A stretch of DNA of 64,000 nucleotides. Source: Botryllus schlosseri (lineage: Eukaryota). The number at the start of each line of letters is the position of its first letter. The first letter of the stretch is position 1. Made by a program: the position numbers and the translations under genes. Where the stretch lies: NCBI GenBank assembly GCA_051294905.1, contig CM119372.1, positions 15,626,001 through 15,690,000 of the forward strand, in the 5' to 3' direction. The notes under the pieces were generated by a model. That model did no database searches. It saw only the letters and a program-made list of their open reading frames with translations, and was not told where the DNA came from. Shown here piece after piece: positions 1-64,000 of this stretch.

Positions 1-1235
1 CTACCACACTAGTGTCAAACGCAGGCACGAATATCCGTAACATAATGTGTTATATCCTGAATTATATCGGTAGTAGACATTCTTAGATTGTTTCTGTGGA
101 GAGTACATGCCCATAACATTATATCTACATCAGACTAACAGCTAATAGTGATGTATATATCGCAACAAGACCAATTCTACACGCTGTGTATTCCCCGCAA
201 ACGTGTGTATCATGTTTGTATGACGTGCTACCAACTAACGTCATAAACCTTACGTAGTAGTAAGATATGCGTTTGTGGTTTGTCCTTATGGTTAGGTCTT
301 GACAATCTCCGTTTATCAATACTAAAGTGACCCATTTACGTGCTCTATAAGGTTTGTAAATGCCCTGGAAGGCTACGCTACCTAATAAATACACGCACGT
401 CACTCGCTCACTCGCCGATGACTCATTCACTCTGCGGTCTGGCGCGTGTTTATTGTGCAAACCCTCAGAACTGTATCTATTGGATAATGGCGATATTAGG
501 GCGTATTAGATCGACTGAGCCATCTCCATGATCATGATTTCCTCGCCGATATGATTCACAAGAAGCCTATGTCACCAGATATCCATGTTAAGGTTTATAA
601 ACAGTACAGTAAATGTAATACGTTTCTCATCAACGAATAGACACTTACGTGACCTTTGACACGAACCAATCAGGTTGCAGTAGGATGTAAACAAAGAACA
701 AGCCCGGGCAAGCTTACTATTAGCTCTTATGGAAAAGGGTTGAAAAATATAGGTTTTTAGCAAAATTACATTGAATTGGGAATAGCTGGCTTTGTTGAAT
801 GGTAATAACATAGAGCTAGTATGTATATGCAGTGTTATAACCTACAATAAGCATGAATGATGGCAAGCACGCATCAGCATGGTATGTCCAAATGAATGAA
901 TTTCTGACAACTTTTCGGATGAAGCAACTATTGCTGTATTATCCTTAGTCGTATACTATAGGATTGTCGTACCGAATAGAATGTATTAGAGGAATAGTGA
1001 GTCAGGATATGTGTGGTATCCATTATGTGGCGTTATATGCGTTCTATTTATGGAATCGACATTTGTAAATAGTAGTCTACAGTCGTATCATTATCTAGCA
1101 AATTACTGTTACACTGGACACTTGTCTGCATATTCAATGATCATATTAATATGATATATGTTAGGCAACATGATCCGTTCCCAGCTGAAATCGTCATATT
1201 TTGTTCTAGCTCGTGTATTGAATCTATCAGGATAA

Positions 1236-2930
1236 ATGCCGGATAAACACTGCGCTAATAGCCTGTGTAACATGGAGATGGCTACCCAGACCGTTCCTGG
1301 TGTGCGCTTTTACCTTTCCCAGAGCCAATGACATGCATGGAAGAATGTAAAATCTGGATAAAGGCATGTGGACTTCCTTGTAGTCATCTGAATTCTCATT
1401 TTATTAAGAAAATGACGTATCTATTACTGTACCAAAAATATTGAATCGTGACATAATCTAGAATCTAGATCAGTGGTTCCCAACGTGGGCGATTTGGCGG
1501 TCTAGGGGGGCGAAAATGACGAAGGGGCGACAGGAGGGCGAAAATGGACAAAGGGGGCGACGGGGGGCGATGACGCGTCAAAACGGCTGACATTTTTTTT
1601 TTTTAGTCAACCCATGGAAATTTAGTTACAAACGTGTGTCAAATTAGACATCGAGCCGAAAATTTGACCCTTTTTTTTAGTCAACCCGCCGGTGATTACA
1701 GGTTTGTATGCCCAATTTTCGGTACACAAAATTTGGGGGGCGATGATCGGTATTGACCTTGAAAAGGGGGCGATAGGTCGAAAAAGGTTGGGAACCACTG
1801 ATCTAGATGAAACAATTCTGTGTTTCAAAATGAGTCCAATCTGAAATGCAGTCACACTTGATGCCACAATCGACTTGGTGTGTGTCTCGTTTTATTCCAC
1901 TCCAGTTTTGTTGCTTGATGGTGTGTAATGTATTGAAATTGTTGAAAACAATATATTCAATAATGAGACGAATAGTTGAAATTGGTAGCGGTGATACGTT
2001 GTATGAGTCGGACGAGTACGCCTTGATAGGTGCCTGCACAGCAGTATTGCTCTGTAAAATAAACATATTATATATTTTGTGCAGGCTTGATGGATATCTT
2101 TTATGAAGCTGCAGAAAGAGGAAGTCGATGGATAAAACGCAAGAAAATCAAATTTCTGGAAGAAGTATAGAAGCACAAAACAGTAAACTCGTCCAGGAAA
2201 ATTACAAATTGACGGACAATTATTGCTAGTGAAGTTCAGTTCTCAGAGGAGCATCATAATGTCAAAAGATGCGGAGAAGCTGAAATTTTATGCTCGACTA
2301 CATTAAATTCTTTCTGAATTGCACGACTTATCCTACTGACGTCAAATTTATAGTATTGCTGTAAGCATAGTATTTAACCATTGGGTCAGCCATATGTAAC
2401 TGCTTCATTAAATCGCGATTTGGCCATGTAGATATGTGGTTCTTAAAAATGCACCATTTGCATTCATTCATGATTTCTCAAATCTAGAATGATTATTGAC
2501 TGTCAATAAATCCCATACAACTTTGAAAGGATTGATGGATTGTGGTACACTTACTTTTATGCAGGAACTATTCACAGGGAGCATTTCAGATCGAAATATT
2601 AGTTAAATATGTGGATTCGACAAGGAATGTAAGAAAATGATGGAGTTCAGCTATGGTGAGCCAGGCAATGCTATCATGGCAGAAAAGGGATTCACCATTG
2701 AGTCTGATATCAAGAAATTGAATCTAGATTTAAATATTCCTGCACGTGATTTACACACCGTCAAATGCCTGAGCCAGACTGTTCCACAACAAGAAAGATG
2801 GAGAGAGAACGTATTCATGTTGAACAGCTGATCGGAAGAATCAAGGAGTATAAAATTTTGTCTGGTGTCATACTATGCAGCATTGTGCATCACAACTAAC
2901 CAAATATATATGGACTAATTGCATACTCTA
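1236..2930 (+). pseudogene. Disrupted THAP + DDE_Tnp_4-type (ISL2EU/Harbinger-related) transposase
   Basis: Frameshifted fragments in the expected order: MPDKHCANSLCN...PGVRF (THAP-like start), KLKFY, IIDC, TLKGL, FTGSISDRN, EPGNAIMAEKGFTIE..LNIP, RIHVEQLIGRIKEYKILSG. Confidence 0.75.
1471..1800. mobile_element. hAT (Charlie/Buster-type) MITE nested in the ISL2EU element
   Basis: TIR cagtggttcccaac / gttgggaaccactg; perfect TSD atctagat. Confidence 0.92.
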
Positions 2931-4489
2931 ATTCAAGATTGAAAATTAAAAATGAATGACGCAACATATTCGGCAATTGTGCAAATTCAGTTCCATTGTC
3001 AATATCGTAATGCCTAATAGCATGCTACGGATCGTAATTGCGCGGTGCCATGGTCAGTCTGTACCAACAGTGCATGTCTAGATATTCCAGTGGTGTGCAT
3101 TATTAAAGCTCATTTAGATGCCCAATTTGTTGAATGAACAATTCTCCAGATGAAAATGTTCTAGGATTATTTGTGTTTGATGGAATGTTATAAAACTGAA
3201 GACACCAGATACACCAAAATCTACCTTGAGGCAGGAGTTGATCGGTTGCGAGTACGGTGGAGAGATTGCTTGTCAATCACGATGGAGCTCACTGATGCTG
3301 ATGCAAATCACAATGTAGTCCTTTTAGCTTCAGGTGCTGGATTGTCTTAATCAATGCATATGCATGAGAGCATATATCAGAACCTAATATGAAAATAAAT
3401 CATGGTTAAAATATCTATTGAAGGAGTCTCTGAAAAAATGTCTTTTTCCTTACTTACCCTGTCTTACAAGTGCAAGACCGATCAATAATGGATTTTCCGA
3501 GAACGTGTATTTCCATTGAGTGTGTTATCTCACTTTTCCGCAAGTTGCGATAACATTGGCTGTTCACTAGAATATTGCTTCTAAAAAGAGTGGATTGTCT
3601 CCTCAATCTTTATCCCTAAATCGTGTGCATAGCGCTCCATGAAATACTTCGTAGCTTTCTCCGCGGTGTTAGAAGAAGATGCTGTTCCACTCAAATCCAT
3701 AAATTCGATAGAATCTCCATAGCTTTCAAGTTTCATAATCAATACACAAAAATTGTGATGTGTGGCAGCAGCTATATTTTATAGTATATATATTTCTGAA
3801 CATGAGATATGCTTGAAAATTTTGCTCGAGACCTGGAGCCTATGAAATCGTCAAAATATGCATTACCACAATCCTATAGTATAGTATACAACAATCGTCG
3901 CTTAATCAGAAAAGTTGTCAAAAACCCGTGCATTTGGACACAGCACGCTGGTGCGTACTTGCCACCATTCATGTTCATCCTAGATTAAAAGCTGCAACCA
4001 CATACTAGCTCTACGCTATTACTATTCATTAAGGCCAGTCATCTCCAATTCAACGTAATCTTGCTTAAAACCTTCATTTTTCAACCTTTTTCCATAAGAG
4101 CTCATAGTAAGCTTGCCCGGGCTTGTTCTTTGTTTACATCCTGCTGCAACCTGATTGGTTCGTGTCAAAGGTCACGTAAGCGTCTATTCTCGGCTTGCTC
4201 TCGATATAAGTGGCCAGACACAGTGCTCGAAATGATTTGAGTGGCGCAATCGGATCCGCGTTGAAGTTCTGAATCCAACGACACCTTGTTTAAGGTGTTC
4301 GAATCCCATTAAGGTACAGTTTTTCGATTTTGAAAATTGAAGTAAAATTTTTCGAAAATTGCAGCCGGCGCCAATCGGTTAATTGCATGAATTTCTTCAT
4401 CATGTCTTGTTCGTACCTGTCCTCGAACCTATTGCTTTTGCGTCATCCAAAACCAAAAGATAACATGCAATTATCCTTTACATTCATAG

Positions 4490-4981
4490 AACCGGGGTAT
4501 TATGAAGACGGAAAATTTGGCATACGTTTGGAAAACATCGTGATTGTCGAGGAAGCCGAAACCAAAGTACCGAGAAAAATAGCGCCAATATTCGGTCACA
4601 ACATTATTGAAACTCTTTCTATTTCAGTATATGTTCGGGGATTATCGATATTTAACTTTAACGTCAATAACCTTGGTCCCGTTTCAAAGCAAAATGATTG
4701 ATGTCACACTGCTGAGTGACAGACAGGTAACTTCCCAGTCACTCACGAAATGCAATCAACCCGTTCCACATTCATTACAGCTCAACCACATAAATTCATA
4801 CCATTCTCGCGTGATGGACACTGTTGGTGCTGAACTTACAAATCAAGGAAAGGGCGATGTCAGACAATGGCTTTCGGAAGCTACCAAAGTTATAGTGCGA
4901 AATTCCGGAAGAAAATCAGTCATTCCAATATCTTCTGTTTGCTTGAGTTTGGTGTCGTTTGTGACGATGAAAATGTTTTAG
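4490..4981 (+). CDS. XPNPEP2: Xaa-Pro aminopeptidase (aminopeptidase P, M24B), last 3 exons; XPNPEP2-like hydrophobic C-terminus
   Basis: Exons 4490-4566, 4628-4726, 4781-4981 (GT-AG introns of 61 and 54 bp). Peptide EPGYYEDGKFGIRLENIVIV...TLVPFQSKMIDVTLLSDRQLNHINSYHSRV...WLSEATKVI, then a hydrophobic tail (VIPISSVCLSLVSFVTMKMF*) compatible with a GPI signal. No upstream exon was found in the window. XPNPEP1 vs XPNPEP2 orthology is inferred only from the tail. Confidence 0.88.
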
Positions 4982-5224
4982 GATCTATAATTAACTTCGC
5001 ATTTTGGTTTAAAATTGTTAAAATGCCAATAACGGTTTGACATTAAAATACAGCCTGACAGAAATGGACTGAGATCGAATCCTGTATTGCATGCCATTAT
5101 TGATTCTCGTATGTTATGCGAAAGAAACATATAAACAACGTTTTGATCGCGAGATATGCTAGCAGGGGTAGCCAGACTTGATTGATGTTCAAGCCCCATA
5201 TCACAAAATTATGTCAGTCTACTA

Positions 5225-6094
5225 CAGGGGTGGGCAAACTTTATAGCTCGCGGGCCGCAACCAACATTTGAATAAATTCGTGGGCCGAACTATTTTATAG
5301 AAAATTTGGATAGGCCTACATAGCCAGAATTCAATATTGGTATTTGACTATATAGTGACCGACGACATGGAAATGATACATATTGTATTTGTATATTTAA
5401 AAAAAGGCAAATATTGATTTGATGATTTAACGTATACTCGTGTCAGAAACATGGGCGAGCATTTATAAGCTGGTCGTCCTCATTGACTAAATTAGGGATG
5501 AAAGTAGGTTGTCCGCATTCTTAGAACTGGATGTAATTTTCAGTCTGTGAGCAGCGATCTGTTCTTAGATTTGCTGATTGTACTTTTGGTTTAACTCCAA
5601 GACACACAATGCTGACAGCATCATAATCATTACCTTTAAATATTTTTTTACAATATATAAATATTATAAATACAAATATTTCTTCACATACAAAGAGCGA
5701 ATCTATCGAACACTCGCGAATAAGTATTCCAAGCATGGCACAAAAGTAATAAAATTGCTTGTTTTGCCAATCTAAAATGACACTCGTGGTCCGAATTAAG
5801 TCATATACGTTTCACTTTCTGTAATGTTTCGCAATTAATTATTATGAAAAGACATGGTCCGCGAGGTGGAGCTATCACGCCATCTATAACACAAAAAATA
5901 CTATGACAAGAATATAATTTATCATTATCATGTTGAGATACAGTAAGAAATACTTTAATTAAGTAACCGGAGTAATTTGCTTTTAGTGCTCATTTTACCA
6001 ATACTTTTGCAACGTTTCTTGACGCTTTCGCGGGGCGCACAAAACGGTGTTGCGGACCGCATGCGACCCGCGGGCCGTGGTTTGTCCACCCCTG
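5225..6094. mobile_element. Non-autonomous hAT element
   Basis: TIR caggggtgggcaaac / gtttgtccacccctg, subterminal gcgggccgc motifs, perfect TSD gtctacta. Confidence 0.92.
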
Positions 6095-6254
6095 GTCTAC
6101 TAGGTTTATGTCTTTACCAGTATTCACGTAATATATATAAGTATATAGTTGGGATAGCTCTCAGCGAAATGCCGAAGGAACGCTATGCGGCGAACGAGAG
6201 CGACCCTAGATTCTGTTGCATCGGCACTTGATGATGTTTAGACACCGAAAATGC

Positions 6255-7600
6255 GTGGCGAGATAGAGTGGTGGTATAATCCACAGCTGCAACATCAATG
6301 GGTTGTGGGTTTCGGTCCGACAGAGGTCGACTCCAGAATTCCTACCTAAGTGTTTGAGGTTTATCTAGGCTCCTCCTCGCCATACCATCCTTGTAAGCAG
6401 TGTCTTATAAAAGCCTAGACAAGGCTTCTCAACCTTTTCCAGTTCGCGACCCACCAGACGCCCTTTCGCAACTAATGTTCAAATCACACCTCGTAGGCGC
6501 CAGTCTTTACGTTGTCAGTGCGTTATAGTTATCTGGTCGCGCCTAGCGTGAATACATTCCCGAATTCATGATGGCATTCGATCAATGATGTTGGCAATTA
6601 CTATGAATTTTTGGCAACAGCATTATTTGGAGACAGCCATTTAGGCGCCAATCGTCAATGGACAGTTCGGCATATATATACCGAAGGTTTCGATCCTTTC
6701 CTGATCGAAACTTCATATGTCTTGGTATGTCGCGGCGTGGTAATGGCCGACACCGAAAGGCTTATTAATATAAATTATGCGCATTATTTTATTTAAACCA
6801 AGATATCAAACCGCGCACTGCGCAAACAAAATTTGATATACTACTCCATAATTTATCTTGATTCATGAGATAATTTTGGCCCCTCTTCAAGCACGATGCA
6901 CGAGTTGGGGGTTGGGGTGCGGCAGTCGAGGTTCTGCATGTAACAGATGAATACAGGCGTGAAAGGCTTATCTAGGCTCCTCGCAATCGTTCTGCTTAAT
7001 CGGTGTTATAAAAAATCTGAAATTGGACCGTTTTTTTAAGTCGATAGATGTGGAATCATGATAAAGAATATCGGCCTGGTGTAAATGACCATGAATGCCA
7101 CAAACCCAACAGACGAGAAAGCGGGTATCCAATCAGCAACTCGTCTAATTCGTCAAATGGGTCATGCGTAGCTCCCGCTGCGGCAAATGTTTGCTGATTA
7201 TAACGCCTAATCGGTCTGGATTGCTGCATTTCCGATCAACGCTCGCTAAGCATTTGGAGCAAATAATGAATTCAGAGCTCACGCATACACAATAACGCAC
7301 TGTCGGATTTCACGCTCCAATCAACATCACTGTGACGAAAATCTGGTTCACGGCAACGTGACTTGTGTCGCTTATGGGCGCAAAACAATTTTACGTGGAG
7401 GAGGAGAATGTGCATTTAATCTTCTAATATTTAGAATATAAAGTGTTCGGAATATTTGGAAAATTGAATAGGAAAGTGTAATATTTAGAACGTGTTCGCG
7501 ACCCACCGGCTGACAAGCACAGGCCTAGAAATTGGTCGTGCTACAAGTCGGTACCTACGGAATAAAAATAAAGATGTTTGGCCTGTAAATGACCATAGCG
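6255..7600 (+). mobile_element. tRNA-derived SINE split by a hAT element (~6420-7522) that contains a further decayed SINE copy (~6890-7095)
   Basis: The head gtggcgagatagagtggtgg...gggtttcggtcc and body match the copies at 19962 and 44257(-). The SINE resumes after ...gacaagcacag at the duplicated gcctaga site. Confidence 0.75.
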
Positions 7601-7832
7601 GTCGACATCAACTTGAATATTAAAAAAAACATGAGAAACGCGATATATAATCGTCGTACGAATAAAATCGTAGGGTGATTATTTCTCGTCGTCTGTGATT
7701 GGAGACGAGTCAACAAACCGCTGCAATGAACGCGCCTTCGCAAACATATACTGTCACTCTTCAAACTTGTCGGGCCCTGTATCAAAGTTTGAGTTCGTTT
7801 AGTTAATATAAGGCTGCAACCAGATTGGTAAA

Positions 7833-10800
7833 ATGCACTCAGTGAATTCTCTACTGCTGTCAATAATCTGTTGGGAGGCCGCGACTGTCGCTGGAACTCA
7901 TCACAAGTTGCTTCTCATCTCTTTCGATGGATTAAGGTAACGTGAAAGTAACAGGGAGTCAAATTTAGATGTGTTTCGATAGTGTGGGATCATCCCCTAC
8001 GGAGGTATCTATGAAATTTGGTAACATCTTATGCATGGTCATGGTCATGGTCACTTGTATGGTTCGATTTCTAGTCGAATATAGTATATCGTCGTTACTC
8101 GGAAATAATTGACTTTCACTAGCCTTAAATCATTAAAATTGATACTCGATCCGGATTCATCTATTCCGGGGGTGGCCAACCTTTTTACTATTCACGGCCG
8201 CATTTCGTTTACTTAACTAGTCTACGCCCGCATTCCAAGACATAGTCGCAATGAACTAACTGAACACCAAATACCCATGTTAAACTGTCCACTGTCCATG
8301 CCCATTTCCGGTGAACTCCGGACTAATCAACTCTTTCATATCGTCTTACTCTACGCATCGAAATCGCAAGTGGTTATATAAAGAATATAGTTAGTGGGAG
8401 TTGTTATGGTCGCGCAACGCGTGAAAATTATTTCAGATTCACGAATTTCACATATTACTGTCCAATATTTATCCTTTGTCAGCCCGTATGATCAGATTCA
8501 CCGGCAGAGTTGATGCAGAGAGTGTTTTCGAAAATTTAGGGCAAGATATAAATGATGATGCATATTCGGGTGGGCCAATTGCTATTAGTCACTTAATTGC
8601 GTGCTGTTATTTCTTGACCTCCCATCAGGATTGTCGGTGTAGTGGAAAGATATTGGAATCTCCCAAACGTACCAGAAAAATTTCTTTCGTGAGGAGCACA
8701 CGATTCCAAGTTGGTATTTCTATATGGGGTGCATCATTTTCCTCCGCTGTTCGCATCTGTACTCTGTGGCTCAGATTGTAAAGGGCGCTACGACATTAAA
8801 CTCGTAAAATGAAGTGGGGCTGAATTGCGGCTAGCGCGAAGAAAATTTCAAGATTAATTAAATCTCTCAAAGATTTAAATATTCTCTCAAAAATTATGGA
8901 GTCAATTCGTAAATTCAATTTTCATGTCGATGGCATAAAAATTAAATTACGTGTCCATGTCAACGACCGCACACTAATTGAATTACGTGTCCATGTCAAT
9001 GACCGCACATATTTCCTTCTATACGGCCGCAGGTTGCCCATCCCCGGTCTAATCTAGTCTTAGTATCCAGCGCACGCTATATCTGCAAAGTAATTATCGA
9101 CAAATAACAAATTTATGGGCAGGCCGATATATGCAACGATATATGGCTGGTAGTGAACTTGTACTTCTAAACAGCTACTCCCTAATATTTGCACTTCCAG
9201 ATTTTCAGAGAGGTCGCATTCACATTAGAAGCAATAGCTACACGTATCGGTGTGGTGAGATGTTTCTAGTAATTATATTCAGAGCGAAGCCCCCTCCTGA
9301 AAAACCGTAAATTGTGTAGGTAGACTGACCTCGTGAAAGCTGTGACAGTTGTGTGAATATTCATCCTGGAGGATGCGGAAATTTTGCAGCACAGACCACA
9401 ATAAGAAGTCTAGATTTGACTAATATCATTCGTTTAATATCATGGTTACAGTTTTGTTGAGATTATGGTGACTACGTAAGAATTTGCAGTTCTGTTGCAA
9501 GGTAAATAACGAGGCAAACACTTCCCGAATATTTAAGACATAGGCCAACCGATATTTTGTTTGTAGTTATTCGAATCTATACAGAGTAAATATACCACCA
9601 ATGTTTCACGTTAACGACACAATAAATAGACGTCATTTCGTGTGTACCGAGTACCGAGCAGCATACCATTCGGCTTTTGACATTACTCCCATTCGGTTGC
9701 AGACTGATCTTTCAACTACTTTCAACCTTTCAAAATCCAAAGAGTATTGAGTGACCAATTTTGATTCAAAATCCATTCAATATAACTGCAAGTAGTCTAA
9801 AATACAACCACTTGGGTATAGCGCAGGTAGGCGAATCCTGGCCTGATACTCCGAAAAAGTAAAAGGACTTGGTCCCTGACCACCTCTGTTTTTAATACAC
9901 ATCTTAATCTTATTCAGGTTTCGGATTTGTACTTCAATTTAAGTTCAAATCCATATATAGTATTTATTTCTCAACATGTTCAATTCAACTACAAATCAAA
10001 TATTGTCTTGAGATTCGATCTAATTCTTCATAACAGTCAAAGTTGATCAACCATTCAATGTCCAACTTTAAATCCATTTTCGTTAAAGTCTTATTCCTAA
10101 TTCAAATTTACGCTTTAGCCTAAGTTTGAGCAATCAGAATCTAGAAGAGAAATATTTAAATCAAAATACCCAACTATTTGATGATAAATTATACCAACGT
10201 GAACAGAAAAAAATCATTCATTAACAATCATGCTGCAATCACAACAAATTCAAATTGTTACTGCAAGAAAGAAGATAAAAAGTCAATACAGCGTGCTATG
10301 GCTTCATACTGACGCCAATCATAGATTGCTTAAGTGCATGGCCGAATCTAGAGTGTAATTTAATTAAAAAAAAATCAATTTTAAACAAACATGTTTAGAT
10401 TATGGCCCGTGTTTAAAACATGCTTTATATTGCTTTATTGTGTTTTTAGCGGTGACATCACGAATCTTTAATTGTGACGCCACAGTGGATTGGCATTGAC
10501 AATTGAAAATATAGGGTTAATAGGGCTCCATCGGCGAAAAAGGCTTTCGACCACTGTCATTATATAGATAACTAACCTAATAGATCAGTGGTTCTCAACC
10601 TTTTTGTCTTCGCGGACCCCTTTTGGCCGTCGTTCCAATTTAGCTCAACTATCGTGCAATCGTGATATGACTTCTGCAATATTTAACTTTAGGATAGTGC
10701 TAAACAGCAACAAAATGAGTTTCCTCATAAATAACATCATAAGTTACGTAGAAATTGCATCGATTTTTATTATTTCAAAGCAAATTTTTCAGGTTCATTT

Positions 10801-13800
10801 ATTGATATAAGTGGCCGTGTCTTGAAAACCCGCGCTTTTGATATGATACGAACGAGTGCTGAAAATTCATTTCCACAAAGATAGGTGGTGGCTAATGTAA
10901 TATTAGCTCTTAAACGCTTCCGCTGACACCTTAACGTCCTCAAGGCACCTAAATTGAGAAACATATTTTCAATGAACGTTCAGCCTAGCCATTTCTATCT
11001 AGCAGCTCATCTTGAAGTTATTCTTGAATAGTAGCGATGTATATTACAGAAGAAATTGGATCAAAAATGACCATTTATATTGACTGCTCACTCCTTTGCT
11101 GAGACTAACAACTTGTAAACATTTCGAAGTCACCCTAATTGACCTTACGACTCGAAGTTTTCTTTGTCACAAACCTCAACAAAGCATCTTCAAATAGCAG
11201 CATATGTTTGTATCATTAGGCTGCTGTCAATTTATTAATTAGAATTAGTTTGCACAGTAGGATATTTCATTCCGACGGCCATTTTTGTAATACGAGTCTT
11301 GACGTTTTACCAGTTATTAAGCGAATCTGTCTCGTGATTTACCTAATTAAAAAAATACAAATTAGGCTATAAATCATTTTGAAAATTTGGAGGTCTCGCG
11401 GACCCCCTGAAAATGCTTCGCGGACCCCCGGTTGAGAACCACTGTAGTAGATACTCGTACTGGATACTAGATACCCGATACCCGTAGGTTAGTTATCTAT
11501 AGCCATAAACAGACCTTAAATACGTTTAACCTGTTCTACATCGTTATGCAGCATTTTTACGGTTGCCGGTCATATCTACATGCTATTACTATTGAATCGA
11601 TGACGATTTCGAGGGTTCCAGCCACTCCATATCGCATACGTCGACTATATTGGGTGCAAATCGTCCGTATAGACGCATACTACTATGTTTATTCGAGAGT
11701 ATTTACTGAATTATCGCATAATTATACAATGTTTGAAACAAACAACAGCAGCAACACAATTTTGTTCTTTTGAAATAGGTATTTGCTTAAAACATATTTT
11801 AAGCAGAGTGATCTAAAACATCGTTTGCTCTAAATTAAATGCAACCCTAGATGAATCTCGAGAGCCTGATATTTCAGCGGGTTGAAATATTTTTGATAGA
11901 TGGGATTACGCAGACCGAAGACCTGACTTGCAAAGTTTTCAATACTTGAAAGAGAACGGCGTTCGCGCGGAATATCTTCAACCACCTTTCCCCACACAAA
12001 CATCACCTTCTCACACCACAATTGCGACAGGTAGGCCTGCTGTCTCATATCAATGTGTTGACATATGGTTTTGACAAGGTCCAATCATATTATGTATGGC
12101 GTGGGGAACATGTCTTCAACTTATTGTCGGATCACTTTCGTACTCCATTGATGCAATTGACTGCATGGTCCACGGGAGCCTTTAAGAATTGTGTTGCTTG
12201 AACATGTATTGCATGCTAAGTTTTTGTTTGTTAAACAAAACTGTACGTTCGTCTATCAACTCTATCGGCCAGAACGACCTTCGCTAAATGTGCAGAGTAT
12301 ATCCTACTGAATATTGCCAATAGCCGTGTTGCGTATCCTCTTTAAATCCATTACACTCTGTATTCTACCAATTTCTACCCTGCCGAGGCGTGTAAATACA
12401 GTCATCGGCACTTTCCGGTGCAAAGTTTTGCATCTACATCCCTTACCTTGTAAACGATAGGATTGTAGTGGGGTCCGTTTTCGTCAGACGCCTGATTCTG
12501 AAATGGATTTCATACCTTATGTCATCAATTGATTGTATAGGATTGCACGTGGAAAGTCATGGAGTTGTGCACAACGTGGATTATAACAGAAGCGAAAGCT
12601 CCATAGTCGTCGGAAACTTTTACACGACTCTAGCAAATAACTACTGGTGGGACAATGGATACGAGCCAATTTGGATTACCGCCAGCTCACAGGTAATTGC
12701 GCCAGCAGACTAGGACTGTCTGCAGTCCTAATATACTGAGACGTGTCATAAAGCAGTTTTGTTACCAATTTATAAAAAAAAGAAGCAGCATAATCTTAAT
12801 ACAGGACTGTGGAACATTTTTACCAAACTAAAAGCATCACGGCTACAGTTTATCAAGTAAAAGCCTGTTTGACTTTGGGTGCTTGTACGTATCACACAAA
12901 CGCAACATAGTGCCACTTTCCGTCTATCTATTCCATTCTCATAAAAGTTGGTGTCTTGAACATAAAAAAGACTTCAGGAAGCTACACTTTGCCAAGTTCT
13001 TGTATCAGTTCAATTGCGGCCTTTATCTTGTTGAATTTGATGACTTTTCTTCTTCGGGATCTAGCGTGCATAAAATTAATTCACGTGCGTCCTCCGTGTC
13101 GACTTTATCACAAATAGGCGTCGGTCATAGAAAAACGAAACATTCACTCAACGCGGATAGGTTCAATACGTGGAAGGTGGAACCGTACTACAGTTGATAT
13201 TAGAGCGTCCTCGAATATGATCACTTAGCAAGCAGCTTCCACTAGACAAGCACTGGCGTCCGTATCGATAATACCGGATAAACTTCGCCACGTCACCGAC
13301 TTCAACTCTACCCAGTGCTGTATCATAGCCCTTCACCGGTTTCCCATTTTTGATAATGGTGTAGTCCAGGGCTCTTCGATCTTTTTATGAGTGGTGTCCA
13401 CCCTCTACATTTGTAGCTCTGACTCATGTACCCTTTTCGGGGGTGATGACTAAAAATTAGGTTCCAAGCACTTCCAGACACATTAATTACATCCGCCTGG
13501 CTGCCAATTATGCGTTTCAGTTTGCTTACTACCTAACTGCAATTTGTTAACAAAAACCTCAAAAGCACTCCACATCACTGGTCACGTCACAGTAGGACTA
13601 CGTATAAACCGCTTCTTAAGAGTTTCATGTTTCTCATGCAGCCTTCCTGTTCTTCATGCACTCCGGTAAATCCTTTCGTACATGTGCACCTCACGCAGAT
13701 TTTTACACACCGCGGGGCGCACAAGTTCAAGAGCACTAGTGTAGACTATTTCTCATTGAGCGTGTAATCTTTTGCTTGCCTCTTTTAACACGCTCTTTCG

Positions 13801-16800
13801 TTTTAAGTATATTCGTAGGACAGGGTGGAAGTTTGATTTATCGACATCGCCAAGTCGTTTCGACGCCGTCCTGTATTTTCATTGTATCGCAATCTTGTGG
13901 TGTTTGATCAGATGAAATTCCTAATTTACTGAACTGAACCAGACTGAACTGAACGTCCATGTCCGCCACGACAATGACTACCAGTGATGCTCAAAGTTGA
14001 TTATTTTTGAAACCAAAAATGTTGCGATCTCGCTAGGGTGCGCTGTGGGTCTTGCTTCGACCAATCCTTTGGCCACAATTAACCACGCGTGCTTCAGCAG
14101 TCCGCCCGCCAAGTACTCGTAGGTCTATATCCAGGGTTGCCATACCGTCCTTATTTCTAAGATTTGTCCTTATTTTGAAGGGTCATGTGTTAGAAAACTC
14201 AACTGTCCTTATTTCCAAGAAATGTCCTTATTCTCGAGCTTGCGTCCTTATTTTGTCTTATTTTCAACCACTACAGAACCTCAATTGTTTTCCTCTGGTA
14301 TCTGTGTTGCATAAAATTCTAAAATTATGCTTTTGCGTCGAGATTTTATGACATCATAAATGAAAGGAACTCTCGTGACGTACACACCACAAGACTTAAC
14401 TTCTAAGTGGTGAGATGGTTAGGGAGTGGTGGTATAGCAGTTTCGTCTGTACCAAGCTACCGCAGCGGACATCATTTTAGGAGTAAACATCAGTAGGCTA
14501 CCAGGTTCCTGCTGTTTGGTCTACAGCAGAATAAGCTCAAGCTGTGGGGAAGGCAGCATTTATTGCGTAGTGAAAAAAGGCGCAGTGCAGTCGACATATT
14601 GGTTAAACAGTAGTAAAGCTATAAAACATTGATAGATTTAACTAAATTATATTGTACTTGCGCATATATAGTTTTAGCTACTAATAAGCCTAAATCTGAT
14701 TACTTAATGAGCAGGCGTAAAAACATTTTTCGTGACGATTATGAGAGAGAATTCAAAGGTATCTAACGAAGCTTGATAGGCGAGTTTTTCTAACATTGCA
14801 ACATCTGCAATTGTGACATTAACCCGGAGGCCATAGGAAAGACCGCTATTTCAACTCACACTCATACCCCAAAACACAAAAAGTGTGTCGTAATGATTAA
14901 TTGAAGCCAGTCGACGAATAATTTTTCCAAAAGTCGATCAGCACGAACGACCACAGACTACAAGGCAGCTGCTGTAGAGGGTACCTGGGCATTCCATACT
15001 GTCAAACACCAGAAACCATTCCTCGCCAACGATTGCACTTCGAAATTGTTCAAAGCAATATTTCCCGATTCCAACATCGCAAATAACTTTTTGTCAGCCA
15101 GGACCAAGACTATAAGCATTGTTACTTAAGTTCATGCTCCATACGCTCAAAAATGATTTTGTTTAAACTTGGTGTACGGCCATTTCCATCTTGGTTGCCG
15201 CCTCTAATCACAACGAGGTGAAGAAGTTTGGGATATCACCCTATGGGGTGCCTCAGACTAATGTGTTTTTTTGGGGGGTGGGGGTGGGGCGGCTGACGAA
15301 GTGCTGTTTCGACCCTGAGTAAAGGTAAACCTAGATCTGAGCTGTCGTAAGAACCATGAAGCAATTTCTAATAACAAGGAGTTTCTGAAGCAGATTATTT
15401 TTGGCGAAAAGTATGCAATGTGATAAGCACCGGCTCGTATAAATACAAAGTATGTACAAAAACGATTTTTCATGGTAATTTAATTTTTCGACTGTCCTTA
15501 TTTTTGGGTCCGTGTCGATGGCAACCTTGCCTATATCCTTTCATCTGGAAATCGAAATGCTGGTACGTAAACTCCAGTTATGAATGTGACTCCAAATGAA
15601 AGTATACTTAAAGTGCCCTGCTGTCGACACTTCGTAGTGACTCTACCTTCTGACCCCTTCTGTGCATCTCTAAATGTCCACCGTCAGTGAAGATTTCATT
15701 TCGTACAACCGTATTTAGGATATGCCGATGTATAGCCTATTCTACCTGCCGTTTATGATGACCATATCGTCCGAAGCCATATAACTTACTAACAGCAACA
15801 ATTTCAGGGGCTAAAAAGTGGAGGTTACTTCTACCCTGGCAGTAACGCCACAATAGGTGGACGAACGGCATCGCGCTCGATATTGGAAACGATAACAACG
15901 CCAAAAGACGAATCAGCTTGGCAAGCCAGAATTGACGACGTCATGTCGTGGTTTCGTGATGACGATTTCGACTTCATTGCGTTATATTTTGAAGAGGTGA
16001 ACATGAGAAATAGGAATGATGTGAACGTGCGGTTCACGTTCGCGTTCTGTGTGTGAACCTCGAAAATTGAGAGGTTCACGTTCACAAATGAACCTTGGTA
16101 GGCTCTGCACTATGAATCTTTTTATATATATTACAATTTTCACGTCATTATAACATCTTTGGTTGAAATTTATTGCATTTCAACTGCGGGCCACTCTATG
16201 CATGGCGCTGGTAGCATATAAATGAACACTAAGCGAGCATGCACCTTGACAATCTCAAAAATGTTACCTGCTTTGTTACAAAAGTTTGCTCGAAATATCC
16301 AGTTTTCTGTTTGTGAATATTTAGTAACTCTCTGCTGTGAGCTTGACCTGAAATCACACAACATCAAGAGCGAAATACGCTACACGCAGGACATGTAAGT
16401 AGTCAGCGAATGATGCTTATTCAACCAATCAATGAAATTGATATCGTTGTCTGTAAAAAATTTAGCAAGCGTACGGGTCCATCTCGATGTCATAAATTTA
16501 TTGTATCATAAAAACCAAATCCGTGTGATTGGGGTGTTGGCTACTGCTGTATAACTTGTTAATGGGGTAAAACCTGTTCTACACTCTGTTCAATATCAAC
16601 GTAGCAACACTCGGACGCCGAATACATTGTCCGTTCTGACCTAGTTGAGGCGTAAGCTTATATTCTCATGCAAGTCCTCGTCGAAATTGTTGACAAAGCG
16701 ACGGAAGATATTGATTTTGTGGGATTAATATATCATTTGATTGACCCAGTTGATACATTTCGCGACGCTTAAAAAGTCAGTATGGACTTCAGCATTGTGG

Positions 16801-19159
16801 CATTATGTGGCCCAGGTCGTCGCTAGGTATCGCGTACATTATTATAGGCTCTCACTTCACTGAAATGAATGGTTGGAATTAGCAATATGACGTCACGTGG
16901 CGTCATGAGGTTCACGTTCGCGTTCTCAAAGAACCTTTCAGAAAGGTTCGCGTTCACACGTACCTGAACCTTTCCGAGGTTCACACCATCCCTAATGAGA
17001 ATACTTGTCGAATATTGTTTCCAACCATCATATTGTTACAGCCTGATAGTAGCGGACATAGTTACGGGCCAGATGCAGATGAAATTGCGGATGTGGCATT
17101 ACCTCTTGTAAATCGTACAATCGGATACTTATTGGACAAAATAGAGGTTAATGGTTTGAAAGACCACTTGAATGTTATAATAGTGAGGTATGTATAATAG
17201 CAGACACGACGTAACAACGATATATAAATCATTGAATATCGAGAGCGAATCGAATCTATTTTGAGGGGATATCTAGATAGTCATGATATCCATGCTATTT
17301 TCGAATATGTAAAGTCTAATCACCAAATATCTATATAAATTTTAAAACAAATACTATCAGACCTTTTAAAAATATTTCAATGTGTCTTGAAATGTACAAG
17401 ATATATATAAAATCACTGGAGTTGAAATTGCGACATTTGCATGTTTAACGATCGATTAATGTAAAATATTAAAAACAACGGTAATGCCCAATTGCCCATG
17501 TGCTAATTTTCAATAATTTTCTGACCAAAACTGATATATTCAGCGACCACGGAATGACGGAAATTGATAAATCAATCCGAGGAGACGAGGTCATCTCTAC
17601 TCTGGACTACGTCAACGCATCAGATATCTTTTTCCAATTTCCATACGCCGCTTTAGGCTTGATAGAGCCGTATCCTCACGAACTGTCGAAAGTTTACCAA
17701 CAACTTAACGGTAATTTATATGCTCAGTACCGTAACTTCGCGATTGGTACTCATATTGTATTTGAAGATGCCAATAAGCCAATGAAAGTGTATTATAAGG
17801 AGGACATTCCCGAAAGACTGCACTACGCTAACAACGACCGGGTTACTTCGATCGTGCTGATGGCGGATTTGGGTTACACGATTTACCGGGTAAGGTTTGA
17901 GCTAGTAGAATTTACCGACGTATCCGTCAAAACTGAAGAACAGGAATTTGAAAAGGGACTATTAATATAGGTATTACTCTGCATGCCCAATGCCCACTTA
18001 CAATGTACTATGCTCAGGAGATCACAGGAGCCCAGGTTTAGACAACTTTCCGAGCTTGCTTTTCATTATTTAACAACTAAATAGCGTGACATATTATGCG
18101 ATACTCTCAAAACGCGATTTAAATTGTTGCGTCACACGGTTTCACTCGGATTTGTGTTGAATATGCTTTGCTGTCGACGTGATGCCGTTGAAACCAAATT
18201 AATTCGGATCACCGATGTTAAGATTGCTGTAAAATGATGGTATTTCACATATATATGTTCACAGGCTATATAGAACCTACTAAGGTTCAATTGCTAACGC
18301 GAACCTTTGAAATATCAAGGTTCGCATATCGCTCACGAATGTGAACCGATCGTTCGCAATGTCCCTATACTTGGAAACGCCATTCACAAGATTTGAAATC
18401 AGCTATCACTATCAGTCGGAATGGAACAAGACAAACAATTTTTACACACCCGACTTCCCTACCTGGGAGGATTAGTCTCGTTGGTGATATCAAAATACAT
18501 ATAATAATGCAATTTCCTTTATGATAATAGGATTTTCCGGGCGTACATGTGAATGACGGGGATCATGGTTTCGACCCAATGGAGCCTGACATGCGAGGAA
18601 GCTTCTACGCCTTCGGGCCATCTTTCAAGGTGGTATTTAATCATAGACAATAAAAATTTGCAAGTCACCCTGAAAGAGTCCTTGGACACTTGATGCTTGG
18701 TAACCTCCCGATTCCAAGTAGCATTATCGTTTATCATAATTTTGTAAAATTATACCTTTCAGACTATAATTTGAAGATGTAGTTTCGCTTAATCTCTGTC
18801 GATACGGTTTCAATACGTGCATCGTTTAAAGTTAAACTCATGTGTATCAACACTTGGAAGAATTATGGGCCAAGCGCAATGAATAATATAATCAGAGACG
18901 TGCGATAATTACGCATCTTGGTAGCGTTAAGCATATTTTGTTTTTCTGTTTTCAGAAAAATCTCACGATACCAGGCTTTGAGTCGATTCACATATACGAA
19001 CTAATGTGCGATCTTCTTGAGCTAAATCCGGCGCCAAATAATGGATCTCTAGAGGTTTTGGCTGGCTCACTGAGAGGAAAATCCATTAGGAATTCACCTG
19101 GCTTCGTTTTGATGTTGGCAACAATTCCTGCTATCCAGAGATTACTGGAATTCGCATGA
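7833..19159 (+). CDS. ENPP7: Ectonucleotide pyrophosphatase/phosphodiesterase, ENPP7 (alkaline sphingomyelinase)-like, 437 aa, 9 exons
   Basis: Exons 7833-7936, 11900-12030, 12541-12692, 15808-15996, 17042-17187, 17544-17710, 17768-17889, 18531-18629, 18956-19159. All introns are GT-AG with consistent phases, 1314 nt total. Signal peptide, KLLLISFDGLRWDY, FPTQTSPSHTTIATGLHVESHGVVHN (catalytic Thr), WWDNGYEPIWITA, LYFEEPDSSGH, VSDHGM, GDHGFDP, hydrophobic C-terminus. Confidence 0.92.
8167..9046. mobile_element. Non-autonomous hAT element (family also at 28480-29004 and ~30345-31103)
   Basis: TIR cgggggtggccaacc / ggttgcccatccccg, imperfect TSD atctattc/gtctaatc, internal sequence shared with the other copies. 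Confidence 0.8.
10349..11849. mobile_element. TAGGG-terminated hAT-like MITE (family also at 27522-27906, opposite orientation) carrying a nested hAT element
   Basis: Right end aaatgcaacccta; interior is the reverse complement of 27522-27906; partial TSD gccgaatc/gatgaatc. Confidence 0.6.
10586..11444. mobile_element. Non-autonomous hAT element
   Basis: Perfect 15-bp TIR cagtggttctcaacc / ggttgagaaccactg; TSD taatagat/tagtagat. Confidence 0.9.
13367..13738. mobile_element. Decayed hAT MITE
   Basis: Ends cagggctcttc / caagagcacta; TSD gtgtagtc/gtgtagac. Confidence 0.7.
14132..15529 (+). mobile_element. Internally deleted hAT (Blackjack-like) transposon with transposase N-terminal remnant
   Basis: TIR cagggttgccat / atggcaaccttg; TSD tctatatc/cctatatc; tgtcctta subterminal repeats. 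Remnant MSRRKNIFRDDYEREF..CNICNCDI..AAAVEGTWAFHTVKH..NDCTSKLFKAIFPDS..SARTKT..SNHNEVK with stops. Confidence 0.85.
16011..16994. mobile_element. ~1-kb non-autonomous hAT (Ac-type) element, gtgaac/gttcac family, in ENPP intron 4
   Basis: TIR taggaatgatgtgaac / gttcacaccatcccta; TSD atgagaaa/atgagaat; four or more further copies in the window. Confidence 0.9.
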
Positions 19160-19330
19160 AGGATTATAGTAAATTGATGAATACACATAATGTTAATTCG
19201 AACCTATGTTTTGCAATTAAAGAGCATTTGACATGTTTCACTTTAAGCTATGTGACTTGTCGATTAACAGAATTCCGTATGGCCTTGTATTTAAACACCG
19301 TAGCTAACTTGCCACTGAGAAAGAGAAAGA

Positions 19331-20950
19331 GAGGGTTGGGACTTCGGGATCAAATTTGAAATCCCAGGATCAGGATTTCCCGGGATTTTCGCTTCTGAAT
19401 CCCGGGATTTCCCGGGATTCGCAAAGTAGTAAAATACACATACAAAATACACTAACATTATTCCTGGTAATATTGACGCAAAATCATGCTCCCGTGAATG
19501 GGAATGAAACCCAGCGATCGAAATCCACCCGGATAATGAGCGTTTAAATTCCTGCACCACCTGTTTCCTGTAGAAGTTGATTCGTCCAACGTGATCGAAA
19601 AACATGCATTATTCCGTTTCATTGCAATAAGCTATTCTTCAACACATTTGCGGATTTTGTTGCTGTGCTCGTTGACCAAGTCCCGAACCAGTTTGCGACA
19701 TCTGAAGCTTTCAAAGCGCCATGACACAAGTTGCTTTTGGCTTTTCTGTAGATTTACGAAACAAAAAGTTTCAGACTAGACGGAAGTAATTGTGTAGTTC
19801 ATCGTTATGACATGGCTGGTTTTATTATCACATTATTGCGAATTGTTTTAGACCAGTGGTTCCCAACCGGGGGGAATTCCCCCCTTGGGGGAAATTTTGA
19901 ATTTTTTAGGGGGGAATCTGGCTTTGGCGTTGTATCGGAAGATACACTGGGTTCACAATGCGTGGCGAGATAGCGCAGTGGTAAACTCAACAGCTGCCAC
20001 ACCAATGGGTTCTGGGTTCGAGTCCGACCGAGGTCGACTCCATAATTCCTACCTAAGTGTTGGGGGTTTACCTAGGCTCTTCCTTGCCATCTCATCCGTG
20101 TAAGCGGTGCCTTATAAAAGCCTATAAGTTGGCCGCTACGGAAAAAAAAATGGAGGAAATTGACCTGGTGAAAATGACCATTGTAGTCAAAACACACTAG
20201 GAACACCTCTAAACGAACAGACTGGGTTCACAAGGTTTTTAGATTTTTATGGTAGAACTGTTATGTAGAAACTAATTCTTTATAATTGTATGTTTCTTTG
20301 GCGGATTTTCAGCTGGTTGTATGTTTAAATGTTTTCCGTAGATATTACACCCCCTGATAAAGTGAGGCTCGCGAGACGATTTCGTTGGGCCCGCGACAGC
20401 CTCGTCACCAAATTGCTACTAAGCAGGAAAAAGTCAAGCCGAATTCAGCACAAGGCCGCTGGTGAAATTGTTTACCTTTCTAAGTCAACATATGAGCTAA
20501 TGTCAAAAACATATCAAATTCATTGATTTGACTCGAGGCCATAGCAAGCGGACTTGGTGATTTATTTTTCGTCAGCGGCTACCCGACCGGTAAAAACAGG
20601 TCAAATTTAGCTGTACTTTACCACAGTGCAGTGCGGTCCGCATTCGACATATCTGAATATGATTGTCCGGTAATTGCTCAGTCAACAAATGGTTGTGCGT
20701 TAAGAAGCACCTTTTTCAGTCACAGGCAAATTTTTTATAGGGGGGAAATTTGAGCTCAAATATCGGGCAATGGGGCCACAAGACGAAAAAGGTTGGGAAC
20801 CACTGTAGACAATCAGCCGAATTTTGACACTGCTTTATTACTAACATAAGAGATATGGCGCTACGTAAGCCTTTGTAAATGCTGTTTACAAATCCCGGGA
20901 TTTCATTGGGAATAATCCCGGGATCGGGATTTCCCGGGGTCCCAACGCTA
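19331..20950. mobile_element. hAT-like element (atcccgggat motif family) containing hAT element 19854-20805, which contains a SINE
   Basis: Ends gagggttgggac / gtcccaacgcta; TSD gagaaaga/gagaaagg; inner TIR cagtggttcccaacc / ggttgggaaccactg. Confidence 0.8.
19962..20200 (+). mobile_element. tRNA-derived SINE
   Basis: Pol III box A-like tagcgcagtgg and box B ggttcgagtcc, followed by a non-tRNA body shared with other copies. Confidence 0.8.
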
Positions 20951-22248
20951 GAGAAAGGGCTGTTTGATACTTCGTAGGCTATATCCATAGTGCCGGGTGA
21001 TAGTAGGTTATACCAGTAGTTCCCGAACTATATTTGCTGAAGGCGCCCGCTGAATACGTATATCAACAATCGAGACGTCCTATTGGATTCAGAATTTTGC
21101 AAATTTCAGGATATGCCTACAGAAAACATGCAATTACAGAATCCTGTTTGCTTGAAAGGGACATATAGCCAACCGAAATCACTTTGCGAATAATGTCCTT
21201 TTCGATTTAGCACACTTCAAATCGCGTTGCGATGACTTACAGCCGTGGGCTCAAACACACGGCCCGCAAGACCATTTTGTGCGGCCCGTATCGATATGTT
21301 GGATATTCGATTATGTGACAATATTTCAGTGCCACATCTCTTTTTTTCTGATTTGAAAAGTTAAAATTCACTCTAAATATGCCTCAAAAAACGACAGACT
21401 ATACTCATTCAACTTCACTAACAAATCTCTTTCAAAAGCAACCAACATGCGAGGGAAGATGAGATACGTCACATTGCCTATTTACGATGATAAAACATGA
21501 ACAGCTGGTGATTCGTGATTGAAAATTATGACTTGAAGTTGGACTCGACCTTTCGTAGTATTACTCGAACTGGGTCTGACTTGATGACAAGATGAAGAAG
21601 ATTCGACTTTACTCCGAGCGACCTATAAACAATGGAAACGACAAACTATTCGCGTGTCATGGAAGATATAGTTCAGAAAAGTTGTAGCTTGGTGTTTCGC
21701 TATCTATGCAAGTCGTTATGGGAACCATTGGCATTCTGTAGCCCTCTTAATGTATAGTTATTTACATCTTGGTACACTTTATATATGTTATTAATGCCAC
21801 AATGGTGGCGAGCAACGTATACGCTCCACCGCTGTAACACCAAGCGTTGTTCAGCGATTGTACATTTCTGTTAGTATATGACACATTTAATATTATATAT
21901 ATGTTGTAATTTATCTGTTCCAACATTTGATGGGAATTTTAACGCTGTTTTGATTTGACTTGATGGGCAATGACATGATCAATAGCCTTAATCGGGAGTA
22001 TACTTGAAAACTTGGATTAGAGCACATTCCTCTAATGCTGTGATATCATCACATAAATGATTGTTAAATTCTAAAATATTCTAGCTATAGTTGTGGCACG
22101 TCAAATGTCCGCTAGCTGCATTATCATAACGCGACAGCTTTTATGATGACATGATGGATTTTTCCCCTCGCATGGTGTCTATATCTCATAATGTTGACAA
22201 ATTATGCTAACTCTCTACAAAGTACAATTTTTTTCGGATACTTATAAG

Positions 22249-23954
22249 GAGGGATGGTGTGAACGTGAGGTTCACGTTCGCGTTCAGTGTGTGAACCTCA
22301 GAAATTTAGAGGTTTGCGTTCACAACAGAACCTTGGTAGGTTCTGCATTGTGAACCTTTTTCATATATTACAATTTTCACTTCATTATTACATCTTTGGT
22401 TCGAATTTATCACATTTCAACTGCGGGCCACTCTATGCATGATGCTGGCAGAATAAAAAATCAACACAAAACGAGCATGCCCCTTGCTTGACAATCTCAA
22501 AATATGTACTTGCTTTGTTACAAAAGTTTGCTCGAAATATCCAGCTTTCCGGTTGTGGATATTTGGTGACTCTCTGCTGTAGTACTGACGCGCAATCACA
22601 CAACATCACGATCGAAATACACTTCATGTATAGTCAGCGAATGATGCTTATCCAACCAATAAATGAGATTGATGTCGTTTTCTGATGTAACAAATATAGC
22701 AGGTTTACTGTATCATTAAAACCAAATCCGTGCGATTGAGGTGTTGGCTACAGCTGTATAACTTGTGGAGTAATATCAGTAGCAAGTATAGTAACCTGTT
22801 TTACACTCTGCTCAATATCAATGTAGCAATAATCAGACGCCGAATGCATTGTCTGGTCTGGCCTAGACTTTTAAGACGTAAGCTTATATTCCCTGGCAAG
22901 TCCTCGTCGAAATTTTCGGCAAAGCGTCGGAAGATATTGTTTTTATGGGATTATTATATCATTTCATTGCCTCAGTCGATACATTTAGCGACGTTTAAAA
23001 CGCCAATATGTACTTCAGCATTTTGGTATTATGTGGCCCGAGTCGTCGCTAGGTATCGTGTACATTAATATAGGCCAGGGCTGGCCAACCTTTTCGGCCA
23101 AAGGGCCACATTCGATTGACGAACTTTTGCGCGGGCCACTATCCGCGCGAAGCGCGAAAAATTTTTGAAGTCCATAGGTCAATAATATTATCACTTGACT
23201 ATATTGCGGGCCTGCTGTATATCGCTGGGCTAAGTTTCCGAGGACTGGGCTATTCGGCGCATGGACATATCGATATCGAAAGCTGTGACCAACTTGCGTC
23301 AATCATGTCGTGCCTATAGGTTTCACGGTGGACGGTCTTACTGCGAGCGCAAACGCAAGGTCGAATATGTTGAACGACACTTTGTCTCGTAATCGCGAAT
23401 ATAGTTAGACTCAATCTGATACATTAGGTATTCTTCCATTTTCACAAAAGGGCAACAATATTAAAAACAAGAAATCGAGTGACAACATATTGCGCTAAGC
23501 TTGTAGAAAAGTTTTACCATTGATAAATCTATCGCAAATTATTCTGCTTTATTGTAGTGTACGAAGATGTACCAATATGTGAATGGCTGATGGATCTGTC
23601 AATGCGTCGGAACTGATATTTTAGTCATCACATCTCAACTATTGCGGCCAGACTAATCAAATTTTTGGTTGGCCTTGCAAGCTCAAAATCTGTGCAATCC
23701 AGTTTTGATGATATTAAAAATATCGGAAATTACCTCGCGGGCCACTGAAAACCTTCTCGCGGGCCACATGTGGCCCGCGGGCCACGGGTTGGCCAGCCCT
23801 GATATAGGCTATCACTTCATTAAATGATAGGGTTGGAATTAGCAATATGACGTCACGTGACGTCATGAGGTTCACGTTCGCGTTCACATAGAACCTTTCA
23901 AAAAGGTTCGCGTTCACACGAACCTGAACCTTTCAGAGGTTCACACCATCCCTA
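22249..23954. mobile_element. gtgaac-family hAT element with nested hAT MITE 23076-23801
   Basis: Outer TSD cttataag perfect; inner TIR cagggctggccaacc / ggttggccagccctg with perfect TSD atataggc. Confidence 0.92.
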
Positions 23955-24432
23955 CTTATAAGTGTGATGTTTTAGTGCCCAGCGTAAATTTATATCGTGG
24001 TAAATCACATTTTCGCGATGTGCTTGGATTGTCAGTCTGCTGGCTCGGCTCACTTTCCATCGGACAATTTTATCCTGTCAAATAAGGCCTACCGTACTTG
24101 AAGAGACACTGAATACCCCGATTATTGATGCTGCGGCCCGCGGCGTCATCAAAAACTGGGAAATTGGCCCGCGAGCAAATTTGAGTTTGACACCTCAGGC
24201 CTACAGGATGAAATCCAGATTGGAGCATTGGAATAATAAAGTATAGGATCGTATACATTAATCTCTCAAAGTAAGATCCGAAGACAGAATGTGGCATTTT
24301 ATACATCGGGGATCCCCACCTGGTACGCGCCGCGGGCCGCGATATTGCAGTGTCGAAACCTAAACAAAATACTTGCTTTGGCAAAGGTTGTACGATACCA
24401 TGCGTCCTCCACTACATCCTATTGCTATTAAC

Positions 24433-26457
24433 TAGGGAAGGTGTTAACGTGAGGTTCACGTTCGCGTTCTGTGTGTGAACCTCTGAAATTTAAAGGTTTA
24501 CGTTCACAAACGAACCTTGGTAGGTTCTGCACTGGGAATCGCATTTCAACTGCGGGCCACAATAGGAATGGCGCTGGCAGCATAAAAAATCAACTCTAAA
24601 CTAGCGTGCACCTAGCAATCTCAAAAATTTTACTTGCTTTGTTACAAACGTTCGCTCCAATATTTAGTGACTCTCTGCTGTGAACTTGACCCGGAATCAC
24701 ACCAGTGCTGGGATGACTCGAGTCACCTTTTTCGTGTGACTTGACTTGACTCGAGTCACTTTGCTGAAATGACTTGACTTGACTTGACTCGGCGCATCAG
24801 AAATGTGGATTGACTCGCGACTCGAAGCAAAATTCACGAGTCAATTTCAAGTCGTCAAGTATAATCGGTTTCGATAAAAATTACTGTATCTTGCGTATGT
24901 TTGGATTGTTTGCGAAACGCTGGTGTTACCTATGAGAGCGGCCGATCACTCAATGATCGTGCGTTTTACTGAGCCTCCATTGTTCTCTCACAAATATATT
25001 GACCGCAAACGAAGTAATCGAAGCTTACAGCTTACGTTGTCGTAAACTAGTATAGCAAAGTAATTCAATAGCAAAATGTCTATTTCTGTCGTCCGTTCTT
25101 ACCTTAACCAAACCTCTTGTTTCAGTGAAATTGAATTCGAATATAGTTTATATCGTCCTCAATCGTTGGCGCAGGCTCGAATTGTATCATACCAATTTGT
25201 AAATGGGCAATGTATTGCATCTAATCAATTCGTTTCTCGTTCTCTATTTTGGCCGGTAACTATAAACTGAGACTATGCAATTATACTTACGTAGTTTAGC
25301 AATTCTACGAATATGTGAGCAATACAGCGCCTATATTCGTTCATCGGTTCAAAATCAATGACAACTCAATTTTTATTTCAGACAGCTAGCAAAATGTCAT
25401 AACGTAGCATGCCTCATATTTCGAAAAGGCAACTTGACTTGAAATATGACTTGACTAGTGACTTGACTTGACTTGACTCGACTTGATTCGAGTCACCTCC
25501 AAAAATCAAGTGACTTGACTTGACTCGAGTCGCCTTTGAAAATCGGTTGACTTGAGTTGACTCGAGTCAATATGTGCAATGACTCGAAATGACTCGTGAC
25601 TCGAAGGTAGTGACTTGATCCCAACACTGAATCACACAGCATCAAGAGCGAAATACACTACGTGTAGGTAGTCAGCGAATGATGGGTATTCAACCAATCA
25701 ATGAAGTAGATATCGTTGTCTGATGTAACAAATTTAGCACGCGAACGAATTCCATTTTGATTTCATGTTTGTTGTATCATAAAAATCGAATCCGTGCGAT
25801 TGAGGTGTTGGCTACTGCTATGTAACTTGTTGATGGGGTAATATCAGTAGCAAGTATAGAAACCCGTTTTACACTCTGTTCAATATCAACGTAGCAATTA
25901 GGGACGGCGTGAACTTGAGTTTCACGTTCGCGTTTTGTGTGTGAACCTCAGAAATTTAGAGGTTCACGTTCACAAACGAACTCGGGTAGGTTCTGCTCTG
26001 TGAACCTTTTTACATATACCACAATTTTCAACGTCTTTATAACATCTTTGGTTGAAATTTATTGCATTTCAACTGCGGACCGCTCTATACATGGCGCTGG
26101 CAGCATAAAAATTCAACATTAAACGAGCATGCATCTTGACAATCTCAACAATTCAACTTGCTTTGTTACAAAAGTTTGTTCGAAATAACCAGCTTTCCGT
26201 TATTATATGATTTGGTTACCCCAGTTGATCGATTTGGTGACGTTTAGAACGTCAATATGTACTTCAGCCTTGTGGCAATATGTGGCCCCAGTCGTCGCTA
26301 TGCATCGTGTACATTAATATGGGCTATCACTTCACTGAAATGTAGGGTTGGGATTAGCAATATAACGTCACACGATGTCACGAGGTTCACGTTCACGTTC
26401 AAACATAGAACCTTTCAAAGACGAACCTGAACCTTTCAGAGGTTCACACCATCCCTA
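24433..26457. mobile_element. Compound gtgaac-family hAT element (second left end at 25899) with nested gactcgag element
   Basis: Outer TSD ctattaac/ctatttac; the family sequence restarts at 25899 (tagggacggcgtgaac). Confidence 0.85.
24703..25629. mobile_element. hAT-like element with gactcgagtc/gactt subterminal arrays (family A; also 43329-44233)
   Basis: TIR cagtgctgggat / atcccaacactg; perfect TSD aatcacac. Confidence 0.92.
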
Positions 26458-26600
26458 CTATTTACCCACTACACTTAAGAAAGGTAAATAAAAGCTGAAA
26501 AAAAATCAGATCTGATGATGCGCACTAGGTTTTGATTGCGTAACATTAGCCACATCCGACGCTGGTTAATGTTTGGTGCAACCTAAGCGTCCATGTTGGG

Positions 26601-26921
26601 TAGGATTACCATACGTCCTCCTTTTGTCCTCCTTTTTCAGGTTTTTGAAAATGTCCTCCGAGGACGCCTAAATGTCCCCCCTTTTGGCGATTCGTCCTCC
26701 TTTACAGCTTTTACAGCAAGGATAATGGACAGATTCGACTGGAAATGGGCATAAAGGACGCTAAATAGCAAATAAGGACGTTCGAGCGAAAGTGACGACT
26801 TTTTTTTAGTCAACTCTACAAATTTTTCAGCAAAAATAGCAAAAAATAGCAGTCTTGATCAGGTTACTTTTTTGATTTGGACAAAGTCCCCCTTTCGCGA
26901 TTCCAGAATATGGTAACCCTA
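26601..26921. mobile_element. tagggttaccata-family hAT MITE (also 38862-39152 and 47313-47752)
   Basis: TIR taggattaccata / tatggtaacccta; gtcctc subterminal motifs. The 47313 copy has TSD cttttaat/cttttatt. Confidence 0.8.
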
Positions 26922-28010
26922 ATGTGGATCAATCTCCCTAAGGCGAGCGCAGACCAGCTTTATTTATATTGAATTTGTGACTTCGTTGATTATCGGGAAG
27001 GACGTTTCCTGTGACAAAACTGTTAACGTTTTGTTCCTGAGTATTCTACAATATCTCCTTGCGCAATCCCAGCAAATACTGCATTTGTCTCTGACAACGA
27101 TACTTTTAAAGAAGATGTAAGATGGGGCGTATTCATTGCACTCGCAAACCAAACAGTGCCTCCATATTCCACGAAATTACCTGTTTTCGTCTGCAGACTT
27201 ACTTTTCTTGGATATTTTAATCCGAGCCCGACCGATTATGGTTCGCTGATGACATCGAGTCGATATTACTATTCGGAAGAAATATCGGCATCGGCCATGA
27301 GAGGTGAAAATATCGGCAATTTTAGTGATTTCACGCACGGTAGTATAGGGAGTCAAAGATCTATCTACGACTACTAGATTTGGGATATTGACGTATTTAG
27401 TATAGCTTTGAAGTATCCAGATACAGTCAGAATTTATTCTCCATTCATACAATATTCCAACGATGTTATATGCATATATAATATTCAGTGTCTGCATACT
27501 CGTGTGATATATGATCCTGTGTAGGGTTGCATTTAAAACAAACGGTGTTTTAAACAAAAGCATTTAAAAAAATTGTTTTTATCAAGTTGTAAAATTATGC
27601 AATCATTGTGTAAATACTTTCCAAAAACATGTTGTACGAGCCTACGGACAATTACCACCCGATAAATCCGACGTATATCGATATGGGATGGTTATGGAAG
27701 CCTCAAAATTGTCGATTCAACAGCAATAGTATATCTATTTCGTCAAAGGAGCTATATTTACCCAATATTTTCAATTGTCAATGTCAATCCATGATGACGT
27801 CACAATTGAATATTTGTGACGTCATGGCTTAAAAACATGTTTTAAACAAGGGCATTGTTTTAAACATGTTTGTTTTAAATTGATTTATGTTTTGAATGCA
27901 ACCCTTGTCACATGGACCGTTATTTTAATAATTAGTCGTTTGTTGCCCATTACATTACATTACAGCTAAATATTCCCCGCTATATAGATTAATGCAGTCA
28001 AGGTGATGTA

Positions 28011-31000
28011 CTAATAGTAGTAGCCACGTCTGCGCGCCGCAGCAGCTCGATTCTTTCGTTGACTGTATTGGAAGAGGTGTTGACCCATGTTTTTCGCGAA
28101 ATGACGTAGAACAGATTCGGCGTCCGCCATTTTGAACACTTTCCAAGATATCAGATAACGATGAAGATGCGGGTATCTTGCGACCAATTGGAGGAAGGTC
28201 CGCTTCGTAATTGGCATCGGGGAAGTCGTCGTTAGTGGAGTAGTCTTTAATGGAGTCGTCATTGGTAGAGTGGTCGTTAGTGGAGTCGACGTACCTGTAT
28301 CGAAACAACGAAATTACTTTTAGATAAAATTGCACGGCAAAATATGATGACGGTTCATCTAGAGCAGTGGTTCTCAACCTTTTTTGACACGCGCCCCCCT
28401 TGGAGATGGTCAAAAAACTCGCGTCCCCCTGACCCCCCTTGCATTTATCGTCATGTCAAAAAGAGCACATCATCTAATACAGAGGTGGGCAACGTTTTTG
28501 ATAATCATTACCGCATTTCGATTGCTTATGTAGCGTAAGGCCGCATTCCAGGGCATAGCCGCAATGAACAATCTGGACGCAAAATTCCTACGGTAAACTG
28601 TCCATATCCATTCCCGGTGAACTCCGGACTATTCTACTTTTCACAATGGCCTATTGTACGCACCGAAACCGCGAGTAGCAATGTTATGAATAGTTGCCGG
28701 GCGGTGCATATTGTCGCGCGGAGCGCGGAAATTTTTCCGGGCCGCGAACGAATTGCTATTTCTTGCCAATTCCCATTCGGGCTCAGATTAAGAAGGGCGC
28801 TACCGCATTAAAATAGAAAAATGAAGTCTTGTTGAATTGCGCGGAGGGCGAAGAAAATTTCAAGATTAATTAAAATCGCTCGAAAATGCGGGAGTGAATT
28901 CGTAATTGCAATTTGCATGTCTACGGCCGCCAACACATACTAATTGAATTAGGCGTCGACGGCCGCTCGAATTCCCTTCTACGGCTGCAGGCTGCCCACC
29001 CCTGATCTAATAGTATACATAAGGTATGTCTTACGCCAATTTTGAATCTGCATTCCAGTTGTTGAGTCTTTTACATTGCTGACAAATTTCTTCAAATTTG
29101 TTTGAAAATAACAAAAAACATTGAACAAGACATCCATTAATTAATTTCAATGTAGGTCACCCTGAGACTAATCCTGATGCTGGTAGTGAGTACAGAGAGC
29201 AAGGCGTCGTTCTGTCCTGCCAGGCTAAATTTGATCAGTTTTCGAAATGAATTAATTGTGTTGATTTATAGCCTAATTGAGGCCGAAACCGGGCAACCTA
29301 TGTTGCATCTAAGTCTGTCTTAGGCAGTGCAGTTCGCAAGCTACTAACAAGAGCTGCCGAGCGCGACAAGCTTTAGGCTACTGTCAAAGCTATGAAGCAA
29401 TGAATGACTTACACGTGGGAATTGCTCTCTATATCTCCAAAGAATTTCAAAAAATTGCTCAAATGAAGTTGAAATCAGACTATACTCAGTTGAGCGCTGT
29501 TGCTGGAGTTTGTATTTTGCAAGCTTTCTTGAATATGGAATAAATTTCATCTTCATTAATCGTCTTCTCATAATGGATGTGAAACACATGTTCAGACACG
29601 TACAATTTATACTGACTTCGTCAATTTCTCGCGCCCCCCCCTGAGAGCCTCCCGCGCCCCCCAAGGGGGGCGCGCCTTCCAGGTTGAGAACCCCTGATCT
29701 AGAGTTTTTAATCATTACTAACTTTGATGAACCCTAACTCTAATCCACAAGCCTGCGGCGAGCTCCAAATTCTCACTGAGTTTCAAAAATTAAACGCTAC
29801 CGCATTGCACATATAATGAATTAAATACTGGTGAAAATATAACCTGTGCATTAGCAACAGTGGTAAAGGAACAAGACCATTAAAACTAGAGTATTTCAGC
29901 AAAACAAAAATATTACAGTGAATATCTACTGCGAAGTAGTGCCACCTTAGCTATATGAGTGATTTATCTGGCATTTTGGTCGTTGCGATAGCACAAAATG
30001 ACCATATTTGAACTTTCTACTTCATTGATACTGCTGTGGCGTCATAATTATTGATACACGAATGCTCGACTCGTAGCCAAATACTCAATTCAGAATTGAA
30101 TCACTCAGGTACTCGATTTTGCCCAGCAATAGTCTATACTTCCGATGAATCCCTGAGACTGTGTCAGTTGACCCCGGGGATTCGCGCGAACCCTAGTTAA
30201 GAAGCACTGATCTAGAGCAGTGGTTCTCAAACTTTTTGTCTTCGAGGACTTGAACTGTCACGGACCTCTGCGGAACCCCAAAGTTTTAGATCAAATTGAG
30301 CTCAATTATTGCGCAACCGCCGTCTGTCCCGTGCAATTAGAGCCTTTTTGCTATTCACGTCCACATTTCGATTATTTATGTAGCCTACGGTCACATTTTA
30401 AATGCACAGACGTAATGATCTAACTGGACGCCAAACACCCATGTTAAACTGTCCATGTCTATTTCCAGTGAACTCCCGTGTTATGAATAGTTACTGTGAT
30501 TCGAATTTTTCGAATTCACGAACGAATTTAGTCAATAATATTAGTAGTTCCACATATTACTTTCAAATATTGATCATTTCTCAGCCTGTGTGATCAGATT
30601 CACCTGTAGAGTTGACGGAGAGGGTGTTTTCGAAAATTTTGGGCAAGTTATAAACTATGATGCATATTCGGATGGGCCAATTGTTATTAGTCACTTTTTT
30701 GAATGCTGTTATTTCTTAACCTCCCATCAAGGTTTTCGGTGTAGTGGAAAGACATTAGAACCACCCAAATATAACAGAAACAAATTTCTTTCGTGAGGAG
30801 CACACGATTCCAAGTGGGGCGCATCTCGCATCATTTTCCTTTGCTGTAACTATCTGTATTGTGGGCCTCAGATTGCAAAGGATGCTACTATATTCAAATA
30901 GAAAAATATAGTGGCCTTGAATCGCGTCATGCGCGAAGAAAATTTCAAGATCAAATAAGATCTCTCCAACATTCGGGAGCCAATTCAAAAATTTAAATTA

Positions 31001-34000
31001 TAAATTGAATTCGCATGTCGACTGCCGCCAACACAAACTAATTGAATTGCGAGTCGACGGCCGCACTATTTTCTTTCTACTGCCGCAGGTTGGCCACCCC
31101 AGGCATTAGGGCATCCAAATGGTCTTTACCGTCACGAGGAATGTACCGTTCTCCAGGGTTGTAATGACTCGAGTCATGACTCGACGGTTTTTTGACGATT
31201 CGACTTGACTCGAGTCATTTTTTCAAAATACGGAAATTACTCGACTCGACTCGAGTCAATCTGCGGGCCGTATTTTGCCCGCCCCTGATCTACGTCCACG
31301 TCACTTAGAGACCTCGTGCAACTACGTCATAATATAACTCTGCAATTCGACATATACGGAAGGCATGTCATAAACACACAAGTATACCAATTCATATACT
31401 GAGACTACGACGCCTGATGATATTCGTGAATATGTCCGAAAGAGCGCCATATAGAAAGACAGTTTCAATTACTTTGCGCGATGGGAACCATTGGAAATTT
31501 TATCAAGATTGTGAACATAAGCATGGAGGGCATCAGCGTGAAATAACTGCTCGTTTTCAAATAACAGTTCGCCTTATTTGAATTCGATTTATATATGAGA
31601 GCAATCCCCCGTACTGAAGGAATTTGAGGCGACTTACGGAGCGTTTGTATCGTTTTTGATATTTCGTTGAGATGAGTAACTCGACCTCGACATCGGTATT
31701 TTAAAAGAGAATTCAGTACCTTCACATCGACCGTCGGTAAATTCAAAGCCCTCCTTACACAGGCACTGCATCTTGCCTTCATAAAACACGCATCCCGCAT
31801 TCATCTGGCAGTCGTAGTCGTAGTAGCATTCCGAGGACACTGAATGTAATTATGAGCTAATTCGAGACGAACTAATTGTTTCCCTCTTCAAAGTGCATCT
31901 AAAAGTAGCACCCTTACCATCGCAGACAATTCCATCTCCATTGTAACCCGCATTGCATTCGCACAAGTAAGAGCCCTCCGTGTTCACGCAAGTGGCGTTA
32001 ACGTCGCACAGTGCTGTGCTATCAGCACATTCATCCACATCTATGTATATAAATGTAAGCTATAATACTAAAATTCATTATTAATATTTTTATTAGTACG
32101 GTAAAAAGTGGCAGTGGCGCTTATCTCCCGTAAAGGTCTGGTGCACCACGGTCTGTAATTACCACCTGGTATAAGTACCTTTGCAATGTTATTTAACGTC
32201 GGATATATACGGATCAAAAATTTAAAGATTCTACGACATGATATCACGAATTCAGCCACAGGGGTGAATAGCTTGGGCTGGACCAAGAGGGTATCAGTCG
32301 TGAATGTGCATGTGTCATGATTACTCAATGAGAAAGGACCGTTGAAAATCATATCTTGCACAATTCAGTAGAAAATCGTCGACGGCTTCGGCGATATTAC
32401 AATGAAGACATAGCGGAGTATCTGAACATCCTATTTTGAACGAATGAGCATTAGGCAAGCCTACAGTGACCGGAGCGCAGACGGAATATGATGACATGCA
32501 TGCATCCGTTGACGGGAATTTAGTTGAAATGCAACTATGGAAACGCTTATAATGCATCCCTTTATCTTCACATGTGTACAGTTCCTGCCAGAGAGTTCGC
32601 GAATATTGGCGGACAAGTGACTCAGCTTCTCCGATGGTCACCTCAGGGACCTGACGATTGGGGCCAAACAAAGCCGCGGATTTTGCTTCGCGGTCGATGA
32701 TCTCGTTGCCAGGGATACTTTTGTGACTGGGAATCCATCCTAATGCTACCTCTATACCTCTTCCAGTTACCCGCTCAAGCAAGGAGAAAAACTTGTTGGA
32801 GATATCTGTCGGCGCAGTGAGAGGGTTGGATATAGTTTTTAACACACTAAGGGAGTATGAAAGAATCACATATTTCTATTCTTTGCATCCGTTATCGGAC
32901 ACCCAGGACAATGCATGAAGAACTAAAATTCATAATATTATGATGTTTTGGAAATTGAACCCAATTGAACCCAAGAACCATTGCGGACATGCAAAACCGA
33001 AACAGGACTATTTGTCCGCCTCCAAACTTTGTATTGAACACCTTTTCTTCTGAGGACCATTTCATAACTGCACTGTACTGGATTCCCTAATGAGTGGTAA
33101 CAGGCCAGGGTCTATTTATTTCTACCGACTATTTATTATCTATTTATATCTACCGACGTACTAAGCATTTAATTTCTAGAAATTTTTAAATGGTAAGGAA
33201 TGCAGTTTGTTAATGATATTGGTATAGTTCCTATTTGCATGTAATATAAATATTTTTTATTACGCACAAAAAAGACTCATTTCTATAAATTATGCCTATT
33301 TTTTATAAATATGTTTATTTTTCGGCAAGGGTGGTACCAACGTTAAAATCAAGACATCTAGTGATATCAAATCGCGCGAAGGGCGAAGAACGATTTCAAG
33401 TTTAATAAATCTGCTTAAAAATACTCAACTTGAAATGTTGATTTGCGAAATACTTGTGGCCCCTTCGAGTCTCTATATGATAATAGACAAGGGCGAACTG
33501 GTTATGGTGCTGTCTCTCCAGACAGGTTCACGGTGGGGAACTTATTGCAAAATTATTTAGCGAATTCTGCAATCTAAAAAGTCGGCATTCACTCTTTTTT
33601 TATTGACGTTTACCAGTTATAACGATGTATCAATTGTTAGTGACATGACTTGGCAACATGTACGGTAATTGACTTGTTTTAGGCCAGGGGTTCTCAAAGG
33701 GTGGGCCAAAGAGCATTTTGAGGTGGGCCACAAATATATTTCGAAAATTTTAGAATTATTGCAAGTTTAGTTTTATTTGTTATGTTAAACGCTAGAAATA
33801 TATTCATAAACTTTTCATCCGACTTTGATGAGACGTAGTGGCACGTATGGAGTCAGCATGTACAAGTCGAAAATGGGGGGGGGGGGGACAAACGGCGGCT
33901 TTTCCCACTGGCTATGACAACCTACGGCTAACAGCAACTAAAGTAATTTCGAGTATATGATAACTGGAAGGTAATGCTGAAGTAACCAGGCATTCCGGCA

Positions 34001-37000
34001 GGGTCATATGTCGTATGCCGCTGAAAGGGGGTGCAATAAACTCGGAATGAAGTGTAATTGATGTATAGATTTACTGTACTTCGGCAGGTCGTATTATTGT
34101 AAGACAAAAATAGCCATAATTGCAAATTATTAGCAACTGCTGGTGAAGGTATACCGCACCAACGCAACGAATCGTAATGGATTGGGGATTTAGCGGAGTG
34201 CATTAAGCTTTGGAGTCGGTTTAAAATATCCGGCCTGAAAATCATTGAACATAATGTAAGAGTCACATGAATTGACTATATCATTGGATTGAATATTCTG
34301 ACATTGCAACTTCAGTTGATTTGGTACAAGACATACAATGTACATTATTGTACAGCATGCATATTAAAAAACGCTTTCTCCACTTCTCTGTATAGTACTA
34401 GCACCCCATTCACTAATGAATTGTTTGAAGCTGGCCCAGAATGATAATATTCCCCACAATAGTGGAACTAAAACCCTAATCACACAGTGGATGCGGGGAT
34501 TTGATCATTGTGTTTCGCGACGCGAATGGGGCAGCGGACGAACATAATATACACAGGAGTTTTAGCCTATGATCTATACAAGGGCCGTAACTGCCACACC
34601 CAAACCCCCAATTGAAGGAGCTCGAAGGATCCCAAGATTATTTCGTTGGTCGTTTGTTGGAGGATAATTATTCGATTCAAAAATTTTTGTCGCGCTTCGC
34701 GCGGTTTCATGTCCCTAGAGGTCTAGATATAAATATCATCAGTAAATTAAGGGGAAAATGCACATATTTTAGATGAATAGGCATATCGGCGCCGTCAACT
34801 ACCACGCATTGAACAGGATTATGACTCTAAGATAAGAGGTGGGCCACAGCACATTTTCAAACCGGAAAATGAGCCACGGCCAAGAAAGGGCTGAGAACCC
34901 CTGTTTTAGGCTAATTAAACCGTGTAACACGATTTTTGTTCCCGGGTTTTAATTGGTATTTCCTGATCTCTCTGACCTAGAAACTTCCAAAAATCAATAT
35001 ATATCATTCCAAACATGAATTTTGTGGTTAGGAGAGTAATTTTTTGAATTTGCAAGTATGTGCAATATTGTGCATGGTGATACTGATTAACCCTATAAGA
35101 AATGGATATTTACCAAACTGTCTTTGATCGCTGTAAGTCCATTTTTAATCGCTTGGCATCGACTAAGAAGTTATATTCTATGATTGTATTTCCTAAATAT
35201 TCTGACGCGTTAGTCGTATAGGCTATCGATGGCTTTTTCGCAAGGCAAATTACAGCCAACTTTTGGCTATTTGTGTGTCTGGCATAGGGTTAATTCTGAG
35301 TTTGCATAATAATAGGCAACGACTTAGATTTTTGTTATTAAAATCAAATCACAAATCACAGGCATTTGGTACATGGAAATTTGCACATAAATTGTTTGAA
35401 TGCATCCGAATCAATACCATCGTTAAATGTTGAATGCAAAACTAAATAAATATTTCAGGCTAAAACAGTTCGAGTATAAAATCATTAAAAATGGGATGTT
35501 TTTGCGGGATTTTCTTTGGTACGCTACATCACTTTCCCGCATTAAGGCCCAGACATAACCTCCCATCATGCTTTCATTATATTGCCCTTTGTATTTCCTT
35601 TCACAATCTTTTATGTTTCGATGCAATCGCTTCCCTTGTTCTTCTGAATAAGCTCCTATCTTATCTTTAAACTTGTCCAAGTGAGCATCAAGCATGTAGT
35701 TTCATGGGCATTCTGCACCCCATATTTCCATACGACCTTAACAAATTGACAACGAGTTCGTCATAGTTATCTTCCTTGTTATTGCCCAAGAACCCACTCA
35801 CCACATCTGCAAAGCTATCCCAAGCCTTCTTTTCCACATCGTTAAGCATTTTGATAAAATCATTTGACTTGAGAATCGTTTTAATTTGTGGGCCAATATA
35901 TACACCAGCTTTTACTTAAGCTTCTGATAGTCCAGGAAACAAGTTCCCGAGAAACTGGAATGTGTCATCATCTTCATCCATGCTTTCAAAAATTGCTTTA
36001 TAAGGCCAAGTTCTATGTGAAGGGGAGGCATAAACACTTTGTTTCGGTTATTCAACCGAGTTTGCTTTACGTTTTTCTCTCCAACAACAAATTGATTTCG
36101 TTTTGGTCATATTTGCTCTTTACAGTGATCTGTGGTAGCCCTACTATGCCAAAGGCAAAGTTGCCTAGGATACTTGGTGAACCCCCTCTTGCATCCCCAT
36201 AAAACACGCTACCATTTTAAAGTCCCCAATTACTTCCCAGTTATCCTAAAAAACATTAGAAAATAATCAATTGCAAATTATAAAATACCAAAACCTCAAA
36301 AATCAACCCTGCAAACAGATCTATCTATAAAATGGCAAATATTGCAGAGTATATTAACATTAAAAAGTGATAAACATCCATCTTGGATGCTCTTTAGCCA
36401 TATTTTTTATTTCTTTTCTCAAAAATAGTGCGATTTTAGAATTTCATTCTCTAAACCACCAAAGAAATGTTGGTATGGAATAAAGTTGATTTTTGACACT
36501 TACTGGTCCTAAGCAATAAAGAAAAATTGATTAGAACCTTGAAACAAAAAAAATTGTTACATTGTGTTATAACTTATTTTATATTCGATAAAATGCGTGA
36601 TTATTGAAAACATTGAATATCATCGTTCTGTGGCAACAGTATGCCGAATTGCAGACTAATGTGAACATGAGCGTGGGCCTGTATTTTTAATATATCCTCC
36701 ATCGAGGCGATAATAATAAAATACGGAAGTCGCATGCCTTGCGAATAGATCGCAACTGTACGATTCCATAAGGACGATTTGTTAATAGAACATAACATGT
36801 GACTAAATTTAATTTTCTTAGCTGTATAAAGTTATTGAGCTCGGACACCATTTGTATTCCTATTATCGAAATAATATAATTGGCATTCTGTTCACGCAAA
36901 AACTTATGTCCGGCCAGTTATAAAGGATCGATAAGTGAAATGTCGCACAAGCTCACGGAAATCGATTCCTTTATTAGGAAATCCGAATGAAATAAAAACA

Positions 37001-40000
37001 ACAATTGTTATATCTGTTCATTTGTCGGTGCACGTGGCAAGTGTGATAGGTATATGTGTACGGCCTTCCACCATCCGGCCCCCTCTTGGCATTCAGGAGT
37101 ATCTCTTGCAACTGTGAGGTGAACTTATAAATAATTGACTCGGTAGTCGTCTTTTAATTTTTCAATACTGAAATTGGCACATTGTTACGCACGTTGGTAC
37201 GTACGCTATCATTTTGCACGTTAATTATTATAGCGGCATCAAGTGTTTGGCTCGGAATCACAGATTTTGCTACAAGTTGCTCACACTATCTCTCTATAAA
37301 TCATTAAATTATAAGATTGAATGGAGTTTGGTTGCTTGTGGTAGCCTTGCAAATTCGAAATGAAATTGCTAGACGAATCGGATTGCGCGTGAGAAATGAA
37401 CATTGAACAAAGTTCACGTCAAGCCTAAGGCTATACAACCAGCAATCATTAAATTGCCGACTGAATTTAGAAAGAGTCTTACCGACGCAGCTGAGCTCTG
37501 AGATCCTTGTAAAGCCGTCACTGCAATTACAAACGAATGATCCGTATGTGTTGCTGCATGTCTCACCTGAGCTGCACGAGGTGTTATCCGCGCATTCATC
37601 AATATCTGTACACGACGTATTGTGTAATCATGCTCACGATATTCCTACGGATAATGTAAAGTTTTCACGCACCTGAGCATGTAGCTCCATCCCACGCGTA
37701 ACCTGTGTCGTTGCACCGACATGTGTACGAGCCGTTCGTATTTTCGCACAGTTCTAAATCCCCACAGAGGTGCATATCGAGTGCGCATTCATCGATATCT
37801 TTCGAAGAAACAAAATGTACAGTGTACAGTGTACAGGTACACGCATGTGTAAATATATGACATGAGGCTGCTTGTGCATTGTACATTGTACACGCATGTG
37901 TAAATATATGACATGAGGCTACTTGTACATTGTACACGCATGTGTAAATATATGACATGAGGCTACTTGTACATTGTACATTGTAATTGCTACATTTAAA
38001 ATGATGTATCACTTAAAAAAAAGCCCATATATTACAGGACTGTGGTAAATGCCAACGAAGTGGCACACTGACACCGACTATATTAGTACACAACAGCGAC
38101 AGCTACGAAGTACATCTACTCGTCCTGATTGATCAAGTCTGATTTGATGGCTTGTGCTACATTATTTATAAAGTGGCTGTATTTTGAGACGACTTCCACT
38201 ACAACTTTAATTTTAACTAATACCTCTCTACATTCCAAGATTTGCGCCGTAGCAACTACATTTCGGTGGATTTTCATCATTTTTATGAATGACATATTCT
38301 TGAAACTTGGCAATGCGCTAGGAATGGTGTGAACGTGAGGTTCACGTTCGCGTTCTGTGTGTGAACCTCAGAATTTTAGAGGTTCGCGCTCACAAACGAA
38401 CCTTGGTAGGTTCTGCACTGTGAACCTTTTTCATATATTCCAATTTTCACGTCATTATAACATCTTTGGTTGAAATGCTTTACACATCCACTTAGGTCCC
38501 ATCTATGCATGGCACTGGCAGCCTAAAATAAATCAACGCCAAATGAGCATGCAACTTGCCAATCTCAAAAATTTTACTTGCTTTGTTACAAGTTTGCTAG
38601 AAATATCCAGTTTTCCGTTTGCGAATATATAGTGACTCTCTGCTGTGAGTTCGACCACCAATCACGCATTATCAAGAGCGAAATACACTACATGTAAGTA
38701 GTCATCGAATTATGCTTATTCAATCAATCAATGAAATTGTTATAAAAAATACATCGCTGTCCAATGTAAAAATCTAGTTGGCGTACGGGATCCATAATCA
38801 TTTTATATGTTTACCGTATCATAAAAACCGAATCCGTGCGATTGGTGTAATGGTTACTATATAGGGTTACCATATTTTGGAAATATGTGAAGAGGACACT
38901 TTTTCAAAATTTTTAGACTTACAATACTGGAGTGAAATTCGAGTAAAATGGGTAATTTTTCCCGACTTTGTGGTTGGTAGGCTAAAAAAACCTTTCCGGT
39001 GCAGTTCCCAAAATAGCCGCCCGAGAGTTATTTTACCCTATATTTAACCAAAATTCCCAAAAAAGAGGACATTTGGGCGTCTTTTGAAGTCACTTTCAAA
39101 CAATTAAAAAAAGAGGACAAATCATCTTAAAAGAGGACGTATGGTAACCCTAAATTGTTAATTGGTAATATTGAAAGCAAGTATAGAAACCTGTATAACA
39201 CTCTGCTTAATATCAATCCAGCAATAGTCAGACGCCGAATACATTGTCCGGTCTGGCATAGACCGTTGATGCGTACGCTTATATTCCCTCGCATGTCCTC
39301 GTCGAAATTGTTGGTAAAAAGACGGAAGATATTAATTTTATGGGAGTGTTGCTCTAGTTCAGTGGTTCTCAACCTTTTCGACCTCGCGGCACCATTTGAA
39401 AACAGAAAATCGTTCGCGGCACACTAGCACAATGGTTTTCAACGTTTATTGGCTTACGGCACTTGCAAACTATCAAAATACTTAGCATCACCCACAGTCG
39501 TACACAGAACTACTTCTACCTTCCAACTTTTCGCAGCACTGAAGTAGGCTTTGCTCTGCTTCAAAGAAGATACTACGGTATCTTCTAAATCCGCGGTCAT
39601 GTCACAAATTCGTCCACGAATGGTATCATTTCACATGGGAATCGTTTATAATTCCTCCGCAGCTGAGTTCCCAAACATGTTTCTTTTACAATTCAAGCGC
39701 AAGCCGGAAGAATAACTCTCCGTTTCAGTGTGAGGTTTTAAATTTTTAGCTATTACGTCTGCTGCCACATAACTGGCCTGCTGCGATCTCATTGAAACTT
39801 TGGGTTGTGCTTAGATACTATTTCATAAGATTGGTGTGATGACAATAAACTCTACCCACTACTGTATTGTCGTTGTAATTAACCATTGCATCGAAGAGGC
39901 CAAGCACGATCTCCACTAACGAATACAACGGCGTAGAGGCGTACACACTATGCACTGTATGCAGGGATGCAAAATGCATTTCCACGCTGATCGTATAACA

Positions 40001-43000
40001 CGCGTGAGGAAAGTAATGCCTCAATAGTGCTACTGGCAGTCACACGCAGTTCAATCAGTTCCAACAAACCAGGATAATAACCTTAGCGGCAGGGAAATTT
40101 GTTAACTGATATAATTTGATCAACTTTACTTCTCAATTCTCAAAGTCGTCGCCTGTAATATAGCGTTGCACTTCGAGCCTACATTTTACCGGCCGTGCCG
40201 ACACTGCACACTACCTAGTAATCGCAATGTGGATGGCTACGTTTATAATTCGAATTTTTAACGTGAACATCACTTCCAAAGGAGTTCATTTTCCACTGGT
40301 GATTAGGAAGATATTGATTGCGGGCGTGACAGCAATTTTGTTTCGACAAATTTACAAACTTTACACGAGCCCGATTTATATTATTAATTGTTTGCTATAG
40401 ACTAGAATTAGTTTGCGCATAATTTCAAAATTTCGAATAAATCTCTCTCGACAGCCTTGCGAGTCGTAAATGGCACACTAGGGTGCCGCGGCGCACCGGT
40501 TGAGAACCACTGCTGTAGTTGATACAAAAATCATTGTGGCATAATGTGGTCTGAGGTGTCGCTAGGTATCGTGTACCTGTACATTAATATATCACTTCAC
40601 TGAAATGTAGGGTTGGAATTGGCAATATAACGTCATGTGACGTCATAGGTTCACGCTCGCGTTCACACACATCTTTCAGAAAGGTTCGCGTTTAGACGAA
40701 CCTGAACCTTTCAGAGGTTCACATCATTCCTACCCCTCATCACAGTAAGTCCTAAAATTCTATCCATATCCGGCGTCGTTGACCATTCTGCGAAGTCACG
40801 AAATCTAGAGTTGTCATTGTGTCGAAATTTATGACATTAATACTGATTCAGAAAAATTGGTTTCCAAAGTATAGTCGTTGGCGGTTCTCAAGTATGAGGA
40901 AGAGTTGTGAGTATAAAGTGAGTGGTTTTAGGTAGATTCGGAAGAGACGTCGAAGACTTTCGTATTGTCCAATGCCTGTGACAGCGTTCAAAATGGATGC
41001 ATTCAGGGTTGTAATGACTCGACTCAAGTCCGACTCGAGTCACGATTTTCTGATGACTCGACTTTACTCGAGTCATTTGCTCATAATACGGAAATGACTC
41101 GACTCGACTCGAGTCAATCTGTGTATTGACTCGACTTGGACTCGAGTCATCGAGCATGACTCGAACCAAGTCATATGGCTCGAGACTCAGACGGCCAAGA
41201 CCGACATTTCATTGTAATTCCGAAGAATAGTAAAGTAACCATACTATTGGGATTTCGTATATTGATACTGGTATTTGAAAATGCGACCAGAAACTGCAAA
41301 AAGTAAGGCAAATTAGTATATTATATATGCGAACCATTCGACATCACCAAACAAAGTGAGTTTACCAATACCGTAACTGGAAACTGAGAAGTCAATACAA
41401 TGACTTAGACTCGGACTCGAGTCTAAATACCATGACTCCGACTCGACCCTCTGCTTGCTGACTTGGACTCGGACTTGATTCGGTGGTGAATTGAAAATGA
41501 CTCGATTTGACTCGAGTCAAAACTATAAAGACGAGATTGACTTGTGACTGGGAGCCTTGTAACTTTGTTACAACCCTGGATGCATCTTCGCGGCTAACAC
41601 AGAATGACTATAATGGCCATCAAAATAGTTGCAGTTTTCGGAATAATAATCTGTTGCCGTCATACAGGGTCTGCATCGTACAGTTGCCACGACTATTCCG
41701 CCAACGAAAGTGATGAAAATCTATTTACATACAACTTCGTATATAAGCTAGAAATCGTGCATTGAGCTTAAGTCAGTGGTTCTTCAACTTTTTAGACCGC
41801 AACTCAAATCTGAGATTTATTGACATCTCGGGACCCAAGCCTTGCACATCAAAATAATGTACTTTTATTGTTGGTACGTTTTACGGTAATAAAATGAAAT
41901 ACAAAAGGGGCGGACAACCATATTTGGTGATACGAAGGTTCTTGAATTCTTCTCTAGTTTTTGACGATTACCCTAGAACTGTGTCAGAAGAAAATATTAG
42001 TGTTTATTATAATATGAATATATTATTCAAGTACAACTTTCTTTGTGACAGTCATAATCTGAAACATTACAAGTGCTTCGATTTCAAAATCTGTAGAAAA
42101 GAAGTGGATATAGTGTAAATTCGTATAAAGACTTAAGAAATTAGTGGAAATCGACAAAAATCCACATAACTACTTAAAATAAGTAGAAGTACGTTTTATG
42201 TAACATATGCAGGCCTTGAATTGTAGCAACGGATAAGCAAACTCGATATATTGAATCAGGGCACTATCAGTTCTGAACTGTTTGGTTTCTAGTCCGCATG
42301 ATAGGTATCTTTCTTATATCACTAGTAGCAATCCTACAACTATGCACTTTTGATTTAAGGTGAGTTGTACCTACCTGTGCATGACGACACACCATCACCG
42401 CTGTAGCCGGACAGGCATGCACAATTGTAAGATCCCACCGTATTTTGGCAAACCGCTTGATGCAGACAATTATTCGATTCGTCCGCGCATTCGTCGACAT
42501 CTGAATAATATAGTTTTCGCTGTATTAGTATCCGTGGCGTTTCGATATATATGGTCACTTGATCAGGTTACTGCATATTGCATAATGTCAAAATTCTTTA
42601 ACATGGCTCCTGAAAATATTGCACGTCCTAGTATTGTTCTACGCTTATATTGTTCGGATGGCGATATGAGGTGTATAAATAGTAGTGCAGAGCATGGACC
42701 AGAGCCGGATTTGATATCCGGCCGGACTTTTTCAATTTTGGCCGGAGCCGGATCGGAGCCGGATCAGTACTTTTTTTAAAATCCAGCTAGAATCATTATT
42801 ATTGATAAGCACGACTTTTGTAACTAAATACTCACAAACCATTCACACGCAAGTAACCGCCAAGCCAGTGCGAAAATAAACGAGTCATATTTATATATTC
42901 ACGAAACCACCGTTCCGTGTAGGGCGGAGCATGGATCGGAGCCGAATTGAATATCCGGTGGGACTTTTTAATTTTTCGCCGGAGCCGGATCAGAGAATTG

Positions 43001-46000
43001 AAAAACAGGATCGGAGTCGGACCTGAGAATTTGTCGACCCTCTCCGCACCAATAGATGCACCTGTAACACTTGGTGTTGTTGTTGTTGTTGTTTGTTGTA
43101 GGTATTCGTGGTGTTTATCAACTGCTATGGTTCTTCATTTTTTATTCCGTAGATGCCGACTTGCAGCGTGGCCCACTTCTATGACTTTATAAGACACAGC
43201 GCTTACACGGATGAGATCGCGATGAGGAGCCTACATAAACCTTCAACACTGTGGCAGGAATTCTGGAGTCGACCTCGGTTGGACTCGAACCCGCAACCCG
43301 TTGGTGATGCAGCTGTGGATATTACCACCAGTGTTGGGATGACTCGAGTCAACTTTTTCGTATGACTTGACTTGACTCGAGTCACTTTGCAAAAATGACT
43401 TGACTTGACTCGACTCGGCGCTTCAGAAATGTGGATTGACTCGTGACTCGGAGCAAAATTTACGAGTCAATTTCAAGTCATCAATAAGTAAATGGTGTCG
43501 ACTAAATCAATGTATCATGTGTAAGTGTGTATGTTCGGATAATTCTCGATACGCTGGTGACACTTGTGAGAGCAACCAGTCTTTCACTTATTGTACGTTC
43601 CACTTCCGCCGGTCCTCCATTGTTTCATCACAAATAAATTTGCCGCAAACGAAATGGTCGCAGCTTACGGTGTTGTAGTAATAGTAGATTAATCCAAGAA
43701 CTGTTTCTAAGATGGCGCAGTGCTTACATTGCGCAGTGCTCACATTTACCAACCCTCTTGAATCATTTAAATCTAATGAATACAGTTTATGCGTTTATAT
43801 TCTTACGGATGTGTAGATGGGTATTATTGTACCATACCAATTTACCCACCAAAATACTCACGTATTTTAGTAGCAGTTCTACGTGTGCGTGTGCGATACA
43901 ACGACCTTTTGCATGTAGGCCTATACTTAACTTTATATTCGTTATTTGATTCAAGATAAAGGCAAATTAATCTATATTTCACACAGCTGGCAAAATGTTA
44001 TGACTTTGAACCATCATTCATACTTCGAAAATGCAATTTGACTTGAATTGTGACTTGACTCGTGACTTGACTCGACTTGACTCGACTTGACTCGAGTCAC
44101 CTCCAAAATTCGACTGACTTGACTTGACTCGAGTAACCTTCGAAAATCAATTGACTTGACTTGACTCGAGTCAAAATCTGCAATGACTCGAGATGACTCG
44201 TGACTCGTAGGTAGTGACTTGATCCCAACACTGATTACCACTACGCTATCTCGCCACTTAGGAAGGGATTTATTTTGCAGTCGAGCTGGACCAGACTCGA
44301 ACCAGCAAGACAGCCGTGGAACGTACGACTCGACTACGCTACTCGGCAGCAGATTCTCCCGTGAGGGAAAGATTTAGATTGAATAAGTCCAGAAAATGTA
44401 CGATGGTGCATGATGCACGACTTTAAGGAAGGACGCATACGGATGACCATGGACCTTACTGTCTTAGTGTCGTAATTTGTGTAAGCCGAGGTATCGGGAA
44501 CGTTTTTTGTCAAAAGAGCCTTATCGGCCCGATATTTGCAATTGTAACTTCCAAGTACCCATACAACGATATCAATAAACTAACACGTCACAATTTAAGA
44601 TTCTTGATGTCACAGTGTCACGAAATCAAAGTTCACTTCACGGGAGTTGTTGCGTGAGCCATATTTTCTGCGTTGGCAATGCTGTGATGATACAAGCACG
44701 CACTGATCAAACCGATAGCCCCTCATTTGAGCATGCGACACAATGAAAAACGACAGTTCAGCTTGCAACACTTTAGCTTAGCTACAGGGGTCGGCAACTT
44801 TTTGCAAGCCATGCATATTTGCAATTTTATTTGTGTGAGAGTCGTATGAAATTTTTCAAAATTTAGGAAATTACCCGTGGTACTTATATCCAATAACGAA
44901 TATTCATCACAAATGATGACAGGATAATACTAGCTGGTGACAAAAGATTTCGTCTCGAACGCAAACATTTTAATCTTCCCCGAGTCGATCTCACAAATTC
45001 ATGCAAATAAGGTAGCGCATCAGCACAATAAACTATAATGTAAAAGCAAGATGGTTGTACCGTGTCATTTACCGAATTTCCCGTTGGTGGCAGTGAAGAC
45101 AAATACAGTATAGGACGCTCAAACGACAATCTGTATTCCTCTACCATATAAATTCTGTTCACTAATTGCTAATAAGCATGTCGCGAGGTTGACCTATACT
45201 CATTAGCTCAGTGCTCTTCAACCGGGGTTGTCGTACACCCTAGGGCAGTGGTTCTCAACCTTTTTCACCCCGCGGACCGGTAAAATTTCAAAAAATGTGT
45301 GGCGGACCGGTGAACTTTCAAAATTGATATGAAGTCAAAATGTAGAGTACGCAACCGTTTTTTGCAATTATATGGTGCTAGAGAGTGACATTTTATGGTA
45401 GTGAGTCTGCTGAGTCGAGGTAGAATTGCCTTGTCCAGATAAACGTGATACCGCCGAGAGGCGTTTACAGTCTTTCGCGCCGAAGGCCATGGGTTTAACC
45501 GACCACGCCAACTCGAATAATATTCTTCCTTTTGACAATATCGAGAGAAGAAGCGTTTTATAGTCGAATCAAGCTCATTGTCGTGCTACCTTGCTCATTG
45601 CCCACTACCACCAGATGCAGTCTATTCTGGCAGCTATACGAATACAATGCGTACCTCAAGAAAACACCTTACAGCAGCTATACCGGCCATGCACAGAACC
45701 GGGTCGAAAATGGACTTCGTCAGCCCACTCCCAAAAACGTTGGTCTTGGGCCCCAACAAGACGATAAGCGAAACTTCCGGGAGCTTCGGCCCCAGACCCT
45801 GCTGTTGGGTTGAGGTTTTCACCTGTACTAGTGAGCACATTCATTCTACTCAGTGTAAGGAGAAAGTTTGTGTAGCTTAATCGCGCCAACAGCGAAAATT
45901 TTTAATCATTCATGACTCAATCGGTTTTCTCGTGCCGAAATTTTGGCACGCCTTTCGGATGGGTTGTAACAAACTCACAAGGCTTCGAGTCACAAGTCAA

Positions 46001-49000
46001 TCTCACTTTCATAATTTTGACTCGAATCAAATCTATAGTCATTTTCAATTCACCACCGAGTCAAGTCCGAGTCCAAGTCAGGGAGCAGAGGGTCAAGTCC
46101 GACTCATGGTATTATGACTCGAGTCCGAGTCCATGTCATTTTGTTGACTGTTCAGTTCGCAGTTAACGTCTTGGTAAACCCACTTTTTAGAACTCTGTTT
46201 CATGATAACGAATGGTTCACATTAATAATATTCTAATTTTCCTCACTTTGAGCAGTTTTTGGTCGCATTTTCCAGTACGAGTACTAATAGACGAGATCCC
46301 AATATTGCATGTGGTTGCTTTAATATTGTTCGAAATTACAATGAAATGTCGGTCCTGGCCGTCTGAGTCTTGAGTCATATGACTTGGTTCAAATCATGTA
46401 CACTGACTCGAATCAAGTCGAGTCATCCGAATACCGTGACTCGAGTAAAGTCATGACTCGAGTCATTACAACCCGGCCTTTCGGAGTCACATGTTAGCGT
46501 AAAACAATTATATGTGTTGGACTGTTGGTACGTCGTGGCGCGCTAATGGCTGGCGCCGAAATGCCTATTTCTATCAATCATGCGTATTTCTCGGAGAAGG
46601 GAACCTAATATGCAAGGCATTCGGTGACACTAAATCGCACAAAGCACGAAAAGAAATTGAAAAATGTTGGAAAAAGTTTTTAAAAAAACACGCTATGATT
46701 TATGTTCATTTTGCAAAATAATTTTGGGCCTTTTTCAAGCTCGGCCCCTCTCCAATTGGGCGGTTTGGAGTGCCCCAGTTACGGCCCTGCACAAAATGAA
46801 TGAATTGAAAACGAATGATCGCGCAAACCGCACTGTTTAGCAATGAGCTCGTATCTGTTCTGTACTTATCACCTTCAACATTGCATCTTGAAATTAAGGT
46901 ATAAAATAGTAATATACCTGGCGGACCGGCAGGAATGTCGTCGCGGACCGGTGCCGGTCCGCGGACCGGCGGTTGAGAACCACTGCCCTAGGGTGTACCA
47001 GAATTTGCAAAAGGTGTACCACTCGGATGGGGTGTACACTGTACAGGGGTGTACCAGATCCAAATTACAATGAGCCGATGGCTAGCTATCACAAAGGCAG
47101 GTTTATGGGTCATTACAGGTTAACGCACAGGTTATTGAGCAATATCGTACGATGTTATCGCAAGTGTATTACTGTACACCGCTTGATTGTGATGTCATAA
47201 GCAAATATTTCTCCTATTCATTTATCCGTCGGCAATAGACCAATGGTTCCGTTTGGTGTTGGAAAGTATGCAGTTAACAGACATGTGTTCAGCTAGTCAT
47301 TTGCCTTTTAATTAGGCTTACCATATTTTGGAAATCTAAAATTAGGACACTTTTTCAGAAATTTGAGACTTGCAAAACCGGAGAAGAATTCTTAAAAATC
47401 GGTGAATTTTTCCCACTTTGTAATTGGTAGACTAAAAAAAAGGTCAACTTTCCGCTGAGAGCTCAAAATACCGTTTTCCTCTCCACGTTGCTGCGTGGTT
47501 GACTAAAACAAAAAAAAAAGGTTTTCGCTCAGAGCTCAAATCATCTTTTTTCACTCCGAAATACCCGCCGGAGCGTCCCTTCTGTGCTAATTTACGGCAT
47601 ATCAATCGCATTTTGCTCTAAATGTGACCTAAATTTTAAAAAAAGAGGGCAAAATCTCAAAATAGAGGACAAAAGGGCGTCCTCCAACGACACTTTCAAA
47701 AAAGTTAAAAAAGAGGACAAATCCTCTTAAAAGAGGACGTATGGTAACCCTACTTTTATTGATTTTTGAGGAAACCGTCGCGATAGCTCAGACTTGATGA
47801 ATCGGTACTTCCTACCCGATGTTAATAAATACCGCAACGCACATAAATGAAGTGACGTAGCCAGCCAGGGTCGAAACAGCTTCCATGTTGAAATCGAAAC
47901 CCTTTCGTTTTAAAATGCCGATTTTAAGTCCAGTATTTCACCATACGTTTGCAATTTAGTATTTTGTTATTAGTGATGCAAATTAGCGACAATAGACTGT
48001 GTATAGCGGCATACGATCTGAGGTTACTGACATCTCTTGCAGCCCGTGTGCTACTATCGACTGTGTGTGGTGTGGGGCAGGCCTGATACGCAGTAGGCTG
48101 GTGCGTCTGCTATCATCGCTGATCTGAATTACCGCTTCTGCCGCACTAGCTTTACCTACTCTCTCCCCGATACTGTTACATTTAGGTTGATTATCGTTCG
48201 TATGTCATGCTGTTTTTTGGCTGACACGAAATAAATTCCAATTGGCGTGGCGGACGGCCTAACTATCTGCGAATAGTCTCTGTGACCAAATACTATTTTA
48301 TTCAAATCAAAATTTTTGACGGCAATAACTCCGCTGCTACTGGTTGGACTTGAACCAAATTTGGTGAGCATCGTTTCTATAGACACCCTAACACTTTCAT
48401 GAAGAAAATTTTTCAAATTTTCTGTTATTTATTTTTATATTATAAATAGAACTTTCTTCTGTAGCAATGCGGCTACTGGTTGGAATTGAACAAAATTTGG
48501 TGTGTAGGCTTCAGTTAGGTAACCTAACTACTTTATTAAGTAGCCAGTACGATTTGAGAAAAAAAGTCATTTTTGAAGACCCCTAATGAAGGGGTGTACG
48601 AGTTTTGAGCAAACGTTAAAAGGCCGTACCACGTCGAAAAAGGTTGAAGAGCACTGCATTAGCTCATTACAGATCATGCCTGAATAATCAGCACACCAGA
48701 GACATAAGCATACAACGATTCCGTAGTTTCCGCCGTAATTACGAGCGTTTAATAAATCTCAAGTAGTGCGAATCCGTAACCCGATGATTGTTCTACGAAA
48801 CATAAAGTTCAATATTACCGTTGCAAGCGTACGAATCCTTACTTCTGTCTTCGACGAAGTTGCCTTCAGTACACGCACACTTGAATGCGTACGTGAACCC
48901 GTCGCTTGTTGAACACACTGTGTTCGATCCACAGGCGTCAGCATCTGGTGTTGGGCACGCTTCGGTCGCGTTGAAGGCTGCAAAAACAAATTACACGTCC

Positions 49001-49991
49001 AACTTTATCTATGCATATTATTTTCTATTGAATTATTTCACGATGCCATCGAAAACAGAGTGGAATGAGCATCGCAATGAGCTTTATGACGTATGCACCG
49101 AGTGAGGATCAAAGAACTATCAGGGACTGACGGGAAACTCATATTGAGGGTCTTGTGATGTACATTTGCCGGATTGCTCATGATCGATATCGTATGTGTA
49201 ACACCATGAAATACTATCGATAGAGATATCGTATTCCCGTGTGCGTCCTACGTTCGACTTTGACATATCAACTTCGCACTCATTGCTGGTGGATCTAGTA
49301 CAAGGGCGGACAACTTCTCCAGTCGGCGGGCCGGATATGGGAAAATTAAGTACTTGGCGGGCCGGATTACAATCCAGGTTTTTTGATAAGTATACATTAC
49401 TGTTATCGATCAAATTTCAACAAGAACTGCATTAAATATAGAGTATACCATGGCCACTGAATGTATTTTCGTACCTATTTGTAGTATCAATAGAAAATCT
49501 AGGATTATGAATGCGCTCCATTCTATGTCACTCGAGCAAAGTTGAAAAAGTGGGTTGAACCGGATGGAACTCTAAACTAAAGAGTGGACACAATGACGTG
49601 GACTCGGACTTGACTCGTTTGTGAATTGAAAATGACTCGACTTGAATCGAGTTAAGAGTGAGATTGACTTGTAACTCGGAACCCTGTGACTTGATTATAA
49701 CCCTGCAAATACATACAATGTACATACTTTGAAAACTTAGACTGGCTGAGAGCGACACCAGAGCATTAAGTGCATCCACCGTCTCCCTTCCACGGAGCAG
49801 ACGACCTGAAAAATGCAAACTGTCAGCTTTGCATATTACGAAACAAAGACAGCAGCCATGCGTATACTTCCTTCATTCGCAAATAGCGCGTAGTATTCGC
49901 ATGTCGGACAGTCTTGGGCAACGATCCTTGTTACCTCTGCTGATAGCAAAAATCCTACTGCTACAATGTAAAAGTCCAGTTTTCCGAACAT
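28011..49991 (-). CDS. Secreted multi-EGF (calcium-binding EGF) protein, ~420 aa, 9 exons
   Basis: Minus-strand exons 49991-49868, 49805-49728, 48977-48819, 42500-42375, 37798-37673, 37605-37483, 32040-31918, 31839-31720, 28294-28011. All introns are GT-AG and phase 1, 1263 nt total. Signal peptide [25 protein letters not shown], one atypical EGF, four D[IV]DEC...C-x-N-T-x-G-S-[YF]-x-C-x-C modules, one plain EGF, a Thr/Pro stretch and tail ...[15 protein letters not shown]. The EGF exons are secure; the terminal exons rest on splice signals and phase. Confidence 0.82.
28365..29696. mobile_element. hAT element with nested hAT MITE 28480-29004
   Basis: Outer TIR cagtggttctcaacc / ggttgagaacccctg with TSD atctagag; inner TSD atctaata; both TSDs perfect. 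Confidence 0.92.
30150..31290. mobile_element. Cluster of truncated hAT elements
   Basis: Right end ...aagcactg at 30209, atctagag, left end cagtggttctc at 30218, an 8167-family body to ~31103, and a gactcgag fragment at ~31154-31260. Confidence 0.7.
32070..32930 (-). mobile_element. 3' end of a 5'-truncated non-LTR retrotransposon (I-group type, RNase H + C-terminal zinc knuckle)
   Basis: ORF 32321-32869: SLSVLKTI...[21 protein letters not shown] (non-LTR RNase H motif) and [19 protein letters not shown], followed by an A/TAA-rich end. Confidence 0.85.
33685..34903. mobile_element. Non-autonomous hAT element
   Basis: TIR caggggttctca / tgagaacccctg; perfect TSD ttttaggc. Confidence 0.9.
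34918..36566 (-). mobile_element. Decayed Chapaev3-like (CMC/Transib-related) DNA transposon
   Basis: Ends aaccgtgtaaca / tgttacattgtg flanked by tta. Minus-strand remnants [88 protein letters not shown]. The superfamily name comes from my recall of these motifs. Confidence 0.75.
35091..35289. mobile_element. piggyBac-type MITE nested in the Chapaev3-like element
   Basis: ttaa|ccctat...ataggg|ttaa termini. Confidence 0.7.
37817..37985. repeat. Intronic minisatellite, ~42-48-bp unit, about 3 copies
   Basis: Repeated tgtacacgcatgtgtaaatatatgacatgaggctacttgtacat. Confidence 0.9.
38319..40732. mobile_element. gtgaac-family hAT element with two nested elements (38862-39152; 39360-40512)
   Basis: TIR taggaatggtgtgaac / gttcacatcattccta (TSD not preserved). 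The inner 39360-40512 has TSD ctctagtt/ctgtagtt and a minus-strand Buster/ZBED5-like remnant [34 protein letters not shown]. Confidence 0.85.
41004..41578. mobile_element. hAT-like MITE with gactcgagtc arrays (family B; also 45959-46476, 56703-57275, fragments ~31154 and ~49590-49705)
   Basis: TIR cagggttgtaa / ttacaaccctg; TSD gatgcatt/gatgcatc. Confidence 0.9.
42688..43040. repeat. Two direct copies of a ccggagccggat-rich transposon end
   Basis: gagcatgga..gagccg.att..atatccgg..ggacttttt..atttt..gccggagccggatc at ~42691 and ~42928. Confidence 0.6.
43075..44257 (-). mobile_element. tRNA-derived SINE with (ACA)n tail, interrupted by family A element 43329-44233
   Basis: Rejoining across the perfect TSD attaccac gives gtggcgagatagcgtagtggtaatatccacagctgc...gggttcgagtcc; a (gtt)n run at ~43075-43095 is the tail. 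Confidence 0.85.
45209..48656. mobile_element. hAT element with three-level nesting (45246-46985 containing 45959-46476; also 47313-47752)
   Basis: Outer TIR cagtgctcttcaacc / ggttgaagagcactg with TSD cattagct; inner TSDs ccctaggg and cctttcgg. Confidence 0.9.
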
Positions 49992-50849
49992 CGCTGATGT
50001 TTGATGGGAATATTACCAAGATACACTAATTCCTGCAATAGATATGTTGGTTCGTATATCTGCTTGCGCTTTTCAAATTCGATCGTTGGAAAAATCGGTG
50101 TACGGAGAATATCCTAAAAAATCCAGGGCCCTCAACGTGTTTGGCCCGTGGATTAATGTAATTTGCAGTCTCAAGCACTATACAAATAAAAAATTAACTT
50201 ATTGAAACTTAATAATAGTGATATTTGGAACAAACAGGTGTTTGTAATTCCGTCCACCTTATTCACCGATATCAATAGTAGAAGTATGGATAATCGAGAT
50301 CAGTAGTTGGCCAAGATGTCTTCTTGTTAGCAAGGAGCCTATGTAATTCTGACAAATATTGTGCTTGCATCAGGCCTTGTCCATTTCTGCGAAGGCTTTG
50401 GTTTAAGGCCTCCATTGGACAGTGGCGGCTCGTCCTATAGGGCAACTGGGGCATTGCCCCACCTAAAATTCTGTTCAATAACAGTTCTTTACCATTTAGA
50501 GACGCACAGCAATCTATATATACCGAAATCACAGCGAAAATGGTATTCTTCTTGTCCTTTCGCTTGTAAATGCCCATATATAGCGAAGTCTCTGCGAAAA
50601 TCGAATTCTCTTCCGTGTTTTCGCTTTGCGAATGCCTAGCCGGGGCATGCCCCGGTAGCGCTCATAACAAGCTTTCACTGTCTATTCTCTCAAAGCCGCG
50701 CACAATAAAGAAACAGTGATTTACTCTCTCCTATTCATAAAATTACCGAGCAACCGGGGCAACATAGCCTAGTCGCCCTCAAGGTGTGATGTAACAATCG
50801 TATCTATATCTGAACTCGGTAACCGTCATATGCGTGCCGTTTAGTCGAC

Positions 50850-51860
50850 CTTTGCTGGTATAGGTCGATTTTGATGGTGTTTCACACCATGATAATTCTT
50901 GAAACTTGGTATGTCATGTCGTGATGGTGGCATTTAACACTGTCCCAAGTTACAGGGTTTCTACTTAAAGTTTAGGGTAGTAATTCCGTTTCCGAAGTTG
51001 AGTGTGTGCTGACCATCATGTATCGCAAACAGATTTTACTCAAAAGCCGGTATTGGTATACATTGATTTTGACGATGTTCCATACCGAGATCGGTCGCAT
51101 GACATTTGGTACGGTAAGTCTTAATGTTAGTATCGAACGCTGTATACCAAGTTTCAAGTTTGTCACTGTACTGTGTTTGTGGTAATTTCGTTTCCTAAGT
51201 CGAGTGAGAGCTGACTCGTCATTTATCGCAAACATATTTTACGTAAAGCCGGTATTGGTCTCCATTGATTTTAACGATGCTCCTTACCTAGATCCGTCAT
51301 GAGCTTTTGCATGGTATGTCTTGATTTTAGTATCGAACGCTGTACCTGGTCTCAAGGTTGGCACTCAATGATTAGGGCAGCAATTTCGTTATCAAGGTCG
51401 AGTATGGTAGAGATGTGCGCTGATCTGACACTTAGCCCACCTAACGCATTGCGGATTTCACGCAAAAGCCGGTGTATCTGTGTTAACGCTAACTGTGTTC
51501 CATACTGAGATAGGTGATGAGATGATGATATCATGAAACAGTTTACTAACATCCTCGGTTTGCATTCAAATATTTACTTTTATTTTATATTCTCCAATGT
51601 CAATTTCACCGTGAAATTGTGGCCTTCAGGCCATTTGCTTACAATTACAACCCCTGTCAAGCGCGATAGCTGTTTCGTTCTCGATGGCGGCTAAGAGCTG
51701 ATCGCTTGATCAGCCTATTCCTCAATAAATTTTACGCAAAATTCGGTGTTGGTCTGTTCGTATTAATTTTGACAGTGTACCATACCGAAAACGGTCATGA
51801 GGCTATTTCTCGATGATTTCATGTAACAGTGTACCAAGTTTTCGGCTTTCATCCACGTAT
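50850..51860. repeat. Degenerate ~200-220-bp tandem repeat
   Basis: aaagccggt recurs at ~51043, 51245 and 51465 with shared ccatac.gaga, tagtatcgaacgctgta and accaagttt blocks. Confidence 0.65.
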
Positions 51861-51919
51861 TTATTCGGTAATATATTTTCCCAAGGCGATTTTGCAGCAG
51901 ACATATAGACACTATAGAG

Positions 51920-53141
51920 CAGGGGTTCTCAACCCGCGGCCCGCGGGCCGCATGCGGCCCGCAGACGATTGTTTTGCGGCCCGCGACATCTTTCATTATG
52001 AACGCAATTACTACTGGTACAGTATTGTTATGGAAGACCGATGTGCCATATTTGTCGAAGAACAGTTGTTGTAACGAAGCGTAAAAGCTTAATGATTCCA
52101 GCTCCTTCTGGAGTTAAACATATCGCCCGATGTTAAAGAAAACGTTGTTATAGTTGGGTGTCAAGCCCAGCAATCCACATTTCGAGACATTGTTAAAGTT
52201 GCCGACGACGTTATAGACGCATTGTTCAAAATTGCTTGGAATATTGCTAAAACCATGAATAGGCTAGAGAAGATGTGACTTCAATAAAACTTTAAGGTAT
52301 ACTGTGCGTAAATTCGCTGTTTCCGGAATTTAACAGCAAGACCAACATCGCCTGACCAATTTCGAAGCTATATACAGTTGTCTGGATCAACCGTCACCAG
52401 AAGATTAACAGCAATGTCAGTCGATTTTTATCGCATGTTCTTGAACACGTTCCCACGTAGACTACTTTAGTCTGACATTGGACGAATCCACCTACTTGAC
52501 ACACATTGCAGAGCTAATTATTCAGGTGCATTTTATTACACTGGACATATTTCCGGAGGAAATGCTGACTAGGCAAAGTTGGGAAGGGGACCAGTGAAAA
52601 ATATCAACTTGACAAAGCTGACTTTTGTAATTATTGATGCAGCGCTCCGGCCATGTAAGAAAATGAGAAGGGCTGATTGGTTTGCTCAGAAATTAGCCAG
52701 AGCTCTTGACTTCTTTTCATATCACTGAGAGCTCAAAGTGATAATGGCCTCTGTAACGAAGAAGTAGCCGTAATTTTATATTTGCTCGCTCACGCATTGA
52801 AACAGAGAGTTCGGTTTTCTGGTGGAAGGGCTTGGAGGTGCATACACCAATTTGGCAACGAAAGCAATGCATGTTCCATGAAGTGGCTTACTTGCACCGC
52901 TAGAAGAAAGATATTCTCACACACACAAGAAAAACAGCAACTGCAAACTTACGAACGCTGTCCATTAATGCAACAGAATGCATAGAAATGTACGGAATAC
53001 CCGTATAAGACTAGTAAATAGGCTAGACTACCCTAAAATTATTAGTAGCCCATAAAATACATGGTGATAATGTGCTGCGGCCCACAGAGTCTTTTGCTGT
53101 TAAAATGCGGCCCGTTATACGAGAGAAGTTGAGAACCCCTG
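51920..53141 (+). mobile_element. hAT (Charlie/Buster-type) deletion derivative; partial sister copy ~56140-56535
   Basis: TIR caggggttctcaac / gttgagaacccctg; perfect TSD ctatagag; remnant FKIAWNIAK..IQLSGSTVTRRLTAMS. Confidence 0.9.
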
Positions 53142-53764
53142 CTATAGAGTATAGACCGTAAGCCGTATGTGTCGTGTGACAGTCTCCAGCCTCAAGGCCA
53201 AAATCTCCTATGCTGTACCGGGACCGAATTTCCGAGGCCGCTATCCGTAGTTCTTCAGAATTATGTTTTGGATTCAATATGACATGTCCAATCTATGAGA
53301 TAACAATTGCGTATGTGTCCGAACTCGTTGACCTTTCCAGTTAGGCTTACGCAATCTCTCGAGTTATAGTCATTTCCATTGCTGCAGATAATTAGTCAGG
53401 TATAGTGCGAACATGAACCGTGTCGAATCTTTGTTCCGTACGCCGTTTACGCAGTTACCACACTTCAAGTCACAGCTCACCGGCAGACCTCTCGCGGCAC
53501 ATACGTTAAAATCACTGTTGTCGGGAAGTTCGTGTTACCGTAGTCCGTACCACCAAGTTACTTGTTTACGTTGGAAAACGCCATTGTGACGTCATCTTGA
53601 TAAAAAGTCGCTTGCAGCCCTTGCCCCACCACCCGATATTGTCACGAGCCGCCACTGCCATTGGATATAGTTTATATTTTTCACCTATTCAACTGGGTTT
53701 ATTACTCGGCGGACTCAAGACGCAGCTAACTACACTTCAAATGGGCCACATAATACCAATGGGA

Positions 53765-53915
53765 AATTGCTACCTAAGTGTTTGAGGTTTATCCAGACTC
53801 CTCCTGGCCATCTCATCGATGGAAACGGTGTCTTATAAAAACCTATAGAAGTGGGCCGTGGAAGCTTCGGAGGAATAAAATTAAAGAAAATGGGCCTGGT
53901 GTAAATGACCATATC
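53765..53915 (+). mobile_element. 5'-truncated copy of the tRNA-derived SINE
   Basis: ctacctaagtgtttgaggtttatc...gtgtcttataaaa...ggcctggtgtaaatgaccat matches the SINE body. Confidence 0.75.
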
Positions 53916-54011
53916 AGTATTCGACAAACTCCATGAATACCAGAAATAACGACCAAAACCATTGGGCAATGGTATGGAAAATATACCAAGCCACCGTACC
54001 GAGGTATCGAC

Positions 54012-57000
54012 CAGTAATGGGGTAATTAGTTTGTCAATGTAAGCGATTGCGATTACTATTACTTCTGAATCACGCGATTACGAGTATGATTACAGCAAAA
54101 TATCGAAGTAAGTAGTCGATTGTGATTACGACTACGTTGAAAAGTGATCACGATTACTCACGATTACATTTATTGTCCATTTTAGAGCTTGACCCTTGAT
54201 CACATGTTGGAAGACAATAATACGACTGCATTGTCAAGCACTCGTATAACAAAAAAATTTTCATTTTAAACGTGACATCATTTGCCGTACTTTAGAGCTG
54301 ACGATTTCTCGCCCTGGGCAATTTTATCATTTTAGCTAAAACCCACGCTAACATGGTGTATCAACGGTTCGCTACAGCGGAAGATTTATATGTTGAGTAA
54401 AGAATTGCGAAATGAAGATTGGTGGAAGTAGGGCCATATCAGAAAAAAAAATTGAGTGAACATAAACTTGTGCCATAATTAATAATGCTTATCGTATAGT
54501 TGAGCAATGAACACTGAACAGCCTATTGCCTATAATCAGGGTTGTCATCGACATTCACCTAAAAATAAGGACAGTCGAAAAGTTAGATTAGTATTAAAAG
54601 CGTTATTGTACATACGTGATATTAATACGAGCCGTGGCATATCGTATTCCATACTTGATATTATAGTAATGAGCCAGCACACACACCACGTCAAGGTTTG
54701 AGCCGGGCGCTGCTGGACTAGGTCATAACTATTATTGCATGGGTGCAAGGATTGACTACATCAAAACTAAGTAGCCTACTTCTACCACATGCAGAGACTG
54801 GATGATTATCTTTTCTAACAAATGCATTAGCTGATTGACCATAGAGGGGGGCGTCGACCAGGGGGTCCTGGGCAACCGCCCACCTGGCCGACCCCAACAG
54901 CCACCACTGGCTTCACTACTTTTTAACTCAAGTGTCGACTGCAGTGCGCCCTTATTCAGTACGCAATAAAAGCTGCCTTTCCCACAGCTTATTCTGCTGT
55001 AGACTAACAGTAGAAACCTGGTAATGGTGTTTACTGCTAAAATGACGTCCGCTGCGATAGATTGGTACATCCGAAACTGCTATACCACTCACTGTCCTAG
55101 CTATGTTACCACTACGAAGTCAAATCCTACGGTGCGTACGCCACGGAAGTTCCTTTCATTTATGATGTCATAAAATCTCGACGCAAAAGCATAATTTTAG
55201 AATATTATGCAACACAGAAACCAGAGGGAGATGATCGAAGTTCTGTAGTTGTTGAAAATAAGACAAAAGAAGGACGCAATTAGAAAATAAGGACATTTCT
55301 TAGAAATAAGGACAGTTGAGTTTTATAAGACGTGGCCCTTCAAAGTAAGGATAAATCTTAGAAATAAGGACGGTATGGCAACCCTGCCTATAATTCATTT
55401 GTTGCGGAACTTGCGAATGGTCAGACTTGCACATGCACACACTACTGGATTTTGAAAATGAGTAACTAGAAGTAGAGCAAAAACTAAAACTAACGACCTT
55501 TAAAACTTCGCAACTAACTAACTAACGCACAACTACCTAATAACTGATAATACGATTCACGGAATTTCGAATCAGCCAAGAAGTAATCGATTGGATATAC
55601 AATCGCTATTTCAAAAGGGCAGGCTTTCAAGTTTGAAATGGAAGGGGTTTTGAGTTCGAACCCCTTCCTACGCCACTGTCAGTATAATTGAAGAGCTTCT
55701 TGGAGGTACAGACCTTCAATATGCAATTGAATAGTATATTCATATTGAAATGAACCCGAATATTTTCGGCTGACACTCGTCAGGGGTAATCGTCAGCAGC
55801 TAGTAGAGAATTGGGAAGAACATTGTATATCAACAATCGTATCACAAAATATGACGTAACCAGCATGAAATTTCAAATGAGTGATCGTTCAATGTATTAT
55901 TTTTAGGTGGTACACGAACTCCTTTTGTTGACAGAGTTTTGGTTGGTGTATTTTGATAAAAGTCGACTCTAAGGCACACAAATGAAAGTGTGAACGGCCC
56001 CTCCCAACGACGCGAAATCTGTCGTCTCGATAATTATTCTCACAAATCGGATTATCTAACAAATGTTTGCCGATGGCAGAATTATCGGAATATCTGTTAG
56101 ATAATCCGATTTGTGCGAATAATTATCGAGACGACAGTTCACACTGTAACGACAAAGTTACCGTGATTTTATACTTGCTCGCTCACGCATTGGAACGGAG
56201 TGTTCCGTTCTCTGGTGGAAGGATTGGGGGAGGGGGTGCATCTGTCGACTTGGCATTACATGCTATGTACGCCCCATGAAGGGATTTACTTGCGCTGTTG
56301 GAAGATACATATTATCACGAAAAAAACAACAACTGATAACTTACGAACACTGTCTGGTATTTCTTTAGAATGCATAAAAATGTACTAAATGCCCGTATAC
56401 GACTGTACTTGTACAGTGTACATTAGCCCAAATTTAATAATCGCACACAGATACATGGTAATAATGTTCTGCGGCCCGCAGCGTCTTTTACTGTTCACAC
56501 GCGGCCCGATATACATGAGAAGCTGAGAACGCCTGGTCTAGTGTTTATTTATAACCTGACACTGGGCATTGCGGTGGTACTTTCAATCATACTGCATGCT
56601 GAAATCTTTATTTACTCCCTATATGGTCAGTATGGATAATTCGATACGCAGTGACGAGCGCAAAGGTAGTACTTGTGAATGATAACAGCGGAGTTTGAAA
56701 ACCAGGGTTGTAATGACTCGAGTCACGTTTTTCAGATGACTCGACTTGACTCGAGTCATTTTCTCAAAATACGAAAATGACTCGACTCGACTCGAGTCAA
56801 TTTGAGTATTGACTCGACTTGGACTCGAGTCATTGTGCATGACTCGAACCAAGTCAAATGACTCGAGACTCAGACGGCCAAGACCGACGTTTCATTATAA
56901 TTTCGAGGAATAGTACAGTAATCACACTATGGGGATTTCGTCTATTGGTACTGGTACTTGAAAACACGTCCAGAAACTGCTAAAAATGACGAAAATTAGT

Positions 57001-57500
57001 ATATTATAAATGCGAACCATTCGATATCACCAAACGGAGTTATAAAACGTGGATTTAACAAGCCTTTAACTGTAAACTGGGAAGTCAACATAATGACTTG
57101 GACTTGACTCGAGTCATAATACCATGACTCGGACTCGAGCCTCTGCTCGGTGACTTGGACTCGGACTTGACTCGGTGGTGAATTGAAAATGACTTGACTC
57201 GACTTGACTCGAGTCAAAACTATAAAACTGAGATTGACTTGTGACTCGGAGCCTTGTGACTTGGTTACAACCCTGTTGAAAACCCAACGTTTCTGCTATA
57301 TATAACCTGATATAAAATCGCACTATTTCTTGTTCTCGAATGTTCAGTCTATGTCTTAGTCCTTGTGCAAGTAAAAAGTAACCATTCGTTTACGACGAAT
57401 TCGATTAGATATGAAATAATCGATCGCTATTACGATAACTTGAAAATGCTGTCATCAAGGGAATCGATTGCGATTACTAATCGCGATCACCCCACGTCTG
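54012..57500. mobile_element. Composite hAT-like element (gattac motif family) with nested elements 54537-55386 and 56703-57275
   Basis: Ends cagtaatggggt / accccacgtctg, perfect TSD gtatcgac, cgattac subterminal motifs; inner TSDs cctataat and ttgaaaac are perfect. Confidence 0.82.
56019..56137. repeat. 119-bp fold-back inverted repeat
   Basis: ctgtcgtctcgataattattctcacaaatcggattatctaaca pairs with tgttagataatccgatttgtgcgaataattatcgagacgacag (43 bp, one mismatch). Confidence 0.92.
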
Positions 57501-58919
57501 GTATCGACCTTCTGATCCATGATTATTCCCGTTGACCCGCGAATAATTTGTTGCATTGCTGCTTTCGTGGTGGTATGCATAGTGACGCAACAGACTCGTC
57601 GATCGGTTGATTCTCAAATCGCGACAGGTATACCGAAGTTCTTGTGTCTGATGACATGAGAATCGACTGATGGTATAAGTATACGGAATTATAGAGCAAG
57701 ATAGATAACATGATTAGTTTTAGTCAACAACCGTTAGCTTCAAAATCCCTGGATTCCAAGATAATCGGAAGAAAGTTGCTCTTTCCGATTTATCAGCACA
57801 TTAATACAGTTTAGTTGATAATCTCGTAGACTCGCCTAACACCCGCCACGGTTTTAACGAGTCCGCGAACGTGGGTGACCACCACTGCCTTAAAAATTAA
57901 ACCCCAAATCCTTACTATATTTTTTCGTATAATGTCATAATTTGCAGTGTTCTACTGAAAGCAGTTATTTAAAATCATCCTTCATCTCTCACTGGTCAGC
58001 CTATATTTGGGAGCCATCGAGAAAAGCCAACCGTCGTTATCGATATTCCTTCAGGCATTGGTGTTTGTCAGTGTTATAGATATCTTTAAGAATCAGCATA
58101 GCGTATTACCACGCCCTCATTTTCATTGACTAAATTAAGGGAATTGATAAGACTACTTTAGCACTGCCCGGATTATTTTCATGTACATCGATGCATATCA
58201 AGTCGGAAAATAATGACACGGAAATTATCCTTTCCTGTATCGTAATATCCCGTATAGCTTGTTTACATTAGTTTTCACCGTTCATTCCAGACCATTCTCC
58301 CATCGTCAGACACTTCTTTGGACCTGATTTTTACCACGTCCAGTCAGCCATTTGATTTCACCGATGCATATCAGACGTCATATCGACAACAACGCATGCT
58401 GAGTATTTGGGATTGACGCTGACATACAGACAAGGTGGGTGTCTGATTGAAAGACGATACTGCGATTCGATTCGACATCTTCCTATCTCTTCATTGTATC
58501 GCAATTTTGTGGTGCTTTGAAATGAAGAAAATAACAATAAAACTAACCAATACCGGAGAATTTGGTGATGAAAAATGAGTTTGCCGGTATTGCGCATGTT
58601 GGTATACAATCCAACTTATCAATTAGTTTTTCATCACTCAAATATTACAAATGGCGGTTACAAGATAAACCAAATATTCAACAGACTAAGGGGTAACACA
58701 ATGGTCAGTTAACATGCTAGCCCAGCTAACGTCTCAAAATTGAGTTCTAATTGGGTACATATAGAGGTAAGCAACCTGGACTAAGTGTATGATCGATTGT
58801 TTAAGGACAACTGTGTTAAGAATATAGAATGGAGAATATATTGCTACAATTTTGAATAAACGACCACTTTAGCGACAGTGGCTGGGCTGCATATGGAAAA
58901 TAATCTTCTCTCCTATAGG

Positions 58920-60301
58920 CAGGGTTGCCATACCGTCCTTATTTCTAAGATTTGTCCTTATTTTGAAGTACCACGTCTTAGAAAACTCAACTGTCCTTAT
59001 TTCTAAGAAATGTCCTTATTTTCGACTTGCGTCCTTATTTTGTCTTATTTTCAACCACTACAGAACTTTTATCGTTTTCCTCTGGTATTTGTGTTACATA
59101 ATATTCATAAATTATGCTTTTGCGTCGATATTCTATGACATCATAAAGGAAAGGAACTCTCGTGACGTTCACACCATAAAATTTGACTTCTAAGTGGTGA
59201 GATAGCTCGGACAGTTCCCGTGCGTGGTTTCGTCTGTACCAAGCTACCATGGCGGACGTCATTTTAGCAGTAAACAGCAGTACTAGGTTCCTGCTGTTTG
59301 GTCTACAGCAGAATAAGCTCAAGCTGTGGGGAAGGCAGCATTTATTGCGTAGTGAAAAAAGGAGCAGTGCAGTCGACACATTGGTTAAAAAGTAGTAAAG
59401 CTATTATTCATTGATAAATTTTTCTAAATTATATTGCACTTGCGCATATAGTTTTAGCTAATAATAGGGCTAAATCTATTTAGTTAAAATGAGCAGGCGT
59501 AAAAACGTTTTTCGTGACGATTATGAGAGAGAATTCACAGGTATCTAACGAAGTTTGAAGGGCGAGTGTTTCGCACATAGCAATTTCTGCAATTGTGACA
59601 TTAACCTGTAGGCCATAGGAAAGACCGCTATTTCTACTCACATTGATACCCCAAAACACAAGAAGTGTGTCGTAATGATTAATTGGAGCCAGTCGATGAA
59701 TAAATTTTCCACAAGTTGATCAGCACCAACGACCACAGACGACATGGCAGCTGCTGCAGATGGTACCTGGGTATTCCATACCGTCAAACACCAGCAATCA
59801 CTCCTCACCAACGATTGCACATCGCAATTGTTCAAAGCAATATTCCCCGATTCCAACATCGCAAATATGTTTTATTCGGCCAGGACCAAGACTACAAGCA
59901 TTGTTACTCGAGTTCTTGCTCCATACCCTCAAAAACGATTTTTCTAAACATGGTGTGTGGCCTTTTTCCATCTTGGTTGACGCCTCTAATCACAACGAGG
60001 TGGAGAAGTTTGGTTTATCACCCTATGGGCGGGGTCAAGTTCAACGTTTTTTTGGGAAGGGGGGCTGACGAAGTGCTGTTTCGGCCCTGAGTAAAGGTAA
60101 ATCTAGACCTGAGCTCTCGTGAGATCCACGAAGCACTTTCTAATAACAAGGAGTTGCTGGAGCAGACTGTTTCTGGCGAAAAGTGTGGAATGTAATATGC
60201 CACGGCTTGTATAAATACAAAGTATGTTCAAAAACGTTTTTTCACGCTAATCTAATTTTTAGACTGTCCTTATTTTTGGGTCTATATCGATGGCAACCCT
60301 G
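58920..60301 (+). mobile_element. Internally deleted hAT (Blackjack-like) transposon, sister of 14132-15529
   Basis: TIR cagggttgccat / atggcaaccctg; perfect TSD cctatagg; same transposase remnant (AAAADGTWVFHTVKH...SARTKTTSIV...PFSILVDASNHNEV). Confidence 0.92.
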
Positions 60302-60851
60302 CCTATAGGTATATCACTTGCAACCGGTTGGCAATTATTCGTAGCGATGTCCATTAACGGACACCCGTTACTCTTCGTTCCACGTAGATTGTGTACAGCA
60401 ATGCGTCTAGTTGGAGCTAAGTGGTAATCCCTTTGATTAACATTACATCGTCACATTAGTCCGAAAATAGGCAGTGCCTCGAAAATTGTAAATCCCGAAG
60501 TCCCGGGATAACAAAGCGACAAACTTATACCCTAACAGGTTAAAGTCCAACAAGACAATAGGGAAATGGTATATTATTGCATTAACTATCTCACGGTATC
60601 ATTGGGCATTGTAAATGGCACCGATGATGTGCGGTTTCCAAGTCAGGAACCAGTTGTATGGAATATACGGTGTAACACAGGAATGATGTAGAAAACTGAC
60701 ATTCTCCCAGTCAAGTCCAAACCAAAGATGGACGGAATTTGAGCGATTCAGACCTGAATTAGTACGTTACTACTATTTTTCTTGCTTCACGTTTCTGATG
60801 ATTAGAGGTTATCCGGTAGCTGGAAGGGTCCGTGGACTGGACATACTGGAG

Positions 60852-61123
60852 ATATGAGCATGCGACATTATAACATGCGATACCTCGGCATGTGACAATT
60901 GGTCATGCAGCACATGAGCATGTGGGATAAATTACGGGTTAATGATGGGTTTAGGGTTGAGTTAGGGTAAGACTTGGGGTTAGGATTTATATAGAGGTCA
61001 ATTTCAGGGTTATGTTTCGGGTTAGGGTTAATTTTAGGGTTATAAAGTAACAAGCATAGAAGTGACGGAAGATAAAGTGTCCCATGCTCCGCTGTCGTTT
61101 TCCATTTTGTCGCATGCTCATAT
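60852..61123. mobile_element. Small inverted-repeat element with internal TTAGGG-like array
   Basis: atatgagcatgcgaca / tgtcgcatgctcatat inverted pair enclosing degenerate ttaggg units (~60935-61042). Confidence 0.65.
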
Positions 61124-61628
61124 GTCGGGCAACCAAATGGAAGTAGCGTATTTACGAATGCATGTTATTAATAGGTTCATGCGCAAGACCTCTTACCGCT
61201 ACAACGACCAACAAAAGACCAGCCAAACCCGAACGTTACGCGTCATGACAGGCTCGTTTGTATGTTGACACCACTCCTTTAGTTAATTTTAGATCATATT
61301 TAAATGGTACACATGATGATGTATCTAGACAGGTGCGACTATAGGCTGGCGGCTCTACAGAATTCACTGCTATCATAAGCAAAAAGTTCCGTATTGCAAC
61401 CGTTACGAAATATAAGATACCGGTATAGTTTTTAGTTTGCGAAGTGGTGGAATTGTCTATAGATAATGTTAGAAGACATTAAAATTTGACAATGGAAATA
61501 TTGCCGCAATTCCTAAAGTGGATGAATTGTTGGGCTAGTCAATTAATCTGAATCAATGAATAACAAACACTTGATTTCATTGAGTAAACTAATGGAGATT
61601 TCTTTCGAATATATAGGCTGCTAGTAAA

Positions 61629-61953
61629 ATGAGTCGATTTATATATTTGTATTGTTTTGTCCTCTTACTGATTCTGGTGCAGGAAAGGTCATGCCAAACG
61701 TTCTGTACTAACGCCGACTGCCTATATTATGTACTTTTTGAAGATGAAACGTCAAGTAAGATCAAAGTTAATGGATGTATGAAAGATAATTAGCTATTGA
61801 AACTTTAGCCTTCCAGTTTCCAGTTCTTCACTGCAACGCTTGCTCGTTACCAGTATTAATTCATTGCTTTATCCACAGAGATCGTAAGAGGTTACCCCAC
61901 CGTCGCAGATGTTGAAGAAGGTATTAAATCTGGTAAAAGCCTGAATTTTAACG
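61629..61953 (+). CDS. First two exons of a secreted protein paralogous to the minus-strand EGF gene
   Basis: Exons 61629-61755 (MSRFIYLYCFVLLLILVQERSCQTFCTNADCLYYVLFEDETS, donor gtaaga) and 61879-61953 (KIVRGYPTVADVEEGIKSGKSLNFN, donor gtaaga), phase 1. They align without gaps to exons 1-2 of the minus-strand gene from the second Cys onward. The rest presumably lies beyond the window. Confidence 0.7.
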
Positions 61954-62544
61954 GTAAGATTAAAATTCTAGAATACAGGACTATGAAAAACTTGATAGTT
62001 CACCCCATAATTTCTCCTCTCAATACAGACTGAACAGCGCTTAGTAGCCTACATTACGGATGAGATTATCTATAGTTATGACTTGAAACATAAGAGTGAG
62101 ATGCCAATTATTGTTACAAATTATTGCTGTGAAACAATCATTATGTTGCAATGATATATCGATACGAAAATCTATGTGAAAACCCGAACAACGTTTTCAG
62201 TAGTCACTCTACGGAATTAGAAGATATCTTTCCAATCCCAGAATGAATCGTAAATCATCATTTATGTATTTTCCTCATGTTTCAAATACTGAAATTACTC
62301 TTACTACATTGTCCGTGACACCATAGGGAAGTGGTTTTAAAACGCAGTGCCGCACTAAGAATGAGATGATATGGATTGCCGTCGACATGTAGCATAGCAT
62401 CTAGGGAGCTGGCGACTAATAACGAGTCATCACTAAAAACAACTCCAAGTTGTTATGACACTGTGATATGACAGTTTGAGCGAAGTTGATTACCGATTTT
62501 TACTCAACATGACCACAATATGATATGACTGGATTGATGACCAT

Positions 62545-63720
62545 TAGGGATGGTGTGAACCTGAGGTTCTGTGTGTGAAACTCGAAAATTTAGATGTTCA
62601 GGTTCACAAACGAACCTTGGTGGTTACACACTCTGAACCTTTATCATATATTACAATTTTTCAAGTCACTCTATGACAGTGGTTCTCAACCTTTTTCAGT
62701 CACGCCCCCCTTTCTGATAGTGAAAAATTTCGCCCTCCCCTTATTGTTGTATCACAAAATCCAACGGGGATGCTAGCAACCCCAACAGATTGTTTGATGG
62801 CGTGGAAGGTTATGACTGTTGATGAGAGAATTCAAAAATATGAAAATCGTTCTATATATAAAGAAGCATGCGTGAATTGGAGGTAAATCGCGCAGAGCGC
62901 GAAAAATGTTTGTAGTTGACCGCTTCTTCGCGCCCCCCAGGTTGAGAACTACTGCTCTATGACATCTTTGGTTAAAATTCTTTGCATTTTAACTTCGGAT
63001 CACTCTACGCGTGGCACAGGCAGAATAAAAAATTACCACTAAACGAGAATGCACTTTGCCAATCTAAAATATTTCTCTGGCTTCGTTACAAAAGTTTGCT
63101 CGAGATATTTAGCTTTCCGTTTGCGAATATGTAGTGATTCTCTGCTGGGAGGGGAGCTTGACCCGCAATCACACAGCATCACGAACTAAATACACAACCA
63201 ATCAATGAAATTGATATCGCTGTCTGATGTAAAATATATACCCGGCGTACGGGGTCAATCTTGATTTCATATGTTTATTGTATAATGAAAACCAAATCCG
63301 TGCGATGGGGGTGTTGGCTACTGCTGTATAACTTGTTTGTTAATGAGGTAATATTGGTAGCAAATAGAAACCTGTTTTACACTCTGCTCAATATTAATGT
63401 AGCAATACTCAGACGCCGAATACATGGTCCGGTGTGGCTACCGTTAAATGCGTAAGCTTATATTCCCTTGAGTAAGCTTATATTCACTTGCAAGTCGTCG
63501 TCGAAATTGTTGGCAACGCGACGGAAGATATTGGTTTCATGGGATTATTATATCATTTGATTGGCCCAGTTAATACATTTGGCGACGTTTAAAACGTCAA
63601 TATGAACTTCAGCATTGTGGCATTATGTGGCCCGAGTCGTCGCTAAGTGTCGTGTACGTACATTAACATTAAAAGGCTGTCCCCTCACTAAAATGTAGAG
63701 TTGGAATTAGCAATAGCAAT
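62545..63720. mobile_element. gtgaac-family hAT element (right end lost) with nested hAT MITE 62677-62954
   Basis: Left TIR tagggatggtgtgaac; inner TSD ctctatga perfect. Confidence 0.88.
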
Positions 63721-64000
63721 AGCAATAGCATGGTGCAAAAGGTCTCACTTTCCGAGACATAGGCTAACCCTCCTCCACATACATACACATACATTCACCA
63801 GCTCGCACTCAGGATACTTAAAGTACTAGGGTACCTCGATCTATTTATTCCTTTCAAAGGATGTCAAAGAGGTTGATAACCACTGCTGTAGAGATTTACA
63901 TTTATAAAAACCATGGTTCTTCTGCAAGCTGCGCCCTAATCGAATAAAGCAGAACAACATTTCGATGTCTCATATACTTTTAGCGATTGTCGGAAGCAAA

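Follow-up and report, generated by a model that had tools for sequence, protein, structure and literature searches.

Gene structure and transcription of the pair

Two neighboring genes in the 64-kb stretch of Botryllus schlosseri DNA analyzed here (hereafter the window) begin in the same way, and the locus raises the question of whether the common start descends from an old duplication and, if so, what kind of module it encodes. The two genes, called here the minus and plus genes after their strands, are divergent neighbors with an ATG-to-ATG distance of 11,638 nt, and each encodes a signal peptide and a head module of 42–45 residues spread across two exons. In the minus gene, exon 1 (49868..49991, minus strand) contains the ATG at 49991, a signal peptide of approximately residues 1–25, and the first 16 residues of the module with two Cys residues, and it ends in phase 1; exon 2 (49728..49805, minus strand; phase 1-1) encodes the second half of the module, residues 42–67. 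In the plus gene, the coding part of exon 1 (61629..61755, plus strand) carries the ATG at 61629, the signal peptide, and the first half of the module, with the second half encoded by exon 2 (61879..61953, plus strand), which ends at a phase-1 donor.

Every junction of minus exons 1–3 is GT-AG and keeps the reading frame, the donor of intron 1 being weak (−2.5 on a generic splice matrix). Intron 2 lies after coding nucleotide 202 in both genes, and intron 1 after nucleotides 124 and 127, respectively—that is, one codon apart—with all of these introns in phase 1. These positions confirm the intron correspondence proposed in an earlier, sequence-only reading of the locus, and the in-frame GT-AG exons bear out its description of divergent genes about 11.6 kb apart with the same two-exon start; its shared motif, C-x-YY-x-LF-x4-S-[RK]-hh-RG-xx-TV-x11-SL-x-F, and both translations were also recovered as it gave them. 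The structure of the head exons is therefore clear, as is their homology.

Transcription of plus exon 1 was detected in one sequencing run. An RNA-type contig of run X4 (record 23) matches 61616–61752 with no differences and ends 3 nt short of the predicted exon-1 donor, and the depth of this run in the bin 61644–62300 (3.21) fits splicing of exons 1 and 2, for which alone 3.22 is expected. The contig starts at 61616, at the AG (61615–61616) of an acceptor-like site (61600..61616, plus strand) in which a pyrimidine run lies just 5′ of the plus ATG. This site may act as an acceptor, and a trans-spliced leader at the contig start is a lead, one base off for a leader ending in AG. The RNA mapping covered 4 of 24 matching runs over 20 kb and was swamped by repeats; in the run search, no row was RNA on record, 14 of 24 rows being RNA by guess, with small shares. 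Neither the minus junctions 49868/49805 and 49728/48977 nor the plus junction 61755/61879 occurs among the 15 of 446 joints listed, and no minus-gene RNA was seen among the 24 of 33,825 pieces listed for the 20-kb stretch.

Similarity of the two heads and age of the duplication

From the second Cys residue, the two heads align gap-free with 14 of 37 residues identical. Their Smith–Waterman score is 66, a value reached by none of 10,000 shuffles (mean 18.5, sd 3.8, maximum 48); the alignment is thus significant. In a look-elsewhere control, each head was compared with all stop-free GT-AG two-exon joins in the window having introns of 45–300 nt, with the self region removed (25,486 and 25,730 joins), and the best partner of each proved to be its counterpart in the other gene, joined precisely as predicted; this pairing scores 66, and the runners-up reach 41 and 40. 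Among joins with introns of 45–300 nt, the 64-kb window yielded no further copy of the module.

At the DNA level, identity between the heads by codon position 1, 2, and 3 is 18, 20, and 8 of 37, the third positions being saturated. The surrounding DNA is unrelated, with 24 to 215 of 300 DNA shuffles reaching the score of the pair for intron 1, for 300 nt of upstream sequence, and for the beginning of intron 2; nor are the signal peptides of the two genes alike (4560 of 5000 shuffles reach their score). Saturated third positions together with unrelated non-coding DNA indicate an old duplication kept by selection, and the conservation of positions 1 and 2 next to unrelated signals and introns indicates a constraint on the head only. 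Protein-level selection on the head is thus evident as judged from the codons, and the old duplication in inverted orientation put forward earlier is supported by the shuffle score, the window-wide best match, and the codon-position pattern. The conservation rests on two sequences, because no homologue was found.

A chance similarity, with one or both gene starts mis-modelled, would draw on the shortness of the sequences, the weak donor of minus intron 1, and the absence of the junctions among the joints listed. However, the shuffle score, the window-wide control, the codon-position pattern, and the matching intron phases all argue against it, as does the RNA-type contig that ends 3 nt before the predicted donor of plus exon 1, and such a coincidence is extremely improbable.

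EGF array of the minus gene and extent of the plus gene

The minus gene model comprises 9 exons encoding 420 residues (45.8 kDa), in the order head, six EGF-type exons, and a last exon with an ambiguous frame. All EGF-type exons lie on the minus strand. Exon 3 (48819..48977) has six Cys residues with EGF-like spacing, but is atypical, with no Pfam EGF match. Exons 4 (42375..42500; 46.9 bits), 5 (37673..37798; 34.5 bits), 6 (37483..37605; 40 bits), and 7 (31918..32040; 44.5 bits) are of the calcium-binding type, so that four of the six six-Cys exons pass the Pfam EGF_CA cut-off of 27 bits (34.5–46.9 bits), and the consensus for calcium binding and hydroxylation is present four times in the gene. 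Exon 8 (31720..31839) is EGF-like and of the non-calcium type (EGF_3, E = 7.5e-5, 23.3 bits, below the cut-off of 28.5). The head and every EGF exon end at phase-1 introns, which range up to 4–6 kb in this gene. No convincing extra exon was found in the four minus-gene introns scanned, and none of 44 minus-strand ORFs in 19200–31700 matches Pfam, so that the array is followed by no additional domain.

Both products are probably secreted, as had been proposed, given their hydrophobic N-termini and a minus model in which the 19-residue hydropathy maximum is 1.75 in the signal and 1.06 beyond it; by hydropathy, no transmembrane stretch follows the signal. It had also been suggested that both mature proteins start with Gln. 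Under the −3/−1 rule for signal cleavage, this suggestion fits the minus gene, with Ile and Ala at these positions, but the plus gene less well, with Arg at −3.

Likewise, the assignment of the pair to an EGF-protein family stands for the minus gene, through its four exons over the EGF_CA cut-off, but not for the plus gene, for which no third exon was found in 61954–64000, where none of 12 plus-strand ORFs matches Pfam. It is possible, at less than even odds, that only the 5′ cassette was duplicated or shuffled, with the plus gene having other domains or encoding a small head-only protein. The lack of a third exon or EGF-like ORF in 61954–64000 is what such a history would predict; furthermore, the phase-1 end of the head suits shuffling, and the X4 contig, at 917 nt, leaves about 700 nt past exon 2. 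However, with minus-gene introns of 4–6 kb, a plus EGF exon could sit past 64000, and the end of the X4 contig may be an assembly branch. A shared cassette is compatible with the preferred reading set out below; it would make the head a mobile module instead of a hallmark of a single EGF family.

Last exon and tail of the minus gene

The minus gene probably ends with an exon at 28011..28294 (minus strand), which in the phase-1 frame would encode a 30-residue linker with 70% Ser/Thr/Pro, followed by a basic 62-residue tail (pI 10.8) whose last residues before the stop are three Arg, one Gly, and three Tyr. A second, acidic frame overlaps this one and is open up to 27955, and an ATTAAA lies at 27929. 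A codon model that was correct for 17 of 17 pieces in calibration favors the acidic frame (+8.4 vs −12.2 bits), and a synonymous-codon test was unable to call frames (9 of 17 correct in calibration). Thus, if the acidic frame is real, there is neither a Thr-rich linker nor a cationic tail; we infer the phase-1 frame in what follows. A single-sequence fold of the tail, consisting of one long helix (pTM 0.34), was uninformative. In a full HMMER search for homologues of the tail, two matches were obtained, one to an ORF of tandem repeats and the other to a protein with ankyrin-like repeats, and both were rejected as repeat-inflated.

The end of this frame is reminiscent of tunichromes. Tunichromes An and Pm consist of three hydroxylated Tyr units, and Mm-1 of Gly and two such units, according to the portion consulted of a 2010 review, which calls tunichrome enzymology practically untouched and considers decarboxylation to be favored by a free C-terminal carboxyl (PMC3039461). 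Cleavage at the three Arg residues would free a C-terminal Gly-Tyr-Tyr-Tyr, which could be hydroxylated and oxidatively decarboxylated to yield a cross-linker or metal binder, such that the minus gene would also be a tunichrome-like precursor. The predicted tail has the unmodified residue order of tunichromes An-1, Pm-1, and Mm-1 behind a basic site, although no tetrapeptide of this order occurs in the rows listed of Table 1 of that review (PMC3039461), and three terminal Tyr residues occur in only 2 of 3,898 stop-ended frames window-wide, including the minus tail itself. Nevertheless, the codon model favors the other frame, in which the Tyr run, a short triplet repeat, reads as Leu; the motif was spotted post hoc; the tail has only the two repeat-protein matches; and the yield, a single tetrapeptide from each 46-kDa precursor, is poor. 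The proposal is thus highly improbable, and a new-domain head combined with a minus gene that also encodes a tunichrome-type catechol cross-linker precursor is more improbable still. No tunichrome precursor gene is named in the titles and abstract starts of the literature searched, a scope that left most subscription papers outside. If the proposal were true, tunichrome chemistry would be tied to a named gene.

Searches for a family of the head

The view that the module belongs to no known family agrees with the searches made, which used single exons and were of low sensitivity. With the exon halves scanned separately, none of four half-modules matches Pfam at E ≤ 1 or NCBIfam at E ≤ 10, and searches of PDB sequences with the head halves gave nothing below E 1.1, the exon-2 profile matching thioredoxin-domain protein 5 at E 3.2 over a loop of six residues. 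The exon-1 alignment yielded 58 candidates among proteins of 75–2000 residues, none at E ≤ 1, and no candidate among proteins of 22–74 residues; exon 3 yielded two candidates among proteins of 92–2000 residues, none at E ≤ 10. These word-seeded searches were made with single exons, required three exact 5-residue words, and are of low sensitivity, with the exon-2 half left out; no named homologue emerged from them for the exon-1 alignment or exon 3. In the ESM Atlas, there was no usable match for plus exon 1, a result that says little because the ORF of a neighboring aminopeptidase was blank too. The description of the family as lineage-specific may be correct, but is weak, being drawn from these blank single-exon searches.

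The head could instead belong, in diverged form, to a known family that went unnoticed since the searches used half-modules only. The queries were just 20–46 residues long, and several known structures offer possible leads: the RNase H1 hybrid-binding domain and the ribosomal L9 N-domain, with their strand-strand-helix-strand fold; the zymogen activation junction of the trypsin family, in which Cys precedes a basic residue, two aliphatic residues, and Gly by about 12 residues; and the thioredoxin fold, an approximately 100-residue domain with CxxC far ahead of the cis-Pro loop, for which the loop match at E 3.2 might speak. However, the four half-modules were blank in Pfam and NCBIfam, the PDB gave nothing below E 1.1, comparison of the spliced heads with E. 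coli L9 gave scores at the level of shuffles (reached by 1434 and 230 of 2000), and neither a protease nor a thioredoxin domain lies behind the head, so that membership in a known family appears somewhat unlikely. PF01693, the profile of the RNase H1 hybrid-binding and L9 N-domains, gave no match for the head halves. Two specific candidates were rejected: a trypsin-family zymogen, the head being followed by an EGF-like exon, with no trypsin match in Pfam or PDB sequences; and a thioredoxin fold, the match being limited to six residues at E 3.2 and the head to 42–45 residues.

The head might also be a propeptide cut at or near the hydrophobic-hydrophobic-Arg/Gly site, serving in folding, storage, or timing and not in binding. 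The Arg-Gly pair is invariant in both copies and has a basic residue ahead of it, and such precursors do get processed: the EGF parts of the ascidian Tuphoxin may be processed away, according to the text consulted (PMC9395347). This role is nonetheless unlikely, with conservation running 20 residues past the site, a hydrophobic pattern on either side of it, and no dibasic or furin-type site in the minus head.

Proposed fold and role of the head

Set against these alternatives, the preferred reading is that of an old inverted duplication in which the head has its own fold and, on the secreted EGF rod of the minus gene, binds a partner; we give this reading a probability of roughly one in two. 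That the head constitutes a new extracellular domain of small size, with no tunichrome link, is itself somewhat favored. An old local inverted duplication would have produced two genes keeping a 5′ cassette of signal peptide and 42–45-residue head. The head would most likely be self-folding, its two Cys residues forming a disulfide knuckle; a polar turn would be flanked by two short hydrophobic strands, and an amphipathic helix and a final strand would complete the fold. Residues 49–60 are amphipathic at 100 degrees in both heads (moments 1.22 and 1.54), and a helix lies at these residues when plus exon 2, together with 7 intron-encoded residues, is modeled from its sequence alone (mean pLDDT 64, pTM 0.27), a fold that as a whole was uninformative. 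The head, like the EGF exons, ends at a phase-1 intron, as is expected of a discrete module.

In the minus product, six EGF modules would carry the head at their tip; four of them may bind calcium and stiffen into a rod, and a Thr-rich linker, probably O-glycosylated, and a cationic tail would follow. Having no membrane anchor, the product would be a secreted matrix or coat protein; the tail may grip polyanionic matrix or cross-link through Tyr, and the rod may display the head for a partner that is either a protein or a glycan. The paralogues could differ in the specificities of their heads, which would be related yet diverged. The EGF content of the minus gene is directly observed; the rod and the fold and binding role of the head are proposed.

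Comparable proteins and significance

Thrombomodulin, CD93, and nephronectin/EGFL6 have a recognition head, five or six EGF modules, and a Thr/Pro-rich linker, an architecture resembling the head, EGF rod, and Ser/Thr-rich stalk predicted for the minus product. However, the minus product lacks a MAM domain, and its head is about one-third the size of a lectin domain. Membership in the thrombomodulin/CD93 group was rejected, there being neither a C-type lectin head nor a transmembrane helix.

Among ascidian proteins, Ci-meta1 of Ciona, with 6 EGF and 13 calcium-binding EGF modules, and Hemps of Herdmania, with 4 EGF modules and 3 novel Cys-rich repeats, are described as secreted in the text consulted (PMC3760835). 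Both are like the minus product in having a signal peptide and an array of EGF and calcium-binding EGF modules with no membrane anchor, and Hemps also has segments outside known families; compared by description, however, the minus product differs in its numbers (2 + 4 EGF modules) and in that its unassigned part is one N-terminal two-Cys head as opposed to three Cys-rich repeats in Hemps (PMC3760835). APAP-1 (papilla adhesive protein 1) of Ciona robusta is likewise a secreted multi-EGF protein, whose tagged recombinant form is given as 46.5 kDa in the portion consulted, against 45.8 kDa for the minus model, in a comparison by description alone (PMC12817120).

Ascidians are already known to have secreted EGF arrays that include unassigned segments, so that the gain is a modest one. 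The tunichrome reading of the tail, unlikely as it is, would matter more. Should the head prove to be a genuine new domain, it would add to the catalog an extracellular module for recognition, of a size small enough for expression and structure solution, along with two genes whose 5′ exons escape stop-to-stop ORF lists.

Paralogous gene starts

The window is intron-rich animal DNA with a GC content of ~40%, and repeats recurring inside it cover ~29% of its length. Two divergent genes, each encoding a signal peptide followed by a common N-terminal segment spread over two exons (the head), start at 49991 (the minus gene) and 61629 (the plus gene), a separation of 11,638 nt. Minus-strand splicing at 49868/49805 and 49728/48977, together with plus-strand splicing at 61755/61879, reproduced the translations proposed in the sequence-only reading. 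The second intron lies in phase 1 after coding base 202 in both genes, and the first introns, after coding bases 124 and 127, are offset by one codon.

Aligned gap-free from the second Cys, the heads are identical at 14 of 37 residues, with a local score of 66, whereas none of 10,000 shuffles exceeded 48, and the proposed likeness was thereby upheld. Because the junctions had been picked in the sequence-only reading, all stop-free GT-AG two-exon joins in the window (intron 45–300 nt, the query's own region removed) were scored as a control. Among these 25,486 and 25,730 joins (one set per head), the top join for each head was the other gene at its predicted junction, with 66 versus 41 and 40 for the next best, and a chance likeness of the two gene starts is very improbable. 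Identity per codon position is 18, 20, and 8 of 37, just 4 of the 14 shared residues have the same codon in both genes, and the signals, first introns, and flanks show no likeness between the genes beyond that of shuffles. This pattern is that of an old duplication with selection holding only the head. Overall, the two gene starts are genuine old paralogues that share a conserved head without family assignment.

Between and around both genes lie inverted repeat pairs of ~84% identity (54910–55392 with 58914–59401, and 45961–46425 with 56810–57273) and a palindromic element (56019–56137). Both ATGs are directly 3′ of acceptor-like AG sites, at 61600–61628 (+) and 49992–50010 (−). An upstream non-coding exon or trans-spliced leader is possible at the two starts and, if true, would mean a different true promoter spacing for the gene pair; an excerpt of one report gives trans-splicing for about half of Ciona genes (PMC1488885).

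Identity of the head

In keeping with the earlier view that the head matches no known family, nothing significant was found in Pfam, NCBIfam, or PDB sequences with single-exon queries, for which blanks are weak. Such queries also gave no match in a large protein collection, evidently without these very proteins, and no usable match in the Atlas search. A known domain missed by the searches is unlikely, and a propeptide somewhat less likely still. Three possible resemblances of the head were considered, to an RNase H1 hybrid-binding/L9 fold, a trypsin zymogen junction, and a thioredoxin loop; the latter two gained no support in the tests made, nor did the first in Pfam scans of the half-modules and a comparison with E. 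coli L9. Hydrophobic moments and a low-confidence model place an amphipathic helix mid exon 2 in both copies, and the head is consistent with a putative small strand–strand–helix–strand unit closed by one disulfide.

EGF array and candidate tail

Behind the head exons, the minus gene has six more exons, each phase 1-1 and each with six Cys. Exon 3 (48977–48819, −) has EGF-like spacing and no EGF match in Pfam; exons 4 (42500–42375, −), 5 (37798–37673, −), 6 (37605–37483, −), and 7 (32040–31918, −) pass the Pfam EGF_CA cut-off; and exon 8 (31839–31720, −) matches Pfam EGF models below cut-off. The nine-exon model encodes 420 aa (45.8 kDa) and is free of internal stops and transmembrane stretches. 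No further convincing exon was found in the four minus-gene introns scanned, and none of 83 ORFs near the 3′ end of the minus gene or past exon 2 of the plus gene had a Pfam match at E ≤ 0.01. Minus-strand stretches of intron 6–7 at 32321–32875 and 35423–35915 hold the remnant of an RNase H-like retroelement (PF00075, E 6e-4) and two ORFs with, by eye, a decayed-transposase look and no Pfam match.

The array behind the minus head is an ordinary EGF array in the one gene readable. Of the proposed old inverted duplication of an EGF-protein family, the duplication stands, and the EGF array stands for the minus gene only; no credible exon follows plus exon 2 in the remaining 2 kb of the window. 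Tentatively, a 5′ cassette may have been shuffled onto a different plus-gene body, which is compatible with a matrix or coat protein.

Of the acceptors left, 28294 is the best, and the terminal exon that it opens has ATTAAA at 27929. This candidate last exon (28011–28294, −) contains two overlapping frames open throughout, one of about 94 codons and one of about 113, and a 15-nt tandem repeat (28224–28292) is crossed by each. The phase-1 frame would encode a linker rich in Thr, followed by a Lys-Arg pair and then by a basic tail whose last residues are three Arg, one Gly, and three Tyr, the same residue order as in tunichrome-type peptides, as far as an excerpt on their structures and chemistry describes them (PMC3039461). 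A codon model trained on 784 window codons with no mucin-like stretch, which called 17 of 17 held-out pieces correctly, favors the acidic frame by about 20 bits; that frame is without a good phase-1 acceptor (−2.2 or lower versus 3.9). A tunichrome-type precursor as the tail is highly doubtful.

Nearby, a 116-aa open frame at 27027–27377 (+), with a good acceptor at 27197, the top exon score of the region (14.8), and no Pfam match, may be an exon, convergent with the minus gene, that has gone unrecognised. Elsewhere in the window are a multi-exon nucleotide pyrophosphatase/phosphodiesterase gene (12396–19159, +; PF01663) and a gene of the Xaa-Pro aminopeptidase type, represented by its 3′ exons (4294–4981, +; PF00557, PF16188), each with a hydrophobic C-terminal end.

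RNA signal

The run search gave 24 runs, none on record as RNA, and four were aligned to 42330–62300. The proposed junctions were absent among the 15 of 446 joints listed, in tables swamped by repeats; plus-gene splicing gained indirect support from depth in X4, a run taken as RNA by guess. Among the 24 of 33,825 pieces listed, X4 record 23 (917 nt, depth 11.3) matches 61616–61752 with 0 differences, ending 3 nt short of the predicted plus exon-1 donor; two of those three letters are also compatible with the intron's end. Mean X4 depth in bin 61644–62300 is 3.21, and one contig would give 3.22 for exons 1 and 2 only, 1.93 for exon 1 alone, and 11.3 for read-through, indirectly supporting splicing at both plus-gene introns provided that no other contig contributes. 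For the minus gene, whose depth bins are mixed with repeats, no RNA evidence was seen among the listed pieces. The X4 contig start, 61616, coincides with the acceptor-like site ahead of the plus ATG. A 1.24-kb skip (51911–53150) in all four runs, with 46 reads in run X23, is probably a polymorphic insertion or repeat junction, not an intron.

Comparison and proposed function

Excerpts of the cited reports describe Hemps, with novel Cys-rich repeats, and Ci-meta1 as ascidian secreted EGF proteins (PMC3760835). APAP-1, a larval adhesive protein with multiple EGFs (PMC12817120), is similar in mass to the minus model. Likewise from excerpts, Tuphoxin, a tyrosinase preceded by two calcium-binding EGFs (PMC9395347), and fuhc-sec, a signal with two EGFs (PMC3691228), differ from the minus gene in architecture. 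Literature covered by title and abstract start gave no description of the head module, on whose novelty the APAP-1, Hemps, and Ci-meta1 sequences may bear.

A secreted matrix or coat protein is the most likely reading, at a probability of about 0.5; in it, the head would be the binding part, followed by an EGF rod stiffened by calcium, a glycosylated linker, and a tail that would hold the matrix.
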